This document shows, in pieces, positions 1-64,000 of a DNA stretch of 64,000 nt; positions within the stretch are counted from its first letter, which is position 1, and each line of letters begins with the position of its first letter. The position numbers and the translations under genes were made by a program. The DNA is from an uncultured Chlamydiae bacterium (GTDB lineage: Bacteria > Chlamydiota > Chlamydiia > Chlamydiales > JAJFMA01). The stretch is from positions 3,232,001 to 3,296,000 of the forward strand of contig CAVQMM010000001.1 of the NCBI GenBank assembly GCA_963713615.1, given 5' to 3'. The notes beneath the pieces were generated by a model. It searched no databases, was not told where the DNA came from, and worked only from the letters and a program-made list of their open reading frames with translations.

Positions 1-1125
1 TTGAGAGGAGAAGGAGGGCGTATCTGGGTCTATGGCGATGCCTCCAAGACGATCACCACTCCAGATGGTAAGACGATCCCCTGCGGGAAAACAGGCGAGC
101 CCTGGTACTTCCTGGAGGAGCTCTATCCCTCTTTTGGCAACCTTGTCCCTCGCGATATTGGCGCGCGCGAGATTTTGCGCGTTTGCCGCCTGGGCCTGGG
201 TGTTAATGGTGAGATGCAGGTTTACTTGGATGTTTCACAGCTACCCGAAAAGCGTCTTAAGAAGGTTGACTCCGTCTTAGATATCTATCAGAAATTCACC
301 GGGGATGATCCGCGCAAGGTTTCTATGCAGATCTTCCCTGCCGTCCATTACTCGATGGGCGGAGCGTGGGTTGACTGGCCGGCTATTGACGATCCAGACC
401 GCTGGGATCGCTATCGCCAAATGACAAATATCCCTGGATGTTTCAATGCCGGGGAATCCGACTACCAGTATCATGGAGCTAACCGTCTCGGCGCTAACTC
501 CCTCTTGTCCTGCATCTTTGCAGGCTTGGTGGCCGGTCTGGAGGTGCCTCGTTACCTGAAGACCCTCAAAAAGAGCTATCATGAGATCCCCTCAGCGCCT
601 TTTGAACGCGCATTACGTGCTGAAGAGGATCTAAAGCGTGACCTGATGGGTCGTCAGGGACCAGAAAACGTGCATAAGCTGCATGATGAACTAGCATGCT
701 TGCTCGTGCACAACTGCACCACCGAGCGCAATAATGAAGATCTGCGTAAGACCTTCGAAGCAATTAAGACCTTACGAGAGCGTTATCAGCGCATTTCCCT
801 CGATGACCGCACGCAGTTTGCCAATCAGACCTATATCTTCGCCAACCAGTTTAGGGCGATGCTGGAATTGGCCCTGGTTATTGTTAAGGGTGCTTTATTA
901 CGTGACGAATTCCGAGGGTCTCATTATAAACCCCAATTTCCCAAGCGCGATGATGAGAATTGGCTAAAGACGACGATCGCTACTTACGGTCTGGATGAGC
1001 CCATCATTACTTATGAACCTGTAGATATTCGTCATTTGGATCCGGTGCAACGCGATTACAGCACAGCTACCAAGAAGCAGTATAAGTTGAAAAACGTTCC
1101 GGCAGACATTCCATTGCCATTTTAG
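1..1125 (+). CDS. sdhA: Succinate dehydrogenase flavoprotein subunit (5' truncated by window edge)
   Basis: Motifs PAVHYSMGG, HGANRLGANSLL and RDEFRGSHY; adjacent to an Fe-S subunit gene. Confidence 0.95.
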   Translation: MRGEGGRIWVYGDASKTITTPDGKTIPCGKTGEPWYFLEELYPSFGNLVPRDIGAREILRVCRLGLGVNGEMQVYLDVSQLPEKRLKKVDSVLDIYQKFTGDDPRKVSMQIFPAVHYSMGGAWVDWPAIDDPDRWDRYRQMTNIPGCFNAGESDYQYHGANRLGANSLLSCIFAGLVAGLEVPRYLKTLKKSYHEIPSAPFERALRAEEDLKRDLMGRQGPENVHKLHDELACLLVHNCTTERNNEDLRKTFEAIKTLRERYQRISLDDRTQFANQTYIFANQFRAMLELALVIVKGALLRDEFRGSHYKPQFPKRDDENWLKTTIATYGLDEPIITYEPVDIRHLDPVQRDYSTATKKQYKLKNVPADIPLPF

Positions 1126-1135
1126 GACGACGGTT

Positions 1136-1906
1136 ATGGCTACTAAGTACACGTTGAAGATCTGGCGAGGCAATCCTGGCAAGCAATATTGGGAGGAGTT
1201 TGAGCTAGAGCTCGTTCCCATGGCCAATATCATCTCGTCGCTGATGCACATCCAGAAGCACCCATTCACCAAGACAGGTGAAAAGGTCACTCCCGTGGTA
1301 TGGGAACAGGGCTGCCTGGAGGAAGTGTGTGGCTCATGTTCTATGCTGATCAATGGCACGCCGCGTCAGGCCTGTACCGCTCTGATAGCTCCAATCCTTG
1401 AGAATACCGGCAACAGTACCATCACGGTGGCGCCACTGACGAAGTTCCCCTTAGTCCGAGATCTCATCGTCGACCGCAGCAGCATGTTCGAAAGCCTCAA
1501 ACGTGTCTCAGCTTGGATTGAAGCTGATGGAGCTTTTGACCGCGGTCCAGGACCAAAGATCAGTCAGCAAAAACAAGAAATACGGTATGTCCTTTCGACT
1601 TGCATGACCTGTGGGTGCTGCTCAGAGTCCTGTCCACAGGTCAATAAGCACACCAAATTTGTGGGACCAGCAACCATCTCCCAGGTGCGCCTCTTTAACT
1701 CACATCCCACGGGACATATGCAAGCAGCTAAGCGCCTCAGGCCTTTGATGGAGTCCGGAGGTATCAGCGACTGCGGCAATGCGCAGAATTGTGTGCGGGT
1801 GTGTCCCAAGAAAATTCCACTCACCGACGCTATAGCATCTATCGGACGCGATACCACGCTGCAAGCCTTTAGAGACCTGTTTAGCTTCCCCGACCGAGAA
1901 CCATAG
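1136..1906 (+). CDS. sdhB: Succinate dehydrogenase iron-sulfur subunit
   Basis: Cys clusters CLEEVCGSC, CMTCGCCSESCP and CGNAQNCVRVCP. Confidence 0.95.
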   Translation: MATKYTLKIWRGNPGKQYWEEFELELVPMANIISSLMHIQKHPFTKTGEKVTPVVWEQGCLEEVCGSCSMLINGTPRQACTALIAPILENTGNSTITVAPLTKFPLVRDLIVDRSSMFESLKRVSAWIEADGAFDRGPGPKISQQKQEIRYVLSTCMTCGCCSESCPQVNKHTKFVGPATISQVRLFNSHPTGHMQAAKRLRPLMESGGISDCGNAQNCVRVCPKKIPLTDAIASIGRDTTLQAFRDLFSFPDREP

Positions 1907-1907
1907 C

Positions 1908-2240
1908 CACGGATTTAGGATTTAGGAGTAACACGGATGCACACGGATCTAGGAGGATTTAGGATTTAGGAGTAACACGGATGCACACGGATCTAGGAGG
2001 ATTTAGGATTTAGGAGTAACACGGATGCACACGGATCTAGGAGGATTTAGGAGGATCGGATGGCAGTTGCGGTCTATCCATCACACGGATCTAGGAGGAT
2101 TTAGGATGAAATGGAATTGATTTTATGTTGATCCATCATCCTAAAATCACTTTTATCGTTTTAGAATGATGGACTGGTTTTTTCCATCCGATCCTCCTAA
2201 ATCCTCCTAAATCCGTGTGCATCCGTGTTACTCCTAAAAA
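1908..2240. repeat. Repeat family C: inverted-arm element whose left arm has three tandem 44-bp units
   Basis: tttaggagtaacacggatgcacacggatctaggagga starts at 1921, 1965 and 2009; inverted arm ...atccgtgtgcatccgtgttactcctaaa at ~2190-2238. Confidence 0.9.
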
Positions 2241-2335
2241 GCCACACAAACCATAGCTTCTGATGTGGCGCTTCTATTTTTTTCCGGTTTGGCTCATGAT
2301 AGGGGATTAGTGTCTTCACGGAATAAATATACCCT

Positions 2336-3925
2336 ATGTCCCAGCCCGATCCTTATCAGCTCGTTGATTTTCCTTCCGCCGCAGCCTCACCCAACTACCG
2401 ACTATCCTTGCTCTGCCTGTTGTTGATCAAAGCAGCCTTGATGGTCTACGTCATCATCTTCTCAGGCATTGGCCTGGGACCTGATGAAGCCCAATATTGG
2501 ACCTGGAGCCAACACCTCGATTGGGCCTATTACAGTAAGCCGCCGGGTATTGCCTGGGAAATTTTCCTTGGAACCTACTTGTTTGGCAGCACGGAGATTG
2601 GTGTTCGCTTCGGAGCCCTTGGAATAGGTTTTCTGCTCCCTTGGGCTACCTATTACCTTGCCAAGAGCTGTGGCTTGCGCAGTGCAACAGCCTTCTGGGC
2701 CGGTACAATCATGGCAGCATCTCCCTTGGGAATCCTAGCTTCCCTATTTGCTACCACTGACGGTGGATTTGTTTTGTTCTGGACCGTAGGTCTGGCGATA
2801 GCCATGTCCGGGGTAAGACGCCAAACTTCGCCGAACTACGTCTTGATCGGACTATGCATCCTGTGCGGAGGCCTATTTAAATGGACCACTTTTACCCTAT
2901 GGGGTGTCATTGCCGCCATCGCATACTTTTTGCCTCATTGGCGCAATTGGAAGCTCATTCCGGGAGTGATCATCTCACTTCTGGCATTCATTCCTAGCAT
3001 CATCTGGAATTCGACGCATCAATGGGCAACCTTTCGGCATGTTTGGTCCACGAATATCGTGGGGCAGAAGACTTCGCTGATTCCCTTTAGCGGCAATTTG
3101 TTCGACTTCCTTGGCGCTCAGGTAGGCCTTTTCTCACCGATCTTTGCCGTCTTGCTGGTCCTCGCCTACATCACTATTTGGAAACAAAAAGCCAAAGTCC
3201 CTCTTCCAATCGCTTTTTGCGGTTACATCAGCGCTACCATCTTTCTGGTCTATCTTTTCTTGAGCCTATTCAAGAAAATGCAAGGCAACTGGTGTGTCTA
3301 CGCTTATGCACCAGCAATGGTGACGGTCTGCTGGTATGCTTGCGACTGGTTGTTATCTGGCAAGCCGTGGCTGTTCGCCGGGACATTGCTCAGCGCTTTT
3401 TTTACCGCTGTGACCCTCTGTATACCAAATATTCAAGCTAACAACAATGGTGGTACCTTCGCGTTGCCTTATAGCATGAATCCTTTTCAGCATAATCTAG
3501 GATGGAAACGCCTGGAGAAAGAGCTGCGGGTATCTAACTTTGATCCCGATCAAGATTTTCTCTTCGGCAGCCGATATCAGACTACCAGCATTCTAAGCTT
3601 TTACAATGAAGAACAAAAGCGCGCTTACTTCTTCAATGTGGATCAGAACCGCAAAAATCAGTTTTCCTACTGGCCCGGGATGGAGGAGGAACAAATAGGA
3701 CACACCGGTTTCTTTGTAGAGGTAGAAAACGGCAAACAGGTTGATGAGCCGCTAGGACCAAAGGTCCGCCGTGTTAAAACTATGCTACGACCCTACTTCC
3801 GTCAGGTTCAGTTTCTTGGACGTCGCCCCCTCTTCACTGCAAATGACAAAATCGTCAAAAACGCGTTGATCTTCCAATGCTTCGAATATAATGGTTCAGC
3901 CCCTGAAGACTCCCAAAAATACTGA
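2336..3925 (+). CDS. Glycosyltransferase family 39 (ArnT/PMT-like) membrane protein
   Basis: PDEAQYWTWS...YYSKPP N-terminal motif, many TM segments, KWT motif. Confidence 0.8.
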   Translation: MSQPDPYQLVDFPSAAASPNYRLSLLCLLLIKAALMVYVIIFSGIGLGPDEAQYWTWSQHLDWAYYSKPPGIAWEIFLGTYLFGSTEIGVRFGALGIGFLLPWATYYLAKSCGLRSATAFWAGTIMAASPLGILASLFATTDGGFVLFWTVGLAIAMSGVRRQTSPNYVLIGLCILCGGLFKWTTFTLWGVIAAIAYFLPHWRNWKLIPGVIISLLAFIPSIIWNSTHQWATFRHVWSTNIVGQKTSLIPFSGNLFDFLGAQVGLFSPIFAVLLVLAYITIWKQKAKVPLPIAFCGYISATIFLVYLFLSLFKKMQGNWCVYAYAPAMVTVCWYACDWLLSGKPWLFAGTLLSAFFTAVTLCIPNIQANNNGGTFALPYSMNPFQHNLGWKRLEKELRVSNFDPDQDFLFGSRYQTTSILSFYNEEQKRAYFFNVDQNRKNQFSYWPGMEEEQIGHTGFFVEVENGKQVDEPLGPKVRRVKTMLRPYFRQVQFLGRRPLFTANDKIVKNALIFQCFEYNGSAPEDSQKY

Positions 3926-4192
3926 CACGGATTTAGGAGTAACACGGATGCACACGGATCTAGGAGGATAGGATTTGTTGGTTGGGTGCACTTCTCACCT
4001 GAAACCATTTTTAGAGTCTGTTATCTTAAAAACCAAATTTTATTGTTTTAGATTGACGAACCGTATTTGCCATCCAATCCTCCTAGATCCTCCTAGATCC
4101 GTGTGCATCCGTGTTAATCCTAAAAAGCTGAACGAACCGTATTTGCCATCCTATCCTCCTAGATCCGTGCTGTGTTGCTTTAGATCCGTGGC
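3925..4192. repeat. Repeat family C copy
   Basis: Same arms (ggatttaggagtaacacggatgcacacggatc / gatccgtgtgcatccgtgttaatcctaaa); right arm partly duplicated. Confidence 0.9.
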
Positions 4193-4224
4193 TCAAAAAT
4201 AGAGCTTCTGCTATAGTCAGATTA

Positions 4225-4404
4225 GCTGTCGATAGGGCATCCCTGATTGGATGATACGCTCGTCAACGATATATTTTGTTTAAGGGATCATGACGTCAGC
4301 GCATGAGGCTTTTCGCGGTATATCCCTGAAGAACTCAGCTCTGGGAAGTGAACCCACCTTTACAAGCCTGTTGAAGGCGCCCCTTTCAGACCCCTAACGA
4401 CAGC
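4225..4404 (+). ncRNA. ssrS: Probable 6S RNA
   Basis: About 180 nt, non-coding; ends pair (gctgtcg-ataggg / cccctaa-cgacagc; cgc..tcaac / gttga..gcg). The 3' segment tgaacc...ttacaagcctg...ggc resembles the 6S consensus as I recall it. Extended -10 TGcTATAGT lies just upstream. Confidence 0.6.
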
Positions 4405-4408
4405 CCTT

Positions 4409-5128
4409 CTATTGTGGTATAATCGCCGTAGCCTGACGATGTGGACGTGCCATTATCTCATCAAAGTTTGTTGGGTCCGCGTCAATCACATGAAAATAGT
4501 GTGCCAATTGCTGTGGAATGCTGTTTAGAAAGCTTTGGGGACAAGGTAAATGGTCGCGAAGGCGGCAGAGGAACATTTCGTGAGGCCTCTCTCCGCGATA
4601 CCCCGGCCGGCGGCTAGGCATCAACAAGTAGTTCATCTGATCCATATCGTAGTCCCACAACAACGTGCTGTGATGCAACCAGCGATCCTTGCGCAAGTAC
4701 TGAGCATTGCCACCAAATTTGTGATCGCCTAGCACATAGTCATTTTCGCGCAAACAAAACAACCCTTCAGGCAGCAATGGAGCATAGAGCTGCTCCGTCC
4801 AACGCATAATGGGCTCAGGATAACAGGGCGAAATCGGCAGGGCGTCATGCCGACAGATAAACGTGACGAAAAGCGTATTTGCATCCACCATCACCGTGCC
4901 ACCGCCACTGAAGCGACGCACCACTGGGATAGGACTCTTCTGCAGAAGCGCAAGGTTGAGGAGCTCCTCGCTTTTGCCGGAGATGCCCATCACAATTGCC
5001 TTTGGAGATCCATGATTTAGGATGCACCAATTGCCATCGTCTGCGCGAATAAGAGCCTCTTCAAGACGCAACTGCTCCCAAATGGGGTAGCTCTGCAGGT
5101 AAATACATCTAATTTCAGGCCTACTCAT
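4409..5128 (-). CDS. lplA: Lipoate-protein ligase A family protein
   Basis: RRFSGGGTV, KFGGNAQ and HHSTLL motifs; follows mnmG as in chlamydiae. Confidence 0.85.
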   Translation of the reverse strand: MSRPEIRCIYLQSYPIWEQLRLEEALIRADDGNWCILNHGSPKAIVMGISGKSEELLNLALLQKSPIPVVRRFSGGGTVMVDANTLFVTFICRHDALPISPCYPEPIMRWTEQLYAPLLPEGLFCLRENDYVLGDHKFGGNAQYLRKDRWLHHSTLLWDYDMDQMNYLLMPSRRPGYRGERPHEMFLCRLRDHLPCPQSFLNSIPQQLAHYFHVIDADPTNFDEIMARPHRQATAIIPQ

Positions 5129-5135
5129 AAATTTA

Positions 5136-6974
5136 CTATGAGGGCAAATCCGATTTTTTTGTGAGTGTGATCATCAAAATAGAGAGATCTGCCGGCGATA
5201 CCCCCGAGATGCGAGAGGCTTGTCCCAGGTTTTCAGGATGATGATGAGACAGCTTCTGCCTCGCCTCCGCTCGTAGTCCGATCACTGAACTGAAGTCAAA
5301 CCCCTTAGGAATCGTGACCTTTTCGATGTGGCGCAGCTTATTCACTTCTAGTTGCTGCCGTTCCACATATCCAGAATACTTTAGGTTGAGTTCTAGCTGG
5401 AAGTTGACGTCTGAACCATGGTCCAGCACAGCCTCGGGGAAATCACCCTTCAGTGACTCATAGCTATTTTCGGGTCGGCACAACAGCTGGGCTAAGCTGT
5501 AACCGCGCCCATCGACCTGACGGAAGGTCGTCTGCAGACGCCTGGTTTCCTCGGCGATGAGCTGACGCTTAGCCTCTAAGGCAGCGTAGCGTGTGCTGTC
5601 GACGATGCCTAGTTCATAGCCATAGTGTCTTAGACGCAGGTCAGCATTGTCCTGACGCAGCAGTAAGCGGTATTCTGCACGGCTGGTGAACATGCGATAG
5701 GGCTCGTCGAGACCCTTGGTGACCAGATCGTCGATCATCACACCAATGTAAGCCTCAGAGCGGCTTAAAACGAGTGCAGGTTTGCCTAACACCTTGTTGG
5801 CAGCGTTGATGCCTGCCATCAAGCCCTGTGCAGCAGCCTCTTCGTAGCCTGTAGTCCCATTGATCTGACCCGCGAAGAACAAACCTTCGACAGCCTTCGC
5901 CTCCAAAGATGCCTGAATCTGACCGCTGATCAAATAGTCATACTCGATAGCATAAGCTGCGCGCATGATTTCCGCATTGCGCAACGCAGGAATACTTCTC
6001 AAAAACTGATATTGAACATCTAGCGGTAGTGAAGAGGATATGCCGTTGGTGTAAATCTCATCCGTTTGCAACCCTTCAGGTTCTAGGAAAATCTGGTGAC
6101 GCTCTTTATCGGCAAAACGGACCACTTTATCTTCAATCGATGGACAGTAGCGCGGTCCGATGCTTTGAATCCTTCCTGAATACATCGGCGATCGATGAAT
6201 ATTTTCTAGGATGATCCTCTTAGTCTCTTCGGTCGTATAGGTAATATGGCACGACACCTGAGGCATACGAGCGCCTTCCGGAGCATCATAACTAAAGCGG
6301 ACGTCATCATCGCCAGGCTGTTCTTCGGTTAAAGACCAGTCGATCGAGCGACGGTGAATGCGTGGGGGAGTGCCCGTTTTGAGGCGACCCAGTTTGAACT
6401 CGTAGTTGCTAAGGCTTTCCGACAACGCCACAGAAGGCATGCATCCCGCACGGCCACCGGAAAAATTGGTCTCGCCGATATGCAACAAGCCACGCAGGAA
6501 GGTGCCCGAGCTAATGATCAAGCATTGTGTCTCATATTGCACACCTTCTTTGGTGATGACGTGGGCAATGCGACCATTCTCCACGCGTAGATCATCTAAG
6601 GTCCCCTGCATCAGAAAGAGGTTTGGAGTAAGCTCCAGGCGGCGCTTCATCTCGGCGGCGTAGGCAGCTTTGTCGGCTTGAGCCCGCGGAGCCCACACAG
6701 CAGGGCCTTTGGAACGATTTAGCATGCGGAACTGGATTCCTGTCGCTTCGATGACCTTGCCCATCTCGCCGCCAAGAGCATCGATTTCACGAACCAACTG
6801 CCCTTTGGCCGTACCCCCAACAGCGGGGTTGCAGCTCATCTTGGCGATGGTATCGAGATTCATCGTTAAAACAAGCGTTTTGGCGCCCATACGTGCCGAT
6901 GCTAAGGCAGCTTCACAACCAGCGTGGCCGGCGCCCATCACGATGACATCAAACTTTTCAGGATATTTCCACAT
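5136..6974 (-). CDS. mnmG: tRNA uridine-5-carboxymethylaminomethyl modification enzyme MnmG/GidA
   Basis: GAGHAGCEAA, SCNPAVGG, GPRYCPSIEDK, AGQINGTTGYEEAAAQG; ATG at 6974 (alternative GTG at 6980). Confidence 0.97.
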   Translation of the reverse strand: MWKYPEKFDVIVMGAGHAGCEAALASARMGAKTLVLTMNLDTIAKMSCNPAVGGTAKGQLVREIDALGGEMGKVIEATGIQFRMLNRSKGPAVWAPRAQADKAAYAAEMKRRLELTPNLFLMQGTLDDLRVENGRIAHVITKEGVQYETQCLIISSGTFLRGLLHIGETNFSGGRAGCMPSVALSESLSNYEFKLGRLKTGTPPRIHRRSIDWSLTEEQPGDDDVRFSYDAPEGARMPQVSCHITYTTEETKRIILENIHRSPMYSGRIQSIGPRYCPSIEDKVVRFADKERHQIFLEPEGLQTDEIYTNGISSSLPLDVQYQFLRSIPALRNAEIMRAAYAIEYDYLISGQIQASLEAKAVEGLFFAGQINGTTGYEEAAAQGLMAGINAANKVLGKPALVLSRSEAYIGVMIDDLVTKGLDEPYRMFTSRAEYRLLLRQDNADLRLRHYGYELGIVDSTRYAALEAKRQLIAEETRRLQTTFRQVDGRGYSLAQLLCRPENSYESLKGDFPEAVLDHGSDVNFQLELNLKYSGYVERQQLEVNKLRHIEKVTIPKGFDFSSVIGLRAEARQKLSHHHPENLGQASRISGVSPADLSILMITLTKKSDLPS

Positions 6975-7065
6975 AGTCACTTATGAACGGTACATTGCAT
7001 TAAACCTGCGGCAACCCGCTGTACCAGCTCCAGTGCCAGGACGAATGAAAAAGAAAGGATAACTT

Positions 7066-7102
7066 AGGAACTACGCAAAGGATAACCTTTGCGCAGTTCT
7101 TA
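7066..7102 (-). terminator. Hairpin downstream of the small basic ORF
   Basis: aggaactacgcaaagg-ataa-cctttgcgcagttctt inverted repeat. Confidence 0.5.
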
Positions 7103-7106
7103 TGCA

Positions 7107-7196
7107 CTACCTTGTCTTATGACGATCACGGCGGCTGCGTTTTTTACGCTTGTGCTTTGCAATTTTCTTGCGTCTCTTCTTCTTAACAGAAGACAT
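7107..7196 (-). CDS. 29-aa basic protein, AURKAIP1/COX24 (bS22-like small ribosomal protein) family
   Basis: Manual translation MSSVKKKRRKKIAKHKRKKRSRRDRHKTR; GGGAGA RBS upstream; absent from the ORF track. Confidence 0.8.
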   Translation of the reverse strand: MSSVKKKRRKKIAKHKRKKRSRRDRHKTR

Positions 7197-7292
7197 AAAT
7201 TCTCCCTTGCAGCGCGTGCATCAACGCACGCCTCGGTACAATAGTTGGCATCTAGTAAGGCACCAAGTGTAGCGATTCCTCGAAAATAAGTA

Positions 7293-7640
7293 AAGAGGAG
7301 AGAGAGGAACTCGGAATTTTTACCACAGAGAACACCGAGACGCCGAGATAGGAGAGAGAGGAAAAAAAGGTTTTTAGCAACAACACGAGGCTTTGTCCAT
7401 GCTGTGTAAGTCCAATCAGTCCAGTTCGTCCATTAATGTCCATTCAGATTTAGGAGTAACACGGATGCACACGGATCTAGGAGGATTTAGGAGGATAGGA
7501 TGGGAATGTGGTTCGTTCATTTAAAACAATAAAAATGGTTTTAGGCGCGAAGTGAATGATTTTTGCAGTCCAATCCTTTTTTCCAAATCCTAATCCTCCT
7601 AAATCCTCCTAGATCCGTGTGCATCCGTGTTACTCCTAGC
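7293..7640. repeat. Stacked repeats: family D arm (7293-7368), gtcc-type short repeats (~7395-7445), family C element (7447-7640)
   Basis: ggaatttttaccacagagaacaccgagacgccgagataggagagag; tttaggagtaacacggatgcacacggatc ... gatccgtgtgcatccgtgttactccta. Confidence 0.85.
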
Positions 7641-7642
7641 TC

Positions 7643-9085
7643 CTATTCGTCGCCATAGGTGCCAGGAGGAGGTTCATCGCTATCACCAGCGCCTGTCCAG
7701 CTCGACAAACTATGAAACTGCGCCAGCTCTTTACGGAAGGCTAGATTCACCGTGCCAATGGCTCCATGACGGTTTTTGGCGACGATACATTCAGCTTGTC
7801 CAGGCTTGTCATGCGGGTCGTAGTATTCGCGTCGGAAGAGAAAGAGAATCACGTCAGCGTCTTGTTCAATGGAGCCGGATTCACGCAGGTCACTCATAAT
7901 AGGGCGGTGGCCAATACGTTCTTCGACCTTTCGAGATAGCTGGGACAGGCAGATAACGGGTATATTCAGCTCCCTCGCCAAATTTTTCAGTAGACGAGAG
8001 ATCTCTGAAATCTCGCTCTGGCGGTTTTCAGGACCACGCCCTGAGCCACCCCCAGAAAGCAATTGCAAGTAGTCGATGACCAGCAGCTCGATACCATAGG
8101 CCTCTTTCATGCGTCGAGCGCGCGCACGTAGGTCGTTGACATTGAGGCCGGGCTGGTCGTCAATCACCATGTTATGGTTTTTGATGCGCTCAACACACGC
8201 ATAGATCTGTTGGTATTCCTGGCCGTTGAGGGAGCCCCGCTTGATTTTGTCGGACTCTACCTCGGACTGTGAGCAGATCAATCGATGCACAAGCTGCTCA
8301 GCGCTCATTTCTAGGGAGAAGATCCCTACGGGCATGCCACCTTTGAAACAAACATTCTCCGCGATATTGATGGCTAGAGCCGTCTTACCCATCGCCGGAC
8401 GTGCAGCTAAGATGAGGAGATTGGACTTGCCTAAACCGTTAATCATTTTATCGAGGTCGATGAAGTGTGTCGGAACACCCGTGACACCAGGATCTTCAGG
8501 ACCTAAGGTATTGAAACGGTCTTGGCGTTGCTCAAGCTCTTTCAAGAATGGCAGCTTCGATTCGCTTTTGGTACCATCGAGGACTTGACGCAGAAGGACA
8601 CCATCTCTGCCGTGCGCTTGCTGTCCGATTTGGAAAAAGAGCTGCTGAGCACTATCCAAAGCAGTAAGCACATGATCCGGTTCTTCGAGGGCGGTGGTCT
8701 CGATGACCTGAGCGGCATGGATCATCCGCCTTAAGAGAGCTTTATTATGTACAAGCGAAGCATACTCTTCGATATGTGCGGATGTACCCGCGTATTGGGC
8801 TAGTGTGGTAAGATACCCCACACCACCAACAGCAGAGAGAAGATCTTGCCTCTTGAGCTCTTCAGCCACCAAATGTACATCGACAGGCAAGTCCTTCTTG
8901 TAGGCTTCCTTAAGAATTCGATACACCAGCTTATGTTCATTGTAGTAAAAGTCGCTGTCGTCGAGCATCCCAGCACTGATGTTTAGGGCGTTGATGCTTG
9001 TCAGCATGCAACCCAGAACCATCATCTCAGATTCTTTGGAATTTGGCGGACTCTTGAGCTTCGCTTTGGCCTCAGACATAATCAC
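7643..9085 (-). CDS. dnaB: Replicative DNA helicase
   Basis: AARPAMGKT Walker A, IDYLQL, LSQLSR, DLRESGSIEQDAD, KNRHG. Confidence 0.97.
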   Translation of the reverse strand: MIMSEAKAKLKSPPNSKESEMMVLGCMLTSINALNISAGMLDDSDFYYNEHKLVYRILKEAYKKDLPVDVHLVAEELKRQDLLSAVGGVGYLTTLAQYAGTSAHIEEYASLVHNKALLRRMIHAAQVIETTALEEPDHVLTALDSAQQLFFQIGQQAHGRDGVLLRQVLDGTKSESKLPFLKELEQRQDRFNTLGPEDPGVTGVPTHFIDLDKMINGLGKSNLLILAARPAMGKTALAINIAENVCFKGGMPVGIFSLEMSAEQLVHRLICSQSEVESDKIKRGSLNGQEYQQIYACVERIKNHNMVIDDQPGLNVNDLRARARRMKEAYGIELLVIDYLQLLSGGGSGRGPENRQSEISEISRLLKNLARELNIPVICLSQLSRKVEERIGHRPIMSDLRESGSIEQDADVILFLFRREYYDPHDKPGQAECIVAKNRHGAIGTVNLAFRKELAQFHSLSSWTGAGDSDEPPPGTYGDE

Positions 9086-9227
9086 ATAATTTGGGGTTAG
9101 AATGGCGGTTGACGGAGGAAAACCTTACTGCAAATCGACACAAAAAGTCCAGACCAGCGTTTTGTGTAGGGCGCAGTTCGTGAGATTTTTGGTTCTTGCA
9201 AAGCGCCCCCAATTCTTCACAAGAACC

Positions 9228-10229
9228 TCATTTTTCGATGACTTGCATCATCGCTTCCGTACCTCGAGCTCCCTTAACGCCTCCGGGAGGAACGATCTGA
9301 TCCAGAACCTTGAGGTCGTTAGGGGTGAGCTCGACTTGTACAGCCGCAACGTTTTCTTCCAGATACCGAATGCGTCGTGTTCCGGGAATGGGGATGATGT
9401 CATCACCTTGGGCGAGCACCCACGCTAGGGCTAACTGAGCTGCTGTGCACCCCTTGGACGCTGCAAGCTTTTCAAGGGCAGCAACCTGTTGAATATTCAC
9501 TTCGAAATTTTGTTCCTGAAACCAGGGGAGGTGGCGGCGAAAATCATCCTCCGCTAGGTCTCTGACCTGCTTGATCTTCCCGGTTAACAGGCCGCGACCC
9601 AGGGGGCTGAAGGCCACAAAAGAGATCCCTAATTCACGGCATGTTTCCAGAACTTTTCGTTCAGGTTCGCGTGTCCAGAGGGAATATTCGCTTTGTAGCG
9701 CCGTGATGGGATGGATGGCATTAGCGCGTCGTATCGTTTCTGGCGAAGCCTCGGACAATCCAAGGTAACGTACCTTTCCCTCTTTTACCAGCGCTGCCAT
9801 CGCCCCTACCGTTTCTTCAATGGGCGTCTTTGGGTCCACACGATGTTGATAGTAGAGGTCAATGGTGTCGATTCCAAGGCGTTTCAGGCTGGCTTCGCAG
9901 CAGCTGCGCACGTAGTCCGGCTTACCGCAGACATCGCGTTTTTGTGGATCAGGGTTCAGCACGAAACCGAATTTTGTCGCCACAATGACATGATCGCGCT
10001 GATCACGGATAGCTCTGCCGACCAGCTCTTCATTGCGACCTTGACCATACATATCGGCGGTATCTAGGAAGTTGATACCTAGATCCAAAGCGCGCTGAAG
10101 GGTTGCTGCGGACTCCGCGTCGTTACGTGGACCATAGAAATCCGACATACCCATGCAACCCAATCCTAAAGCGGAAACGTGAAGACTGCTGTGTCCTAGC
10201 GTACGTGTGGGCACTTTTGATGAGGCCAT
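9228..10229 (-). CDS. Aldo/keto reductase
   Basis: [29 protein letters not shown]. Confidence 0.93.
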
Positions 10230-10480
10230 GATCTCTCCTGTGATGAAAATTTATTGGAGTTACCGTAGCATAACGCGTACGAATTATGCAAATCAGGTGA
10301 ACGAATGCCCCGCAGTGGATAACCATAAATATTGTATTAAGCAGAGATTATAACACTGTTAAGAATTGTATTTCAGAGGTGTTTTGCACAAATCGTGGAC
10401 TGTAAAAATGGGAAAACGGTATACCGCTTTAGTAAAAATCGCAGAAAAATAGTAAAGATATAAAGGTTGAAGGGGGAGCT

Positions 10481-11296
10481 GTGGCATTAACATCAGTACG
10501 GCCGATTGGTCTGGATGCTTGTTGGCAAACGACCGATCTAGTCAAAAGCATAGAGAAATGTTCAAAGGAAGGGGGAGTGGCCTCGCGTTTGACCGCAGGT
10601 GGTTTGACAGGTCTAGTAGCTCTTACCGCTTTAGCTAATGCGGTCATGCATTTCACCAGGGCTCTCGTTGAGCTTCCGATGATTGTTGTGATTACTGTTC
10701 GAAGGTTGGTTGGTATGAGTACTGTCGCGCAAAGCGACTACAATCTAAAGAGGGCTGCTTTGCATGTTGTCCGGGCCTTAGCCTTTGCTGCAGAGGGGGC
10801 CATTTGTGGCACGATTGGTATTCCTTTTGCTGTTGTCAAGCCTTCGGTGATTGTTTCTTTGCATCGCGATTTGCGTTTGGATGTTTCTTGGGAAGCTTCA
10901 GTTTTCTCGCAAAGATGGATAGGGCGTATAGGACAATGCTGCGATATGGCACAAAGTTACCTAAAGGGTGCTTGGGAACGGTTGTATAAGGCTGACCCAG
11001 TCTTTACAGTCAAAGTAGTGGGAGCCCTGGAGGGCGTCCTGGCGGTTGCTGGTATCGTGTGGATCATGTCTCGACCTGCACCGGAGATCTGTCCAAAACC
11101 GGAGGTCTGTCCTGCACCAGAGGTCGTTGATAAGCCTCGTAAATATAAGGATATGGAGATTTACGACTGCGTATGGGTCCCATATACAGGCTTCAGATCG
11201 GTAGAAGAGTTAAAATGGAAGGAGCAGCAGCACACCCTGACAGCGACGCCTAAGCCAACGGGGAGGATATGGTTATGGGGTGGTTTTGATGATTGA
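10481..11296 (+). CDS. Hypothetical membrane protein, paralog of 21427-22293
   Basis: RBS GGGGGAG before GTG; N-terminal ~190 aa similar to the ORF at 21427; hydrophobic segments. Confidence 0.7.
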   Translation: MALTSVRPIGLDACWQTTDLVKSIEKCSKEGGVASRLTAGGLTGLVALTALANAVMHFTRALVELPMIVVITVRRLVGMSTVAQSDYNLKRAALHVVRALAFAAEGAICGTIGIPFAVVKPSVIVSLHRDLRLDVSWEASVFSQRWIGRIGQCCDMAQSYLKGAWERLYKADPVFTVKVVGALEGVLAVAGIVWIMSRPAPEICPKPEVCPAPEVVDKPRKYKDMEIYDCVWVPYTGFRSVEELKWKEQQHTLTATPKPTGRIWLWGGFDD

Positions 11297-11326
11297 CCCA
11301 TTTTCGCTAAGAAAACAATGAAATAT

Positions 11327-11354
11327 TTGACAATTCGGAGTCTGTGGTTATCCT
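11327..11354 (+). promoter_or_regulatory. Putative sigma70-type promoter for tnpA
   Basis: TTGACA-N16-TATCCT; AGGAG RBS at ~11378. Confidence 0.4.
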
Positions 11355-11390
11355 TGTGCAGGAAAATCACAGATTGTAGGAGCACCGGCG

Positions 11391-11843
11391 ATGTCACAGT
11401 CATTAGCTTGCATGTTGGTACATGTCATTTTTAGCACGAAGAACCGTCAGCCCTTTATTCAACAGGGAACCATGCCCGAGCTTTTTGCCTATATGGCAGG
11501 AACAGCCAGGGGATGTGCTTCCCATGTATACGAGATTGGTGGCGTTGAGGATCATGTTCACGTGTTGCTTACGCTGCCAAGAACGTTGGCTTTATGTAAA
11601 TTGGTCGAAGAACTCAAGAAGTCATCTTCAAAATGGATAAAGACCAAAGGCCATATTTATGCCGATTTCTGTTGGCAACATGGATATGGAGGGTTTTCAG
11701 TAAGTCAGTCGGAAGTGGAAAAGGTTCGGAGATACATTAGAAATCAGCGTCAACATCACGCCAAAATGACCTTTCAGGACGAATATCGCTGTTTTTTAAA
11801 TCGATACAATGTTGCCTTTGATGAGCGCTATGTGTGGGATTGA
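11391..11843 (+). CDS. tnpA: Y1 HUH transposase (IS200/IS605 TnpA-like), REP-associated by position
   Basis: HVIFSTKNR, DHVHVL (HUH), WQHGYGGFSVS, YIRNQ (catalytic Tyr); REP array starts 9 nt after the stop. Confidence 0.92.
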   Translation: MSQSLACMLVHVIFSTKNRQPFIQQGTMPELFAYMAGTARGCASHVYEIGGVEDHVHVLLTLPRTLALCKLVEELKKSSSKWIKTKGHIYADFCWQHGYGGFSVSQSEVEKVRRYIRNQRQHHAKMTFQDEYRCFLNRYNVAFDERYVWD

Positions 11844-14800
11844 CCCGTTGTGGCATATACCATGGCGGTGCCATGGCCTGTTGCAATGCCTGCCCTTCGG
11901 GCTTTGGATGGATGACGGTGTGTGTTACAACAATATTGTGTATGGATGCCAGACAATCATCTGCATGGGCATTAACGGCATCCGGGATAATCCATGGACA
12001 TGTTTCGACGATAGTTTCGAATCGAGCGTTTATTAAATAATCTATTTTCAGAGACGCTACAATCATTTCTAAGCCCGAAGGGCAGACATTGCAACAGGCC
12101 ATGGCACCGCCATGGTATATGCAGCAACACGATTTCGCAGCCTGTAGGGCTGCCACAAGACGTCAGGTTGCACACACCGTATATACATGCGTTTTATAGC
12201 AGTCTTTCAGACTGCGTCATCATTTTTTGGCATATACCATGGCGATGCCATGGCCTGTTGCAATGCCTGCCCTTCGGGCTTAGGATGGGAGACGGTGTGT
12301 GTTACAACAATATTGTGTATGGACGCCAGACAATCATCTGCGTGGCTGTTAACCGAGTCCAGGGTGCTACACGGACATAATTCGTTCATAGGATGGGTGG
12401 TGTTGTGTGATACAACAATATTTCGTGTGTATGTCCGAACAATCATCTGCGTGGTTGTTAACAGAATCCAGGATGATCCACGGACAGATTTCAACGATAA
12501 TTTTGAATCGAACATTGATAATTTCGAATCGGACGTCTATTAATCGACCTTTTGTCAGATATGCTGTCACCATTTCTATGCCCGAAGGGCAGGCATTGCA
12601 ACAGGCCATGGCATCGCCATGGTATATGCAGCAATACGATACCGCAGTCTGAAAGACTGCCACAAGACGTCAGGTTGCACACACCGTATATACATGCGTT
12701 TTATAGCAGTCTTTCAGACTGCGAAATCTATCCTGGCATATACCATGGCGATGCCATGGCCTGTTGCAATGTCTGCCCTTCGGGCTTAGGATGGGTGATG
12801 GTGTGTGTTACAACAATATTGTGTATGGACGCCAGACAATCATCTGCATGGTCATTAACGGCATCCGGCATAATTCATGGACATGATTCAACGATAATTT
12901 CTAATCGAGCGTTTATTAAATAATCTATTTTCAGAGACGCTACAATCATTTCTAAGCCCGAAGGGCAGATATTGCAACAGGCCATGGCATCGCCATGGTA
13001 TATGCAGCAACACGATACCGCAGTCTGACAGACTGCCACAAGACGTCAGGTTGCACACACCGTATATACATGCGTTTTATAGCAGTCTTTCAGACTGCGT
13101 CATCATTTTTTGGCATATACCATGGCGATGCCATGGCCTGTTGCAATGTCTGCCCTTCGGGCTTAGGATGGGAGACGGTGTGTGTTGCAGCAATATTGTG
13201 TGTGTATGTCCGAGCAATCATCTGCGTGGCTGTTAACCGAGTCCAGGGTGCTACACGGACATAATTCGTTCATAGGATGGGTGATGGTTTGTGTTACAAC
13301 AATATTGCGTGTGGGTATCCGAACAATCGTCTGCGTGGTTGTTAACAGAATCCAGGATAATACACGGACATGATTTCAACGATAATTTTGAATCGAATAT
13401 GGATAATTTCGAATCGGACGTCTATTAATCGACCTTTTGTCAGATATGCTGTCATCATTTCTAAGCCCGAAGGGCAGACATTGCAACAGGCCATGGCACC
13501 GCCATGGTATATGCCAGGAATGGATTTCGCAGCCTGTAGGGCTGCCACAAGACGCATGCACAAATGAAGCGCTCACAAATAAACATATTCTGGCAGTCTT
13601 TCAGACTGCGTCATCATGTTTTGGCATATACCATGGCGATGCCATGGCCTGTTGCAATGTCTGCCCTTCGGGCTTAGGATGGGTGATGGTTTGTGTTACA
13701 ACAATATTGCGTGTGGGTATCCGAACAATCGTCTGCGTGGTTGTTAACAGAATCCAGGATAATACACGGACATAATTCGTTCATAGGATGGGTGACGGTT
13801 TGTGTTACAACAATATTGCGTGTGGATGTCCGAACAATCATCTGCGTTGCTGTTAACCGACTCCAGGATGACCCACAGAAATGGTTCAACAATAATTGTT
13901 TGAATCGAACATTGTTAATTTCGAATCGGGCATTTACCAAACAACTTCTTGTCAAATATGCTGTCATCATTTCTAAGCCCGAAGGGCAGACATTGCAACA
14001 GGCCATGGCACCGCCATGGTATATGCCAGGAATGGATTTCGCAGCCTGTAGGGCTGCCACAAGACGCATGCATAAATGAAGCGCCCACAAATAAACATAT
14101 TCTGGCAGTCTTTCAGACTGCGTCATCATGTTTTGGCCGATACCATGGCCATGCCATGGCCTGTTGCAATGTCTGCCCTTCGGGCTTTGGATGGGTGGCT
14201 GTGTATGTTACAACAATATTGCATGTGTATGTCCGAGCAATCATCTGCGTGACTGTTAGCCAAATCCAGGATGATCCACGGACATGATTCGGTTATAGGA
14301 TCGGTGGTGTTGTGTGATACAACAATATTGCATGTGGATGTCCGAACAATCATCTGCGTTGCTGTTAACCGAATCCAGGATAATACACGGACATAATTCG
14401 TTCATAGGATGGGTGATGGTTTGTGTTACAACAATATTGCGTGTGGATGTCCGAACAATCATCTGCGTTGCTGTTAACAGAATCCAGGATAATACACGGA
14501 CATGATTTCAACGATAATTTTGAATCGAATATGGATAATTTCAATCGGACGTCTATTAATCGACCTTTTGTCAGATATGCTGTCATCATTTCTAAGCCCG
14601 ACATCCCGCTAGAATTTTTCAAGATTTTTCGTAGCTTTCAGGCGATTTTTCGATGCCAATTCCTTCGGTTTTGAAACTTTTAATTATTTTCTAATTTTGC
14701 TAAATTTATAGAGCCGAAGTAGAGTAGCCGTGCTCCTTTCAACTGCGAAGGGACACGGTGAATTTACTTAGGAAGGTTGTATACAACTCCTATGGGGTTG

Positions 14801-14905
14801 CCGAAGCAGAGTAGCCGTGCTCCTTTTCTGCTCAGCTAACATCGCCGAATTTGCTGACCTTGTTCATTCAGGCCAAACAGAACAAAGCCCGTTTGCTAAA
14901 CTAAC

Positions 14906-16102
14906 TCAGTCTTCCTTCTGACGGTAATCCCTGTCATGTATGAGTATCGACCATATTACTCTTATCATATGACGGGCAAATGCTCGTACTGCTTGGTTAT
15001 GTTTTTTTCCCTCTGCTCTCTTCTTCTTGTAGTACTGTGCAGCCTCATCACATAGTTGTATATGTCGAGCAGCTCCGGTCATCATAGCTCCCTTTCCCCT
15101 CCAGTTAATATTTCGAGGCGATCGAGACCCCTCATATTGGCCAGAACTCTTGTTCAGAATTCCTATTCCCAAGTAGAGCGCTAGACTAGCTTCCGACTTA
15201 AACCGATCGATACTACCAATCTCTCCAGCGAGTTCTGCGGCACAAATGGAACCATATCCAGGAATAGATTCAATCCGAGATGCTATCTTGGATTGTGGGA
15301 TCAAACCCTCTATCAATACCTCCAACTGCGCTATTTCATCTAGCATCTCGAGTAGCCTTCTGACATCTCGTACTATTAATTTTCCTATCCACTCAACCTT
15401 TGAAGAGAACTTAGCCGTCTTTTGCCATTTCTGAATTTCCTCTGCATAAACCTCTCCAACGCCCTTGATTTGCAACAGGCTTCTTTTTTGCATTCGAAGC
15501 AACATGGTCATGTCTTCCTTCGAAGCAAGAAATCGTAGAAACCAAAGATTTGCTGGATTTTTTGTAATAGACAGTAGACCGGGGCAAACAGCCTGTAGAT
15601 CCCCTTGAAGTCGATTTATGATTCTTGTCTTTTCTTTTACCAACTCTCTACGACGCCTTGAAATATGTTTAAGTTGCTCGTTGCATACCGGTGGAGGCTC
15701 TACTTTCTGCAGAATATTTTTTGCCAACGGTAAGGTCTCTTGAACTTGAAACAAGCTAAAAATAGCCCAAGCGTCAATTGGATCTGTTTTGGCTGGACCA
15801 GGAAAAACTTCCTTAAATCTAGCCAATTTCATGTTGTTGACACTATACAAAGAATATCCGTGATCAAGAGCATATCTATCGATGGGTCTAGCATAGCCAT
15901 TAAACCCCTCCATAGCCATGACAACAGGCATGTTATAGGAAATTCTAAGCTTCTCAATTTTCTCAAAAAACTGCTCAATGTCTTCAGAAGTGTGGTTTAG
16001 ATAAAATCCATCGATGCGTTCTCCTGTGGACAAGCCTATGGCTACATAGTGTCGAACGCTACCGATATCTAGACAAATACGAAGTTCGGACTGATTTTGC
16101 AT
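14906..16102 (-). CDS. IS110 family transposase / bridge recombinase
   Basis: DEDD RuvC-like residues (CLDIG, MEGFNGY, KTDPIDA), SIPGYG, EIGSIDRF, SSG serine motif. Confidence 0.95.
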   Translation of the reverse strand: MQNQSELRICLDIGSVRHYVAIGLSTGERIDGFYLNHTSEDIEQFFEKIEKLRISYNMPVVMAMEGFNGYARPIDRYALDHGYSLYSVNNMKLARFKEVFPGPAKTDPIDAWAIFSLFQVQETLPLAKNILQKVEPPPVCNEQLKHISRRRRELVKEKTRIINRLQGDLQAVCPGLLSITKNPANLWFLRFLASKEDMTMLLRMQKRSLLQIKGVGEVYAEEIQKWQKTAKFSSKVEWIGKLIVRDVRRLLEMLDEIAQLEVLIEGLIPQSKIASRIESIPGYGSICAAELAGEIGSIDRFKSEASLALYLGIGILNKSSGQYEGSRSPRNINWRGKGAMMTGAARHIQLCDEAAQYYKKKRAEGKKHNQAVRAFARHMIRVIWSILIHDRDYRQKED

Positions 16103-16139
16103 GATAAATGCCCTGTTAAGTGTTTGTGAGCGTTAAATT

Positions 16140-16353
16140 TCACCCAAATTCCACTTCTACTTACAGAGCCACAATCAGAAGATTGGCACCATCCCGAACG
16201 GAATTATTGGATGATGCAAACGACGAAGGCGGCATATCGGGCCAGGCGAACAAACATTCGCTAAGGGCACACGGCCACACCTTCGTCGGCCAAAATGATA
16301 CCTTAGAGAAATGTTTTTTGTCTTTTCCTATTACCGTCGATAATCGTTTGCAA
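16140..16353 (-). ncRNA. Predicted IS110 bridge RNA
   Basis: Two stem/internal-loop domains. Guides UGCCCUU and GCCCGA match the REP target; CGGGAUG and GUAGA match the element's circle junction. Ends are approximate. Confidence 0.85.
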
Positions 16354-17020
16354 AATCCTATGGTAGAAGGGCAGACATTGCAACAGGCCATGGCACCGCC
16401 ATGGTATATGCCAGGAATGGATTTCGCAGTCTGAAGGACTGCAACAAGACGCATGCACAAATGACGCGTCCACAAATAAACATATTCTGGCAGTCTTTCA
16501 GACTGCGTCATCATTTTTTGGCATATACCATGGCGATGCCATGGCCTGTTGCAATGTCTGCCCTTCGGGCTTAGGATGGGAGACGGTGTGTGTTGCAGCA
16601 ATATTGTGTGTGGATGTCCGAGCAATCACCTGCGTGGCTGTTAACCGAGTCCAGGGTGCTACACGGACATAATTCGTTCATAGGATGGGTGATGGTGTGT
16701 GTTACAGCAATATTGCCTGTGGATGTTCGAACAATGATCTGCGTGGTTGTTAGCAGAATCCAGGATAATACACGGACATGATTTCAACGATAATTTTGAA
16801 TCAAACATTGATAATTTCGAATCGGACGTCTATTAATCGACCTTTTGTCAGATATGCTGTCACCATTTCTATGCCCGAAGGGCAGGCATTGCAACAGGCC
16901 ATGGCATCGCCATGGTATATGCCAGGAATGGATTTTGCAGTCTGCAAGACTGCCATAAGGTGTTCTAAACAATCTCTTGTGAATGTCACATAGATTGATT
17001 TCTGGAAGCTCCCCAAAAAA

Positions 17021-17056
17021 AACGTCTAGCAGTCCCAAAAAGACTGCTAGACGTTA
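17021..17056. terminator. Intrinsic terminator of the 1264-aa gene
   Basis: aacgtctagcagtc-ccaaaaa-gactgctagacgtt preceded by an A-run (U-tract on the minus strand). Confidence 0.75.
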
Positions 17057-17081
17057 TATTTGTAACTACAGATGAGATCTG

Positions 17082-20000
17082 CTAGCTATTGTTGTTATTA
17101 TTGTTGTTCTTAGGTAGCTGTATGCTCTTACGTTTGTTGTTGGTGTTAGGCTGGTAAACCTTTACGGTGAGAGGCTTGCCTGCATCTTTTAGCTTCCTCA
17201 CCTCAGCTAACGCACTTCTAAATGTACCATCTGCTCCAATACCTTTGGATATGGATTCTAGAACGTCCAGATTCAGAACATACGTCGTAGCTACCCAATC
17301 GCTCTTCTTGTTGGTTGGCTTGTACGTTAGCGTGATATCTTGGAGGCCCCTACCATCTGGGTGGTTAAAGTGGTTCACAATTTTATTATAGAAAAAGGCT
17401 TGAAGAGCTCTAGTATCATAGCCACCTAGAAAATCCACCACTTGTGTCTGAAGATTGCTGATCAGCTCTGCTTGTTGCTTACTAAGTGCTGCTTGAAGTT
17501 TAGCCTTGCTCTCCTCATTAGCATTTGCCAACTGATGCTTAGTCTTTTCAATTTCTTCATTGAGCCGATTCATATCCTCTTCTTGCCGAGCTTTCTCTAA
17601 TTCAAGTTGTGTTGCAACCTTTTTATGCTCTTCAGCACTCATCACAGTAGTTTCAACCTTTGTTGAAAGCTGAGCATTATTTGCCTGCAACTCCTCCAAC
17701 ATAGACTCAAGCTGAGCAATCCTTGCCGTGCGCTCTTCAATGGTTTGTCGTAAGGTATCATTTTCCTTCATGACACTTTTATGTTGGGTCTTGAGGAGTT
17801 CATTTTCCTGCATCAAAGCGCTTATTCTTTCTTGCAGCAGTCGTAGCTCGTCAGCTTGTGTGTTGATGGTTTCTTGCTGGCCAGAAATGGTGATCTCATG
17901 GGTCTGCACGAGATTGTCTCGTTCTTCAGCAAACTGCGTTTGCTCCTGAAGTTTTTTATTGGCCTCTACAATGGTCTGTTGGGCTTTTTCGAAAGCTTCC
18001 GTTTTGGAATTTAACTGTTCCACAACCAACTGATTTTGCTGCGTCAGTTCGCCGTTCAGTTTCTTGGATTCCTTCAACTCCAGCTGAGCTGCGTTGAGCT
18101 CGTTCTGCGCATCGCTACGAGCCTTGTTGACTTGCTCAAGCTCGCTTTGAACGGTTTTCAACTGATCGTTAAGCTCTTTCTGAGCCTCTTCGAATTGCTT
18201 AGCAGCGTCTGTATGACGGCTTTCAGCTTCGTTGAGCTTCTGACGTTCTTTAGTAACATCATTAGTAAGCTGCTGATTATTCTCTTCAAGCTCCTTCTGC
18301 TTCTGCTGAAGCTTGGTGATCTGCTCATCCTTCCACTGCAAGCTTTGCGAGAAACTTGTCAATTGATTGGCATTAGCACTGGCCGCTTGCTGCAGCTGGG
18401 TATATTCCGTTTCTTTTGTCTTGAGCAGCTCTGACGTTTCTGAAAGCTTCTTCTCAAGCTCACTGATGGCATTTAGGTGCTGTTGTTTGGTCTCTTCAAC
18501 CTGCTTGGCACTCACGCCTTCAGCTTCTATCTTATGTTGAAGCTGATTCTGGAGAGTCTCAATCTGTGACTTGGTCTTCTCCGATTCGTTCTTGAGGCTG
18601 TTGACCTCTGCGCGAGTATCGGCAAGCTCTTTAACAATCCTCGACTTGTCCTGCTTTTCCTGCTCTAGCAGCTCGCTAAGCTGGTCTTTCTCATTATTTA
18701 GAGATTCAATCTGATTTTGGATGCCTTGATGCTGTTCTCGAAGTTCAGACAATTGTTTTTCAAGATCCGCTACGCTAGCAAGTGAACTAGCCTTCTCGGT
18801 ATTTACCTCATGGAGTTGATTTGTCAGAGATTTTTCTGTCCCAGCGAGCTTCTCCTCGATCTCTGTTTTTTCACGTTCAAGTGCCTTAAGCTGCTTTTGA
18901 TACTCTTCAACCTCTTTTCTTAACTCAGACATTTTCTCCTTCTTACCACGGAAAGAAAACCCATAATTAATATTCTCTTGCTGATATTTGTCGCGCTCCT
19001 TCTTAAGCTTAAGGATGGTTGATTCACTCTCATTCAGTTTCAGGTTTCGGGCAGAAACTTGGAGATTGAGAATCCCCATTTGTCTTTCAAGCTCCTTGAT
19101 TTGATTTGACGCAGCGTCTTTCTCTCTAGTGACTCTATCAAGTGCTTGTGTCATCTCGTTAAGTGCTTGTGTCATCTCGTTCAGTCTAATTACCTGCTGC
19201 TGATTTTGAGATTGGTTACTTTCCAGACTCTGTATTTGATCGTTCAGTTGTTTTGTTTCTGTTTTTAATGTACTAATCTGGCTGCTTAGTTTGGATTCAT
19301 TTTGTTTTAACACGTATAGTTGAGTTTTCAATGCATTTGATTCATTTTCCAACTTGCTAATTGTGCTAGTCAGATCGTTTATCTGATCGTTTTTATCTTT
19401 CAGAGAGATTTTATTCTGGCCAATGGTCGCCAAATATTTTTCACAAGCTGTAGTAGCCTGCTGGAAATTTGCCTCAGCATCGTTCAGGTCCTTTTGCAGC
19501 TTTTGTAGCGCTTGCTTGTTTTTCTCTAGTTCAGCCTTTAGAACGTTGTTTGTGTTAGAAAGCTCAAAGTTCTTTGGTTGGAGCTGGTTATATTTCAATG
19601 TGATCTGTTCGACGTTTTCCTCGGCTGACATAAGCTTTTCTTTGAGCTTTTGAATGCTAGCAACCAAATCATTATTAGATAGCTGGTTATTAGCAGTATT
19701 CACAACGGATAGTGCTTGATCTAATAATTCCTGAAGTAATTTATTTTGTTTACTAAGTCTTTTAATTTCAAAATATAAGATACTAAACTCGTTAGTGTTA
19801 TCGTCTAAATCTCTGTTATTGTTAACGGTATAGGAGTGTTGCTCAAGCGCTTCTAAGATCGATTGAAAGCAAGAGTTATTTTCTCTGCGGAGGATCACTA
19901 TCAGCCCGGTCAAGAGTGAATTGCCTTTTGCAACATTGGTTTTAAACATTTCCCAGTCTTCTCGAAGTTTTTTAAACTTAAGATTACTAATTGGGAGTTT

Positions 20001-20876
20001 CTGGATGCTATCATCAAGAGTTTGTTCGAGACCTTTTTCGTAGTCATCGTCGTTGTTAAATATTATGTTGTCATTATTATTGTTGTTGTTCAGGTTTTGA
20101 TTTTTAATTATTATGTTATTATTGTTGTTGTTGTTTTTCTGTCTTGAATCATACGCTTTTGGATACTGATTGTCCTGTTCAATGTCACAACTGTCTTCGA
20201 TATATTCATCTTCATCACCAGAACTATGTGCTTTTAGCTCATCAATTTCTCTTTCAAGGTTCTGTTTTTTTACTAGAGCTTCTTTTAAGTTTTTTTGTAG
20301 ATTACTAATGTCATTTTTTTGTTTAGCGCTGAGGTTTTCGTTATTTTTAAGAATATTTGAAAGCTGCGTATTAATATTTTGATTAACCTCTTCAAGGCTG
20401 TAAACGTTCTCTTGCAATAGTTGAATTTGCTTCAAGGAATTATTAAATGCTCCATCGCAGGCTCTAATGTGAAAGGATGCCCAACCTAACCCACTTTCTG
20501 CATCTTTTTGGCTTGGGTCTTCCTGGATGATCTTGTCACGCTCTTTTTTAGAGCGCAGTATGGCGGTCATAATGCTATCGTTCGTGTTCATGAGCTTGAG
20601 TACAGTGACTGTAAAGTCTTTAGTTTGAAATGTGGGTTCCTTAACGTAGTATGGGCCATTATCATTGCCTATAAGCCGTAGGATGTCGAGGCATCGCTCT
20701 ACTTGATGTTCGTTCAACTCTTCTAAGGTCGAAAAATGCTTGAGTTGGGTTATCCGCTCCTCTTTTGAGAGTTCCTGGGCGCTTGGAACCTTTGCACCAA
20801 ACCAACCATTTTTAGACAAAAATCCATATTGTTTACTTTCTATGTCGGTATTAAAGTTAAAAGATGACTTATCCAT
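17082..20876 (-). CDS. Large coiled-coil protein with poly-Asn tracts, candidate secreted effector
   Basis: 1264-aa ORF rich in E/Q/K/L heptads; N-runs; AGGAG RBS. Confidence 0.8.
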   Translation of the reverse strand: MDKSSFNFNTDIESKQYGFLSKNGWFGAKVPSAQELSKEERITQLKHFSTLEELNEHQVERCLDILRLIGNDNGPYYVKEPTFQTKDFTVTVLKLMNTNDSIMTAILRSKKERDKIIQEDPSQKDAESGLGWASFHIRACDGAFNNSLKQIQLLQENVYSLEEVNQNINTQLSNILKNNENLSAKQKNDISNLQKNLKEALVKKQNLEREIDELKAHSSGDEDEYIEDSCDIEQDNQYPKAYDSRQKNNNNNNNIIIKNQNLNNNNNNDNIIFNNDDDYEKGLEQTLDDSIQKLPISNLKFKKLREDWEMFKTNVAKGNSLLTGLIVILRRENNSCFQSILEALEQHSYTVNNNRDLDDNTNEFSILYFEIKRLSKQNKLLQELLDQALSVVNTANNQLSNNDLVASIQKLKEKLMSAEENVEQITLKYNQLQPKNFELSNTNNVLKAELEKNKQALQKLQKDLNDAEANFQQATTACEKYLATIGQNKISLKDKNDQINDLTSTISKLENESNALKTQLYVLKQNESKLSSQISTLKTETKQLNDQIQSLESNQSQNQQQVIRLNEMTQALNEMTQALDRVTREKDAASNQIKELERQMGILNLQVSARNLKLNESESTILKLKKERDKYQQENINYGFSFRGKKEKMSELRKEVEEYQKQLKALEREKTEIEEKLAGTEKSLTNQLHEVNTEKASSLASVADLEKQLSELREQHQGIQNQIESLNNEKDQLSELLEQEKQDKSRIVKELADTRAEVNSLKNESEKTKSQIETLQNQLQHKIEAEGVSAKQVEETKQQHLNAISELEKKLSETSELLKTKETEYTQLQQAASANANQLTSFSQSLQWKDEQITKLQQKQKELEENNQQLTNDVTKERQKLNEAESRHTDAAKQFEEAQKELNDQLKTVQSELEQVNKARSDAQNELNAAQLELKESKKLNGELTQQNQLVVEQLNSKTEAFEKAQQTIVEANKKLQEQTQFAEERDNLVQTHEITISGQQETINTQADELRLLQERISALMQENELLKTQHKSVMKENDTLRQTIEERTARIAQLESMLEELQANNAQLSTKVETTVMSAEEHKKVATQLELEKARQEEDMNRLNEEIEKTKHQLANANEESKAKLQAALSKQQAELISNLQTQVVDFLGGYDTRALQAFFYNKIVNHFNHPDGRGLQDITLTYKPTNKKSDWVATTYVLNLDVLESISKGIGADGTFRSALAEVRKLKDAGKPLTVKVYQPNTNNKRKSIQLPKNNNNNNNS

Positions 20877-21340
20877 TGGAGCTCCTATGATTTATTTGAT
20901 TCGAACATTACCTTCATTTGCATTCAGTGAAGGAGTGTATTACTAGCTCAATATAATGGCAAGTGCATAATTTTTTATTCTCCAACAGCCCGGTAAAAGT
21001 GATTAGTTTCAGAGAGTTCAATACCGCATTAGACATTCATCTGAAGGCCTATAAAAGTAGATTCAGCTCATTTTTCTAGTTGCAAGGGATTTTGAAGACA
21101 ATAAGGACTTTAAGGACGAAGAGTTACAGTTCAAGCTCTCTTCTATCCAAACAAGTGCATATAGTCTAATCACATTATCAGTTACGGCCCTCATTGTCTT
21201 CATCGTTCTTAAACTGAGCTCTGCGCGCATGTTATTGGTGCATGCAAGTAATAATTACCAAAAAATATTAACACAGCGTTAAGCATCTGTTGGAGACTGA
21301 TTAAGATTGCTTTGTTTTGCGTGTTTTTTGGCAAAAGCCA

Positions 21341-21370
21341 TTGACGTTGTGGCGCGGAACCGGATATAAT
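21341..21370 (+). promoter_or_regulatory. Putative sigma70-type promoter
   Basis: TTGACG-N18-TATAAT upstream of the ORF at 21427, which has a GGAGG RBS. Confidence 0.45.
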
Positions 21371-21426
21371 GCTAGGCCCAAACACTAGAAAATGTGTAGT
21401 AAAATGAAAGTAACGGGAGGAATACC

Positions 21427-22293
21427 ATGGTGGCAAATGTAATGGCACCAAGCGGCTTGGATGCTTGCTGGTTCACAAGAGATTTAGTCGATCGTATAGA
21501 TCAATGTGCAAAAGATGGCGGAGCCGTCGCACGGTTAACTGCCGGCGGCTTGACTGGCTTGGTGGCGCTCTCAGACTTAGACAACGCGGGCATTCACCTC
21601 GTTAAGGCGGTAGCCCAATTGCCCTTGGCTGTGCTTGTCACCATTGGTCGGTTGGTCGGTTTGGATGCTGCTAAACAATCCGATTACGACCTAACGAGAG
21701 TGGCGCTCCATGTGACGCGAACCCTAGCTTTTGCTACTGAAGCAGGCGTTTGTGGGACAATAGGCATCCCTTTTGCAGTTGCCAAGCCTTCGGCTATTGT
21801 TGCTTTGCATCGTGACCTAGGTTTGAATGCTACCTGGGAAAATTCGGGGTCTCTTGAAACATGGCGCACTCGTGTAGATGAATATTGCCACATGGCGCAA
21901 GATGGAGTTAAGAAGGCTTGGGGAACCACGCGTGACTTTGGCTCTCTTGTCATTAGCAATAAAAACCCAGCTCTAACGATCAAAGTGATAGGTGCTCTTG
22001 TGGGCACACTAGGTCTTGTGGGTGGAACTGCCTTGGCGTTGTCTTCAACTGGGACGAGTGATGGTGGTCCTAACAACCATGATGTTCCTGATAACGGTGG
22101 TGTCAACAATATCGTTATTGTTGACCCTAACAAAGTTAAACCTAATGACGACAACCAAGATAAAAAGCACAAGGTGACATCGGGTGAGGTGGGGGTGCAT
22201 GCAGTATTAGGCTTGGGTACGGTTGCTGTGGCATATGCAATGGTATATCGTCTTGTCAAGGCTGTGCCTGTTCTTGGTATGGCGCCCGCCTAA
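21427..22293 (+). CDS. Hypothetical membrane protein, paralog of 10481-11296
   Basis: Shared GLDACW, RLTAGGLTGLVAL and CGTIGIPFAV motifs. Confidence 0.75.
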   Translation: MVANVMAPSGLDACWFTRDLVDRIDQCAKDGGAVARLTAGGLTGLVALSDLDNAGIHLVKAVAQLPLAVLVTIGRLVGLDAAKQSDYDLTRVALHVTRTLAFATEAGVCGTIGIPFAVAKPSAIVALHRDLGLNATWENSGSLETWRTRVDEYCHMAQDGVKKAWGTTRDFGSLVISNKNPALTIKVIGALVGTLGLVGGTALALSSTGTSDGGPNNHDVPDNGGVNNIVIVDPNKVKPNDDNQDKKHKVTSGEVGVHAVLGLGTVAVAYAMVYRLVKAVPVLGMAPA

Positions 22294-22310
22294 TTGAAGA
22301 CCTATAGTCT

Positions 22311-22350
22311 AAAGCCCGTACAGCCTTTCTGGTTGGACGGGCTTTTTTTT
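22311..22350 (+). terminator. Intrinsic terminator
   Basis: aaagcccgt...acgggc followed by a T-run. Confidence 0.75.
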
Positions 22351-22445
22351 GAGCGCAGGATAGATGTTATCGCCCTTGCCAAGAAAGGGTTTGTTTGGCT
22401 ATCATTTACGACTAGCTGATAGATCAAACGTGATTCAAGCGTTAA

Positions 22446-22532
22446 GGAAAGATGGCTGAGTGGCCGAAAGCACGTCCCTGCTAAGGACGCATACCCGCAA
22501 GGGTATCGAGGGTTCGAATCCCTCTCTTTCCG
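22446..22532 (+). tRNA. tRNA-Ser (GCT)
   Basis: Acceptor stem ggaaaga/tctttcc, anticodon loop ctGCTaa, long variable arm, ggttcgaatcc; CCA not encoded. Confidence 0.95.
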
Positions 22533-22568
22533 CTCAAGGGCTTTGGCATCACTGCCAAGGCCCTTTTT

Positions 22569-23411
22569 TTATCTTCTTAAGTAGTTTCGGCGAAGGGGTA
22601 GCACAAGGCCATATGCCAGGCCAGCCACTAGGGCGATGGTAGCACCTGCTGGCCAGTCCAGATGGTAGGCAGCCATTGTTCCAGAGAAAGAAAAGATGGC
22701 GCTTAAGAGGACTCCCACTAGCATCATGGTTGACAGTCTACCCGTGAATAGGTTAGCTATGGCTGCAGGAATCGTCAGCATGGTGATCACCAAAATAATC
22801 CCTACCACCTGAATAAGCACCACCGTGGTGATGGCTACCAGGACCAGCAGAAGCAGATAAAGAGCTTTCACAGGCTGCTGCTGCAGAAGGGCCTGCTCCT
22901 CATCGAAGCAGATGGCGAGGAAGCGGGGATGCAGGCATAGCACGATCAGCAAGACAATCGCATCGAGTCCAAAAAGCATATATAGGTCGCTGGGGTCTAT
23001 CCACAGGATGTTACCGATGAGGAAATTATTGAGTTCGACGTTATAACCAGGGGTCTGAGAAATAAAGACGACGCCGATGGCCATGCCCACGGACCATAAG
23101 GCAGCGATGACAGAATCTTCCCTTTCGCGATAGTGTAAGTGGATCCATCCGATGAGCAAGGCTGACAAGATAGCTGTCACCAAAGCACCTTGTATGGGAG
23201 TGATCCATTCGATATCGTGGGTGCGTTGTAGCCAAAGGCAGAAGCCCATGCCTCCCAAGACAGTGTGGGAGATGCTGCCGCTGATGAAGACGATACGCTT
23301 GACGACGACATAGGCTCCGATGATCCCGCTGATGATGGAAGCGCCGAAGCCTGCCAATATGGCGGACAAGAGCAGCGGGTTAGTGGTTAAGGCCTCAAAA
23401 AAAGAAAACAT
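22569..23411 (-). CDS. Zn/Mn ABC transporter permease
   Basis: SHTVLGG motif, multiple TM segments, IPAAIA. Confidence 0.9.
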   Translation of the reverse strand: MFSFFEALTTNPLLLSAILAGFGASIISGIIGAYVVVKRIVFISGSISHTVLGGMGFCLWLQRTHDIEWITPIQGALVTAILSALLIGWIHLHYREREDSVIAALWSVGMAIGVVFISQTPGYNVELNNFLIGNILWIDPSDLYMLFGLDAIVLLIVLCLHPRFLAICFDEEQALLQQQPVKALYLLLLVLVAITTVVLIQVVGIILVITMLTIPAAIANLFTGRLSTMMLVGVLLSAIFSFSGTMAAYHLDWPAGATIALVAGLAYGLVLPLRRNYLRR

Positions 23412-23414
23412 AAG

Positions 23415-24179
23415 CTATATGGGCTCAGAGGGGTTCTGGGATTTTTGGGGCGGCATGATCAAAGGTGTGTGGTACAAACCTACGGTAAAGTGCTGGCAGA
23501 CCTCTTCAGGTTTTAGAGGGATTGCTGCGCCTTGGACGCATAGGATACGGTCGACTCTTTCGATGACAGTTTGGAGGTCATGGGTGACCATTGCGAGGGT
23601 CATATTGCCGCGTAGTTTGGCAAGAAGCTTGTAAATTTCCGCTTGAGCCTCGACATCGACGCTGCTGGTGGGTTCATCGAGGAGCAGCAGTTTAGGTTGG
23701 GAGACCAAGGCTCTGGCGATCAGGACGCGTTGTGCTTGACCACCGGAAAGCGATCCAAAGGCTGCATGAGCAAAAGAGGTGAGCTCGACAGCTTCGAGAG
23801 CCTCCATAGCGAGTTGTTTATCGCGAGTGCTGTAGGCTCCGTACCAAGGGAGGTGAGAGAGGCGTCCGGTTAAAACAACTTCGAAGACGGAGATAGGAAA
23901 AAGTTTGTCGAAGGGAAGACGTTGGGGGACATAGGCGATATCATTGCGGGCATTAGCAGGATCTTTCCCAAAGATCGTGAGGGATCCGGAATCGGGTTTT
24001 AGAAAACCCATGAGGAGTTTCAGAAGAGTTGTTTTGCCGCCGCCGTTGGGACCGATGATGCCTACAAACTGACCTTCGAGAATTTCGAAGGAAACGTGTG
24101 AGAGCACAGGAGCGGTGCCGTAGGCAAAGCAGAGATCATGGGCGACAATTACGGGCATTGCATCCTTCGGTGCGGGCAA
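23415..24179 (-). CDS. Zn/Mn ABC transporter ATP-binding protein
   Basis: GPNGGGKT, LSGGQ, LLLDEP, VTHD; start could be ATG 24158. Confidence 0.92.
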   Translation of the reverse strand: MPAPKDAMPVIVAHDLCFAYGTAPVLSHVSFEILEGQFVGIIGPNGGGKTTLLKLLMGFLKPDSGSLTIFGKDPANARNDIAYVPQRLPFDKLFPISVFEVVLTGRLSHLPWYGAYSTRDKQLAMEALEAVELTSFAHAAFGSLSGGQAQRVLIARALVSQPKLLLLDEPTSSVDVEAQAEIYKLLAKLRGNMTLAMVTHDLQTVIERVDRILCVQGAAIPLKPEEVCQHFTVGLYHTPLIMPPQKSQNPSEPI

Positions 24180-24271
24180 ATTTGTGCCGGGATAGTGTCG
24201 TTAGAGTAGCATAATTAGGGCATCTATGACAATAGGCAGCGTAACAAACCGTTTGCAGCGCGTATAGTTGT

Positions 24272-24570
24272 ACAATCATTGCTCGGCGCGCAGCGCTTTG
24301 GAGTGCGCGTCGCTCGCGACCGCTTTGGAATTGGGCGAAGCTATAGCCTCACGACCGTCACCCTCCCCACACCCCAAAGGCCTCACAATCGTCACTCGGC
24401 GCGTAGCGCTTTGGAGTGCGCGTCGCTCGCGACCGCTTTGGATTTGGGCGAAGCTATAGCCTCAGGACCGTTACCCTCCTCACCCCCCAAAGCCCTCACA
24501 ATCGTCACTCGGCGCGTAGCGCTTTGGAGTGCGCGTCGCTCGCGATCGCTTTGGATTTGGGCGAACCTCT
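24272..24570 (+). repeat. REP family B tandem array, 3 units, period 113 bp
   Basis: gcgctttggagtgcgcgtcgctcgcgaccgctttgg at 24293, 24406 and 24519. Confidence 0.93.
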
Positions 24571-24584
24571 TGCTTCACAAGCCA

Positions 24585-25115
24585 TTAAAAGTCATCATAA
24601 ACATTTACATTATCTATTTTGAAGCTCTCTACGGTTTTTTGAAAGGCCCTTGAGGCGGTCTTCTGGAACCAATTTGCAGAACACCATGTATATTCAGCGG
24701 CGTTTTCCACGAGTTTATGTCGAACTGGATTTTGCTTAACATAGTTCAAACGCGCCAAATAAGATCGTTCGAAGGTTAGGCGCGTATCCCAGAATTGATG
24801 CCACACCTGACGACCAGGTGTGCCATCCCTTTCGTTAACGATCCTTGCTGTAATGCCGTGTAGCTTATTGATAAATATATTTAGATTTTGTGGATCCTTA
24901 GGAGCACTTGCCACAAAATGATAATGGTTACTAAAGACGGCCCAAGCCTGCAAACTCCAATTAAATTCATTCGCACAAGAGATAAGGTTATTTTGCAGTA
25001 TGGTAAGTCTTTCTGGACATCTAAAATGATGAAGTTTGCGATAGGTACCTGCAGTCACCATGTAGGTTCCTTGATTGGCGGTCCAGTGTGGTGGGCTATG
25101 TGGCCAGTGTTCCAT
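24585..25115 (-). CDS. REP-associated tyrosine transposase (RAYT)
   Basis: YMVTAGT, NHYHF (HUH), WHQFWD, NYVKQNPVRHKLV and YTWCS motifs; flanked on both sides by REP-B; likely start ATG 25115 (MEHWPH). Confidence 0.9.
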   Translation of the reverse strand: MEHWPHSPPHWTANQGTYMVTAGTYRKLHHFRCPERLTILQNNLISCANEFNWSLQAWAVFSNHYHFVASAPKDPQNLNIFINKLHGITARIVNERDGTPGRQVWHQFWDTRLTFERSYLARLNYVKQNPVRHKLVENAAEYTWCSANWFQKTASRAFQKTVESFKIDNVNVYDDF

Positions 25116-25197
25116 AAGGTTCCTAAGAGCGTTTTTTAGGAAAGAAAAGATATTATTTAAAATAATTATATGCAAGTTTTAGGTTGTTAAAAAAAAG

Positions 25198-25586
25198 ACT
25201 GGCGCCGAAAGACGATTGTGAGGGGTTTGTGGTGTGAGGGTGGATGTAAGGGTTTGTGGTGTGAGGGGGTGGCGGTCGTGAGGCTATAGGTTCGCCCAAA
25301 TCCAAAGCGGTCGCGAGCGACGCGCACTCCAAAGCGCTGCGCGCCGAAAGACGATTGTGAGGGGTTTGTGGTGTGAGGGGGTGACGGTCGTGAGGCTATA
25401 GGTTCGCCCAAATCCAAAGCGGTCGCGAGCGACGCGCACTCCAAAGCGCTGCGCGCCGAAAGACGATTGTGAGGGGTTTGTGGTGTGAGGGGGTGACGGT
25501 CGTGAGGCTATAGGTTCGCCCAAATCCAAAGCGGTCGCGAGCGACCGCACTCCAAAGCGCTGCGCGCCGAGAGACTATTGTGAGGG
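25198..25586 (-). repeat. REP family B tandem array, 3 full units plus a partial one, inverted relative to the left array
   Basis: ccaaagcggtcgcgagcgac(g)cgcactccaaagcgc with period 111-112 bp. Confidence 0.93.
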
Positions 25587-25609
25587 CTTCGCGCCCAGAG
25601 GCGATTATC

Positions 25610-26473
25610 CTACGACTTGGCAAACTGCTGAGAGATCAACAAGAGGTTCGTCATATAATTCTCAGCATAGGGATCCAACAACACTAACGAAGCTCCCAGC
25701 TGCCCAGCAATGATCTTCGCTGCTTTGTCACTGTACTGCGTTTGGGTGAAAATCGTCTTGACACGCAGCTCCTGAGCTTTGTTGATCAATGCAGTGAGCT
25801 TCCGCGATGAAGGATCCTTGCCCTCCACCTCCACAGCGAGTTGTGCTAGGCCATAGTCACGGCACAAATAGGCGTAGGCAGGGTGCGTTACCAGAATCGT
25901 CTTGCCACGCACGGGATTCAAAATCTCTGAAAGCTGCTTCTCGAGGCTATCAAGCTCAGACAAATGTTCCTTGAGTGCTTGTTGATAACGGGCAGCATTA
26001 GCAGGGTAACGCTTGCTAAGGGTGTCAGCGACAATGCGAGCTTCTTGCTTCATAAGACGGGCACTTAGCCAGTAATGGAGATCCTTGCCTTCAGGATGGC
26101 AGCACCCTTCATGGCATCCTTCGCCTTCGATGAGGTCTAGGCCCTGGCGCATGTCGATGAGCTGCAGCTTAGAATTATGCGCTGTCAGGGCCTTGGCGAC
26201 GCGTGGCTCAAAGCTCTCTCCGATGCGAAACCAAAGATCTGCCTTGCCAGAGGCTAATACTTGTTTCATCGTAGGTTCATATGTATGGACATTAGCCGCC
26301 GGTGGCACCAATAGGCCCACTGCGACTGTATCGCCGGCAATGCGTTCCACGAGATGTTTATAGGGAGCTACACTGACAAGCACGTAAGGTGTGTTGTCCG
26401 CTGTACCTGTGGCACTCAAATTAACCGTCGTCCACATTAGAACGAGCAGTAGATAATTGGCTATTGATCTCAT
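25610..26473 (-). CDS. Zn/Mn ABC transporter substrate-binding protein (ZnuA/TroA family)
   Basis: Signal peptide, HTYEPT, DLHYWLS, HPAYAY, LDPY. Confidence 0.9.
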   Translation of the reverse strand: MRSIANYLLLVLMWTTVNLSATGTADNTPYVLVSVAPYKHLVERIAGDTVAVGLLVPPAANVHTYEPTMKQVLASGKADLWFRIGESFEPRVAKALTAHNSKLQLIDMRQGLDLIEGEGCHEGCCHPEGKDLHYWLSARLMKQEARIVADTLSKRYPANAARYQQALKEHLSELDSLEKQLSEILNPVRGKTILVTHPAYAYLCRDYGLAQLAVEVEGKDPSSRKLTALINKAQELRVKTIFTQTQYSDKAAKIIAGQLGASLVLLDPYAENYMTNLLLISQQFAKS

Positions 26474-26589
26474 TGTAATACTAACCTTGTTGTTCTTAAA
26501 ACAGAGTATGCGACTTTTTACCGTTTTTTACAAGGTACTAGTCGGATTTTTCGGGGTGGTTTTATGCCGTGCGTAGTAGCCGGTATAGC

Positions 26590-28107
26590 CTACAACATCT
26601 TTTCGACGCGCTTGATGCCTTCTTTGTCGACTACAATGCGAAATTTGCGCAGATCGCTGTGGGGCTCACCGGTCATATCGCGGAAGGTTCGTCGCATGAT
26701 GATATTGATATGGTAGACTTTTGGAGCATGGATGACGTGGAGCTTTCCTGTTTTGACGTCGACTTCAAGGTATTCCTTGTAGGCGTCGCTGGCCTTAAGT
26801 AAAAAGCGTGCAATATTGTAGCGCATGATGTCATTGAGGTCGGGAGCGCGATGATGGTTCTCCTCCGGTTCAGCGAATAAAACGACCTCTTTTTTGTAGA
26901 AAAAGACGTTTTCTAAGCGTTCAGCTCGCTCAAGTTCCGTATGAAAGCCTGTATTGCGGATTTGGATGATTTTTGGAGGCACCTCTTTAGGTGTCAGAAA
27001 GGAAAAATATTCCTTGAGGTAGCCAAGCTTAGTCTCACCATCCGGAGTTTCGATATGCGTGCGGTAGTCGGGGAACCAACGCGCCGCAAAGGTGGCGGAG
27101 AGGTTTTTGAGTCCATCTTTGAAGCGGTCCTTGATGATATAAAGGAAGACCGAAAGCATGATGAAAGCCGTCGAGTTCACGATGATGCCACCGGGTTGAG
27201 AGCCGCCCAATTGCCAGGTCAGGAAGAACACATAAATCAGCATGGCGAGCCCCGCGGCGACCATAGCGGCAAACTCGCGAAAGGGTTTGGCGGGTTCCTT
27301 ACGGATAATATTTAGGAATAGGGCTTCCCAAACAAATTTCTTGAGTAGACCCGAGCGATAGACGAAATATTCCATGTTCTTTTCAGGGTCGTCGGCATAG
27401 GGTGAACGCTCTTTGGCGTTGGCGCGATGCGTGCTTTCCCAAAGAATGCGTTCGGTGACTTGCTCAATAGGGGATTCCGGATACTGCTGTAGTGCATGCA
27501 GCAGGGAGGTTAGATGTTGATCGACGGTTAGGCTGATGAATTCATCGATGTATTGGGCGTAATCGACCAAACGCGTATTGCGCCAACGCTCGGCAAACTC
27601 TGCCATAAAATTGTGATAGCTGGCACGTAGGGATATGATTTCATGACAGAGCTCCTCAATACCTTCATAAACCCTGTCTGGGTTAAGAGCCTGGTGCTTC
27701 AGTGCTTCGATGAAGTATAGCGAGCGGTCACGGATATCACTGCGAGCCATATTGGCATAAAGCTTTAGGTCCTTGAGCACATCCTTCTCTGGTGGGCTGC
27801 GATCGTCGGCGTACGATTGCCGCACGTTGCTCAGGGGAGAGTGTGGATGATTCGTATCGATTAACTCAGGAAGTGGCACATGTGGCGTCTTGAGGCGTAT
27901 CAGACTTGTCTGGTCATAATAAAAGTGTTTTTTTGCATAGGTGTGTTTGTTGACGTGAAGGGCAGTCGGAATGAAGAAATAGAATTCCAGGGTATAGGTA
28001 TTGTTGGTTTGCCCAGGGACAGGAGAGTACTCAGACTTTACTTCAAACTGAAATTTGTCGCGGAGGTGGATGTCGCCATCCCCAATGTCCTCATCGATAT
28101 CAGCCAT
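26590..28107 (-). CDS. Hypothetical protein with two central TM helices
   Basis: 505-aa ORF; no recognised family motif. Confidence 0.75.
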   Translation of the reverse strand: MADIDEDIGDGDIHLRDKFQFEVKSEYSPVPGQTNNTYTLEFYFFIPTALHVNKHTYAKKHFYYDQTSLIRLKTPHVPLPELIDTNHPHSPLSNVRQSYADDRSPPEKDVLKDLKLYANMARSDIRDRSLYFIEALKHQALNPDRVYEGIEELCHEIISLRASYHNFMAEFAERWRNTRLVDYAQYIDEFISLTVDQHLTSLLHALQQYPESPIEQVTERILWESTHRANAKERSPYADDPEKNMEYFVYRSGLLKKFVWEALFLNIIRKEPAKPFREFAAMVAAGLAMLIYVFFLTWQLGGSQPGGIIVNSTAFIMLSVFLYIIKDRFKDGLKNLSATFAARWFPDYRTHIETPDGETKLGYLKEYFSFLTPKEVPPKIIQIRNTGFHTELERAERLENVFFYKKEVVLFAEPEENHHRAPDLNDIMRYNIARFLLKASDAYKEYLEVDVKTGKLHVIHAPKVYHINIIMRRTFRDMTGEPHSDLRKFRIVVDKEGIKRVEKML

Positions 28108-28172
28108 AGGTAAATAAACCTATATGTCATGTGATCTTATTATAGCACGATGAGGCAAAGGATATGCCATCC

Positions 28173-28215
28173 AAAAAAAAGTGCCCAATCTCGACTTGGA
28201 AACGAGATTGGGCAC
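28173..28215 (-). terminator. Intrinsic terminator of 28241-28918
   Basis: A8 followed by gtgcccaatctcg-N9-cgagattgggcac. Confidence 0.75.
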
Positions 28216-28240
28216 GGGAGCAATCCAGTGAAGCTCAAGT

Positions 28241-28918
28241 TTACTCCACGACTGTAAAAGAATCGAAGAATTCTTCTCCATCAACGCCATCGGTGATTGA
28301 GAGAAGAAAGTAGGTGTTTTCTTTTACTCTGATCACTTTTAGATAAATATGATCAAATTCGATATTCATGTTTTTGTCCTGAATAGAGATTTTGTTATTC
28401 AGTGCGATGGCAAGTTTGCAGAACGGGTGTAATTGCAATTGATCGCTGGACGCTTTAAGCGTTTTTATCAGTTGTTCGTTCTCATTTAGTAGGGGATTGT
28501 TGGTTTCGAAAAGGGTATTCTCAGGGAATAGCAAGTTCAGCAGCTCTGGAATGAGTCCTTCAATGTGCTCGGGCATAGCTTCTGCCAGGAATACGATGTT
28601 TCGAGCGATTTTGAATAGCTCGTCGCCCTTTGTCCCAAACAACACATAAATACCGTTGTTATTGGTTGACACGACAATCGGATTGCTTTTGTCACGGTCT
28701 ACATAGGAATAATTCCGGATAGTTCCAGGCAGTATGACCTGGATATCGTCTCCAATAAAATAATAGTTAAAATTATTGATAGCGCTAGGGGAGTCTGATG
28801 ACTGCTCAGATTTGGCTCTTTCCTCGATGTTTTCAACAGTTTGATCGTTTTCCCACTCAGATGAGGAAACGTCACCGGTGATTATGGATCCGGCTAGTAA
28901 TAGGGTTAACGGATGCAT
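28241..28918 (-). CDS. Hypothetical exported protein
   Basis: GGGAGG RBS, hydrophobic N-terminus, downstream terminator. Confidence 0.65.
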   Translation of the reverse strand: MHPLTLLLAGSIITGDVSSSEWENDQTVENIEERAKSEQSSDSPSAINNFNYYFIGDDIQVILPGTIRNYSYVDRDKSNPIVVSTNNNGIYVLFGTKGDELFKIARNIVFLAEAMPEHIEGLIPELLNLLFPENTLFETNNPLLNENEQLIKTLKASSDQLQLHPFCKLAIALNNKISIQDKNMNIEFDHIYLKVIRVKENTYFLLSITDGVDGEEFFDSFTVVE

Positions 28919-29066
28919 ATTTTCCCTCCCAGGTTAATGTATGCGTCGAAGCATTTTATCATTTTTGCGGCTTAAGATAAAAGGCTTATGATTTTTTGAG
29001 AGATAGGGAAGGGTTTTACCCCTTGAAAGATATGCGGTTAGCGGGTAATCTTGACATCCTTATTGC

Positions 29067-29156
29067 GGAGGAGTGTCCGAGTGGCTTAAGGAGCACGCTT
29101 GGAAAGCGTGTGTGCGTGAAAGCGTACCGTGGGTTCGAATCCCACCTCCTCCGCCA
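29067..29156 (+). tRNA. tRNA-Ser (GGA)
   Basis: Acceptor stem ggaggag/ctcctcc, anticodon loop ttGGAaa, long variable arm, encoded CCA. Confidence 0.95.
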
Positions 29157-29167
29157 TTTTCTTTCTG

Positions 29168-30262
29168 TTACTGGTTAATTAGGTCTTCATAGGGCTTTTT
29201 AAGTTTGTATTTTCTGCCTTTATTTGAAAAATCTGTGATTTCCAAAAAACCATTTTCGACCCACGTTCGGCATAATTGTGCACTGGTTCGTGCCTTAAAG
29301 CCAAATAGGATGCCGATTTGATGTGCCGTAATCGTTTCAAATTTTTGAAATAATTCGAGCGCTTTACGTTGACGTGGATCAAGCTTTCTTAGCCGAGCGC
29401 TCTGATCTATATCGCCATGCCCATGAGCCTCTGTCATTTGCTTTAACACGCTTTCAAATGAAAAGGCTATGCCTTCCACAAAATAAGCCACCCACTTCGT
29501 GATACTGGCTTCTGCTCTTCCAAGGTAATAGTTGTGTGAGTCTCCTATACTAATGGCATCATAGTAGGCTCCTAGATTACGAGCATAGTATTCTTCAAGC
29601 GAGTAGAGGCCCTTTAAGTCGTAGCCGCCTAGATGCAAAATTAAGGTTGTGAGTAGTCGTGCGGTACGCCCATTGCCATCGTAGTAAGGGTGAATGGTAG
29701 CAAATTGATAGTGAGCAATCCCTGCGACGATAGCACAGGGAATTTCACTGCTGTGGCTGATCCAGTTAACTAGTCCTTTCATAAGTCGAGGGACATCCTT
29801 AGCTTCGGGAGGCATATAAACAATGGTGCGAGTTCGGCCATCGCGGATCACATTTTGGCCATCGCGGTAAGGTGTTGGTTTAACCTTCGACCTTCCATCA
29901 GCCATCACAAGAGCATGCAGAGTTTGAATGTGTTTTTCAGTAATACGCACACCTTGAGCCACCCATTGCTCCACCTGCGTCAGGGCGGAATAATAACCTT
30001 TTACCTCTCGCTCATCTCGTTCGCGTCCCGGAAAATGCCCATCGTGCTTGAGAACTTCTTCAACTTGATGCGGTGAAAGGGCATTACCTTCAATCATGGT
30101 TGAATAATGTGTGGTAAAAAGACGCGCTGTTTCACGTAGAGATGTTAGTACCGTCGGAGTTAGGGGTAAGTGTAGAATTTTTTGCTTCGCGGCTTCAATA
30201 CGAGTGAGGCTGGTGGCCATTTGGGGCGTAATGCTGTAGTTGGGGGTAAATTTTATCGGCAT
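29168..30262 (-). CDS. Fic family protein with probable C-terminal HTH
   Basis: HPYYDGNGRTAR Fic motif; STMIEGN inhibitory-type motif. Confidence 0.9.
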   Translation of the reverse strand: MPIKFTPNYSITPQMATSLTRIEAAKQKILHLPLTPTVLTSLRETARLFTTHYSTMIEGNALSPHQVEEVLKHDGHFPGRERDEREVKGYYSALTQVEQWVAQGVRITEKHIQTLHALVMADGRSKVKPTPYRDGQNVIRDGRTRTIVYMPPEAKDVPRLMKGLVNWISHSSEIPCAIVAGIAHYQFATIHPYYDGNGRTARLLTTLILHLGGYDLKGLYSLEEYYARNLGAYYDAISIGDSHNYYLGRAEASITKWVAYFVEGIAFSFESVLKQMTEAHGHGDIDQSARLRKLDPRQRKALELFQKFETITAHQIGILFGFKARTSAQLCRTWVENGFLEITDFSNKGRKYKLKKPYEDLINQ

Positions 30263-30351
30263 AATATCTGCGTTTTATCGGCATTTGTCTCTATATCAAT
30301 TATGCAGATAAACCGCAGATAAGTCCATCATTCCCATCAGTGACAATTCTG

Positions 30352-31732
30352 CTACGTCGCGGCTTGGCTGACGACATAGACTTGTCGCTGGCTTTTGTAC
30401 CGGACAAAGTAAATCAGGGTCATGACGCAACTGCAGATGGCTGTAGTCATGAAGGCTTGGTCTACCGTGCCTCCGTAGACGACGAGTACAAAATAGACTG
30501 GGACGACATACAGCAACCAGTTGCATAGTGTACTGATGACCATGATGAATTTGGTGTCTCCTGATGCTGTCAGCATACCTACGAGCGCCCAATAGATGCC
30601 ATCGATCAGATAAAACGAGCAGATCCATCCCAATGTACGTTGGAGGACCATGACAAATTCGGGGTTGGATAGAATTTGACGATCGTCCACTGACATAACC
30701 ATCCCAAACAGCTGCTCAGGTGCGGTAACGACCACTGCTGCTAAAGCGAGGCTAAAGATGGCCACCAGCTTGATGGCGCTTGTGAGGACTTTATCTAGAA
30801 AGTGGGTTTGGTTTCCACCGATCAGATTCGAAGCGATGGCCGTCACAGCCTTGGAGATACCTTCGGTAAGAAAGTGTCCGGCGATGTAAACGCTCTGAGC
30901 TAGGGTGACGATGGTGATCCCAAAGCCTCCAGAGAGGATGACGATGCGGAAAAAGACAAAGTGTGCCAACAGTTCGTTAAGGTGTCCGAGGCCCTGATGG
31001 CAGGCCGATCTTAACGCATTCCCAGAATGCTTTAGGGCGAAAGGCCCATGCATTGGTGCCATACTGTTTGCGGTATGAGGGCTTCCAGAAAATCATCAAA
31101 AAGAAGACGACACTAATAGCGCCACCTAAGCCTGTGGCAATGGCGGCTCCGGTAACTCCCATTTCGGGAAAAGGTCCCCATCCGAAGATTAAAATGGGAT
31201 CGACGATGACATTGATTAAATTGCCCAGAATAGTCGCAAATGTCACCAACTTCACAGTACCCTTGGCGGCGAAGAAGCCGCTGAGTGCCGGTGTGCAGAT
31301 GAAGAAAGGTCCAAAATAGAGCATTGTGCTGAAGTAATCGATCTCAAGCGCCTCGTTCCCGGTGCCCCAAAAGATATAGGGAGCGGCAAACCACGCAATC
31401 GCGCAAAAGACAGGCGCTAAAAATAGTGCGAACCAAAGCATCTGCCAGACGGGTTCGCCCATGCGCTGCTTCTGGTCGCTGCCATGGTATTGTCCGACGA
31501 AGACTTCGGCAATACCTGCTGTAAGCATAGGAACGATTAGAAAAACCCATACCGCCAAGCCTGCGTTTGCAGAGGCATTTAACGCCTGCAGGGAATAGTG
31601 GGCGAGATAGAGCCGGTCTGCGAACATCATTAAGCTACCGGAAAGCAGCGATAGCATGAGGGGATAGGCGATGTGCCACATCTCCCGAAGCGATCCGATT
31701 GGATGTCGAGTCAGTTGGTAACTATTTTGCAT
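30352..31732 (-). pseudogene. MATE efflux transporter split by a +1 frameshift
   Basis: Two overlapping ORFs encode the N- and C-halves; removing one base of ccc at 30992-30994 restores ...GLPSGLGHLNELLAH... Confidence 0.75.
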
Positions 31733-31871
31733 GATAATTCATCTTAATTTCTTGCGAAGATTTAATTGTAACGTATAATGATTAAAAATTCAACAACTAG
31801 TGTCAATGGGACAAGGAATTCAACATGTACATATTGACCCATTTGCGATCGTTGAATCGCGGGAGCTTTCG

Positions 31872-32031
31872 GGCCTTATTCACCTTTGCGGTCAGTTTTC
31901 GGTCGACTGCAAAAGGATCGTCTGTCGCGTTTTGCTCCTCGGACATAGCTGGCGCTATGCCCTCGTCACAAACCACGACATCCGACCTTTTTCGTCCGAC
32001 CGAAATTCTGACCGTAAAGGTGAACAAGGCC
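31872..32031. repeat. Repeat family E, full-length palindromic element (~160 bp)
   Basis: Arms ggccttattcacctttgcggtcag / ctgaccgtaaaggtgaacaaggcc; related copies at 46605 and 54142. Confidence 0.85.
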
Positions 32032-32078
32032 AGCTTTCGCGTGGGTCCAAATCCAAATTTATGACCGAGTGTGGTTCT

Positions 32079-32912
32079 ATGTCTTCGCAAGTATTGTCAA
32101 CATCTGCCAAAGTCGCAGCCATTTTACAATTATGTTTGGTATTTTCTGTAATCTTATGGGTGATGGTAGGGCCTTTTATGGGTAGTTACTTCACCACGAA
32201 ATCGTCGCAATTACTTTATAAGGCTGTCATTGGAGCTCCGGCCCCAGAGGGCAATATTAAGGAAGCACGTGCTTCTGAGCTCTTTGCTGCTCTACCTGAA
32301 AAGCAACGCGAACGTATCGCATTAGGCTATCAGCAGGTACAGCAGCAAACAGAAAAGACTTTTTTGGGCAAAAGCGCCGATGCTATCCGTACATTATTTT
32401 TGGGTTTGCCTTCCTTTACCCAGGCATGGCTGTTTTTTTCATTTGTGATCTCGCTGATGTTACTACTCCGTATTGAAGGTGCCGCCACAGCCGCTTGGGT
32501 GTTGCCTTTGGTGGCCTTGGCTTATGGTTACGATAATCGTTTCAATGGAGTTTCCTCAGGGACAGCACCAGATGCCGTGTTCTTCCCTTCAGAGCAATAT
32601 CTGGAGTCGACCTATCTTTCCGAGCCACTACAGGGCAGCTTTGCTGAACAAAATGCTCAGTTGACAGATGCGTGGCGGCGTTTTCTGATTGCTGAGTGGC
32701 TTCATGAAACGCCCAATAGCGATGTCACAGCCTTCGCTGATCAGGTAGAACGCGGCGAGCATGCGTTCCATCTAGCACGTATTGAAAAGCGTCTAGAAGC
32801 CTCTGACAGCATGCTCAATAATTCGTCGTTTACCAAAAAGCCCATTCCCTTGCTGGTAGTCTATGTGTTGGCTAATCTGGGTTTTGCTATTGTCGTCAAC
32901 CGCAGGAGATAG
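32079..32912 (+). CDS. Hypothetical membrane protein
   Basis: TM segments; start probably ATG 32061 or 32079 because the upstream in-frame extension is repeat-derived. Confidence 0.7.
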   Translation: MSSQVLSTSAKVAAILQLCLVFSVILWVMVGPFMGSYFTTKSSQLLYKAVIGAPAPEGNIKEARASELFAALPEKQRERIALGYQQVQQQTEKTFLGKSADAIRTLFLGLPSFTQAWLFFSFVISLMLLLRIEGAATAAWVLPLVALAYGYDNRFNGVSSGTAPDAVFFPSEQYLESTYLSEPLQGSFAEQNAQLTDAWRRFLIAEWLHETPNSDVTAFADQVERGEHAFHLARIEKRLEASDSMLNNSSFTKKPIPLLVVYVLANLGFAIVVNRRR

Positions 32913-32915
32913 CTC

Positions 32916-33665
32916 ATGCGCTTTGTGCCTTTGGATGAACCTCCACATCAGTGTGGTTACCTGCCTGATCGCAATGCTACTTATGAGTCTTACCTCGTTC
33001 TGGAGGCCACTCCGGAAGAAAGAGAGGCTCTCCTTAATGCTGGTTATCGCTCGTTTGGCAAATACTACTTTCGTCCAAAGTGTGTAGGGTGTCATCAGTG
33101 TGTTCCCTTACGTATTCCAGTAGATAAATTCGTGGCTACAAAATCACAAAGACGCGTTTGGAGACGTTGTCAGCAGATTGATGTGATGATCGATACGCCT
33201 CGTTATACCGATGAGAAGTTTGAGATCTACAGGGACCACCTACAGCGATTTAAGCATAAGTCAGGGGGTTCCTCTGTGGAAGACTTTGCCTTTTCTTTCT
33301 ATGATTCAACGATTCCCGCATTGGAATTTTGTTATTACCTGGAAGGCACCTTGGTGGCTGTTGGAATCGTTAATGTGTCTCCATCGGCATTGTCTTCGGT
33401 ATACTTTACCTACCGGTTGGCTTATGCCAAGTTGTCCTTAGGGACGTTTTCAGTGATGGCTGAGATAGATTATGCGCGTTGTTCAGGCAAACCCTACGTC
33501 TATCTAGGGTATTACGTGCAACACAATCACTTCATGGCCTATAAGGCGCGTTACTGTCCTAACGAGATCTTGACCTCCAGAGGGCAATGGATTCCCTTCT
33601 ACGATGCTATGGGGAATCTCTTGGAGGCTCCTCCGCATACCTTCGTGCCCTTCAAGTTCGTGTAG
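32916..33665 (+). CDS. Arginyl-tRNA-protein transferase-like (ATE/Bpt family)
   Basis: CGYLP, GYRSFGKYYFRPKC..C..C, LSSVYF, SLGTFS, YLGYYV...MAYKA. Confidence 0.88.
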   Translation: MRFVPLDEPPHQCGYLPDRNATYESYLVLEATPEEREALLNAGYRSFGKYYFRPKCVGCHQCVPLRIPVDKFVATKSQRRVWRRCQQIDVMIDTPRYTDEKFEIYRDHLQRFKHKSGGSSVEDFAFSFYDSTIPALEFCYYLEGTLVAVGIVNVSPSALSSVYFTYRLAYAKLSLGTFSVMAEIDYARCSGKPYVYLGYYVQHNHFMAYKARYCPNEILTSRGQWIPFYDAMGNLLEAPPHTFVPFKFV

Positions 33666-33926
33666 GAGAGGAGGAGGCAGGGAAGGGAGGAGGCAGGGAA
33701 GGGAGGAGGCAGGGAAGGGAGGAGGCAGGGAAGGGAGGAGGAGAGGAAAGAGGATTAGGAATTTTACCACAGAGGACACAGAGACGCCGAGATAGGAGAG
33801 AGAGGAATGAGGAAAGGTAGGATAGATTTTTTTGTTTTATTTATTTAATAAATAAAACAAGAAAATCTATCCTCTCTCTCCTATCTCGGCGTCTCTGTGG
33901 TAAAATTCCTAATCCTCTCCTACCTC
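33664..33926. repeat. Repeat family D element with four 16-bp purine-rich tandem units
   Basis: gaggaggcagggaagg at 33671, 33687, 33703 and 33719; arms gaggattaggaattttaccacagag...gacgccgagataggagagag and their inverse at ~33870-33920. Confidence 0.88.
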
Positions 33927-34421
33927 CTACCCCTCTCCTTCTCTTTCCTCTTGCAGGGTGGTGTAGGCATGGCGTCCAAAGCAGGGAAGAAAGAGGTCGC
34001 TGCCATAGCGCTTTTGATTTTTGGCTATGTAGGCAGCATTCAAGGTGCCTGGGGTAAGCCATAGGGCGATTCCATGGCATCTGTCTTCGCGATAGGCAAG
34101 GCGTTCAATGTTTTGCATGGGAACGGAGAAGAGCTTCTTTCCTTTACGCGATAGAGTTAAGGATTTGTCGACGACAAGGTGGTAGGGGTGTGCTTCAAGG
34201 TGTGTGAGCCGCCGGTAGGGGACCATGCCCAGACAGATCAGAGCTCCCCCGACTATAAAGACCCAAATCCCCCATTGTGATAGTGTTTCAGGGGGCATGG
34301 TGACGCCACAGACCAACCACAATAAGATTCCTGCAGCAGCAAATATACCGCCTTTGGCAAGCACAGCGCGTTTGTCAGCGCTACGAACACCGCTATATAG
34401 ATGGATGGGTGTCGTAGTCAA
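33927..34421 (-). CDS. Hypothetical membrane protein
   Basis: Two TM segments; start overlaps the kdsD stop (ATGA-type coupling). Confidence 0.7.
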   Translation of the reverse strand: MTTTPIHLYSGVRSADKRAVLAKGGIFAAAGILLWLVCGVTMPPETLSQWGIWVFIVGGALICLGMVPYRRLTHLEAHPYHLVVDKSLTLSRKGKKLFSVPMQNIERLAYREDRCHGIALWLTPGTLNAAYIAKNQKRYGSDLFLPCFGRHAYTTLQEEREGEG

Positions 34422-35377
34422 AGTCCAGACTGCAAGATGTCATGCATTTTGATGACGCCGAGAAGACGCCTTTTTTCATCGACGACGGGCATCGCTGTGA
34501 TGGCCTGGCTTTGGTCTGCTTCCATGCTCTTCATGGCATCCCAAGCAAGGACATCGCTTGTAATACAGCGAGGGGTTTTTGTCATGAGTTCTTCAAGGGG
34601 TTTTTCTAGAGCAGCGATGCCAAACTGCTGCAAAGCGCGGCGAAGGTCGCCATCGGTGAAAATGCCGCTGAGGATGCCATCATCGTCGACGACCAGGATG
34701 CAACCGCATCCTTTGCTGGAGAGTTCTCCCAGAATATTGAGTGCGACGTCACTGCCGCGGCAGGTAGGTATGCGCTTATCCGTGATCATGAGGTCACTGA
34801 CGCGTAAGGAAATGCGTTTGCCAATACGCCCTCCAGGGTGATTGAGGGCGTAGGCATCCAGGGTGAAACGCTTCTCGCGCATTAAGCCGACGGTAAGGAC
34901 GTCGCCGAAGATCATCTGAATAGCTGTAGAGGTTGTCGGAGCAAGGTTGAAAGGACAAAGTTCCTGCTTGAGCGGCAAGACGATGTTGTAGTGGCAGGCT
35001 TTTGCCAAGCGGCTGTTAGGTTGGGATACTATCGCTACCAGCTTAGCGCCTTTGTTGCGGATAAAGGGTGCTAGGCTCAGCAGCTCGTCGCTTTCTCCGC
35101 TCTTACTAAACATAATAAAAATGTCTTTGTCAGTCACCATGCCGAGGTCCCCGTGAAGGGCGTCAGTAGCTGAAATATAGAGAGCTCGCGTCCCCGTAGA
35201 CACCATAGTGACAGCAACTTTATTGGCGACGAGACCGCTCTTACCTATGCCAGTAAAACATAGGGCACCCTGACATTCTTTTAAAATGGTGAAAATATGC
35301 TCGGCAGCCTCGATGTCAATTTTGTTAAAGAAATAATCGATGTAGGAACGATTCAGTTCAAAAAGCTCGCGCAACAT
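34418..35377 (-). CDS. kdsD: Arabinose-5-phosphate isomerase (KpsF/GutQ; SIS plus CBS domains)
   Basis: GIGKSG, ALHGDLG, SKSGES, APTTST, HPGG, TDGDLRR. Confidence 0.93.
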   Translation of the reverse strand: MLRELFELNRSYIDYFFNKIDIEAAEHIFTILKECQGALCFTGIGKSGLVANKVAVTMVSTGTRALYISATDALHGDLGMVTDKDIFIMFSKSGESDELLSLAPFIRNKGAKLVAIVSQPNSRLAKACHYNIVLPLKQELCPFNLAPTTSTAIQMIFGDVLTVGLMREKRFTLDAYALNHPGGRIGKRISLRVSDLMITDKRIPTCRGSDVALNILGELSSKGCGCILVVDDDGILSGIFTDGDLRRALQQFGIAALEKPLEELMTKTPRCITSDVLAWDAMKSMEADQSQAITAMPVVDEKRRLLGVIKMHDILQSGL

Positions 35378-35477
35378 AAGTTCTCCCTGTCCAATCCACT
35401 TGCGGTCCCCCGATTCTAAAGTAGGCCTGCATTCCGGGCAAGACCTAGGAGACGAGCGGGGCGGGATAGAAGGTGTG

Positions 35478-35690
35478 GGAGAGAAGAGAGGATTGGGAAT
35501 TTGACCACAGGACAGGTGCTCAATCTAACCTTTTTTATTAAATTGGGGATCTGTTCAGAGCCAGCAGTAACTGAACATTCTTTCCTCTTCCTCTCTCTCC
35601 TACCTCGGCGTCTCTGTGTCCTCTGCGGTAAAATTCCTAATCCTCTTTCCTCTCCCCTCTCCTCCCCCCTCCCTTGCCTCCTCCTCTCCA
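35478..35690. repeat. Repeat family D copy
   Basis: Right arm ctcggcgtctctgtgtcctctgcggtaaaattcctaatcctc; degenerate left arm gaggattgggaatttgaccacag. Confidence 0.8.
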
Positions 35691-35753
35691 TTGTAAAAAA
35701 TTCGCTAGCAGGGCACGATTCATAAAGTTAACAAAACCTAAGGTGATAGCATT

Positions 35754-37247
35754 ATGGCAGCAAATAAGGCTTCAATCGCTGTAGCGCGCGGTGACGGAAT
35801 TGGTCCAGAGATCATGGAAGCGACCCTTCATATCCTGGCTGAGAGTGGTGCGGTTCTCGATATCCAAGAGGTTGAGATTGGCGAAAAGGTTTACCTTAAG
35901 GGACATCGGTTCGGTATCGAACCCAAAACCTGGGAAATTCTTCGCAACACCGACGCCTTCCTCAAGGCACCGATCACTACTCCACAGGGTGGAGGTTTTA
36001 AAAGTATCAATGTCACCGTCCGGGTTTTGTTGGGGCTATACGCTAATATTCGTCCTTGTACGGCTTACTATCCGTTTGTAGAAACGAAGCATCCTAAGAT
36101 GGATGTGGTGATTGTTCGAGAAAATGTGGAAGACCTCTACATCGGATTGGAGTATCGTCAGACGCCCGACGCTGTGCAGGCTATCAAGCTCATTACACGC
36201 ACGGGTTGTGAGAAGATTATCCGGTATGCCTTCAACTATGCTGAGCTAAACGAACGCAAGAAGGTGACTTGTTTCACCAAAGACAACATTTTGAAGTTGT
36301 CGGATGGTCTTTTTCATAAAGTCTTTGATGAGATTGGTGAGGAGTACCCCAAGATCGAAAAGGAACACTGGATCGTCGATATCGGAGCCGCTAAGCTGGC
36401 GGATCGTCCAGATACCTTTGATGTGATTGTGATGCCCAACCTTTATGGCGATATCCTATCTGATGTGGCAGCACAAATCGCTGGGTCTGTAGGCTTGGCA
36501 GGTTCGGCTAATGTCGGCGATAATGGTGCTATGTTCGAAGCGATTCATGGATCAGCTCCCCGTCGTGCAAACCAAAATCTTGCTAATCCTTCTGGGCTCT
36601 TGCTGGCTTCAGTGATGATGTTAGTGCACTTGGGTCAGCCCGAGGCCGCTATGCGTATTCATAATGCGTGGTTGAAGACGCTAGAAGATGGTATCCATAC
36701 CTACGATATCTTTAGGGAAGGGACCAGTCGTCAAAAAGTGGGAACCAAAGAGTTTGCTCAAGCTGTGGTGGATCGCCTCGGCCAAAAACCTGAAACGCTT
36801 AAGGAAGCAGTCTATGCGCTGCATCCAGCAGATGTCATTTCTCACAAGCATGAGCTATCTATTTCGGCTGCAGGTCGTGAGAAGGAACTTGTCGGTGTGG
36901 ACGTCTTTGTTCAAGCGATAGCAACAGTAGAAGAATTTCATGAACGTCTCGCTAAGATGGGTGACGACCGGCTGCAGCTCACCTTGATCGGCAATCGCGG
37001 CGCGAAGGCATGGCCAGACCCTACGCCTGGCTTGGCTGTGATCGATCACTGGCGCTGCCGCTTTATGGCGGCCAGTCCAGAGGTTGTCATCAACCACCAC
37101 GATATTGCGGCTCTATTACGGCGTCTTGCTGATGCCAAGATTGACTTTGTTCAGACGGAGCATCTGCATCTATTTGGCGGTGAAGTGGGCTATTCTGTTG
37201 CTCAAGGTGAAGGTCAGCCACAGATGCTTCGGACCACTCCTGATTAG
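35754..37247 (+). CDS. icd: NADP-dependent isocitrate dehydrogenase
   Basis: GDGIGPEI, KAPITTP, TKDNILK, NLYGDILSD, FEAIHGSAP. Confidence 0.92.
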   Translation: MAANKASIAVARGDGIGPEIMEATLHILAESGAVLDIQEVEIGEKVYLKGHRFGIEPKTWEILRNTDAFLKAPITTPQGGGFKSINVTVRVLLGLYANIRPCTAYYPFVETKHPKMDVVIVRENVEDLYIGLEYRQTPDAVQAIKLITRTGCEKIIRYAFNYAELNERKKVTCFTKDNILKLSDGLFHKVFDEIGEEYPKIEKEHWIVDIGAAKLADRPDTFDVIVMPNLYGDILSDVAAQIAGSVGLAGSANVGDNGAMFEAIHGSAPRRANQNLANPSGLLLASVMMLVHLGQPEAAMRIHNAWLKTLEDGIHTYDIFREGTSRQKVGTKEFAQAVVDRLGQKPETLKEAVYALHPADVISHKHELSISAAGREKELVGVDVFVQAIATVEEFHERLAKMGDDRLQLTLIGNRGAKAWPDPTPGLAVIDHWRCRFMAASPEVVINHHDIAALLRRLADAKIDFVQTEHLHLFGGEVGYSVAQGEGQPQMLRTTPD

Positions 37248-37297
37248 CGTCTGTGGGTGGGCAGGAACACAGGCAATGTCCCTAGCGTAAATGTGAT

Positions 37298-38539
37298 TTA
37301 GATATCGCTGCCTTCAAGTTCGATGCGCTCTGCGTGGTAGTATTGCCGTTCGTCCAGCTCGCCTTCGCGCTTGGCAACATACACACATGTGACCGCATCA
37401 CCGGTAATGTTAAGTGCTGTTGAGAACATTTCGCGTAGTCGATCAACTCCTAGAAGAATCGTCAATCCTTCCAATGGCAACGGTACTGCACCCAGAACAA
37501 CGGATAGCATCAGATAGCCAGTTCCAGGAATACCGGCAGCTCCGACGGCTGACATAACGGCAGCGACGACGATGGTGAGGACTTGTGTCCACTGGAGTTC
37601 GATGCCATAGGCCTGCGCGACGAACAGGGCTGCCATGCCTTGAAAGATAGCCGCGCCATTCATATTGAAAGCTGTCCCTAAGGGTAGAGAGAAACTGGCG
37701 ATATTTTTAGATACCCCAAGATTTTCCTGACAGCAATGTAGCGCCACAGGCAAGGCAGCAGAGCTGCTACAGGTTGAAAAGCCTACCATGATGGCGTCGC
37801 TCATCCCACGTAGAAATGGGAGAGGGTTAAGACGCGCTAAGAAGTAGAGAATGCCCATATGCACCAACACAAAGTGCAACACACAGGCTAATAGGTAAAC
37901 GAGGAAAAATTTTAGCATCGTCCCCAAGACACCTATGCCAAGTGTGCCTGTCACCGACGCCATGATGGCGAAGACACCAATAGGGGTAAATTCCATTACG
38001 ATAGACGTCAGGCGGTACATTACGTCGGCTAGGGATTCCATGAATTCCAAGAGGCCCCTTCCACGCTCGCCAGCAAAATTGATGGAAATACCTAGGAAAA
38101 TGGAAAAGACGATGATTTGCAGAATATTCTCATTAGCTAATGCTGCAAATGGGTTACTTGGGATAACGCCCAAGAGCATGTCTGCGATCGAGGGCGCTTG
38201 CGGTACTGTTTCCTGCTGCGCAGCAAGGTCCGCGGTTAGACTCAGAGAGCTCCCCGGTTCAAACAAAAAACCTAGGGATATGCCCCAGGTAATGGCAATA
38301 ATCGTGGTGAACAAATAGAGCGTCATCAGCGTCAACCCGACTCGCCCAAGCTTTTTGGGGTCATGGATATTGGTGATCCCTACGGTCATCGAAGAGAGCA
38401 CTAAGGGCACGACGATCATCTTGATCAAGCGCAGAAAAGCTTCACCAATAGGTTTTAGAGAGGCGGCACTCTCACCAAAGGTCAGACCGGCAAGCACTCC
38501 TAGAGCCATTGCTACGAGAATTTTCATCCAAAGTTTCAT
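37298..38539 (-). CDS. Dicarboxylate/amino acid:cation symporter (GltP/DctA family)
   Basis: FLRLIKM, STCSSSAALP, FNMNG, GAAGIPG, DRLREM...NITGD. Confidence 0.9.
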   Translation of the reverse strand: MKLWMKILVAMALGVLAGLTFGESAASLKPIGEAFLRLIKMIVVPLVLSSMTVGITNIHDPKKLGRVGLTLMTLYLFTTIIAITWGISLGFLFEPGSSLSLTADLAAQQETVPQAPSIADMLLGVIPSNPFAALANENILQIIVFSIFLGISINFAGERGRGLLEFMESLADVMYRLTSIVMEFTPIGVFAIMASVTGTLGIGVLGTMLKFFLVYLLACVLHFVLVHMGILYFLARLNPLPFLRGMSDAIMVGFSTCSSSAALPVALHCCQENLGVSKNIASFSLPLGTAFNMNGAAIFQGMAALFVAQAYGIELQWTQVLTIVVAAVMSAVGAAGIPGTGYLMLSVVLGAVPLPLEGLTILLGVDRLREMFSTALNITGDAVTCVYVAKREGELDERQYYHAERIELEGSDI

Positions 38540-38862
38540 TATACAATCCTGTAGTGGAGTCCCTAAGATCTTACTCAATCGCGGCTTTTTTGCCCAACCT
38601 CTGAACCCGAAACGCTAGTGTAAACCGGACTGCTTGTCCAGTTGTAAATTTCCCCAAGTGAAATTTTTATTCACCGAGACCCTCTATCCTCAAACTCAAA
38701 AAAAAATAACATAAATGACTATATCTTCGCAATCAGAATGATGATACGAACTTAAAATTAAACGTTGATTGAAATATAAATAGTTTGATTTAATAGTATT
38801 GTGGTTACAAAAGATTGTATGATAGGGGATATAGTAATTTAAAAAGATTGAGTGGGACGCCC

Positions 38863-39744
38863 ATGAACGGATTTTTCAAGCGAGTGGGCGTGTGTGTGTT
38901 AGTACAGTGGATGATGATCATTGCGGTATCGGCTACTCAGCCAGTGCTTGGGTTTGTGCTTGAGAAACCCAGTCCAAAATGGGGTCCTTCTCCTCAAGTT
39001 GGTACAACGGGAGGGACTGTCGACTGGACAATTCTTCCAGCAGGTGAAACTTTTAACGTCGGCGGGAGCACATTCATCAGCACGGCTCTCGATGTTCAGC
39101 CAAGAGCAGGGCTACTGACTCCCGCGCAGATAGATCATCAGATCAACAGGGCATTCGATACTTATCAGGCTGCAGCGAACATTAATTTTGAGGAAGTGGC
39201 CTATGTTCCCAAGGCTCCTGCCTTGCACGTCGGCGAAATTACCCTTGGAGCTCATTCTTTTGGTGCGTCCAATAAAAGTGAACTAGCCTATACCTTATAT
39301 TCGATAGGGCCTAATGATGCCATTTCAGCCGATATTCAATTTAACAGTGACTGGCTATGGGAAAGTGGTAATGCATTGGGTAACCTAGCAGTGGACCTAT
39401 ACTCTGTGGCTTTGCATGAAATAGGTCATGCTCTGGGGCTCGCTCACGATACGACTAATGTTGCGGTAATGAACCCCATCATCAGTACAAGTACGGTTTA
39501 TACGGGTTTATTTGCCGACGATCTTGCAGGGATCCAATACCTTTATGGTAAGCGTGGCAATTCCACGGGACCAGTAACGCCGCCACCACCGGTTTATAAG
39601 CAGACCGGCAGTGCCGATGTGAGGTTGCCTGAACCCAGTACCTATCTGTTATTAGGAGCTTTTCTGTTGGTTGCTGTGATGAAAGGACCAAAGGGACATA
39701 AAAGACATAAAGGACGAAAGGACCAAAGGGACGAAAAGAGGTAA
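38863..39744 (+). CDS. Matrixin-like (M10/metzincin) metalloprotease with PEP-CTERM sorting signal
   Basis: Signal peptide; HEIGHALGLAH plus Met-turn AVMNP; LPEPSTYLLLG, then a TM helix and a basic tail. Confidence 0.85.
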   Translation: MNGFFKRVGVCVLVQWMMIIAVSATQPVLGFVLEKPSPKWGPSPQVGTTGGTVDWTILPAGETFNVGGSTFISTALDVQPRAGLLTPAQIDHQINRAFDTYQAAANINFEEVAYVPKAPALHVGEITLGAHSFGASNKSELAYTLYSIGPNDAISADIQFNSDWLWESGNALGNLAVDLYSVALHEIGHALGLAHDTTNVAVMNPIISTSTVYTGLFADDLAGIQYLYGKRGNSTGPVTPPPPVYKQTGSADVRLPEPSTYLLLGAFLLVAVMKGPKGHKRHKGRKDQRDEKR

Positions 39745-40366
39745 TTGCAGAAGTCCGATTTTCCGAAATCAATTTCCTGAAAATCGGATGCCGGTGAAGA
39801 GAGAGTCATTCCCTTCCCAGGCCCGAAGGGTCGATATTGCAACAGGCCATGGCATCGCCACATAGGCCTCAACCTAACAGGTCTTTTGAGCTTATATCTC
39901 AATGACTTAGGACTTCACAATCGTATCTCGGCGCGCAGCGCTTTGGAGTGCGGTCGCTTGCGACCGCTTTTCGTTCCTTGGGACGGCAATGCTAAACGGC
40001 ATTGTATGGATTCGTCGAAGGCTGTATGTACTAACTATTTTACCCTTAGGGAATTATAGTGATGCCGTTGCACACGACCGTCGCAAGGAACCCAAAGCGG
40101 TCGCAAGCGACCGCACTCCAAAGCGCTGCGCGCCGAGATACGATTGTTAGGCTTAGGTTGAGGCCTATGTGGCGATGCCATGGCCTGTTGCAATATCGAC
40201 CCTTCGGGCCTGGGAAGGGAGAAAAGCCTGTCTTTCCAGACTGGATAGTGCCATACCACTTAAGCTCTCCAGAATCGCCTTCTCACAAAAAAAAGTGATT
40301 TTTTTTCCCAAGAATCGATCCATGAGAGCCCAAATACTTCTGAAGTCACTTTGGTCCTTTTGTCCA
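39683..40366. mobile_element. Nested composite palindromic element, copy 1
   Basis: ggac-type repeats > agaggtaattgca end > REP-A variant pair > REP-B pair; nearly identical to 48410-49162. Confidence 0.85.
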
Positions 40367-41446
40367 AAAATCCCTACGAACGCCTTGCCAGACATCGTGG
40401 CCGTAGGCGATTGTCAAATCGACTTTCACCCAGGCGATTGGAAGGCTAGTATCAACGCTATCTGGAAGCTTCACCTTGTCCTTTTCGGTGCATAGGAGCA
40501 TCTCAGCGCCTCTCTGACGGCTTCTTTCGGAAAAAGCGACCAAGGCCTTGGGAGGTAAAAGGTGGTGGTCGGCGGTGGCAAGTTCATCGATAATGAGAGC
40601 ACCTTGATCTTCGACTGTGGCGCGGAATTTTTCTGGCTTGGCAATGCCGCAAAAGAGGGCAACTTTTTTGCCGCGGAGATTTTTCACAGGTTGTCCATGT
40701 AGAGTTTGAATTGCGGTCACCTGGACTTGTGTGCCGACTACCTGTGCATCGGTGTATTGGCGTAATTGGTGCTGAAGCAATGCAAAGGATTCGTCGTTTT
40801 TCACATGGTTGAGAACGACCATATGTGCTCGTTGCAGACCTTTAAGGCCTTCGCGTAGAAAACCGCGCGGAAGTAGGTAGTTCAGACCAAAAGGGTCGTT
40901 AGCATCGACTACGACAATTTCAAGATCACGTTTTAGACGTCTGTGTTGCATGCCATCATCTAGTAAGATGAGTTTGGCGCCGGCTTCGGCAGCCATATGG
41001 GCGGCTTGAATGCGATCACGTCCGACTATGACAAGGACCTTTGGTAGTCGCGATGAGATCAAAAAGGGTTCATCGCCACACTGTTCAGGGCCATAGAGAG
41101 GTCCATGACCACGACTAAGGAAAATAGGTGCTTTGCTGCGTTCAGCAGCGGAACGATATCCGCGCGACAGTACAGCCACTGGCTGATCTGAGAAGTGTTC
41201 TGCTAGTTTTAGAATGAGAGGGGTTTTGCCGGTGCCACCAGCTACAATATTGCCTACGCTGATGATGGGGATTTCTACGGTGTGGGAAGAGAAGATTCCA
41301 CGGTCATAAGCAGCATTGCGTACTGAGGTGACTAGCTGATAGGGCCAGCTTAAAGCTTGCAGAAAACCACGGGTTAGACTGGACAGTCGCCCCTGATTGT
41401 TTCCGAGCACAACATCTCGCCAGTGCTTTTCTAGCCCCTTCAGCAC
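40346..41446 (-). CDS. lpxK: Tetraacyldisaccharide 4'-kinase
   Basis: SVGNIVAGGTGKTP, LSRGY, GDEP, LDDGMQH, TEKDKVKL. Confidence 0.95.
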   Translation of the reverse strand: MLKGLEKHWRDVVLGNNQGRLSSLTRGFLQALSWPYQLVTSVRNAAYDRGIFSSHTVEIPIISVGNIVAGGTGKTPLILKLAEHFSDQPVAVLSRGYRSAAERSKAPIFLSRGHGPLYGPEQCGDEPFLISSRLPKVLVIVGRDRIQAAHMAAEAGAKLILLDDGMQHRRLKRDLEIVVVDANDPFGLNYLLPRGFLREGLKGLQRAHMVVLNHVKNDESFALLQHQLRQYTDAQVVGTQVQVTAIQTLHGQPVKNLRGKKVALFCGIAKPEKFRATVEDQGALIIDELATADHHLLPPKALVAFSERSRQRGAEMLLCTEKDKVKLPDSVDTSLPIAWVKVDLTIAYGHDVWQGVRRDFWTKGPK

Positions 41447-41453
41447 AACCAGC

Positions 41454-42053
41454 CTATGTCTTGCTTGCAGTGGCTAGCATAGGGCTTTCGAGCAAGTGCT
41501 CCGCCATTTCGATGACGATGTGAATGGCAGCCATATGAGCTTCTTGAATGCGGTCGGAGGTTTCGAGATCTGTGATAATCAGTTCTAGATCGGCAACGCC
41601 CTTCAGCTTACCGCCATTTTTTCCCAGGAAGGTTACGGTGGTAAGCCCGCGTTTTTGGGCGGTTTCGACGGCCCGAACGATGTTAGGGGAATTACCGCTC
41701 GTTGTCAGGCCCACAAAGATATCACCAGGCTTTCCAAGCGCTTCTACACCGCGTGAAAAGACTTGGTCGAAGCTTGTGTCATTCGCCGTGCAGGTGATGT
41801 GGCCTGCATCATTTAGAGCAATGGCTGGCAGCGCCGCTCGCGGTTTGCGGAAATATCCCGTCAGTTCCTCGGCGAAGTGAGCCGCATCGCAGAGGCTTCC
41901 TCCGTTGCCAGCTATAATGACTTTGTTGCCAGCCTGGAAGCATTGTGCCAATACCTCGGCAAATCGTTCGATAAAGGTGATCGCATGGGGTTCCGACAGT
42001 TGACGCACTGCATTGATGCTATCTTCAACAGAAATCAAAATCTTTTCTCGCAT
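41454..42053 (-). CDS. gmhA: Phosphoheptose isomerase
   Basis: GNGGSLCDAAHFAEE, TTSGNSPN, RIQEAH. Confidence 0.95.
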   Translation of the reverse strand: MREKILISVEDSINAVRQLSEPHAITFIERFAEVLAQCFQAGNKVIIAGNGGSLCDAAHFAEELTGYFRKPRAALPAIALNDAGHITCTANDTSFDQVFSRGVEALGKPGDIFVGLTTSGNSPNIVRAVETAQKRGLTTVTFLGKNGGKLKGVADLELIITDLETSDRIQEAHMAAIHIVIEMAEHLLESPMLATASKT

Positions 42054-42133
42054 AACCTCTTCCCCTCCGGAACTTTATAAGCTCTTCATTTGTACATCCC
42101 CATGCGATAAAGACGCAATACACAAAAAAAAGG

Positions 42134-42724
42134 TTAGCTCTTTGGAACAAGGTCACAAGCTTCAACCGGCATCCAATGCGCATCCTTTCCGTCCCATTTG
42201 ACGTTGCAGCCGATGGGGTTGGTCAGAGGGACGGAAATGGGCTTGCCAGCCAGATGCTCTTCCAACGCTCGATCTAGATCATGTACTTTAGCCTTACTAG
42301 AATCCTTGGGACTGTCAATAGCGCGTCCGCAATAGATCAACTTACGGTCTTTGTCAAAGACATAGAAATGCGGGGTTCGCAAGGCTCCATAGGCTTTGGC
42401 TATGTCTTGAGTGGCATCATACAGATAGTACCAGGGAAAATGATGTTTTTGCATGCGCTTGACCATATGCTCGAAAGAGTCTTCCTCATAGGTGTGAGGG
42501 CTATTTGAGTTAATACCCACGAAGGTGACGCCTTGCCCGGCAAAACGGTCAGCCGTCTGGCGGGTGGCTTCGTCCGAGCCGGTGACATAGGGACAGTGAT
42601 TACACGTAAAGAAGACGACTAAAACGGGTGACTTATCAAAGTCTTGAAGCGAGTGCGTTTTGCCGTCCGTACCCGCTAAGCTGAAGTTTGGAGCCTTGGC
42701 TCCTAAAGGAAGTGTAAAAACCAT
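42134..42724 (-). CDS. Thioredoxin-fold AhpC/TSA-like protein
   Basis: CNHCPY, TPHFYVFD, IGCNVKW. Confidence 0.85.
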   Translation of the reverse strand: MVFTLPLGAKAPNFSLAGTDGKTHSLQDFDKSPVLVVFFTCNHCPYVTGSDEATRQTADRFAGQGVTFVGINSNSPHTYEEDSFEHMVKRMQKHHFPWYYLYDATQDIAKAYGALRTPHFYVFDKDRKLIYCGRAIDSPKDSSKAKVHDLDRALEEHLAGKPISVPLTNPIGCNVKWDGKDAHWMPVEACDLVPKS

Positions 42725-42785
42725 GACTTGCTAGCCTCTGTAAAAAATGATGTTTATCCAATCATGCGTGATGAAGCCCTTTTTT

Positions 42786-42885
42786 AGGAATTAGGATTTA
42801 GGAGCTAGGATTTTTATCACAGAGAGCGCCGAGACGCAGAGGTAGGACTGAGAGGAAAGGAAGAGTCGATATTGCAACAGGCCAA
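42786..42885 (+). repeat. Degenerate family D arm joined to a REP-A variant fragment
   Basis: ttttatcacagagagcgccgagacgcagaggtagg followed by gtcgatattgcaacaggcca. Confidence 0.65.
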
Positions 42886-42951
42886 GCTCTCACCCCTTTC
42901 CTTCTCGCCTCGCGTGCTGTCTCCTTCCTCAGAAATGGCACTTGGGTTACA

Positions 42952-44271
42952 ATGGCCGATTTGGAAGAAAGCACGCGGAGGTTTAAGATGATGGCAACTA
43001 TAGTTTCATTAATGATTGCCGGAGCCGTGTGGTTTCTGGATATTGTCCCAGCGGCTTCGACGATACCCTGGTTGGCTGCTGGTGTCGGTGGACTGTTCTT
43101 ACTGTTACTGGTGTTGGCTAACTTGATGTATGTTCAGCCCCTCCAGTGGGCTGAAGTCAGGGCCACTCCACGGGTTGTCCTACTCATGCGAGCGGACTCT
43201 TCATTGCGCTGGTTAGGCGGTTTTTTAACGATTTTGCCCGTGATATCGTTTGCTATTGCTGCAGGTGCAATTTCAGAGCTTTGGGCGAGTACTGCGACTA
43301 TATTCTCTGCTTGGCTGGTCCTTGTGGGTTTATCAATCGATCTTCTCAGAATTTATTATACGCGTATCGGCAGCTATCTGATTCCCAGCACGGTTGTTCA
43401 GAACATCGTTGTGCGTGCGCAAGCCGATATTGCGCAAGGCCGTGACCTAGAGCTGTGCGACTGGATGGCTACTCTCACCGAAGTTGCTTTGATGTCACTC
43501 AGCCGCCAAGGGTCTTCGCTTGCTGAACGTTCCGTTAGTGGTATTTCAGCTTTATTGCAGCGCTTTCTAGAGGTTCACCGTAGGAGCCTTCAGACAGAAA
43601 CTTCCGATGCTAAGGTGCATCAGCGTGCCAGTTACGTGTTGTTCTATGGGATGGAGCGTCTTCAGCTGATCCATCATCGCGCGTTGGCGGATGATTTGGA
43701 ATCTGTGTGTAGCCACGTTGTTACTTCGCTTGGCAAGGTAGCGGTAGCTGCGGCTCACGGAGATATCTCCAAGGTCAGTTATCCAATCCACTATATGGGG
43801 TCATTGGCTTTAACGGCCTTGAGCAGTGGCCTTTCTGAAGTGCCAGTCAAGGCTAATCTGACCCTTGTTGAAGTGGGCAAACTTATCCTTACCGAAGTGG
43901 ATCTATCAAAGGCTGTCGTGCGCGATCCGATGGTCAATTTAGTGACCCAGCTAGAGGAGATTGCTAAGGCTACCTTCCGAAGGGATAAGGATAGCAATAT
44001 CAGCGTTCTGACACAGCCCTTGCGCGATCTAAAAGCGTCCTTGCAGTCACACGCTTTGGCGGACCGTTCTGATGTCAAGGCTGTGGTAGCGGCTATTGAT
44101 GCCGTATTGTCAGACTTTGATAATTTACAGTTAGTCTTGCGAACTCTTCCCACAATTCCAGATGTTCCCGTAACAGATGAAGGCCTACCTGAAATTCCAG
44201 AGTTGGCTAAAGCTGCAAGGGCCAATGCTCCGGCAGCGGCGCCGTCAGCACCAGCGGCTCCTTCGAAATAG
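42952..44271 (+). CDS. Hypothetical membrane protein
   Basis: Four N-terminal TM segments and a helical C-terminal domain; start uncertain. Confidence 0.7.
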   Translation: MADLEESTRRFKMMATIVSLMIAGAVWFLDIVPAASTIPWLAAGVGGLFLLLLVLANLMYVQPLQWAEVRATPRVVLLMRADSSLRWLGGFLTILPVISFAIAAGAISELWASTATIFSAWLVLVGLSIDLLRIYYTRIGSYLIPSTVVQNIVVRAQADIAQGRDLELCDWMATLTEVALMSLSRQGSSLAERSVSGISALLQRFLEVHRRSLQTETSDAKVHQRASYVLFYGMERLQLIHHRALADDLESVCSHVVTSLGKVAVAAAHGDISKVSYPIHYMGSLALTALSSGLSEVPVKANLTLVEVGKLILTEVDLSKAVVRDPMVNLVTQLEEIAKATFRRDKDSNISVLTQPLRDLKASLQSHALADRSDVKAVVAAIDAVLSDFDNLQLVLRTLPTIPDVPVTDEGLPEIPELAKAARANAPAAAPSAPAAPSK

Positions 44272-44860
44272 GATGCGGAATCTCCAGCTGGTAATGGTGT
44301 AGAGCTATTCGGTCCGGAAAATTCCACGAGCGACCGCCATAGCGTTCATCGCCTAGAATGGGATGGCCTATGGCTGCCAATTGGCTGCGTATTTGGTGGT
44401 AGCGTCCCGTCTCTAATTCGATGTCTAGAAGAGCCAGCGTCCCAGAAGTCGCTGCGACAACATAATGCAAACGCGCCAGCACTGCCCCAGGTGTTGCGGA
44501 GGTGGCAATATCTGAGCGATGGTCGCCGTGAGTCATATAATGTTCTAGGGTTTGCTCCGAAGTGTCTGGAACGCCAATGACGATAGCCCGGTAGTGTTTA
44601 CGTGTTTCTTTGGCGCGCATGGAGGCGTTTAGGCGCGATAATGCTTTGCTGGTTCGCGCGAACAAAACGATCCCGCTGGCCGGTTTGTCTAATCGGTGTA
44701 CGGCATGCAGGAATACATTGCCAGGTTTGGAATACTTATCTTTGAGCCATGTTTTGCAGAGGTCTTCTAGATTGGACTGCTGTGTGCCGCTGGCTTGTGT
44801 CAGCAGGCCTGCTGGCTTGTTTGCGGCTAGGATATGGTTGTCGTCGTAGAGGATGTTCAT
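44207..44860 (-). CDS. RluA family pseudouridine synthase
   Basis: NKPAGL, HRLDKPASG, TGRYHQIR, HPILGD. Confidence 0.92.
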   Translation of the reverse strand: MNILYDDNHILAANKPAGLLTQASGTQQSNLEDLCKTWLKDKYSKPGNVFLHAVHRLDKPASGIVLFARTSKALSRLNASMRAKETRKHYRAIVIGVPDTSEQTLEHYMTHGDHRSDIATSATPGAVLARLHYVVAATSGTLALLDIELETGRYHQIRSQLAAIGHPILGDERYGGRSWNFPDRIALHHYQLEIPHPISKEPLVLTAPLPEHWPLQL

Positions 44861-45681
44861 AGACCTTTCTTGCGCTGCCTTAAAACTTCATAAAGCAGCA
44901 GCGTTGTGGCCATAGCGACATTCAAAGAGTCTGCAATACCACACATCGGGATGCGCACCTGGATGTCAGCGCCTTCCATCCAGAGCTTCGATAAACCCAG
45001 CTGTTCGGTTCCCACAGCGATGGCGATCGGGCCAGTGAGATCGATGTCGGTATAGACCTTCTCAGCCTGTGGGGTGGCCGCCAGGATGCTCACACGATGG
45101 TCTCGGAGCCACTGCAAGGCCTCGACACCGCCGCACTCGATGACAGGAACGCTGAAGAGTGTTCCTACGCTAGCACGCACGACGTTGGGGTTAAAGACAT
45201 CTGTACAGCGATCGCATACCAAAAGACTATCAAGCCCTACGGCATCGCTAGAACGCAGAATAGTCCCCAAGTTTCCAGGCTTTTCAATAGCTTCGGCGAC
45301 AACCAAAAACGGCGCATGAGTCGATGAGGTGAGATTTTTAAGGTCATCAAGAGAGCGATGCTGTTGGTGAGCGATAGCTAGCAGGCCATCGGGGCGATCG
45401 CGATAGGATAATTTGCGAAAGACTTCAGGCGTACAAGACAGGACCTGAGCACCAGTGTGATGGATGCTTTCAATGAGAGCGCTTTCATTGGTGCCGAGAA
45501 ATAGCTCTGAACAGGTAAAGAGTGTTTCGATAGGCGCCGAACCTTGCTTAGCACGATACAGTTCGCGGTAGCCTTCGATCAAAAAGAGTTGTGTGGTATC
45601 GCGGTCGCGTCGGTCGCGCAAGCGTACGGCTAACTTAACTTTAGGATTTTGCAGGCTGGTGATGTCGGCGCTACTGACCAT
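44857..45681 (-). CDS. TrmH/SpoU RNA methyltransferase
   Basis: EKPGNLGTILR, GTEQLGL, IPMCGIADSLNVA; start approximate. Confidence 0.92.
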   Translation of the reverse strand: MVSSADITSLQNPKVKLAVRLRDRRDRDTTQLFLIEGYRELYRAKQGSAPIETLFTCSELFLGTNESALIESIHHTGAQVLSCTPEVFRKLSYRDRPDGLLAIAHQQHRSLDDLKNLTSSTHAPFLVVAEAIEKPGNLGTILRSSDAVGLDSLLVCDRCTDVFNPNVVRASVGTLFSVPVIECGGVEALQWLRDHRVSILAATPQAEKVYTDIDLTGPIAIAVGTEQLGLSKLWMEGADIQVRIPMCGIADSLNVAMATTLLLYEVLRQRKKGL

Positions 45682-46531
45682 TGCTCCACCGTGCATAGGT
45701 ACCACTGGGCAGGGCGGGGACGGTTGCGTCGCCCTCTAAGAGCATTTCGCCTTGTGTTAGGTGGCCACCTAAGCCTTTCATCATTTGGTCTAGCAGGTGT
45801 TTCATACACACAGGAGTGATTCCGGGTGTGTGACAAGATAGCAGCACAAACAAAGGTTTGTCGCTCAGAAGCTGGCGACAGGAATCCAATAACGGGACAA
45901 GGTGTTCTTCGATTTTGAATAATTCACCTTTGTTGCCGCGTCCGAAGGTAGGTGGATCCAGGATGATGGCGTCATAGCGGCGGTCGCGGCGTAGCTCGCG
46001 TTGTAGGAACTTGGTGACATCATCGACGATCCAGCGAATGGGTGCTTTGCCCAGGTCGTTGAGCCGGGCGTTATCTCCAGCCCAAGAGACCATTCCCTGA
46101 GAGGCATCAAGGTGACAAACATGAGCTCCAGCCTGTGCTGCTGCTAGAGTGGCTCCTCCGGAATAGGCAAAGAGGTTTAAAACCTGGATCTCGCGATTCT
46201 CTTGCGCTCTGCATTGTGTGATGCTTTTACGAATCCATTCCCACGCTGAACGTTGTTCCGGAAAGATCCCTAAGTGACCAAAGTCGGTTGTCTTCAGCCT
46301 AAAACGAATGCCAGAAACGGTGATGTCCCACGCTTCAGGGAGCGCTGACCTGTTATGCCAACGGTTATCTTCATCGCGACTGAAGAGAGCATGAGCCTGT
46401 TTCCAAGCTGATTCAGGCAGCTGGGGATGCCAGATGGCCTGGCTGGCTGGACGTACCAACACGTATGGACCGAAGCGCTCTAGCTTACGCCCATTGCCAC
46501 TATCAAGAAGTGAGTATTCTAGGTTATTCAT
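45671..46531 (-). CDS. Class I SAM-dependent methyltransferase (RlmI/RlmK-like)
   Basis: LNLFAYSGG, IILDPPTFG. Confidence 0.88.
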   Translation of the reverse strand: MNNLEYSLLDSGNGRKLERFGPYVLVRPASQAIWHPQLPESAWKQAHALFSRDEDNRWHNRSALPEAWDITVSGIRFRLKTTDFGHLGIFPEQRSAWEWIRKSITQCRAQENREIQVLNLFAYSGGATLAAAQAGAHVCHLDASQGMVSWAGDNARLNDLGKAPIRWIVDDVTKFLQRELRRDRRYDAIILDPPTFGRGNKGELFKIEEHLVPLLDSCRQLLSDKPLFVLLSCHTPGITPVCMKHLLDQMMKGLGGHLTQGEMLLEGDATVPALPSGTYARWSNGQ

Positions 46532-46604
46532 ATCGAAAACAGTATAGCTCTTTCGCCTGTAATATGGCTACTCTATACACCGCGCGTGGTCCATCTAATC
46601 CTTT

Positions 46605-46659
46605 GGCCTTGTTCACCTTTGCAGTCAGTTTTCGGTCGACTGCAAAGGTGAACAAGGCC
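46605..46659. repeat. Repeat family E, short perfect hairpin
   Basis: 22-bp arms ggccttgttcacctttgcagtc / gactgcaaaggtgaacaaggcc, 11-nt loop. Confidence 0.9.
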
Positions 46660-46794
46660 CTTTTCATGTGGTTGCTGTTGATGTGCTTTTATGCGCTTGT
46701 GCTTGTTTATAAGAGTCTTTGATTTTTATTGGAATGAATTGTTGGAAAGTGTATAAAATAGTCTATGTAAAATAAACTAACTTGAGAATTGATT

Positions 46795-48330
46795 ATGTTT
46801 AATTATTTCAGTATAGATGGCAATAGAGAAGGCAGGCAAATAATAATTGATGAACTGAAAGACAGTGCATTAAAGAATCTTTCCGTCAAATTGGATCAAA
46901 TGGTCTCTCTTTATCAAACATACTGTAAGAAGGCACTTGGCAATAAACAAGATGTGCAAATCGCGTCTATGTCGAAGCAGCAGCGGCATATTGATTGCCA
47001 CCATGCCGTAGACATACTTTGTGATGCGTTTGTAAAAAAAGTGGAAAAATTATCAGCGGAAATTTGCAAGTTTAGTTTATACAACCAAAAGTTGTTGATT
47101 AAGGAATTACTGTTAAGAGAGCCTGCTGATTTAATAAAGATCAGCACTTTGCTTCGAATCGGCCTCGATGAGGATGTTATCCAATTGCTTCGGAGAGAAT
47201 TAGAAGCCTTAGATCGTTGTGAAGCGAACGCTCAAAAAACACTTATCATCTTACAGGAATTGTTAAGTCCGGAAGAATTTTCTCAAATGTTAAACAAATT
47301 AATAAATTCCGGAGCGGAAGTTAGAGATTACATTCAGAACAATTATTTTTCAGATGCAATAACAGGGTTCACACGCCGATTTAAGTCATGTGACGTGAAA
47401 TCTCCTATGAGAGAACGACTGCTAGAACGAATTCAATCCATTTTAAATGTTGTGATGCCTAGCTTGGATAGAGATCTGATTGTGAAGCATTTTCTTGGAT
47501 GCTGCGCTTCGATTCAAAGCTATATGTGTTTGAGTGCAACACCTGATCAGTGGTCCGACATACTTTTTCCGTGGATTAAAGACCAAAGTGATTTGGCTAA
47601 TTTAGTAGGAGATATGCCTCAAACCCCGCAAAGCAAACAAAGAATTCAGGAGCTTTTCCTTGAAAGTTTGAACAGGATTAAGGACGAGCCAAACAAAACA
47701 CTACAGGAATTATTAGAGTTGACCAATCGACTCTACAGTAGTGCCAAGGATGATCAAGGAAGGGAGTGGGCAAAGAGGCTTTGGATCCAAGCATGCGAAA
47801 TCGTTATTCAGAGTGCTCAGGGGCCAGAGGATTATCGGAGGATCTTCGATCTACTGAATGTTCCTTATTGGCAAATTCAATGCTGGGTAGAACTTTTAGA
47901 GCCTCAAGATATTCTCGAACACTGCAAACAGAATGGGCTTGAGTCATACCTCAACACCTATTTTGTACTTGCTTGTCAACGCTCAGAGATCGACTTCCTG
48001 CATCTTTTTGATGAGGTGTTTCCGTTAAATGCTAATTCGGAACTGACTATCAAGATGAAGAAAAAGATTAGGGGAATGCTTACCATTCTGGTCGAACATG
48101 AGAAGGAGTTTGCTCATCTCAACGAGCCTCGGGTAGATCAAATTTTTTCACAAGTGGCCGAACGGTTATCGGTAGCGGATTATCAAAATTTTATCGGCTT
48201 GACATCGTCTTATGGATATGACTCTAGCAGTTTGGTAAATAGAAGATTATACAGAGCTGGTAGTGCTCACCAAAAAGAGCCGCTAATGGATATAGACGAT
48301 CTAATACTAAATCGATACGGTTGGAATTAG
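46795..48330 (+). CDS. Hypothetical helical protein, AT-rich gene
   Basis: ~511-aa ORF; no recognised motif. Confidence 0.7.
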   Translation: MFNYFSIDGNREGRQIIIDELKDSALKNLSVKLDQMVSLYQTYCKKALGNKQDVQIASMSKQQRHIDCHHAVDILCDAFVKKVEKLSAEICKFSLYNQKLLIKELLLREPADLIKISTLLRIGLDEDVIQLLRRELEALDRCEANAQKTLIILQELLSPEEFSQMLNKLINSGAEVRDYIQNNYFSDAITGFTRRFKSCDVKSPMRERLLERIQSILNVVMPSLDRDLIVKHFLGCCASIQSYMCLSATPDQWSDILFPWIKDQSDLANLVGDMPQTPQSKQRIQELFLESLNRIKDEPNKTLQELLELTNRLYSSAKDDQGREWAKRLWIQACEIVIQSAQGPEDYRRIFDLLNVPYWQIQCWVELLEPQDILEHCKQNGLESYLNTYFVLACQRSEIDFLHLFDEVFPLNANSELTIKMKKKIRGMLTILVEHEKEFAHLNEPRVDQIFSQVAERLSVADYQNFIGLTSSYGYDSSSLVNRRLYRAGSAHQKEPLMDIDDLILNRYGWN

Positions 48331-48354
48331 TTCTGTTCCTCCGATAAGCTTGAA

Positions 48355-49202
48355 TTGGATGGACTAAAGGACGAAAAGGACTTATAGAATAATGTCCGCT
48401 GAGTCCTTTAGAGGTAATTGCAGGAGTCCGATTTCCGAAGTCAATTTCCTGAAAATCGGATGCCGGTGAAGAGAGAGTCATTCCCTTCCCAGGCCCGAAG
48501 GGTCGATATTGCAACAGGCCATGGCATCGCCACATAGGCCTCAACCTAACAGGTCTTTTGAGCTTATATCTCAATGACTTAGGACTTCACAATCGTATCT
48601 CGGCGCGCAGCGCTTTGGAGTGCGGTCGCTTGCGACCGCTTTTCGTTCCTTGGGACGGCAATGCTAAACGGCATTGTATGGATTCGTCGAAGGCTGCATG
48701 TACTAACTATTTTACCCTTAGGGAATTATAGTGATGCCGTTGCACACGACCGTCGCAAGGAACCCAAAGCGGTCGCAAGCGACCGCACTCCAAAGCGCTG
48801 CGCGCCGAGATACGATTGTTAGGCTTAGGTTGAGGCCTATGTGGCATCGCCATGGTATATGCCAAAACGGTTTTAACAGCCTGTAGGGCTGCCATAAAGC
48901 GCATGCATAAATGGTGTTTGTAAACTGGCGTCTTGTAGCAGTCCTTCAGACTGCGAAATCCCTTCCTGGCATATACCATGGCGATGCCATGGCCTGTTGC
49001 AATATCGACCCTTCGGGCCTGGGAGGGGAGAAAAGCCTGTCTTTCCAGACTGGATAGTGCCATACCACTTAAGCTCTCTAGAATCGCCTTCTCACAAAAA
49101 AAGGTAACCTTTTTTCCCGAGAATCGACTCTCAGGGGCTCAAATAATTTTGCAATTACCTCTTTATGTCCTTTTCGTCGCTTTGGTCCTTTAGTCCATCC
49201 AA
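48355..49202. mobile_element. Nested composite palindromic element, copy 2 (with extra 137-bp REP-A insert)
   Basis: Outer 18-bp IR ttggatggactaaaggac (48355-48372 / 49185-49202); 13-bp IR agaggtaattgca (48410 / 49150-49162); inner REP-A variant and REP-B pairs. Confidence 0.88.
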
Positions 49203-49251
49203 GAGAGACCATACACCAAAGCTTCACAAGAACCCAATTTTCATCTCTATC

Positions 49252-50484
49252 CTACAAGTAGTTCACGGCTAGCCAAAGGCGGCAAAGCGCAGCATTGACA
49301 CTAGATTCGATGATATTCGCTCGAGTTCCACGTGAGCGAAGTTTCCACGTCACAACTACGCCGTAACGATTTCCTATAGCTATCCAGACGGTTCCTACGG
49401 GTTTTTGAAGGCTTCCTCCCTTGGGGCCTGCAATGCCTGTTATTGCTAAGCTGTAGTCGCTGCCGGTGGCTTCTAGAGCCCCTTTAACCATTTCGATGGC
49501 TACATCTTCACTGACAGCTCCATGCTGAAGAAGAGTGTCTTCATGGACTCCTAAGAGCTTTCTCTTGAGGTCATTGGAATAGCTCACAACCGATCCGCGA
49601 AAATACTCCGAAGCTCCTGCTAGCGATGTCAAGCGTGCTGCGACAGCTCCGCCAGTACACGATTCAGCAGTGCCTAGGGTCAGCTTACGCTCAATAAACA
49701 GCTGATGAATGGCTTCTTCAATACGCTCTGTAGATGCCGGAATAGCGCAGTCGTGGAAGCGCTCGACAATCGTTCGCTTGGTCCTGGCCATGACCTCTGT
49801 AGCCTCGCCATTAGACTCCAATGCCGAAAGAATCACCGTAAGCACTCCGGGGCGAGGGTAGATTCCTACGGCTACATCGGGATTGCTTTTGACGACTTCT
49901 CGTAGGAATGGATCAACTTCTTCTTCACGGACACCTGTGAGGAGGACATGGTCCTTGCGATACATCGCCTTTTGAGGCAGGCGATCTTCCAGGTAGGGTT
50001 TCACAGAGGTCTGAAAAATGGCCTGCATCTCAATAGGGATGCCTGGTAGTAAGACGAGAGTGACTGTATTGGCTTCAAATAGCAACGCTGGGGCTGTTCC
50101 AACATCGTTGGGGATAACTTTGGCTTTGGATGGTACGGTGGCCTGGTTTTGCAATGTCGCCAAGTCATTTCCATAACGTTCTCGCAAGCTCGCTGCTATT
50201 CCATCATCGAAGCGAAACCCTGAGTTAAAAATCTCCGCTACCACTTGTCGCGTATTGTCATCTAGGGTGGGGCCCAGACCGCCAGTCGCAATGACTAGGG
50301 TATTTTCTTGCAAGATGCGTGTTAAACGACGCCGCAAGGCCTTTGGTTCGTCAGGAAGAGTGTGAGAGGCGCGAACAGTAAGGCCGAGATTGCCTAGTTC
50401 TCTACAGAGATAGGCGGCATTGGTGTTGACAACTAGGCCGCTCAATAACTCATCGCCAATGGTGACAATTTCTACACTGTCCAT
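49252..50484 (-). CDS. cinA: CinA family protein (molybdopterin-binding domain plus NMN deamidase)
   Basis: IGDELLSG, GGLGPTLDD, AESCTGG, ITGIAGP. Confidence 0.93.
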   Translation of the reverse strand: MDSVEIVTIGDELLSGLVVNTNAAYLCRELGNLGLTVRASHTLPDEPKALRRRLTRILQENTLVIATGGLGPTLDDNTRQVVAEIFNSGFRFDDGIAASLRERYGNDLATLQNQATVPSKAKVIPNDVGTAPALLFEANTVTLVLLPGIPIEMQAIFQTSVKPYLEDRLPQKAMYRKDHVLLTGVREEEVDPFLREVVKSNPDVAVGIYPRPGVLTVILSALESNGEATEVMARTKRTIVERFHDCAIPASTERIEEAIHQLFIERKLTLGTAESCTGGAVAARLTSLAGASEYFRGSVVSYSNDLKRKLLGVHEDTLLQHGAVSEDVAIEMVKGALEATGSDYSLAITGIAGPKGGSLQKPVGTVWIAIGNRYGVVVTWKLRSRGTRANIIESSVNAALCRLWLAVNYL

Positions 50485-50561
50485 GATTGTTCCTTAATAT
50501 TTTTTTGCATATAGTAACATGCCGGGACAAAAATTTAAAAGATAGCGGAGAGGTTATAGCT

Positions 50562-50795
50562 ATGGAAGGTGTAAGCCTATCTAATCAAAGACTAGGAGCT
50601 ATGATTAGCCCTTTTTTTTCGATTCCAAAAATCGTTTCCTTTCTCACCTTGCCGGCTTTAGCGGCTTTACAACAGACTCGAGTAGACATGGATATAGCCG
50701 ACGAGGACAATCTATATCTTGCAGTAGCCCTCACAACCGCTGTAGCAATTACAGCAGCGACGGTGTATTTCCTCTGTAAAAAAGAGCACCGATGA
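50562..50795 (+). CDS. Small membrane protein
   Basis: GGAGAGG RBS before ATG 50562; two hydrophobic segments and a basic tail. Confidence 0.45.
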   Translation: MEGVSLSNQRLGAMISPFFSIPKIVSFLTLPALAALQQTRVDMDIADEDNLYLAVALTTAVAITAATVYFLCKKEHR

Positions 50796-50884
50796 AATAT
50801 ATCACGCGCGGTTAGATTTTGAACCATGTATCGTTCTTTGGGGCCTTCCAAGTAACTCCAAAGCGCTGTACGCTGCCTTCCGGT

Positions 50885-51586
50885 CTATTTTCGCACAACG
50901 TTTAGCCCATGCTGAGCTAGGCCAGGGTGCCGATTGATCCATTCAAACACATTTTTTCCTAATCTGATAGGGACATTAACGCGTTCTCCAGAAACCAGAA
51001 ATGGTGTGGGTAGCGTGTGATGGCGCACCCAACGCTGTAGGATGCGGAACAAGGCTGTATTGGGAAATTGGACACTGTCGTCTACAGATAAAATGCTCTT
51101 TGTAATGGGATCTTGGAATACCTGTGGGTAGGAAAACTGAATACCCCACGATAGACTATCTTTACCGAACACCATCGATCGAAATTTGTGGTCGATATGA
51201 GAGAAGCCCATCCGGTGCAGTTGCAACTGAATAACGGGGAGCGAAGGACGGATGATCACCTGGTCGTTGCCGGTCTCTAGCACATATAGAGCATCTAATG
51301 TTCTGGTGAAAACACTGGAAAATAGAGGTCTGAAGGATATGTCTGGAGGCTCCTGGCCATTTTTGATGTATTCGACATAACCATTATAAGCGGTTAAAAA
51401 GTCATTGTGGCTAGCCGCACCGCTGCCTTTAAGCTGTAAGGTGCCCGTGAGATAGATGAAAAAATCCCCTAAGGCTTGGAAGAAGACGCCCATCTCCGCA
51501 GTATCTAAAAGCACTTGCACCTGCAGCCATTTCGAAGCCTGAAGGGGCTGTTGGGTATCCACCGTGCAGTAGCGAGGGTATAGCAT
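50885..51586 (-). CDS. Hypothetical protein in operon with lspA
   Basis: 233-aa ORF starting 8 nt after lspA. Confidence 0.7.
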   Translation of the reverse strand: MLYPRYCTVDTQQPLQASKWLQVQVLLDTAEMGVFFQALGDFFIYLTGTLQLKGSGAASHNDFLTAYNGYVEYIKNGQEPPDISFRPLFSSVFTRTLDALYVLETGNDQVIIRPSLPVIQLQLHRMGFSHIDHKFRSMVFGKDSLSWGIQFSYPQVFQDPITKSILSVDDSVQFPNTALFRILQRWVRHHTLPTPFLVSGERVNVPIRLGKNVFEWINRHPGLAQHGLNVVRK

Positions 51587-51594
51587 GGCTGCCG

Positions 51595-52122
51595 CTACTT
51601 GGTATTACTGGTAGCCACTGCAGGTGCGGGCAGCAAGGCTGTGAGGGCGATCCATGCCACTCCAATGAAGACTGCGGAGTCCGCCAGATTAAAGACTGGG
51701 TAGTCATACCCCCAGAAGATAAAGTGGACCATGTCGATCACGTAGCCATAGGTGAAAAAATCAATCACATTACCAATGGCCCCTGCCATGACTAAAGCAA
51801 TGGGAAGTACCCAACGTGGCTGCGTGTTAAAGAACAGTAGATAAGCCAAGAGGCAGAAAATGAGGATGATACGCAGGCAGAGAAGATAGATATGAAAGTC
51901 AGCCAGAACACCCCAGGCGGCCCCGTAATTCGTGAGAAAGGTGATAGAAAATTCGATGCCCAGGAAATTCCGAAATATGCCAATTCCCCCATAAGGATAG
52001 ACCATCGGACTATCGATCATCAACGGGATATAGTGTTCCGTTAACCATTTGGTGATCTGGTCTACAATAAGAATAAAGGAAAATAGCAAGAAGGCTGCAC
52101 GGGCCTGTCCAAATAATCGCAT
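51595..52122 (-). CDS. lspA: Lipoprotein signal peptidase II
   Basis: DQITK, NYGAAWG, GAIGNVID, VIDM, FNLADS. Confidence 0.93.
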   Translation of the reverse strand: MRLFGQARAAFLLFSFILIVDQITKWLTEHYIPLMIDSPMVYPYGGIGIFRNFLGIEFSITFLTNYGAAWGVLADFHIYLLCLRIILIFCLLAYLLFFNTQPRWVLPIALVMAGAIGNVIDFFTYGYVIDMVHFIFWGYDYPVFNLADSAVFIGVAWIALTALLPAPAVATSNTK

Positions 52123-52124
52123 TT

Positions 52125-52490
52125 CTATATCAAGCCCTTTTCGACTTTTTCCTGTGCTTTCACCGTCATCACTGCGTAGGGAACGGCTTCCAGCCTTAGC
52201 AAGGGAATTTCGTCGCCAGTAATATCGCAGATGCCGTAGGTACCTTCTTCGATCTTTTCCAATGCACGTTCAATCTGCCGCAATGTCCGGTATTCACTAG
52301 AGGTGACCTCTAGATTAATCGTGCGGTCGAAGTCATCGGTGCCTTGGTCAGCCTGATGCTGCGAATAGCCCGTTGCTTCATCGGGTGTCTTTACTTCCGC
52401 CGTAGTGCCTTTGAGAGATTGAGTGATCTGGTCACGCAGCTCCTCAAGCCTTTTCTTAAACTCGGCGATTTGTGCTTTTTTAAGTGCCAT
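52125..52490 (-). CDS. dksA: DksA/TraR family transcription factor
   Basis: HQADQGTD, ALEKIEEGTYGIC, RLEAVPYA; nrdR-dksA-lspA order. Confidence 0.88.
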   Translation of the reverse strand: MALKKAQIAEFKKRLEELRDQITQSLKGTTAEVKTPDEATGYSQHQADQGTDDFDRTINLEVTSSEYRTLRQIERALEKIEEGTYGICDITGDEIPLLRLEAVPYAVMTVKAQEKVEKGLI

Positions 52491-52504
52491 CTAAAACCTC
52501 CTCC

Positions 52505-52993
52505 CTACTTATTGAGGGGATCCAATCTTCTCGCTTTAGTATCATCCTTAGCAGGTATTGAGTTAATCGCTTCCATGAGCTCATCGATATTCTTTAATCT
52601 ACAATACACGCACGCAAAACGTATATAAGCGATAGGGTCAAGTCGCTGCAATGCCTGCATTGCTAGTTCGCCTAGCTCTGTTGTAGTGATCTCTCGTACC
52701 TGCCTTCGCATCAGTTCATCAGTAATCTCAGCAGCCATCTTGGTGACCTGATCTCGGCTCACACTAGTGTGACGGCATGCTGCATCTAATCCATTAACTA
52801 GTTTACTCTGCTGAAAATCCTCAAATCTACCATCTCGTTTATGCACTTGTAGGGTCAGTTCTAAGGTTTCAAAAGTCGTGAAGCGTTGCTGACACTTCAA
52901 ACATTCTCGCCTTCGACGAATCGCGTTATGTTCTACCGTCTCCCTTGAGTCTGTTACTCGAAGCTCGTCATGATGGCAATAAGGACATTTCAT
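52505..52993 (-). CDS. nrdR: Transcriptional repressor NrdR
   Basis: MKCPYC, IRRRRECLKC, RFTTFE, ATP cone, AYIRFACVY. Confidence 0.96.
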   Translation of the reverse strand: MKCPYCHHDELRVTDSRETVEHNAIRRRRECLKCQQRFTTFETLELTLQVHKRDGRFEDFQQSKLVNGLDAACRHTSVSRDQVTKMAAEITDELMRRQVREITTTELGELAMQALQRLDPIAYIRFACVYCRLKNIDELMEAINSIPAKDDTKARRLDPLNK

Positions 52994-53224
52994 TGCTATG
53001 CGCTATTTCTACGGATCTTAAGCAAATATAATCTTTTTGCCCCTAATATTCAATCCTTTGCTACGTAGTATAGCATAACAAGCTCTGCGATTTCAAAGGA
53101 CTTTTATACCACACTTGGTATACCTCCACAGGGGGTGGGCACATCCTAGCCCACTCATACGAAATGTGTCGAGTATAAAAGCCATCTTCTTGCTTTTTCG
53201 TAGGGAGTTGTTGGGTGTGCATGT

Positions 53225-53317
53225 ATACCACGCGCGGGTAGGTTTGTACATTCGACTAGTGCGAAAGTTCGCGCTGTTGGCGCAATCGAATGTGCAAAAC
53301 CTACCCGCGCGTGGTAT
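53225..53317. repeat. Long intergenic hairpin (family F)
   Basis: ataccacgcgcgggtaggtttgtacattcga ... tcgaatgtgcaaaacctacccgcgcgtggtat, ~31-bp arms. Confidence 0.85.
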
Positions 53318-53459
53318 CATAGATCTAAAAAGAGGCAATTCAATCTTTTTTTATTGAGTCTCTAAGGAGTTCGATCTAACATCGCGCCTTAAAGAATTGT
53401 TTACAGCGGCGACCTTTGTGAGCTTTGCCGCTGCGGTGACCCAAGGAGGTCTACGAATT

Positions 53460-54098
53460 ATGAGAGTCATTGAAGCCTTTTCACAGCTATGCGGGAAGGT
53501 TTTTGTAGCCTGTGTGTTTTTAGGAGTCTCATTCAATACTGCTAGTGCCGCGGATACGATAACCGAACGGTCATCTATGACCGAGTTCGATAAGACGATT
53601 ACTTTTACAAGTAAGGGTCAAACGTATACGTTGTCATGCACGGGGACCAGTCTTCGTCGTAAGTGGTTCATTAAAGGTTATGCTATAGCTCATTATATTG
53701 AAAACCCCGTTAAGGGTGATCAAGAAGCCGTTCTCAAAGATATCTTTTCTACCGACAAGGCTAAACAAGTCAGCATGATGTGGCTGCATAAGTTACCGTT
53801 GAGTCTCATCCGCGATGGCTTTAAAGAAAGTCTTCACAAAACCCTCAAAGACGCTGATTATTCAGCCATAGAACCGGAGATCAACAAGCTCCTGAACTTC
53901 TTCAAGGTAGATGCTGAGGTAGGGGATATGATCGTCATGCGTTGGTTGCCTGGAGGCTATGTGGAGTTGCTTATTAACGACCAAAGTATGGGTAGCCTGG
54001 TGAGTCTCGATCTTGCCAAAGCGCTATGGTCCATTTGGTTGGGCCCCGATGCTGTTGTAGATCGCAAACAATTGATCGCTTTGGTCTCGACTAGTTAA
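53460..54098 (+). CDS. Chalcone isomerase-like fold exported protein
   Basis: GTSLRRKWFIKGYAIAHY and ALWSIWLG; signal peptide; GGAGG RBS before ATG 53460. Confidence 0.75.
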   Translation: MRVIEAFSQLCGKVFVACVFLGVSFNTASAADTITERSSMTEFDKTITFTSKGQTYTLSCTGTSLRRKWFIKGYAIAHYIENPVKGDQEAVLKDIFSTDKAKQVSMMWLHKLPLSLIRDGFKESLHKTLKDADYSAIEPEINKLLNFFKVDAEVGDMIVMRWLPGGYVELLINDQSMGSLVSLDLAKALWSIWLGPDAVVDRKQLIALVSTS

Positions 54099-54141
54099 TT
54101 ACGGCTTTCCATAAGCATCTTTTCGCGCACTGCCGTTTGGG

Positions 54142-54171
54142 GGCCTTGTTCACCTTTGCGGTCAGTTTTCG
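54142..54171 (+). repeat. Repeat family E half-arm
   Basis: ggccttgttcacctttgcggtcagttttcg. Confidence 0.8.
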
Positions 54172-55686
54172 CTATACCGTTTGTAGTAGCCGCAGCTGCT
54201 CTTTCAAAGGTTTCTGGTCTGCTCGGTATTGAAGCGATTTCTTCAAGCAATGTATTGTTCTAGGAGGGGCGTCGCTTTGTTTTGCACGTATTCTCCACTT
54301 ATTTGCCTTGGATTGGGCATCCTTCATGACTACGACTGTATAGTGTTTTAAGGTCTCTGACGAAACAAGGTGATACTTTGGAACATATCCATAAGTCGTC
54401 AGGGTATTCAGGGCCATCAAGCGGATTTCCCAAGGAAGTTCCTCAAGGACGAATTGTTCCGTTTCCATGTTTAGATGAGATAGGTCATGAAGGGTGGCAT
54501 AGTCCTCAATGGCTTTTTTTAGATCTAATGTTTCAGATCGTTGCAAGCAGGCCAGAATCAATCGATGTGTGAGTCTGATGTAATCATCTACCATCCAATC
54601 ATCAATAAGGAAATGGCCCTCTGAGCATTTTAGGATGACTCTCCCTTCTTCCTCGACGAGGATCGGAGATGAATTTTTAGGTACACAGTTTCCAGGTTTT
54701 AAATGCTTAAGGAATTCCTTGTCCGCTAAGGCTAGGGTCACGAAGGTTTTGCGGATTTGCGGATAATAGAGTGATAGAGAGAAGTCGCGCACGAATATTT
54801 CAAGTGAGGGTAGTTTCCCCTTCAGGTTATTTTGTATTTGGTAAAGCAGATAAAAGGCTGTTTCTCTGTTTATAGCTGTATAAGATATTTGGCCGTTGTT
54901 GATCAGTTCTTCAGCTTCGTCAGAAAGCTGATAGCCACGTCTTTGTAGGGAATATAGCCCTGCAGGAACAGCCATTCTATTGGATTCTTCCTTGATGTCA
55001 GAGTGTAGCTCGATGAATAATTTCGTGAGGTCCGCGACATTCTCCTCAGACAGACAAGGAGGCAGGAGCGTAAGTGCTTCGCATATGTCTGTGCAGATCT
55101 TGTCGAAGTCCTCGTCATAATCCTTCTTAGCGCGTCGTATGATGATGGTGTGGTTTAGAGCTGTATGGGTAAAGTGCTTGCAGACAGTGCGGCATTCTTC
55201 ATAGCGGCCTTGCTTATAAAGAACCCTTGCAAAGGTTCCCCAAAGGTGCAATTTGACGGTTGAGCAAGAAATGGATTGGATAAGAGCTTCTATTCCTTCT
55301 ATATCTGCATCGCTGTGATGATCTCTGAGGTAGTTTGTGATGGTTCGGCAAACGGCTGAAGTGTGATGATTTCTACGCTGTTCCCAGAGGACTTCACTGC
55401 TTCGCATTCCCCTTGCTCCTGGCTCTATAATTCCAGCAACGAATGGCCTTGTGAGATAATACAACGTTGATGCGAATTCAAGGGCTGCCCTCCCCTGTTC
55501 ATGTGTTAAAGCAGTAGACTCCGGGTGTGGTTTTTTCTTGCGAGGTTCTTCAAGACCGTGAATGCAGGTTAGAAAAATTTTTCCAGTGAGGTAGCCTGTC
55601 AATACAGCGCTGGTCATTGCTAACGCCATTGTTTCTGCAGGGATAGGTAGATAGTCTTCAAAAGTTTGCATGGCGAGATAGGCCAC
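54172..55686 (-). CDS. Hypothetical protein with N-terminal hydrophobic segment
   Basis: 504-aa ORF; start uncertain. Confidence 0.65.
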   Translation of the reverse strand: MAYLAMQTFEDYLPIPAETMALAMTSAVLTGYLTGKIFLTCIHGLEEPRKKKPHPESTALTHEQGRAALEFASTLYYLTRPFVAGIIEPGARGMRSSEVLWEQRRNHHTSAVCRTITNYLRDHHSDADIEGIEALIQSISCSTVKLHLWGTFARVLYKQGRYEECRTVCKHFTHTALNHTIIIRRAKKDYDEDFDKICTDICEALTLLPPCLSEENVADLTKLFIELHSDIKEESNRMAVPAGLYSLQRRGYQLSDEAEELINNGQISYTAINRETAFYLLYQIQNNLKGKLPSLEIFVRDFSLSLYYPQIRKTFVTLALADKEFLKHLKPGNCVPKNSSPILVEEEGRVILKCSEGHFLIDDWMVDDYIRLTHRLILACLQRSETLDLKKAIEDYATLHDLSHLNMETEQFVLEELPWEIRLMALNTLTTYGYVPKYHLVSSETLKHYTVVVMKDAQSKANKWRIRAKQSDAPPRTIHCLKKSLQYRADQKPLKEQLRLLQTV

Positions 55687-55994
55687 TACTGAGGAGGCTT
55701 CGCCAATGACCCGTGTATATTGAGAGGCATGAACCGTTGACTGAATACCTCAGTAACAAGCTTTGCTTAAATGAAGCATCTAACTACCATCTTTATAAAT
55801 CAATAAAAGAGATTATTTATCAGAGAGCATGCTATCGAAAAATGATTAATTATGCAACGAATAGTTCGTTATTTTAAAATGATGCGTGGGTGTTTGTTTG
55901 AAATTTCAAGGATTTTAGTTTATTGTGAATAATTGAACGGATTGTTTGAGATGATTCTGGGAGATCAGATTCCCTAGCGTCTTTATTCCGCCAT

Positions 55995-56363
55995 TTATGG
56001 CGCTATTATGGCTGCCAAGGCAGTGTCCACTGTGTCATAGATAGGGATTAGCCCCTTGAGGCTGACGATGGTTAGCAACTCGTCTACATTGCTGCAGACA
56101 CAGGCCAATGCCATGTGTCCCTCTTTGCCCAGGGTTTTATACAGTAATAGTAAAACGCCTATACCAGCGCTATCGATGAAGTCTACTGTTGAGAGATCAA
56201 CAACAAAATTTTTATGGCCTTGTTCGCATAGCTTGATGACTTCGAGCCTGAATGCCTTAGCTGTAAAAGCATCCAGAAACTTATTTGCGATTCGGACCAC
56301 TGCCGTATCATTGATGATTTTCACTTCACATTGCATAGTATCCAGTTGGCTAAGGTCTATCAT
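55995..56363 (-). CDS. STAS domain anti-sigma factor antagonist
   Basis: VVDLSTVDFIDSAGIGVL. Confidence 0.88.
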   Translation of the reverse strand: MIDLSQLDTMQCEVKIINDTAVVRIANKFLDAFTAKAFRLEVIKLCEQGHKNFVVDLSTVDFIDSAGIGVLLLLYKTLGKEGHMALACVCSNVDELLTIVSLKGLIPIYDTVDTALAAIIAP

Positions 56364-56409
56364 TTTGAGCAGCCTGATACCAGGCTGCTCTCTGGGTTAT
56401 ACCATAGAC

Positions 56410-57363
56410 CTAACTTTTGACTTTAAGGACGATTTTGCCTCGAGTATGTCCTTGTAAGACCTTATCAATGGCTTTAGCGGCATCTTTTAAAGGCATCTCT
56501 TCCACTTGAGGTGGAACGACTTTTTTCTGCTTAATTAGATCGCTGATTTGCCTTAAATGGTCACCATTTGGGGATACGAAGACATACTCTGCGGTAATCT
56601 TCTTGCCTTTAGCATGGTCAGCGTTGGGTGGCTGTACGATGCCAGCCAGGCGTCCGCCATCCTTCACCACTTGGTAGCTTTTCTCCAATGTATTGCCTCC
56701 TACGGTGTCGAATACGGCGTCAACGCCTTTCGGAAGGTCCTTATGGATACGGTCTACGAAAGACTCTTGAGTGTAGTCAATAACGACGTCGGCACCGAGG
56801 TTTTTTACGTAGTCATGATTGCGAGCGGATGCGGTGGAATACACTTTGGCACCGGCCCAATGAGCAAATTGTACAGCGAAACCCCCGACACCTCCTGCTC
56901 CGGCATGGATGAGCACCGTTTCACCTTTTTTGAGTTTCAAAGCGTCAAAGAGGGCTTGCCAGGCTGTCAGTGCTGCCAAAGGAATTGCCGCGGCTTGCGC
57001 GAAGGTGAGGTTTTCAGGGATAGCTACAACGTGCTCGGCGGGGTAACATGCAAACTGGCAAAAAGTGCCCCATTGAACAGTTGGTTTGCGAAAATAGGCG
57101 TAGACTTTATCGCCGACTTTGAAATTTTTTACATTCTTGCCCACTGCGGCAATGGTTCCGGCACCGTCCCATCCTAGTATAATGGGCCAGTGGTGAGGCA
57201 GGCGATCTTTGAGAACTCCCTGGAGGATTTTGCCATCAACTGGGTTAACCCCGGCATACTGTATCTCTATTTGAACTTCATTGTCCTGGGGCTGAGGTGT
57301 TGGTAGATCGACCAGGTGAATTTGGTCTAATGCTCCAAACTTCTCTATCGTGACCGCTTTCAT
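56410..57363 (-). CDS. NADP-dependent oxidoreductase (MDR/quinone oxidoreductase family)
   Basis: AGVNPVD, LGWDGAG, HAGAGGVG, GHTRGKIVL. Confidence 0.9.
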   Translation of the reverse strand: MKAVTIEKFGALDQIHLVDLPTPQPQDNEVQIEIQYAGVNPVDGKILQGVLKDRLPHHWPIILGWDGAGTIAAVGKNVKNFKVGDKVYAYFRKPTVQWGTFCQFACYPAEHVVAIPENLTFAQAAAIPLAALTAWQALFDALKLKKGETVLIHAGAGGVGGFAVQFAHWAGAKVYSTASARNHDYVKNLGADVVIDYTQESFVDRIHKDLPKGVDAVFDTVGGNTLEKSYQVVKDGGRLAGIVQPPNADHAKGKKITAEYVFVSPNGDHLRQISDLIKQKKVVPPQVEEMPLKDAAKAIDKVLQGHTRGKIVLKVKS

Positions 57364-57460
57364 GCATTACCTCCTAATTAATTGGTGACTTGGCTCACCA
57401 TAAAAATTTTTACAATCTATGGCAAGTCTACAGGTTTCTATCGAGGGGTGGTGAAGTCCT

Positions 57461-58363
57461 TTAGTGGTTATTGACGTAGTAAACAGGAGTCCATCCCTGG
57501 GTGTCAACAATATTAGCGTCAGCACCACCCTCAATGAGCAACTGCACGATCTTCTCATTCTGCTTTTTAGCTGCGAAGTGCAGGGCTGTAGAACCGTGAA
57601 TATCCTGAGCGTCTAAGGGAGCCTCAGCCTTGACAAGCGTGCGGATAAGCGGAATGTCCTCAGCTTGAACTGCCCAATGCAGCGGGGTAAAGCCAATGCG
57701 ATTGGCGATATCCACCCTGGCGCCATTTTTTAGGAGTAGAGCCGAAATGTCACGAAGGCCATCTTTGGCCGCCCAGTGCAGTGGGGTTGCGTCAAAGCAG
57801 TTGACTGCGCTGACTTCCGCCCCATGGGAGATAAGGACTTGAACGCACCGCGTAAAACCCTCCGAGGCTGCCCAATGCAAAGGGGTGAAGCCTCGATCGT
57901 TTCGGGTATTCACGCGTGCACCGTTGCGTATAAGCACCTGCATGATCTCTTCATGTCCGAGGCGAGCTGCCCAATGAAGAGGAGTTTCTAGACGAGAATT
58001 TTGACAGTGTACCTCCGCTTTATGACGGATCAGAAGCTCAACAAGTGGTAAGTGACCACCAAGGACAGCGTAATGAAGAGGAGTCCATGCATTTTGGTCC
58101 CGTTCCGAGCTCTGATCGCCGCGCTTTAGCAGTTGGGTAGCGGGGGAAGCTGTTCCAAAGAATGCTGCTTTGTGAAGAGGTGATTGCTCTGACAATGCAC
58201 TCTCACTCTTCTCGGTGCACAGATTAAGAATCCAGGATGCGTCTTGATTGATGTCGGAGAGAGACATCCGTACGCCACGCTGTAATAGTTTGGGGACTTC
58301 ATTCCAATTATCTCTTTCCACGGCTTTCGCAATCTCTGAGTGTGCACTGGTAGTCATTTGCAT
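57461..58363 (-). CDS. Ankyrin repeat protein
   Basis: About 7 TPLHxAA-type repeats. Confidence 0.92.
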   Translation of the reverse strand: MQMTTSAHSEIAKAVERDNWNEVPKLLQRGVRMSLSDINQDASWILNLCTEKSESALSEQSPLHKAAFFGTASPATQLLKRGDQSSERDQNAWTPLHYAVLGGHLPLVELLIRHKAEVHCQNSRLETPLHWAARLGHEEIMQVLIRNGARVNTRNDRGFTPLHWAASEGFTRCVQVLISHGAEVSAVNCFDATPLHWAAKDGLRDISALLLKNGARVDIANRIGFTPLHWAVQAEDIPLIRTLVKAEAPLDAQDIHGSTALHFAAKKQNEKIVQLLIEGGADANIVDTQGWTPVYYVNNH

Positions 58364-58682
58364 ATTCCGCTCCTAACTTGGATGTGACAAACCGAATACT
58401 ATCAATTTTTGATTTATACATCAATCGATCGCAAAATTGGAATTTGGCTCATGCAAATGGCTTATCTTTCAATGTCTTAGGATTTCACGATCATCACTCC
58501 GCGCGCAGCGCTTTGGAGCCCCAACCGACTGCGTCGCCAATATCCGAAAGTAACGCATACGGGCATGGGCAAGGGCACGAAAGGAGGGGAGGGAGCGGAA
58601 TTGTGCCACTATTACAAAAGACTTGTCTAACAGCGCTGGATTTGTTACAGATATTAAAAATTTCAATTGAATAGGAGTCGAT

Positions 58683-59132
58683 ATGGAACGACTGTTCTTG
58701 TGTGTGACAGTGTTGTGCCTGAGTTTCTTTAGCTTTGCTGAAGCTAAGGAGTGTATCAAATGCAAAACCATGGCGGCATGGGGATTGGCGGCCGAGCCCG
58801 CTAGCTTGTTCAACGCGGACAATGTCGCCAGGTATGAAGGAGATGTTGTTTCTGTGCAGGAGGTGGAGCCTAAAGATGGCCTGGTAGATGGGATTTATGT
58901 GCTGCTCAAGACACCTGATGGCAACACTGCTGTACGCCTAGGCCCAGCTTGGTATTTAAAGAAACAAGGGTTTGAAGTACAACCTCGTGATAAGCTAGAA
59001 ATTATGGCTTCCAAGGTGACAACAGAAAGTGACAAACCAGCGCTAATCGCCACTAAAGCCAAGAATGGTAACAAGACGATTGCCCTCCGTAGTTCTGCTG
59101 GAGCTGTGGTGTGGAATGGTTTAGATAGGTAA
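58683..59132 (+). CDS. Exported protein, probable OB-like fold
   Basis: Signal peptide; VRLGPAWYL motif; AGGAG RBS. Confidence 0.65.
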   Translation: MERLFLCVTVLCLSFFSFAEAKECIKCKTMAAWGLAAEPASLFNADNVARYEGDVVSVQEVEPKDGLVDGIYVLLKTPDGNTAVRLGPAWYLKKQGFEVQPRDKLEIMASKVTTESDKPALIATKAKNGNKTIALRSSAGAVVWNGLDR

Positions 59133-59161
59133 TCCCATTTCCCTTATCAGTTGAGTATTTC

Positions 59162-59929
59162 GTGTTGCGCTATTGTCAATGCTTTTTGAGACATGCCGTG
59201 ATGCTTCTGATGGCTATCTACGCCCCAACTACCGTTGGGGCGGACCTTTACGCCATGATCATCGCCGATACCGTATCACCGACTGGTCACGCCGCAGCAA
59301 TGGATTTGGAACGTGTCCGCATGGCCCTCAAGGCTTTGTCACGACATAGTGGCATTAAAGTCCACGTTCAGGCCTTTACGGGAGATCAGGTAACATCCAA
59401 CAACCTTTGCGCTGCGGTAATGGCTCTTCCTGTTACAAGCAATGATATAGCTGTCTTTTATTACCTCGGACATGGTTATCGGACATCTCACAAAGTTTCT
59501 GTTTGGCCCTATTTATATGTTTGCAATGATCGTACTGCTATAGATCTACAGTTGATTGTAGAGAGCTTCATCAGCAAGAAGCCACATATGGCGTTGATAG
59601 TGGCTGACTGTTGCAACAACGTGATGGATGACCAGACGGGGGTCCCTTGGGCAGGGCATCCGCATTTGAAGAAAGGGATTAAGAAGCCAGGGCCGGGTTA
59701 TCGAGCTCTCTTTCAGAACTTCGAGGGTATTGTGGTGGCATGCGCTTCACAAGCTGGCGACTACGCCTATTGTCACAGTAAGGGGCATTTTTATACAGAA
59801 GCCTTCCTGGAAGCCTTGCATGAAGAAATTTATGTTCGCAATCCACAGTGGTCCAACCTGCTGCATAGAGCTAGTTTGAAGGTTCAAAATATGCAGATTC
59901 CCTACCACGAAATCCTTCTCTATCCCTAG
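59162..59929 (+). CDS. Caspase-like (peptidase C14) protein with signal peptide
   Basis: FYYLGHG ... IVADCC His/Cys dyad motifs; start uncertain. Confidence 0.8.
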   Translation: MLRYCQCFLRHAVMLLMAIYAPTTVGADLYAMIIADTVSPTGHAAAMDLERVRMALKALSRHSGIKVHVQAFTGDQVTSNNLCAAVMALPVTSNDIAVFYYLGHGYRTSHKVSVWPYLYVCNDRTAIDLQLIVESFISKKPHMALIVADCCNNVMDDQTGVPWAGHPHLKKGIKKPGPGYRALFQNFEGIVVACASQAGDYAYCHSKGHFYTEAFLEALHEEIYVRNPQWSNLLHRASLKVQNMQIPYHEILLYP

Positions 59930-60029
59930 CTCCCATTGACGTCGAAGATGTCTTAACATCCCTTTAATGCCTCGTAAATGATTGCTCGCTAGACTTTCTT
60001 TAGGATGAATCAAGCGAGGAGCTCTGCAC

Positions 60030-60836
60030 ATGGCTTTTTGGAAAAAACTAGCGCTATTTGCTTACATGGCACTGTTTTTTTACGGTATGCCTGTAGCTCA
60101 TGCGGCGACGATTCATGCTGTTTTAATTGGGGATACCTTAGATCCGATCATCGGGGGTACTGTGCAGACTGACATAGACCGGATGAATAGGCTATTACAA
60201 GCTATAGCGAATTCGGGGGATCTGGATTTGTCACTGCACATATTTGATGGGGATGAGTACCAGCCAAGGCCTATATTTGATTATGTCAAAAATCTACAAG
60301 TAGATGATGACGATGTGGTCTTCTATTACCATTCTAGCCATGGTTTTCGTGGGCGTTCTATGAAAGAGGCCTGGCCAGCACTGTATTTTGGAGGGAATGA
60401 CGAACACCTTAGACTTCAAGATATCATAGACGTCATTGAGAAAAAGCCACATCGCTTATCAATCATACTGGCAGACTGCTGCAACCACTCGTGGTCCTAT
60501 GATCCGCCATTTTACAATCTTGAGTTAGGCTCTATGTTCGGCTTTTATTGGTTTAAAGAACATAATAGCCAGGCACTTTTTAGAGAGTTCAAAGGCTCTA
60601 TTATTGCTTGCGGAGCTCAGCCTGGCCAATCCTCTTATACTAATGCTCAATCAGGCGGTTACTTCACTCGCCATTTTATCGATGCCCTTGGGCGTGCTCT
60701 CCGCGGCTTCTTCACTCCTTCATGGAATGATATCCTGCAGGAAGCTTCCGATTACACCCATGGTAGCGTGAAATGGAGAAAAAAAAATGGTGAATTGGCG
60801 ATTCAAAAACCGCATTTTGATATCCGAGCCAATTGA
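60030..60836 (+). CDS. Caspase-like (peptidase C14) protein with signal peptide
   Basis: FYYHSSHG ... ILADCC; AHA-A signal cleavage site; GGYFT. Confidence 0.8.
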   Translation: MAFWKKLALFAYMALFFYGMPVAHAATIHAVLIGDTLDPIIGGTVQTDIDRMNRLLQAIANSGDLDLSLHIFDGDEYQPRPIFDYVKNLQVDDDDVVFYYHSSHGFRGRSMKEAWPALYFGGNDEHLRLQDIIDVIEKKPHRLSIILADCCNHSWSYDPPFYNLELGSMFGFYWFKEHNSQALFREFKGSIIACGAQPGQSSYTNAQSGGYFTRHFIDALGRALRGFFTPSWNDILQEASDYTHGSVKWRKKNGELAIQKPHFDIRAN

Positions 60837-60847
60837 GTAATTGCTCC

Positions 60848-63800
60848 TTAATCGTGTACGAGCTCATGGTCCTGTAGAATGAGTGGAAAAATTTCTACAA
60901 CCGAAGGCGTCCAATCGAGCCCTTTCTTGTAGATGAGTTGTGAGGCCAGATGACAGGCAATCATAGCCTTCTTGTGGTGTTCAGGAATTTGTGACATCAA
61001 ACGATCTTCAAATTCCTGCCTAAGCAGGGGCAGACAGTAGGCCAAGAAACAACGTATTAGCGACGAGTTGTGAGTGTTTTCGAGGGGGATGGTATCGAGA
61101 TAGTCGAGCAGCTGGTACGTGTAGTAATTGATGCGCTGGGAGATGCGATCTGATGCCTCACTCAACGCCATGCCTTCTTCGCTATGAGTGCGCAGAAGGA
61201 GCTGGGCTTCATTGAGCGCTGCCACCTGAAGGCGATCTAACACCTCGGCGACTAGCTGTTCCTTATGCATGATGAATTCATCATCAGTGAGGGCTAGGCT
61301 ACACATCACTTCGTAAGATGAACAAATTACGCCTCCCTTATTTGCAGAGCTATCCTTAACAATTAGGCACCCGAGTTCTTCTAGCTGGTGCCTCGCAACG
61401 TTTGTGAGATACAGGTTTGCCCCTTCTATAATAGCCCTGGAGGTGGGTTTTCCCGTTTCATCCAGAAAGTCCTTGTAATTGACGTCGTTGAGAGTTCTTG
61501 GACGCCCACCGCAGGGGAGAAATACGTCTGCTTTGATACTGTGAACATTATGCCGAAGGAGATAGTTCATATCACTGGTCGACAACCAATCTTTGACGAG
61601 CTGCTCCTCTTTCTTTCCCCAGCAGAGTGTTTGTTGTACTAGAGCTGTCTGATCCCTCTTGGTATTCTTATCCAGTAAGAAGCCGCCTTCGTGGAGTCTT
61701 TCGGGTGGATAAAAGCGGACGGGTTTTGCTTCGAGAAATAGATCTGCCAAGATAGTGAGGTCGAGGCCTTCAGGGTCATAGATGGTACCAGAAACGTCCG
61801 TTAGAGCGAGGAGTTTGGCGGTGTTGGCATAATGACGGTGCAGGTTAAGGATCTGATTTCCCGCTACATCGCCATCGGGTCCACCGGACATTTTCACGGT
61901 AAAGTGATCCTTATCGGGGTCAATGCCTAGATATCTGAGGACTTCTGCCATGTAGACATTTACACCGCGCGAGGTCACTCCATAGTGTTTGTGATTGATG
62001 CCCACTAGGGGTTTACTGGTAATAAAAGCGTTGCCAGGGATGTAATGATATTTTTGGGCGAAGGCAGCAATCCACTCGATCATGCTGTCGCTCATGTATT
62101 CGTCAGGCCCAAGATAGATATACTCAGGACGTTGCCAATAGTCTACGATGTATTTAGCGCTGATATTTCCTAAGGCATCGGTGTTGATAAGGGTCAAGAG
62201 GCTTTCGATGAAGGAACGCTGAGTGTGTAGAAGGTATTCCTCCTTTTGGTCTCGGCGAAAGAGGGCCAGTTTATTGTTGATATCGCTTTCGGAGACTTTA
62301 GCATCTTCAAGTTCATCGCTAAGGATTTTGGCTTCAGCCTCAAGCTGCTCAAAGGGTTTCAGGAAGATAACCGCTTTGGAGCCGCCTTCTGGAATATCTT
62401 TATTTTTGAGGTGCTGCGTATAGGCGAGGTTATAGCACTCTGTGAAGATATTGTTGCGCTCGAATGCCATGCGTTCTTCCTGCTCGGAATAGACAGTGCG
62501 AAGACCCCCACGCGATAGATCCTTGAAGCGAATATGGAAAGCAAAGTAGTGCAGGCCTCGCATGAAGAAAATGGCATAGGGCAGTTCGGGAAATTTGTTT
62601 TTTCTATCGAATGGGATTTCATCTAAATAGCGTGGATCTAAGCGAAAGCTAATTGCTGTATAGTTGCGGCGAAAGAAATTTGTCTTGAGAGTATAGTGGA
62701 TGAAGTTTACTGCCTGGATGAGTACGTTTCTTCGTCTGACATCGTTTTCTTCCTGGCCTGTGTCCAGCTTCATCATAAGCCCTAGAAGCTCTTGATGTAG
62801 GTTTTCGTATTTTTCAAGATCTAGAGCGTCAGGATCGAATTTATATGTAAAGAGGTCACAAATCTGCGCGGTTAGCTCAGGATGTCGACAGAGTGCCTCT
62901 TCAATGTTCTCAATACGGTAAAGATTGATGTCGATGTGCACGAGGGCTTGGTGAACGAAGTTGACCATGGCGCGTACCAAGTTACCCATGGTTCCTCTTA
63001 GAATACCTTTACTGACTAGACATCTATCGATTTCATCAAAATCATCGAAATATTTGATCGTTACGAGTTCTCGGAGGAAGTCGACGATATCGGCAACATC
63101 CCAGGCTGCTCTTCCATCGCTGCCATGTAGGCTGAGGACCATGACAAGTATACTGTGTTTGCTGAATGGGTCGATGTAGGTGGCGTTGACACGTTTCATA
63201 ATCAGCCCATGGCGATAAACCATGCGGGCAATACGGTATAGGAAGTTCTTCCTGGGAGTGTTGTGCCACGCTAAAATGACCTGCATGGAGGCATGGCCTG
63301 TACGTGCCCAATCTTCCTCATAACGCACCTCATATTGACAGTTGTCGCGTGAACGAGCTCGAAATAACATCTCAAAGGCTAATACGAGGCGATCTTTCGC
63401 CAAGGTGCGCATGAAATGGACATCCATACGTGCCATCGTGGCATCGAATTCGCTGTCTGTGATCTCTGGAGTTTGCTCTCGAACAAGTGCGCGCAGTTCT
63501 TCTAAAGAGGCTTTTGGAAACCCCTCTTCATGCGTCTCGTCGTATTGTGTAAAGAGGATCAAACCCACCCGCAAATGCTTGTTTATACCCGGAATTGGTA
63601 GGGGTGAGAGGGAGACATACACACGGTAGCTCTTGATGCCGTAATTGGCGCATGTCTGCAAAATACGCGGGTCGGCATCGGCACTATCCAGGCACAGGAC
63701 GATAGCCCCGCGCTTAATTTTGATCGTGGAGAAGTAATCTTGTAAGTGAAAACCCATTAGGTTGTGGGCGATAAGCATCATATGCTCTTGGCCCACCTCA

Positions 63801-63928
63801 GAGAGAAAAGCCTCGGGCATTTCGTGTTCTAGCCAGAGGTAATGCTGCTGAAATTTATGTCCTTCATCTTGAATGGCTGCCATCAGCCGTTGCTGTGAGG
63901 AAAGTCTCTCGTCGCGTGTTTGCATCAT
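60848..63928 (-). CDS. NAD-specific glutamate dehydrogenase (large type)
   Basis: SRGGLR, KNKDIPEGGSK, GPDE, GGPDGDVAGN, EGANLY, DSSANKGGV. Confidence 0.92.
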   Translation of the reverse strand: MMQTRDERLSSQQRLMAAIQDEGHKFQQHYLWLEHEMPEAFLSEVGQEHMMLIAHNLMGFHLQDYFSTIKIKRGAIVLCLDSADADPRILQTCANYGIKSYRVYVSLSPLPIPGINKHLRVGLILFTQYDETHEEGFPKASLEELRALVREQTPEITDSEFDATMARMDVHFMRTLAKDRLVLAFEMLFRARSRDNCQYEVRYEEDWARTGHASMQVILAWHNTPRKNFLYRIARMVYRHGLIMKRVNATYIDPFSKHSILVMVLSLHGSDGRAAWDVADIVDFLRELVTIKYFDDFDEIDRCLVSKGILRGTMGNLVRAMVNFVHQALVHIDINLYRIENIEEALCRHPELTAQICDLFTYKFDPDALDLEKYENLHQELLGLMMKLDTGQEENDVRRRNVLIQAVNFIHYTLKTNFFRRNYTAISFRLDPRYLDEIPFDRKNKFPELPYAIFFMRGLHYFAFHIRFKDLSRGGLRTVYSEQEERMAFERNNIFTECYNLAYTQHLKNKDIPEGGSKAVIFLKPFEQLEAEAKILSDELEDAKVSESDINNKLALFRRDQKEEYLLHTQRSFIESLLTLINTDALGNISAKYIVDYWQRPEYIYLGPDEYMSDSMIEWIAAFAQKYHYIPGNAFITSKPLVGINHKHYGVTSRGVNVYMAEVLRYLGIDPDKDHFTVKMSGGPDGDVAGNQILNLHRHYANTAKLLALTDVSGTIYDPEGLDLTILADLFLEAKPVRFYPPERLHEGGFLLDKNTKRDQTALVQQTLCWGKKEEQLVKDWLSTSDMNYLLRHNVHSIKADVFLPCGGRPRTLNDVNYKDFLDETGKPTSRAIIEGANLYLTNVARHQLEELGCLIVKDSSANKGGVICSSYEVMCSLALTDDEFIMHKEQLVAEVLDRLQVAALNEAQLLLRTHSEEGMALSEASDRISQRINYYTYQLLDYLDTIPLENTHNSSLIRCFLAYCLPLLRQEFEDRLMSQIPEHHKKAMIACHLASQLIYKKGLDWTPSVVEIFPLILQDHELVHD

Positions 63929-64000
63929 GAGTTCTCCCTGTCCCTTCTTAATAGGGAAAAGGGGAGCGTTAACGCAATGTTTTTCTTGGTATGAGCCATT

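Follow-up and report, generated by a model that had tools for sequence, protein, structure and literature searches.

A single-copy Y1 nuclease gene of the IS200-like class beside an array of three-hairpin modules in a chlamydial genome: a predicted RAYT/REPIN-like system

A gene for a Y1 transposase standing directly beside a long array of palindromic repeats raises the question of whether the nuclease handles these repeats and whether it has built the array. We addressed it for a window of 64,000 nucleotides from an uncultured Chlamydiae bacterium (contig CAVQMM010000001.1, positions 3,232,001 to 3,296,000), in which a preliminary description had seen a domesticated IS200-like nuclease amplifying a one-sided array of REPs. 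The standard example of a transposase that its host has retained is the REP/REPIN-RAYT system, which to our knowledge has so far been based on Y1 proteins of class 2, chiefly from Proteobacteria and Cyanobacteria. We consider it probable that the single-copy Y1 nuclease predicted here binds, cuts and spreads the three-hairpin module of its family in the form of doublets, and that the array itself arose by recombination or slippage.

The tnpA product has Y1_Tnp (PF01797; E 1.2e-23, 84 bits against a cut-off of 23, residues 8-119) as its sole Pfam match, and its translation is full length with all motifs in place, namely the HUH motif H55-V-H57, W95-Q96 and Y115-IRNQ-RQ-HH. Its nearest relative of solved structure is ISHp608 TnpA, whose DHIH and YIENQ align with DHVH and YIRNQ of this protein. 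A C-terminal tail (...FQDEY...DE[KR]Y[VL]W[DE]) is kept in the homologues, and the strict pattern Y---Q--HH is matched by 46 of the 83 homologues in the compared loci. The protein was rejected as a classical RAYT/TnpAREP, having YIRNQ instead of Y---NP and scoring 22.4 bits with the NCBIfam model REP_Tyr_transpos (NF047646), below its cut-off of 80; the NCBIfam IS200 equivalog is passed at 57.6 against 55, and NCBI rules would name the protein an ordinary IS200 transposase. Within TnpAY1 the protein appears to fit subclass 1.2, by its motifs and not by the HMMs of the Quentin authors. A tblastn search of the genome returned one tnpA copy at 100% and paralogues at 39% and about 25-29% identity; the domesticated reading had been staked on the gene not being multi-copy, and single it is. 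As had also been claimed, no tnpB-like ORF adjoins tnpA among the ORFs of the window. We regard TnpA as an intact Y1 HUH nuclease of the IS200-like class that is encoded by a single gene copy and predicted to be active.

Downstream of the gene, a search with a covariance model for the repeat gave fourteen copies in alternating orientation, seven forward and seven reverse (Table 1), bearing out the description of a TnpA(Y1) gene followed by seven forward/reverse REP pairs. The hp1 hairpin of the first copy begins 16 nt past the tnpA stop codon (the homologue median is 56 nt), and the array lies between convergent genes, the gene of 1264 aa that converges with tnpA ending at 17082. Linkers from R to F are conserved and those from F to R variable; the latter hold 1, 2, 1, 2, 2, 3 and 2 units of 109 nt, 13 in total, with a tail of type A (two full matches and one partial) or type B (five copies), which reproduces the counts first given for a unit of 108-109 bp with two tail types. 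Upstream of tnpA no copy of the 43-nt repeat core lies within ~66 kb (the nearest ends at C1:3177315) and the covariance model has no match from the start of the window up to the gene, in agreement with the earlier statement that no REP precedes it.

Table 1. Features of the tnpA locus and one dispersed module, in window coordinates; covariance-model matches of the single forward (F) and reverse (R) copies are given in brackets.
Position	Strand	Feature	Basis
11391..11843	+	tnpA, Y1 HUH nuclease, 150 aa	Pfam, NCBIfam, tblastn, motifs from translation
11860..11902	+	F1, first forward copy (weak match 11809-11906): hp1 11860-11876, linker, hp2 11892-11902; hp0 missing	covariance model, 33.5 bits
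11903..12069	.	interval 1: one 109-nt unit and tail A	unit/tail comparison
12070..12282	.	inverted doublet 1 (R1 12070-12156, central spacer, F2 12196-12282), two head-to-head three-hairpin modules	covariance model
12283..12576	.	interval 2: two 109-nt units and tail B	unit/tail comparison
12577..12788	.	inverted doublet 2 (R2 12577-12663, F3 12703-12788)	covariance model, DNA folding
12789..12952	.	interval 3: one unit and tail A	unit/tail comparison
12953..13165	.	inverted doublet 3 (R3 12953-13039, F4 13079-13165)	covariance model
13166..13461	.	interval 4: two units and tail B	unit/tail comparison
13462..13676	.	inverted doublet 4 (R4 13462-13548, F5 13590-13676)	covariance model
13677..13973	.	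interval 5: two units and diverged tail B	unit/tail comparison
13974..14189	.	inverted doublet 5 (R5 13974-14060, F6 14102-14189)	covariance model
14190..14601	.	interval 6: three units and tail B, then outer hp2 half of R6 (14596-14601), severed by the IS	unit/tail comparison
14602..16367	-	IS110-family IS, in hp2 loop of R6	9/9 genomic copies with same junctions; right boundary +/-3 nt
16359..16573	.	inverted doublet 6 (remainder of R6 16359-16445, then F7 16487-16573)	covariance model
16574..16869	.	interval 7: two units and tail B	unit/tail comparison
16870..16956	-	R7, last reverse module, array end	covariance model
48935..49022	+	module of the abundant genome-wide subtype; partner copy split by ~320-nt insert	covariance model

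The module of ~88 nt consists of hp0, ~21 nt, hp1 (CCATGG.../CCCAGGG...), CT with ~10 nt, and hp2; hp1 is preceded on its 5' side by ...CATATA in this genome and by A in most relatives, and a 5' GT[AG]G foot is absent. The two hairpins originally ascribed to each REP are both present in the sequence, and so are the second small palindromes reported in the ~108-nt spacers, only these are not separate from the REP and constitute hp0, the third hairpin of the module. Changes on both sides occur in 18 of the 20 base pairs of the module alignment, with paired cells at 88.5% against 69.5% in shuffles and at most 57% with partners slid; these figures come from alignments biased towards structure, A1 comprising 40 modules from 122 flanks with all three hairpins, pre-selected for perfect hairpins and the CT, and A2 being fitted to the model. 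A set of 150 model matches agrees with the alignment on pairing and compensatory changes. Folded as DNA, the module gives a z of -4.1, and the doublet R2-F3 forms as single-stranded DNA one long hairpin of -97 kcal/mol (z -19.5). An Rfam search returned no family at threshold.

The genome-wide count for which the preliminary description had called yielded 267 cores at no more than 8 mismatches, and a chance origin is excluded because only ~1e-7 would be expected. Most copies form inverted, head-to-head doublets, which correspond to the flanking arrangement without the gene; the R-F pairs comprise 52 clean doublets (163-166 nt from start to start, doublet length ~210 nt), 36 with an insert of ~320 nt and 7 with an IS66 insert of ~2.6 kb. 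There are six arrays of at least 5 copies including that of tnpA, and the five others, far from the gene, have periods of 473 nt that are 97-99% identical. Outside the tnpA array its subtype (0-1 mismatch to the core) is rare, and the abundant subtype differs at 3 of 43 positions; thus the array is not an obvious source of the dispersed copies. Furthermore, the 39%-identical paralogue has a module type of its own on both sides, with 23 copies in the genome.

Homologues across many phyla (hosts of gene and module include Chlamydiae, Verrucomicrobia, Planctomycetes and others) are framed by two outward-facing modules, one on each side of the gene. Of the 72 homologous loci whose flanks both reach 300 nt or more, 64 show an inverted match between the upstream and downstream flank, usually within ~10-130 nt of the gene. 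An hp1-like hairpin is found in 148 of 175 flanks, accompanied by hp0 and hp2 in 122 of the 148; in 117 of the 148 it is followed by CT, and 19 show the reversed form. The module model R1 gives 271 matches in 89 loci that total 566,542 bases, and the match table has at least one for 88 of these. Given such outward modules on both sides, the doublet looks like a gene-less derivative of a module-gene-module arrangement, and the gene copy of the window has lost its upstream module; the 'one-sided' layout is a local loss. Among 31 related genomes, which are kin and not independent samples, 12 have gene and module, 16 neither, 2 the gene only and 1 the module only, and model R1 has no match at E <= 0.001 in 18. 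Homologues of tnpA in same-genus genomes reach at most 63% identity, their distribution among relatives is patchy, and a search for shared gene neighbours in the same-genus genomes found none; the low identity and the lack of shared neighbours fit horizontal arrival as well as long residence. In one relative the two 232-nt flanks agree at 97%, suggesting that the unit is young, and relative G012 holds gene fragments. Two inverted REPs with a short spacer, forming one hairpin in a dispersed population, have the structure of a REPIN, and seven F/R pairs in tandem that of a BIME-type array. The inverted doublets genome-wide and the co-occurrence of gene and module match the RAYT/REPIN-BIME pattern, so that the label REPIN/BIME-like stands; from sequence comparison we read the locus as a RAYT/REPIN-like system on a different Y1 lineage, with predicted binding, cleavage and mobility.

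The 109-nt units and tails are confined to the tnpA locus, occurring nowhere else in the genome, in which the module itself is widespread. The units have no predicted structure (folding z -0.1 and 0.5, about 0), and what had been taken for a more layered design is locus-specific filler. By similarity the units group according to their position within the period (s4u1 and s7u1 are 98% alike at 3.4 kb distance), the array periods differ by 10-19% from one another, and the 300 nt of 12734-13033, spanning interval 3, are a 93%-identical copy of 11851-12150, the interval 1 region, 883 nt upstream. This grouping and this recurrence mark segmental tandem duplication and point to it, rather than to the nuclease, as the way in which the array grew, contrary to the first proposal of amplification by the nuclease.

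The IS within R6 has its transposase ORF at 14906-16102 (-), with the domains DEDD_Tnp_IS110 (70.9 bits) and Transposase_20 (49.7 bits) and an NCBIfam transpos_IS110 score of 173.7 against a cut-off of 140, and its position within the repeat is fixed in all nine copies. IS621 and other elements of the IS110 family also insert into REPs.

We propose that the nuclease would bind and cut the three-hairpin module as single-stranded DNA, with hp1, nearly constant across phyla, as the putative binding hairpin. Cutting and rejoining would involve Y115 and H55/H57 according to the chemistry of IS200/IS605 and TnpAREP, and the doublets would move in trans, spreading genome-wide. The upstream module and the downstream hp0 being absent at the window locus, this gene copy can presumably no longer move itself. 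The array would then have grown through unequal recombination among its repeats or through slippage in replication, and not by the nuclease, in periods of ~510 and 883 nt with inner duplications of 109 nt, resembling the 'local amplification' of E. coli BIMEs.

Other explanations were weighed. It seems unlikely to us that tnpA is a remnant of an autonomous and otherwise ordinary IS200-like IS, horizontally acquired and decaying instead of 'domesticated', the modules being its ends and the doublets MITEs, even though the IS200 equivalog score (57.6 against 55), the relationship to ISHp608 TnpA, the 97%-alike 232-nt flanks in one relative, the patchy occurrence with only 63% identity within the genus, the fragments in G012 and the end lost from the window copy would all agree with it. 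Several near-identical gene copies are found in none of the examined genomes, this one having 1 gene for 267 cores, and the ends are here inverted copies of each other, unlike in IS200/IS605; moreover TnpA is full length with all motifs, and the published subclass with its signature is described as low-copy and without IS features (PMC6006769). We give still less weight to a nuclease that builds the array beside its own gene, cis copy-in events adding doublets and 109-nt units on one side. Such events would suit an array that begins 16 nt past the stop codon, units found nowhere else in the genome, and the repeats just outside hp2 in some homologues (tandem repeats of 105-nt period in L022, repeated hp2-like hairpins in L082/L088); however, units grouped by period position and whole periods duplicated are what unequal crossing-over gives, the five distant arrays have nearly identical 473-nt periods, and the units offer no predicted structure to a hairpin-reading enzyme.

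Modules acting as host elements that, for instance, terminate transcription or insulate convergent genes from one another, stabilise mRNA or bind proteins, with a secondary link to the gene, appear very improbable. Their GC-rich conserved stems with compensatory changes and the position of the array between convergent genes would be in keeping with the roles of this kind credited to E. coli REPs in the literature, but the outward modules that flank the gene at 64 of 72 loci across many phyla, the paralogue's own module type and the 16 of 31 relatives with neither gene nor module would be left unexplained, and no Rfam family reaches threshold. Hardly credible is an assembly artefact of collapsed or mis-joined repeats. 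The array is spanned by no read or contig among those compared, and in run X2 a short contig passes directly from 12836 to 13215, which leaves out 378 nt, with 11 letters in common; yet the periods, differing by 10-19%, are assemblable, the contig is 3.9 Mb long, and locus-specific parts (among them 12390-12540, 12315-12465 and 14175-14391) are matched with zero differences by short contigs in three DNA runs from as many studies, one of these runs being possibly the source sample.

A module-spreading nuclease of this kind would be new in that a REP-type life-style would rest on a protein of class 1 (IS200-like), for which the published account denies repeats; repeats likely spread by the nuclease would extend the 'domesticated transposase' systems to a subclass reported without REP. 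We lean somewhat towards the broader view that subclass 1.2 is a third, pan-phylum lineage of REP-mobilising nucleases from within the IS200 class, with the 88-nt three-hairpin module as fixed partner, its middle hairpin CCCAGGGC...GCCCTGGG-CT recurring with hardly a change in sequence from Chlamydiae to Planctomycetes, Verrucomicrobia, Bacteroidetes and Acidobacteria, and with REPIN-like populations of hundreds in environmental chlamydiae. The DNA partner is unusually large, with three hairpins conserved across phyla, and its one nearly invariant hairpin between two that are free to vary suits binding and cleavage assays and may provide a second, independent test bed for hairpin reading by Y1 proteins. 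Such repeat populations thus exist in bacteria of intracellular type with mid-sized genomes, and genes annotated in PVC genomes as 'IS200/IS605 family transposase' may be single-copy and repeat-associated. The fixed IS110 target in the module offers a ready-made natural case of an IS110 element choosing its target by sequence.

With the REPtron or RAYT (TnpAREP) system and REP-BIME arrays of E. coli and the REPIN-RAYT systems of Pseudomonas (Nunvar 2010; Bertels & Rainey 2011; Ton-Hoang 2012) the locus shares a single-copy Y1 gene beside dispersed palindromic repeats, the prevalence of inverted doublets folding to a long hairpin, tandem arrays of alternating orientation with two linker classes, a repeat type for each paralogue and the use of the repeats as targets by other IS elements. 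E. coli TnpAREP is described as binding single-stranded REP and cutting it between C and T, and E. coli BIME numbers as varying locally, for which 'local amplification' was proposed (PMC3333891). In contrast to classical RAYTs, the protein here is of another class (Y---Q versus Y---NP), the doublets measure ~210 nt and the repeats lie on one gene side only at the window locus; classical REPs are single hairpins of 20-40 nt and lineage-specific, whereas here the 88-nt module has three hairpins, lacks the 5' GT[AG]G foot and keeps hp1 nearly identical across phyla.

IS200/IS605 TnpA (IS608, ISDra2) has the same fold family and aligned catalytic residues, and hairpin-guided cutting of single-stranded DNA is presumed to be common to both. 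The present system differs in having no multiple identical copies, no tnpB and a conserved C-terminal tail, and its relatives have inverted copies of one module where IS200/IS605 ends are distinct subterminal hairpins on one strand. TIRYTs, given as mostly of subclass 2.1 with an HTH tail and GGGG[AT][CG]A[CG] repeat ends (Di Nocera 2013, PMC3733652), likewise have a Y1 gene framed by long inverted repeats, some dispersed as a family (TIRtrons); neither that tail nor those ends occur here. ISPpu9 of P. putida, described as an IS110-family element inserting into REPs (PMC8450116), is a parallel to the IS110 element of the array, which sits at one fixed site within the repeat, its target here being the hp2 loop of a three-hairpin module. 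For subclass 1.2 the published account gives the signature DH[IV]H, WQ, Y---Q--HH and a median of 148 aa (Quentin, Siguier, Chandler & Fichant 2018, PMC6006769), low copy number without IS features (Table 1 and section 'Subclass 1.2'), 'REP: no', and Cyanobacteria and Bacteroidetes as hosts; its Table S1 has no row for subclass 1.2 and no CCCAGGGC. Our protein corresponds in DHVH, WQ and YIRNQRQHH, in its 150 aa, in low copy number with ~36-39% identity between copies and in having no IS200-type ends, and it differs from that account by a cognate module with dispersed copies, present in Chlamydiae, Verrucomicrobia, Planctomycetes and others.

The gene tnpA encodes a protein of 150 amino acids belonging to the Y1 HUH transposase family (Pfam Y1_Tnp, E 1.2e-23, 84 bits), and its translation carries the motifs H55-V-H57, W95-Q96 and Y115-I-R-N-Q-R-Q-H-H. 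Its score stands narrowly above the cut-off of the NCBIfam IS200 equivalog (57.6 against 55) and far below that of the NCBIfam REP-associated tyrosine transposase model (22.4 against 80). A search of the PDB by sequence returned distant matches to IS608 and ISDra2 TnpA only; ISHp608 TnpA is the nearest solved relative (E 0.0036), with alignment of the HUH and tyrosine motifs, and no chain named REP-associated nuclease occurs among the 15 PDB sequences with E <= 1. A word-indexed search retrieved 5172 homologues at E <= 0.001, the majority of exactly 150 amino acids and 53-64% identical, which are called IS200/IS605 transposase or RayT where the source gives a name; the best named ones are chlamydial. 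By tblastn, tnpA is single-copy in the 3.97-Mb genome (3 contigs), the further matches being a 39%-identical paralogue and one match of 25%. Two 151-nt contigs of the RNA library X10 are identical to 11380-11652, DNA carry-over being possible in this case.

The analysis of homologous loci demonstrates that this gene family is framed by a conserved module of hairpins. We collected 80 loci from named public genomes (chiefly MAGs) of Verrucomicrobia, Planctomycetes, Chlamydiae, Bacteroidetes, Acidobacteria, Deltaproteobacteria and others, together with ten from relatives. For the comparison of flanks 83 loci were placed in plus orientation and 11 with a flank shorter than 300 nt were left out; in 64 of 72 loci the upstream and downstream flanks match each other in inverted orientation, typically over ~100 nt and at 10-130 nt from the gene, the window being among the other 8. 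Outward from the gene both ends show a short GC-rich hairpin (hp0), ~21 nt, the hairpin hp1, CT plus ~10 nt, and a second short GC-rich hairpin (hp2). The sequence of hp1 is near-identical in all phyla, CCCAGGGC-loop-GCCCTGGG, with the version CCATGGC-loop-GCCATGG in the window. A hairpin of this kind is present in 148 of the 175 flanks that reach 120 nt or more, accompanied by candidates for both hp0 and hp2 in 122, only hp0 in 15, only hp2 in 7 and neither in 4; it is followed by CT in 117, occurs in the reversed form with AG before it in 19, and has neither in 12. The distance from the start of hp1 to the gene end has a median of 56 nt (quartiles 51 and 66.5) versus 16 nt in the window, where the first repeat starts 16 nt past the stop codon.

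Compensatory changes support this anatomy. In 40 modules, aligned by MAFFT and fitted to no structure, 18 of the 20 proposed pairs vary on both sides, and 88.5% of cells pair, versus 69.5% in shuffles, none of 500 shuffles reaching 88.5%, and at most 57% with slid partners. The 40 modules were picked among flanks in which the hairpins were already perfect, the hp1 loop short and CT present; this choice itself builds in part of the pairing, but neither the conserved spacing nor the compensatory changes. A covariance model derived from this alignment (R1) gave 271 matches over the 89 loci (566,542 bases), with at least one match in 88 of them by reading of the table and none in L072, and a model-fitted alignment of the best 150 matches gave the same pair statistics.

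The same module is dispersed through the genome. The genome-wide count suggested in the preliminary description yielded 267 copies of the 43-nt core (hp1, linker and hp2) at no more than 8 mismatches, versus ~1e-7 by chance. Successive reverse-forward pairs of cores comprise 52 clean doublets, in which the two starts lie 163-166 nt apart, 36 pairs with an insert of ~320 nt, 7 with a ~2.6-kb element encoding IS66-family proteins, and a few others. A doublet is ordered [hp2' hp1' hp0'], ~45 nt, [hp0 hp1 hp2], and corresponds to the gene-flanking arrangement of the relatives minus the gene. As single-stranded DNA the doublet is predicted to fold into a single long hairpin (-97 kcal/mol, z -19.5) and the single module into three hairpins (z -4.1). 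Beyond hp2 the conservation of the dispersed doublets extends over another ~95 nt; this outer sequence exists in two kinds, X and Y, which combine freely as X-Y, X-X and Y-Y. There are six arrays of at least 5 core copies in the genome, that of the window included; the array script divides the latter at its insertion sequence and hence reports 11 of its 14 copies. The other five consist of a ~473-nt block (X, doublet, Y and linker) in tandem, with periods of 473 or 455 nt that are 97-99% identical.

An IS110-family element (NCBIfam transpos_IS110, 173.7 bits versus a cut-off of 140) splits the sixth reverse copy of the window array, and all 9 of its 9 copies share one orientation and one insertion point, which lies in the hp2 loop (...GGCCCGA / IS / AGAAGGG...). 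The target of this element is fixed and sequence-specific, and it is of the same kind as the REP-targeting IS110 elements for which such a target is known. The ~320-nt insert is a MITE using the repeat as target; in the examples examined it lies inside hp1, its ends are inverted (CATAGGCCTCAACC...), and the target seems to be duplicated over 8-11 nt. The ~2.6-kb element encodes an IS66 Orf2-like protein (Pfam E 3.5e-25) and an IS66 DDE transposase (1.5e-83).

Coordinates of the features in the window and on the genome contig C1
Feature	Sequence	Position	Remark
tnpA ORF	window	11391-11843	+ strand
Model match at first array copy	window	11809-11906	extends into the coding end
300-nt recurrence	window	11851-12150 and 12734-13033	883 nt apart, 93% identity
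Contig matches free of differences (examples)	window	12390-12540, 13827-13977, 12315-12465, 14175-14391	each shorter than the array
Junction in run X2	window	12836 joined to 13215	378 nt skipped, 11 shared letters
IS110 ORF	window	14906-16102	minus strand
IS110 copies	window	14602-16367	
IS110 copies	C1	204055, 1751079, 2060032, 2107682, 2334186, 2700361, 3307632, 3547222	
Interrupted IS110 copy, ORF split	C1	3547484-3551951	
~320-nt insert, examples	C1	205815-206340, 277999-278523	
~320-nt insert, example	window	48493-49018	
~2.6-kb IS66 element	C1	432900-436000 (L095) and six places	2786-2813 nt between cores
Dispersed module	window	48935-49022	
Coiled-coil-like protein	window	17082-20876	minus strand
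Nearest core copy before tnpA	C1	ends at 3177315	
X/Y combinations, examples	C1	476500-477700, 2600800-2602000	
Paralogue ORF	C1	3872945-3873382	
Paralogue region (L096)	C1	3872400-3873900	
Third Y1-like ORF	C1	1042780-1043133	
Tandem repeat outside hp2	L022	4484-4890	105-nt period, four copies

Repeat finders, reading of the sequence and the covariance model agree on the layout of the window array, seven forward and seven reverse copies with conserved reverse-to-forward spacers, so that the preliminary description was correct here in detail; the forward-to-reverse intervals hold 1, 2, 1, 2, 2, 3 and 2 units of 109 nt plus one of two tails. The reported absence of a REP upstream of tnpA was also borne out, as no core occurs in the preceding ~66 kb and R1 has no match from position 1 to the gene. 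The second small palindromes described in the ~108-nt spacers do exist; they are not a separate element, being the hp0 hairpins that belong to both modules in a doublet. In the window R1 recognises only the 14 array copies, a weak first copy among them, and one dispersed copy. An hp0 at that first copy was considered and rejected, since no hairpin is visible there. From the absence of an upstream module and of hp0 downstream, we infer that tnpA in the window cannot move as a unit.

The modules of the window array belong to a rare subtype with 0-1 mismatch to the query core, the dispersed copies mostly differing at 3 positions, and this array alone in the genome contains the 109-nt unit, in 13 copies, and the two tails. 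The idea that these units are hairpin substrates was dropped because no structure is predicted, the fold z for the unit, tail B and the whole forward-to-reverse interval being -0.1, 0.5, -0.7 and -0.9. A permissive Rfam search of 10500-17200 gave three chance-level matches, all far under the gathering scores, and no known RNA family. Convergent on the array lies a gene for a 1264-aa protein with a long coiled-coil-like sequence rich in Q, E, K and L and with poly-Asn runs at the C-terminal end and in an N-terminal region. Neither this protein nor the neighbouring DnaB, aldo-keto reductase and 271-aa ORF has a tblastn match in the tnpA loci of ten relatives (2.0-8.5 kb); the only matches of the 271-aa ORF, at 34-36%, lie elsewhere in two genomes of the same genus.

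The periods of the window array are mutually 81-90% alike, and comparison of its 13 units points to the manner of its growth. The first units of two-unit intervals cluster together (units 1 of intervals 2, 4 and 7, 91-98% alike), as do last units (unit 2 of interval 4, unit 3 of interval 6 and unit 2 of interval 7, 92-95%), and the single units of both tail-A intervals pair at 92%. This grouping by position in the interval, together with the 300-nt recurrence, therefore shows copying of whole periods and of pairs of periods, with an occasional gain of inner units, a pattern that is the signature of unequal recombination or slippage. In the proposal of Ton-Hoang et al. for the BIMEs of E. coli, transposition or recombination comes first and local amplification second; they also observed that the tandem number at a locus varies (PMC3333891). 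DNA immediately outside hp2 is also tandemly repeated at several homologous loci, namely L022 (a Parachlamydiaceae MAG), the downstream flanks of L082 and L088, and L016 and L018; besides the 105-nt period of L022, repeated hp2-like hairpins, as at L082 and L088, and short runs of GGGCTT or GGGGCGGAGT are seen. Tandem growth beside this gene family may be recurrent.

Public sequencing data bear on the assembly. In every public run the share of sampled words was at most 0.15, and in short contigs from three DNA runs of three studies, one run of which may be the source sample, locus-specific parts were matched without difference, no contig extending across the array. One 246-nt contig of the peat metagenome X2 contains a junction within the array, which may represent either a shorter array allele or a collapse of the repeat in that assembly.

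Separate searches for the gene and for the module covered this genome and 30 relatives, the R1 counts for this genome and G004 being lower bounds from the best 142 scored candidates. Both are present in 12 of the 31 genomes and both absent from 16; G009 has a 38% homologue without module match, G021 just a weak partial protein match (E 4.8e-5), and G002 (94% complete, ~290 contigs) 4 module matches without the gene. As the relatives are kin, this co-occurrence is a pattern and not a test. The 39% paralogue is likewise a Y1_Tnp protein (E 1.2e-27, motif YIANQKHHH), and it is flanked on both sides by a three-hairpin module type of its own, the 65-nt core of which has 23 copies in the genome at no more than 12 mismatches. 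These copies are often paired tail to tail, the opposite of the pairing in the main family. A distant third Y1-like ORF (25-29% identity) lies among many short GGACTnnnAGTCC-type hairpins, with which it may form a third repeat system.

By analogy with IS608 TnpA and the TnpAREP of E. coli, we propose that the enzyme would bind hp1 when the DNA is single-stranded, probably at replication forks, and would use Y115 to cut near it, the metal being held by the HUH histidines; the doublets might then be moved or copied in trans. A candidate cut site is the CT behind hp1, solely by analogy with TnpAREP, which cuts between C and T (PMC3333891).

Our search of the literature, in which subscription journals were poorly covered, found nothing tying subclass 1.2 or chlamydiae to repeats of the REP or REPIN type. 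Among the Y1 genes described previously, the TIRYTs of Di Nocera et al. (2013) are framed by long inverted repeats (PMC3733652) and fall mostly in subclass 2.1, with an HTH tail (PMC3733652; PMC6006769); neither of the class-2 hallmarks, Y---NP and a GT[AG]G foot, is present here. Quentin et al. (2018) divided the Y1 proteins into 12 subclasses, of which subclass 1.2 (DH[IV]H, WQ and YIKNQKEHH, a median length of 148 aa, and 1.7 copies per genome that are 36% identical to one another) was presented as new, not IS-like, found mainly in Cyanobacteria and Bacteroidetes, and 'REP: no' (PMC6006769). The whole file of their Table S1, which lists hand-found REPs, contains no row for subclass 1.2 and no CCCAGGGC. 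The tnpA protein agrees with subclass 1.2 in both motif set and length. One repeat type per gene type has been described for RAYTs (PMC6006769), and the system resembles them in that the main gene and its paralogue each have their own repeat type.

Follow-up and report, generated by a model that had tools for sequence, protein, structure and literature searches.

The DNA at positions 48355-49202 of the window (the whole 64,000-nucleotide stretch analysed here) is a stack of small non-coding mobile elements, one inside another, in an environmental chlamydia. From the outside in, a GGAC-type palindrome (layer 0) encloses miniature transposon A, whose REP-A doublet hairpin encloses miniature transposon C, which in turn carries a REP-B doublet. 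This five-layer, non-autonomous stack probably arose by successive single insertions, catalysed by enzymes supplied in trans, and not by copying as one hairpin.

The initial annotation had described a nested structure from four inverted pairs, all of which are present where it placed them: a 27-nt pair at 89% (48355-48381 / 49176-49202), a 13-nt pair at 100% (48410-48422 / 49150-49162), a REP-A pair of 51 nt at 98% (48482-48532 / 48979-49029), and a pair formed by REP-B and its core, 86 nt at 90% (48589-48674 / 48734-48819). Two further pairs had escaped it, one of 31 nt (48519-48549 / 48825-48855) and a perfect one of 23 nt (48842-48864 / 48967-48989). The boundaries of the layers are directly observed, as follows.

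48355..48410, + strand: layer 0 left arm, GGAC-type palindromic repeat GGATGGAC..., from inverted pairs and solo palindromes elsewhere
48364-48411: small central hairpin of the layer 0 left arm, from inverted pairs
48407-48410: TTTA, left copy of the 4-bp target duplication of A, at the end of the layer 0 left arm
48411..48481, + strand: left shell of A (L1L), beginning with terminal repeat GAGGTAATTGCAG, from the copy-number step and left-end flanks
48482..48532, + strand: REP-A left arm (L2L) of the central hairpin of A, from the 51-nt pair
48522-48532: TGGCATCGCCA, left copy of the 11-bp target duplication of C, the last 11 nt of L2L, a single 11-mer in empty A
48533..48586, + strand: left end of C (L3L), the 17-bp terminal repeat CATAGGCCTCAACCTAA and an unpaired 37-nt stretch, from the inverted pair and 91 genome pairs
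48587..48821, + strand: REPIN-B (D), two inverted REP-B units, from the 86-nt pair and the REP-B flanking the RAYT gene
~48610-48639 and ~48768-48797: the REP-B cores of REPIN-B, around core 48643-48760
48822..48841, + strand: right terminal repeat of C (...TTAGGTTGAGGCCTATG), from the inverted pair and genome-wide terminal repeat pairs
48842..48852, + strand: TGGCATCGCCA, right copy of the 11-bp duplication, from direct flanks with matched variants
48853..48978, + strand: original loop of the REP-A hairpin of A (L6'), from empty A copies and alignment of the window copies
48979..49029, + strand: REP-A right arm (L2R), from the 51-nt inverted pair
49030..49161, + strand: right shell of A (L1R), ending ...TGCAATTACCTC, from the right-end flank listing
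49162..49202, + strand: layer 0 right arm TTTATGTCC...GTCCATCC, from inverted pairs and 4-bp direct flanks, its first four bases being TTTA, the right copy of the duplication of A

The A element of this stack (C1:3280411-3281161) is 751 bp long. No Rfam family reaches its gathering score within 39500-49400, and neither the reading frames within the stack nor those within the REPIN-A-like array described below match a Pfam or NCBIfam family.

A BLAST search of the genome (an assembly of 3 contigs, 99% complete) with a 901-nt query returns 1458 HSPs, and the modules recur throughout. They form 300 repeat clusters occupying 2.2% of this 3.97-Mb Chlamydiota genome, including 81 full stacks, 35 clusters with A but without C, and 128 with REP-B but without the outer layers. 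Solo, uninterrupted layer-0 palindromes are also present elsewhere in the genome and are directly observed empty sites for A. These are the simpler intermediates for which a BLASTN search had been proposed. The composite had been described as present twice, which is true of the window copies but not of the genome, and as four repeat families, whose pairs are real but whose independence needs revision: in this genome, L1 always occurs with L2, and the ends of C always occur with REP-B. Matches with at least 80% coverage number 117 of 131 for L1L, 258 of 313 for L2L and 255 of 308 for L2R. L1L adjoins L2L (n=110) and L3L adjoins L4L (n=82), abutment of L1L with L1R or of L2 with L2 is not seen, and copy number changes in a sharp step at 48410/48411, the left boundary of A.

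The whole composite was not found in 30 relatives, mostly draft genomes in which repeats assemble poorly; these hold short pieces only (layer-0 repeats and REP-A-like or REP-B-like cores), and GGAC-type repeats occur also in relatives of the same genus. Contigs from four independent peat or soil metagenome runs contain the modules at 99+% identity, with coverage that is uninformative on copy number or polymorphism.

The REPs of the stack are linked by observed adjacency to two Y1 transposase genes of the window.

24585..25172, - strand: RAYT (REP-associated Y1 transposase) gene, cognate to REP-B; NF047646 83.7 bits, cut-off 80
11391..11840, + strand: second Y1 (IS200-type) gene, cognate to REP-A; NF033573 57.6 bits, cut-off 55
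11841-14185 and 16377-16953: REPIN-A-like hairpins in a tandem array of ~510-bp period, after the Y1 gene 11391-11840
14906..16099, - strand: IS110-family transposase gene inside the REPIN-A-like array; PF01548, PF02371; NF033542 173.7 bits, cut-off 140

The RAYT gene, in whose translation HYH and YVKQNPV motifs are visible, is flanked by REP-B arrays at 24282-24554 and 25302-25583, with three copies on each side in inverted orientation. In two other Chlamydiota MAGs, TTGGAGTGCG and a hairpin with different stems lie on the flanks of its homologues. REP-B is dispersed as hairpin-forming doublets, L4L having at least 80% coverage in 309 of 467 matches. The protein encoded at 11391-11840 falls below the RAYT cut-off (NF047646 22.4 bits, against 80). 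REP-A-like units lie only downstream of its gene in the window, while the orthologue in genome G023 has REP-A-like sequence, inverted, on either side. The earlier assignment of the REPs to two Y1 genes of the window is thus sustained, REP-B flanking the one gene and REP-A-like hairpins following the other, and the arrangements seen in other Chlamydiota are consistent with it.

The terminal repeat of C occurs as 91 pairs in the genome, and C is exactly 309 bp long in 60 of the 91 copies. Perfect 11-bp direct flanks surround 70 of the 91, in eight sequence variants, with the identical variant on both sides; at least one flank is the REP-A 11-mer in 84 of the 91. Empty sites for C are observed as well: among 64 A copies whose L2L end is exact, 33 run from the arm straight into the loop, with a single 11-mer. 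These target duplications and empty sites bear out the proposal that the repeat families target each other. GGGC...GCCC is found in 14 of the 70 direct duplications (6 GGGCATCGCCC, 6 GGGCGATGCCC, 1 GGGCTATGCCC and 1 mixed, TGGCGATGCCC), and the remainder are TGGC-NNN-GCCA, one base off GGG(N5)CCC at each end.

C starts with CATAGGCCTCAACCTAACAG, which fits all 8 conserved positions of the IS231 signature CAT-------AA--TAA; the ISH8 signature CAT-----------T also fits the C ends. These terminal signatures, with duplications of 10-12 bp, are given in a table of PMC2266710, and Table 1 of PMC2577343 lists for IS231A an 11-bp duplication and the target GGGNNNNNCCC, of the type GGG(N5)CCC. Cassettes with IS231 ends are mobilised in trans (PMC6199540). 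Autonomous insertion sequences with the termini of C are observed in metagenomes, where six loci have C terminal repeats 1507-1669 bp apart, with 16-17/17 identical termini. Two of them, L046 and L060, were scanned for reading frames and encode IS4-family transposases (NF033592 175.7 and 221.8 bits, cut-off 115), the frame of L046 being 457 aa long; GGG(N5)CCC-type duplications of 10-11 bp are present at these metagenome loci. Only 11 of the 35 metagenome loci that match the 17-mer show a second end or homology, and the majority of the 35 have probably matched by chance.

No IS4-family transposase was found in this genome with the NF033592 profile (best match 36 bits, below the cut-off of 115). 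Its PF01609 matches belong to ISAs1, IS1634 and IS701, none being an IS4-family partner of C; a fuzzy search near all of them found no C terminal repeat, and PF13586 and PF13359 are absent from the genome. ISAs1, IS1634 and IS701 were also rejected as partners of C or A on account of their element ends, which are unlike those of C or A. C terminal repeats 2.2-2.6 kb apart, considered as an autonomous form of C, are C copies into which an IS66-like element (10 copies) or one of the IS1634 family has inserted; in some copies, these elements are inserted in REP-B.

It might be supposed that the two Y1 enzymes move every layer, in single-stranded form, as a REPIN-like hairpin, the apparent duplications being a cleavage sequence common to ends and target. 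Two Y1 genes cognate to two REP types, the palindromic nature of every layer and the failure to find a DDE partner in this genome would fit. This is nonetheless very improbable: the extra 11-mer copies the local target variant, one of eight, as expected of a staggered cut and not of a fixed element end; the orientation of C is uncoupled from the arm, where strand-specific Y1 insertion predicts coupling; and the termini of C are those of IS4-family insertion sequences with DDE transposases. Y1 transposition of the IS200/IS605 type, moreover, is not known to make a target duplication.

A ends in terminal repeats of 12-20 bp and is about 430 bp long when empty, with overlapping reading frames that have no Pfam match. 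It has the generic features of a MITE (terminal inverted repeats, a duplication, small size, no gene, and many copies, with 117 left ends). Direct flanks of 4 bp are found in 41 of 107 elements, against 6.4 expected, and inverted flanks are about as frequent (~40% of copies). The duplication is TTTA in the stack at 48355-49202, with GGAC/GTCC 4-5 nt from each end of A. No autonomous partner of A with the same ends was found in this genome. Different palindromes lie between the same 20-nt ends in G002 (167 bp) and G250 (342 bp), where the duplications are TTAT and TTTA.

Flanks in inverted instead of direct orientation are also seen in 7 of the 91 C copies, and a second family with IS231-type ends, M1, has inverted flanks only; a hairpin or recombination process therefore also reshapes these elements. 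Palindrome growth, with nesting due chiefly to recombination, template switching and the processing of hairpins at palindromes, could account for the inverted flanks of A, C and M1, and for the tandem arrays of A and the duplicated-loop forms that are present. As the main route it has very little probability, given that direct 11-bp duplications flank most C copies, that a filled site exceeds an empty one by precisely the element and the duplication, that autonomous insertion sequences have the termini of C, and that the same A ends surround unrelated interiors in other genomes.

The order of events is reflected in the divergence of the layers. Among 25 composites, C is 99.6% identical, while the outer shells are 95.6% (left) and 89.8% (right) identical, the right-shell figure having been computed on an alignment; A shells are 90-96% alike between copies. 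On a tree of 45 shells, the presence of C requires at least 9 changes, a five-state label for arm and orientation requires 22 changes (mean for shuffled labels, 25), and shells that are identical differ in C state. The classes of arm and orientation comprise 11, 9, 5 and 4 of 45 complete elements, with both arms and both orientations represented. Since C is more alike than the shells and its state is scattered on the shell tree, C appears to have invaded dispersed A copies separately. These data do not support the suggestion in the initial annotation of a composite copied as a single unit and moving as one long hairpin.

Were the whole composite one mobile unit, moving as a long hairpin or by its outermost terminal repeats, the ~80 stacks would descend from one founder. 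The 81 full stacks would agree with this, as would the terminal repeats of A, which are intact around the stacks so that a filled A should remain mobilisable, and the identical shells that, in some cases, share the same C state. Folding as single-stranded DNA, which had been proposed as a check, does give a very stable structure (-289.8 kcal/mol, against -111.9 +/- 5.4 for 20 shuffles; z = -32.8), an extreme energy that follows trivially from the inverted repeats. A single founder is unlikely, in view of the greater identity of C than of the shells in the same composites, the four arm-by-orientation classes of similar frequency, the near-shuffled number of changes on the shell tree with identical shells in different states, the local matching of the variant 11-bp duplications, and the different architectures of the two window copies.

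The second stack in the window, reported initially near 39737-~40350, is real and is laid out as follows.

39738..40340, + strand: second stack (window copy A), from alignment to the 48355-49202 copy (copy B)
39738-39809: L1L
39810-39860: REP-A
39861-40169: C
40170-40220: REP-A
40221-40318: L1R, then a degenerate end

The two copies are 98-100% identical in their common parts (39738-~40340 in copy A), and copy A is without 137 bp (48842-48978) and has a degenerate right end. The 137-bp 'extra' of copy B is no insertion, as it consists of the original hairpin loop and one copy of the duplication. The loop has been lost from copy A, in which C is therefore flanked by the 11-mer and its reverse complement, placing this copy in the inverted-flank class. 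The loop-less form may be secondary, arising for example by recombination between two C copies on both arms. An empty site for copy A, of the kind that the initial annotation had suggested looking for, exists in relatives G001 and G003, where the M10-LpxK gap is ~42-46 bp, as against 601 bp here. For copy B, no homologue of the neighbouring gene lies beside cinA in the relatives searched.

Repeats often cause mis-joins, and the window copies or the nesting itself might in principle result from repeat mis-assembly. This is extremely improbable. The two copies lie between different genes and are therefore not an assembly duplication, the outcome that had been named as grounds for rejecting the composite; they also differ by an indel and substitutions. 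Dozens of copies have unique flanks, the modules, with some of the junctions, also occur in contigs of the four independent metagenome runs, and metagenome contig L037 contains C with the loop at 99-100% identity.

In the stepwise reading favoured here, A would have landed in the GGAC-type palindrome, producing a 4-bp duplication, and C, 309 bp with its REP-B doublet, would have landed in the REP-A hairpin of A, producing the 11-bp duplication. A putative DDE transposase may move A, making 4-bp AT-rich duplications beside GGAC/GTCC repeats. C may be moved by an IS4-family DDE transposase recognising the near-palindromic 11-mer (T/G)GGC-NNN-GCC(A/C) with an 11-bp stagger, a target that would lie in the conserved REP-A core, once per arm. 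The REP-A and REP-B doublets would be hairpins of the REPIN type on which the two Y1 enzymes act. That the A shell captured REP-A and the C shell REP-B, presumably before the families expanded, is inferred from shells with other interiors elsewhere; neither an empty site nor a duplication for these captures was found in this genome. Layers of Y1 type and DDE type would alternate because the REP hairpin of each shell is the landing pad for the next element, and in some copies the nesting may go on through the IS66-like and IS1634-family insertions into REP-B. The 99.6% identity of C suggests recent activity, though the genome lacks the cognate enzyme; C copies could also look young through gene conversion.

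A further possibility, which we regard as tentative, is that the stack is a self-extending chain of parasites, with the REP-A core as the obligate landing pad of C and the REP-B of C as the pad for the IS66-like and IS1634-family elements and M1. If so, C would be a true hyperparasite of the REPIN population, each wave of repeats would make the niche of the next, and the unusually large genome of this chlamydia would be driven in part by the chain.

Among known systems, C most resembles the non-autonomous derivatives of the IS231 subgroup in the Bacillus cereus group (MIC231 cassettes and MITEs), with which it shares its ends, the 11-bp duplication and the GGG(N5)CCC-type target. Like them, it has no transposase gene and would by analogy be mobilised in trans, and the autonomous elements with its ends encode IS4-family DDE transposases. 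Unlike them, C resides in a Chlamydiota host without a cognate transposase in the genome, has a REP doublet as its interior, and sits in 84 of 91 copies on the same 11-mer of the hairpin of another repeat. PMC2266710 describes the IS231 subgroup as almost exclusive to the B. cereus group; the present findings extend IS231/ISH8-type ends and cassettes to Chlamydiota, where C forms an orphan family, high in copy number and 99.6% identical, with no gene for its enzyme in the genome.

The REP layers share with REPIN/RAYT systems the hairpin-forming REP doublets, the single-copy Y1 genes, that for REP-B being flanked by its REPs, the tandem REPIN arrays with flanks, and the occasional REPIN-in-REPIN clusters. 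They differ in that the doublets are ~230 bp long and lie in DDE-type shells, and one Y1 protein scores as IS200-type and not as RAYT. The nesting is systematic here (81 stacks), site-specific and accompanied by duplications, in contrast to the five unordered regions mentioned in PMC3116915; that remark and cases of insertion sequences entering REPs were all that was found in the literature on nested MITE or REPIN systems. Insertion sequences IS1397, IS621 and IS1594 have REP or BIME sequences as their targets (Tobes and Pareja 2006, cited in PMC3184786). The preferred target of C is likewise a short sequence inside a REP; here, however, the invader is itself non-autonomous, has many copies and carries a second REP family in with it, so that the process stacks. 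With the BIMEs of enterobacteria the stacks have in common a mosaic make-up, in which REP units alternate in orientation among other short motifs. BIMEs are linear mosaics of a single REP family, and bounding terminal repeats accompanied by target duplications are not known for them. Discussions of REPINs treat them as replicators that are long-lived, inherited vertically and live with their host. Here, a second and unrelated type of mobile element targets the REPIN core almost exclusively, with an insertion history that can be read from duplications, empty sites and divergence, making this a natural system for the study of repeat families that exploit each other, of the origin of palindrome specificity, and of genome inflation by repeats in host-associated bacteria.

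G000:C1:3232001-3296000: the window, on contig C1 of a 3.97-Mb, three-contig genome (G000) of 46.8% G+C
48355-49202 of the window: copy B of the nested stack, between an unknown gene and CinA
39738-~40340 of the window: copy A, between genes for an M10 peptidase and LpxK

The four inverted pairs that the initial annotation named in copy B are all found where it placed them, together with two more inverted pairs. Its description of copy A as the same assembly holds for the shared parts, which align at 98-100%, but copy A lacks 137 bp (48842-48978 in copy B) and its right end is degenerate. An assembly duplication is rejected as the source of the two copies, since they lie between different genes. 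A 901-nt query around copy B yields 1458 BLAST HSPs genome-wide, and steps in hit depth along this query define the module borders, with roughly 90 to 310 near-full-length matches per module. After overlap resolution, 1281 module hits in 300 clusters occupy 85.9 kb (2.16% of the genome); 81 clusters contain all layers, 35 contain element A without element C, and 128 contain REP-B only. No family in Rfam matches. Four metagenome runs of peat or soil, each from a separate study, include contigs with modules at 99+% identity; depth on the modules is far above that on unique flanks, and one of these runs also contains the unique flanks, without differences.

Based on the pattern of module abutment, the separable units in this genome are layer 0 (an outer GGAC-type palindrome), element A, element C and free REP-B doublets. 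Element A (about 430 bp in total) consists of an outer shell (L1L and L1R), two REP-A arms (L2L and L2R) and a 126-bp loop, and element C (309 bp) consists of its ends (L3) and a REP-B doublet. L1L abuts L2L in 110 cases in the genome, while abutment of L1L with L1R is absent among the module hits and direct abutment of the two REP-A arms is absent from the genome. The ends of C lie directly beside REP-B in 82 and 74 cases, and none in the genome occurs without REP-B. L2L has an exact end in 64 A copies and continues directly into loop sequence in 33 of them and into C in 31. The 137 bp absent from copy A was considered as an insertion in copy B, a reading rejected because the loop adjoins L2L in empty A copies.

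Pairing of the 17-bp terminal repeat of C, allowing up to 2 mismatches, gives 91 C pairs, 60 of them exactly 309 bp long. Perfect 11-bp direct repeats flank 70 of the 91, in eight variants that are always matched on both sides (TGGCGATGCCA in 32, TGGCATCGCCA in 22, GGGCATCGCCC in 6, GGGCGATGCCC in 6, and four singletons), and empty A copies have a single 11-mer on each arm. The 11-bp direct flank is a target-site duplication. Seven further pairs, including copy A, are flanked by the 11-mer and, on the opposite side, its reverse complement. The last 14 have other flanks; eight of these retain a REP-A-type 11-mer on one or both sides, and the remainder mostly belong to a sister family located in REP-B. 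Both ends are well preserved in 45 A elements: 15 of these are empty, 20 carry C on the left arm (orientations split 11 to 9), 9 carry it on the right arm (5 to 4) and one has a duplicated loop. A duplicated loop is seen in the 1054-bp element at G000:C1:74163-75216, one A element with a single C and loop sequence on both its sides, which is not explained by a simple 11-bp staggered cut.

The composite was initially thought to have been copied as one unit, a view that does not fit the divergence of its layers. In 25 composites, pairwise identity is 99.6% for C vs 95.6% for L1L and 89.8% for L1R of the same shells. Hairpin correction is rejected as the cause of the likeness among C copies, because the unpaired centre and bulge are alike as well (98.9% and 99.8%); gene conversion among C copies may have contributed. 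On a maximum-likelihood tree of 45 shells (204 columns, with weak support on many branches), the empty or filled state requires 9 changes vs a shuffled mean of 11.8, and the arm-and-orientation state 22 vs 25.0, with 15 of 200 shuffles scoring as low. Within three sets of identical shells, the C state differs. Some filled A elements may have been copied as a unit. The identity gap between C and shell, the scatter over the tree and the locally matched duplication variants together indicate that dispersed A copies were invaded by C on many occasions.

Element A in turn lies within layer 0. Its ends are sharp (GAGGTAATTGCAG... and ...TGCAATTACCTC), with GGAC or GTCC 4-5 nt outside either end. Identical 4-nt flanks (TTTA, TAAA, ATAT, AATT, TAAT and others) occur in 41 of 107 paired A ends vs 6.4 expected from shuffled pairings, and inverted flanks are about as frequent. 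Solo, uninterrupted layer-0 palindromes are present in the genome; the filled site of copy B reads GTCCTTTA|A|TTTATGTCC, vs AGTCCTTTACGTCC at the corresponding place of a solo palindrome. GGAC-type repeats are also carried by same-genus relatives without the inner layers. The suggestion that repeat families target each other is thus borne out, for C in A with an 11-bp target-site duplication and for A in layer 0. The 20-nt end of A (up to 2 mismatches) was found in 9 of 301 sampled Chlamydiota genomes, with counts of 146 in this genome, 31 in G002 and 40 in G250. The palindromic interior between A ends is a different one in each of the latter two genomes, measuring 167 bp and 342 bp, and TTAT and TTTA duplications adjoin GGAC-type repeats there. 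The shell is therefore a unit of its own, whose interior varies by lineage. A search of this genome found no autonomous partner of A.

Empty A elements also form tandem arrays of up to 9 units (G000:C1:2273505-2277289, 1173286-1175179, 476526-478848 and 2600817-2603020), repeating every 455-473 bp or so, constant spacer included, and resembling the ordered tandem REPIN arrays of Pseudomonas. A 211-bp 'mini-A' (G000:C1:249166-249376) pairs the shell with a far shorter hairpin. In contigs from metagenome runs X2, X3 and X8, 48511 and 49000 are joined through about 68 other letters, which looks like the same short form.

Copy A may have arisen by recombination between two direct copies of C, one on each arm; the loop would thereby be lost, with the 11-mer remaining on one flank and its complement on the opposite flank, as observed. 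An A element of 1072 bp (C1:1015135-1016206) contains a pair of equally oriented C right ends spaced 457 bp apart, the size expected if C occupies both arms. The gap between the M10 peptidase and LpxK genes is about 42-46 bp in the relatives G001 and G003 vs 601 bp here, providing the empty site for copy A that the initial annotation had proposed looking for. The M10 (matrixin) peptidase gene (38815-39744, plus strand) has a PEP-CTERM-like tail at its end; its frame continues into GGAC-type repeats, so that layer 0 of copy A provides the final ~20 codons, in which K, G, R and D are frequent. Elsewhere in the window, two overlapping frames at 30352-31729 (minus strand), each matching MatE, look like a single efflux gene split by a frameshift.

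The ends of C (CATAGGCCTCAACCTAACAG) match 8 of 8 conserved positions of the IS231-subgroup signature CAT-------AA--TAA, and its 11-bp duplication falls within the 10-12 bp of this subgroup (table in PMC2266710); the ISH8 ends in that table fit C too. For IS231A, Table 1 of PMC2577343 gives an 11-bp duplication and GGGNNNNNCCC as the target, and the IS231 transposase is described as moving cassettes with IS231 ends in trans (PMC6199540). Searching public metagenome contigs with the 17-mer returned 35 loci, the majority of which probably match by chance. Six have C-type termini (16-17 of 17) spaced 1507-1669 bp apart and 10-11-bp duplications of the GGG(N5)CCC type (e.g. GGGCAACGCCC on both sides of L041). 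The two of the six for which frames are listed, L060 and L046, each contain one long reading frame, scoring 175.7 and 221.8 bits against the IS4-family model NF033592 (cut-off 115) and also matching PF01609. Four more loci are small elements (268-399 bp) with C-type ends and without REP-B, and L037 contains C together with the loop at 99-100% identity. An IS4-family transposase is absent from this genome (best NF033592 score 36 bits in a genome scan), the PF01609 genes of which are ISAs1, IS1634 and IS701. Another pair of IS231-type ends (CATATGCATTAAGCTAAGAG...) encloses a 2444-bp cassette (G000:C1:2161909-2164352) whose two passenger genes look by eye like those for a glutamine-amidotransferase-like hydrolase and an amino-acid permease. 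It has no transposase and in these features resembles a MIC231-type mobile insertion cassette; short forms of its family (264-496 bp) have inverted, not direct, flanks.

REP-B itself carries further layers:

G000:C1, e.g. 939029-941640; 2942647, 2332112, 3306223: IS66-like and IS1634-family insertions in REP-B

The IS66-like element (~2.3 kb, encoding a TnpB-like protein and a 514-aa transposase) lies at one point in the REP-B stem of ten C copies. The 1878-bp IS1634-family element (ends CGGAAGTTCACCCCT) occupies the TTGGAG of REP-B at several sites, and a sister family with ends CATAGGCATCAACTTAAGC is found inside REP-B units.

Modules lie near only two of the six Y1 genes of the genome:

24585-25172, minus strand: RAYT frame (RAYT model 83.7 bits vs 80; HYH and YVKQNPV motifs)
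11391-11840, plus strand: IS200-type Y1 gene (IS200 model passed, 57.6 bits vs 55; RAYT model not passed)

The proposed link of the REPs to two Y1 transposases stands, in that REP-B flanks the RAYT gene, with three units on either side in inverted orientation, and a REP-A-like array follows the second gene. Parachlamydiaceae and Chlamydiota MAGs contain relatives of the RAYT protein. The units flanking RAYT homologues in two other Chlamydiota MAGs share TTGGAGTGCG followed by a hairpin whose stem differs in sequence with complementarity kept. Half a REP-A hairpin begins directly after the stop codon of the IS200-type gene, followed downstream by an array of REPIN-A-like hairpins (~510-bp period) interrupted by an IS110-family element; no REP-A was found upstream of the gene. 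Frames of 112-154 aa in this array (12187-14126 and 16161-16622) have no Pfam or NCBIfam match and are probably not genes. Of 121 genomes in the order, 24 (this one included) have an orthologue of the IS200-type gene, the nine best orthologues being at 55-63% identity. In the single-contig genome G023, the orthologue has inverted ~95-nt flanks on both sides, homologous to the loop end plus REP-A and including the CCATGGCG-TGCCATGG core with the target of C.

Bertels and Rainey (PMC3116915) describe five regions in Pseudomonas fluorescens SBW25 with REPINs seemingly in or beside REPINs, as well as tandem REPIN arrays and clusters next to RAYT genes, and IS1397, IS621 and IS1594 are described as REP-targeting insertion sequences (PMC3184786). 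The word 'nested' is absent from a 2024 review of prokaryotic MITEs (PMC10969869), and the literature searched, mostly listings and abstracts, contained no multi-layer nested MITE or REPIN. Since REPIN-in-REPIN regions and REP-targeting insertion sequences are already described, the individual mechanisms of the stack are of known kinds. What is new is their combination: the systematic alternation of Y1-type and DDE-type layers, the high-copy, orphan IS231-type element C in Chlamydiota, and its near-exclusive residence on one 11-mer of another repeat.
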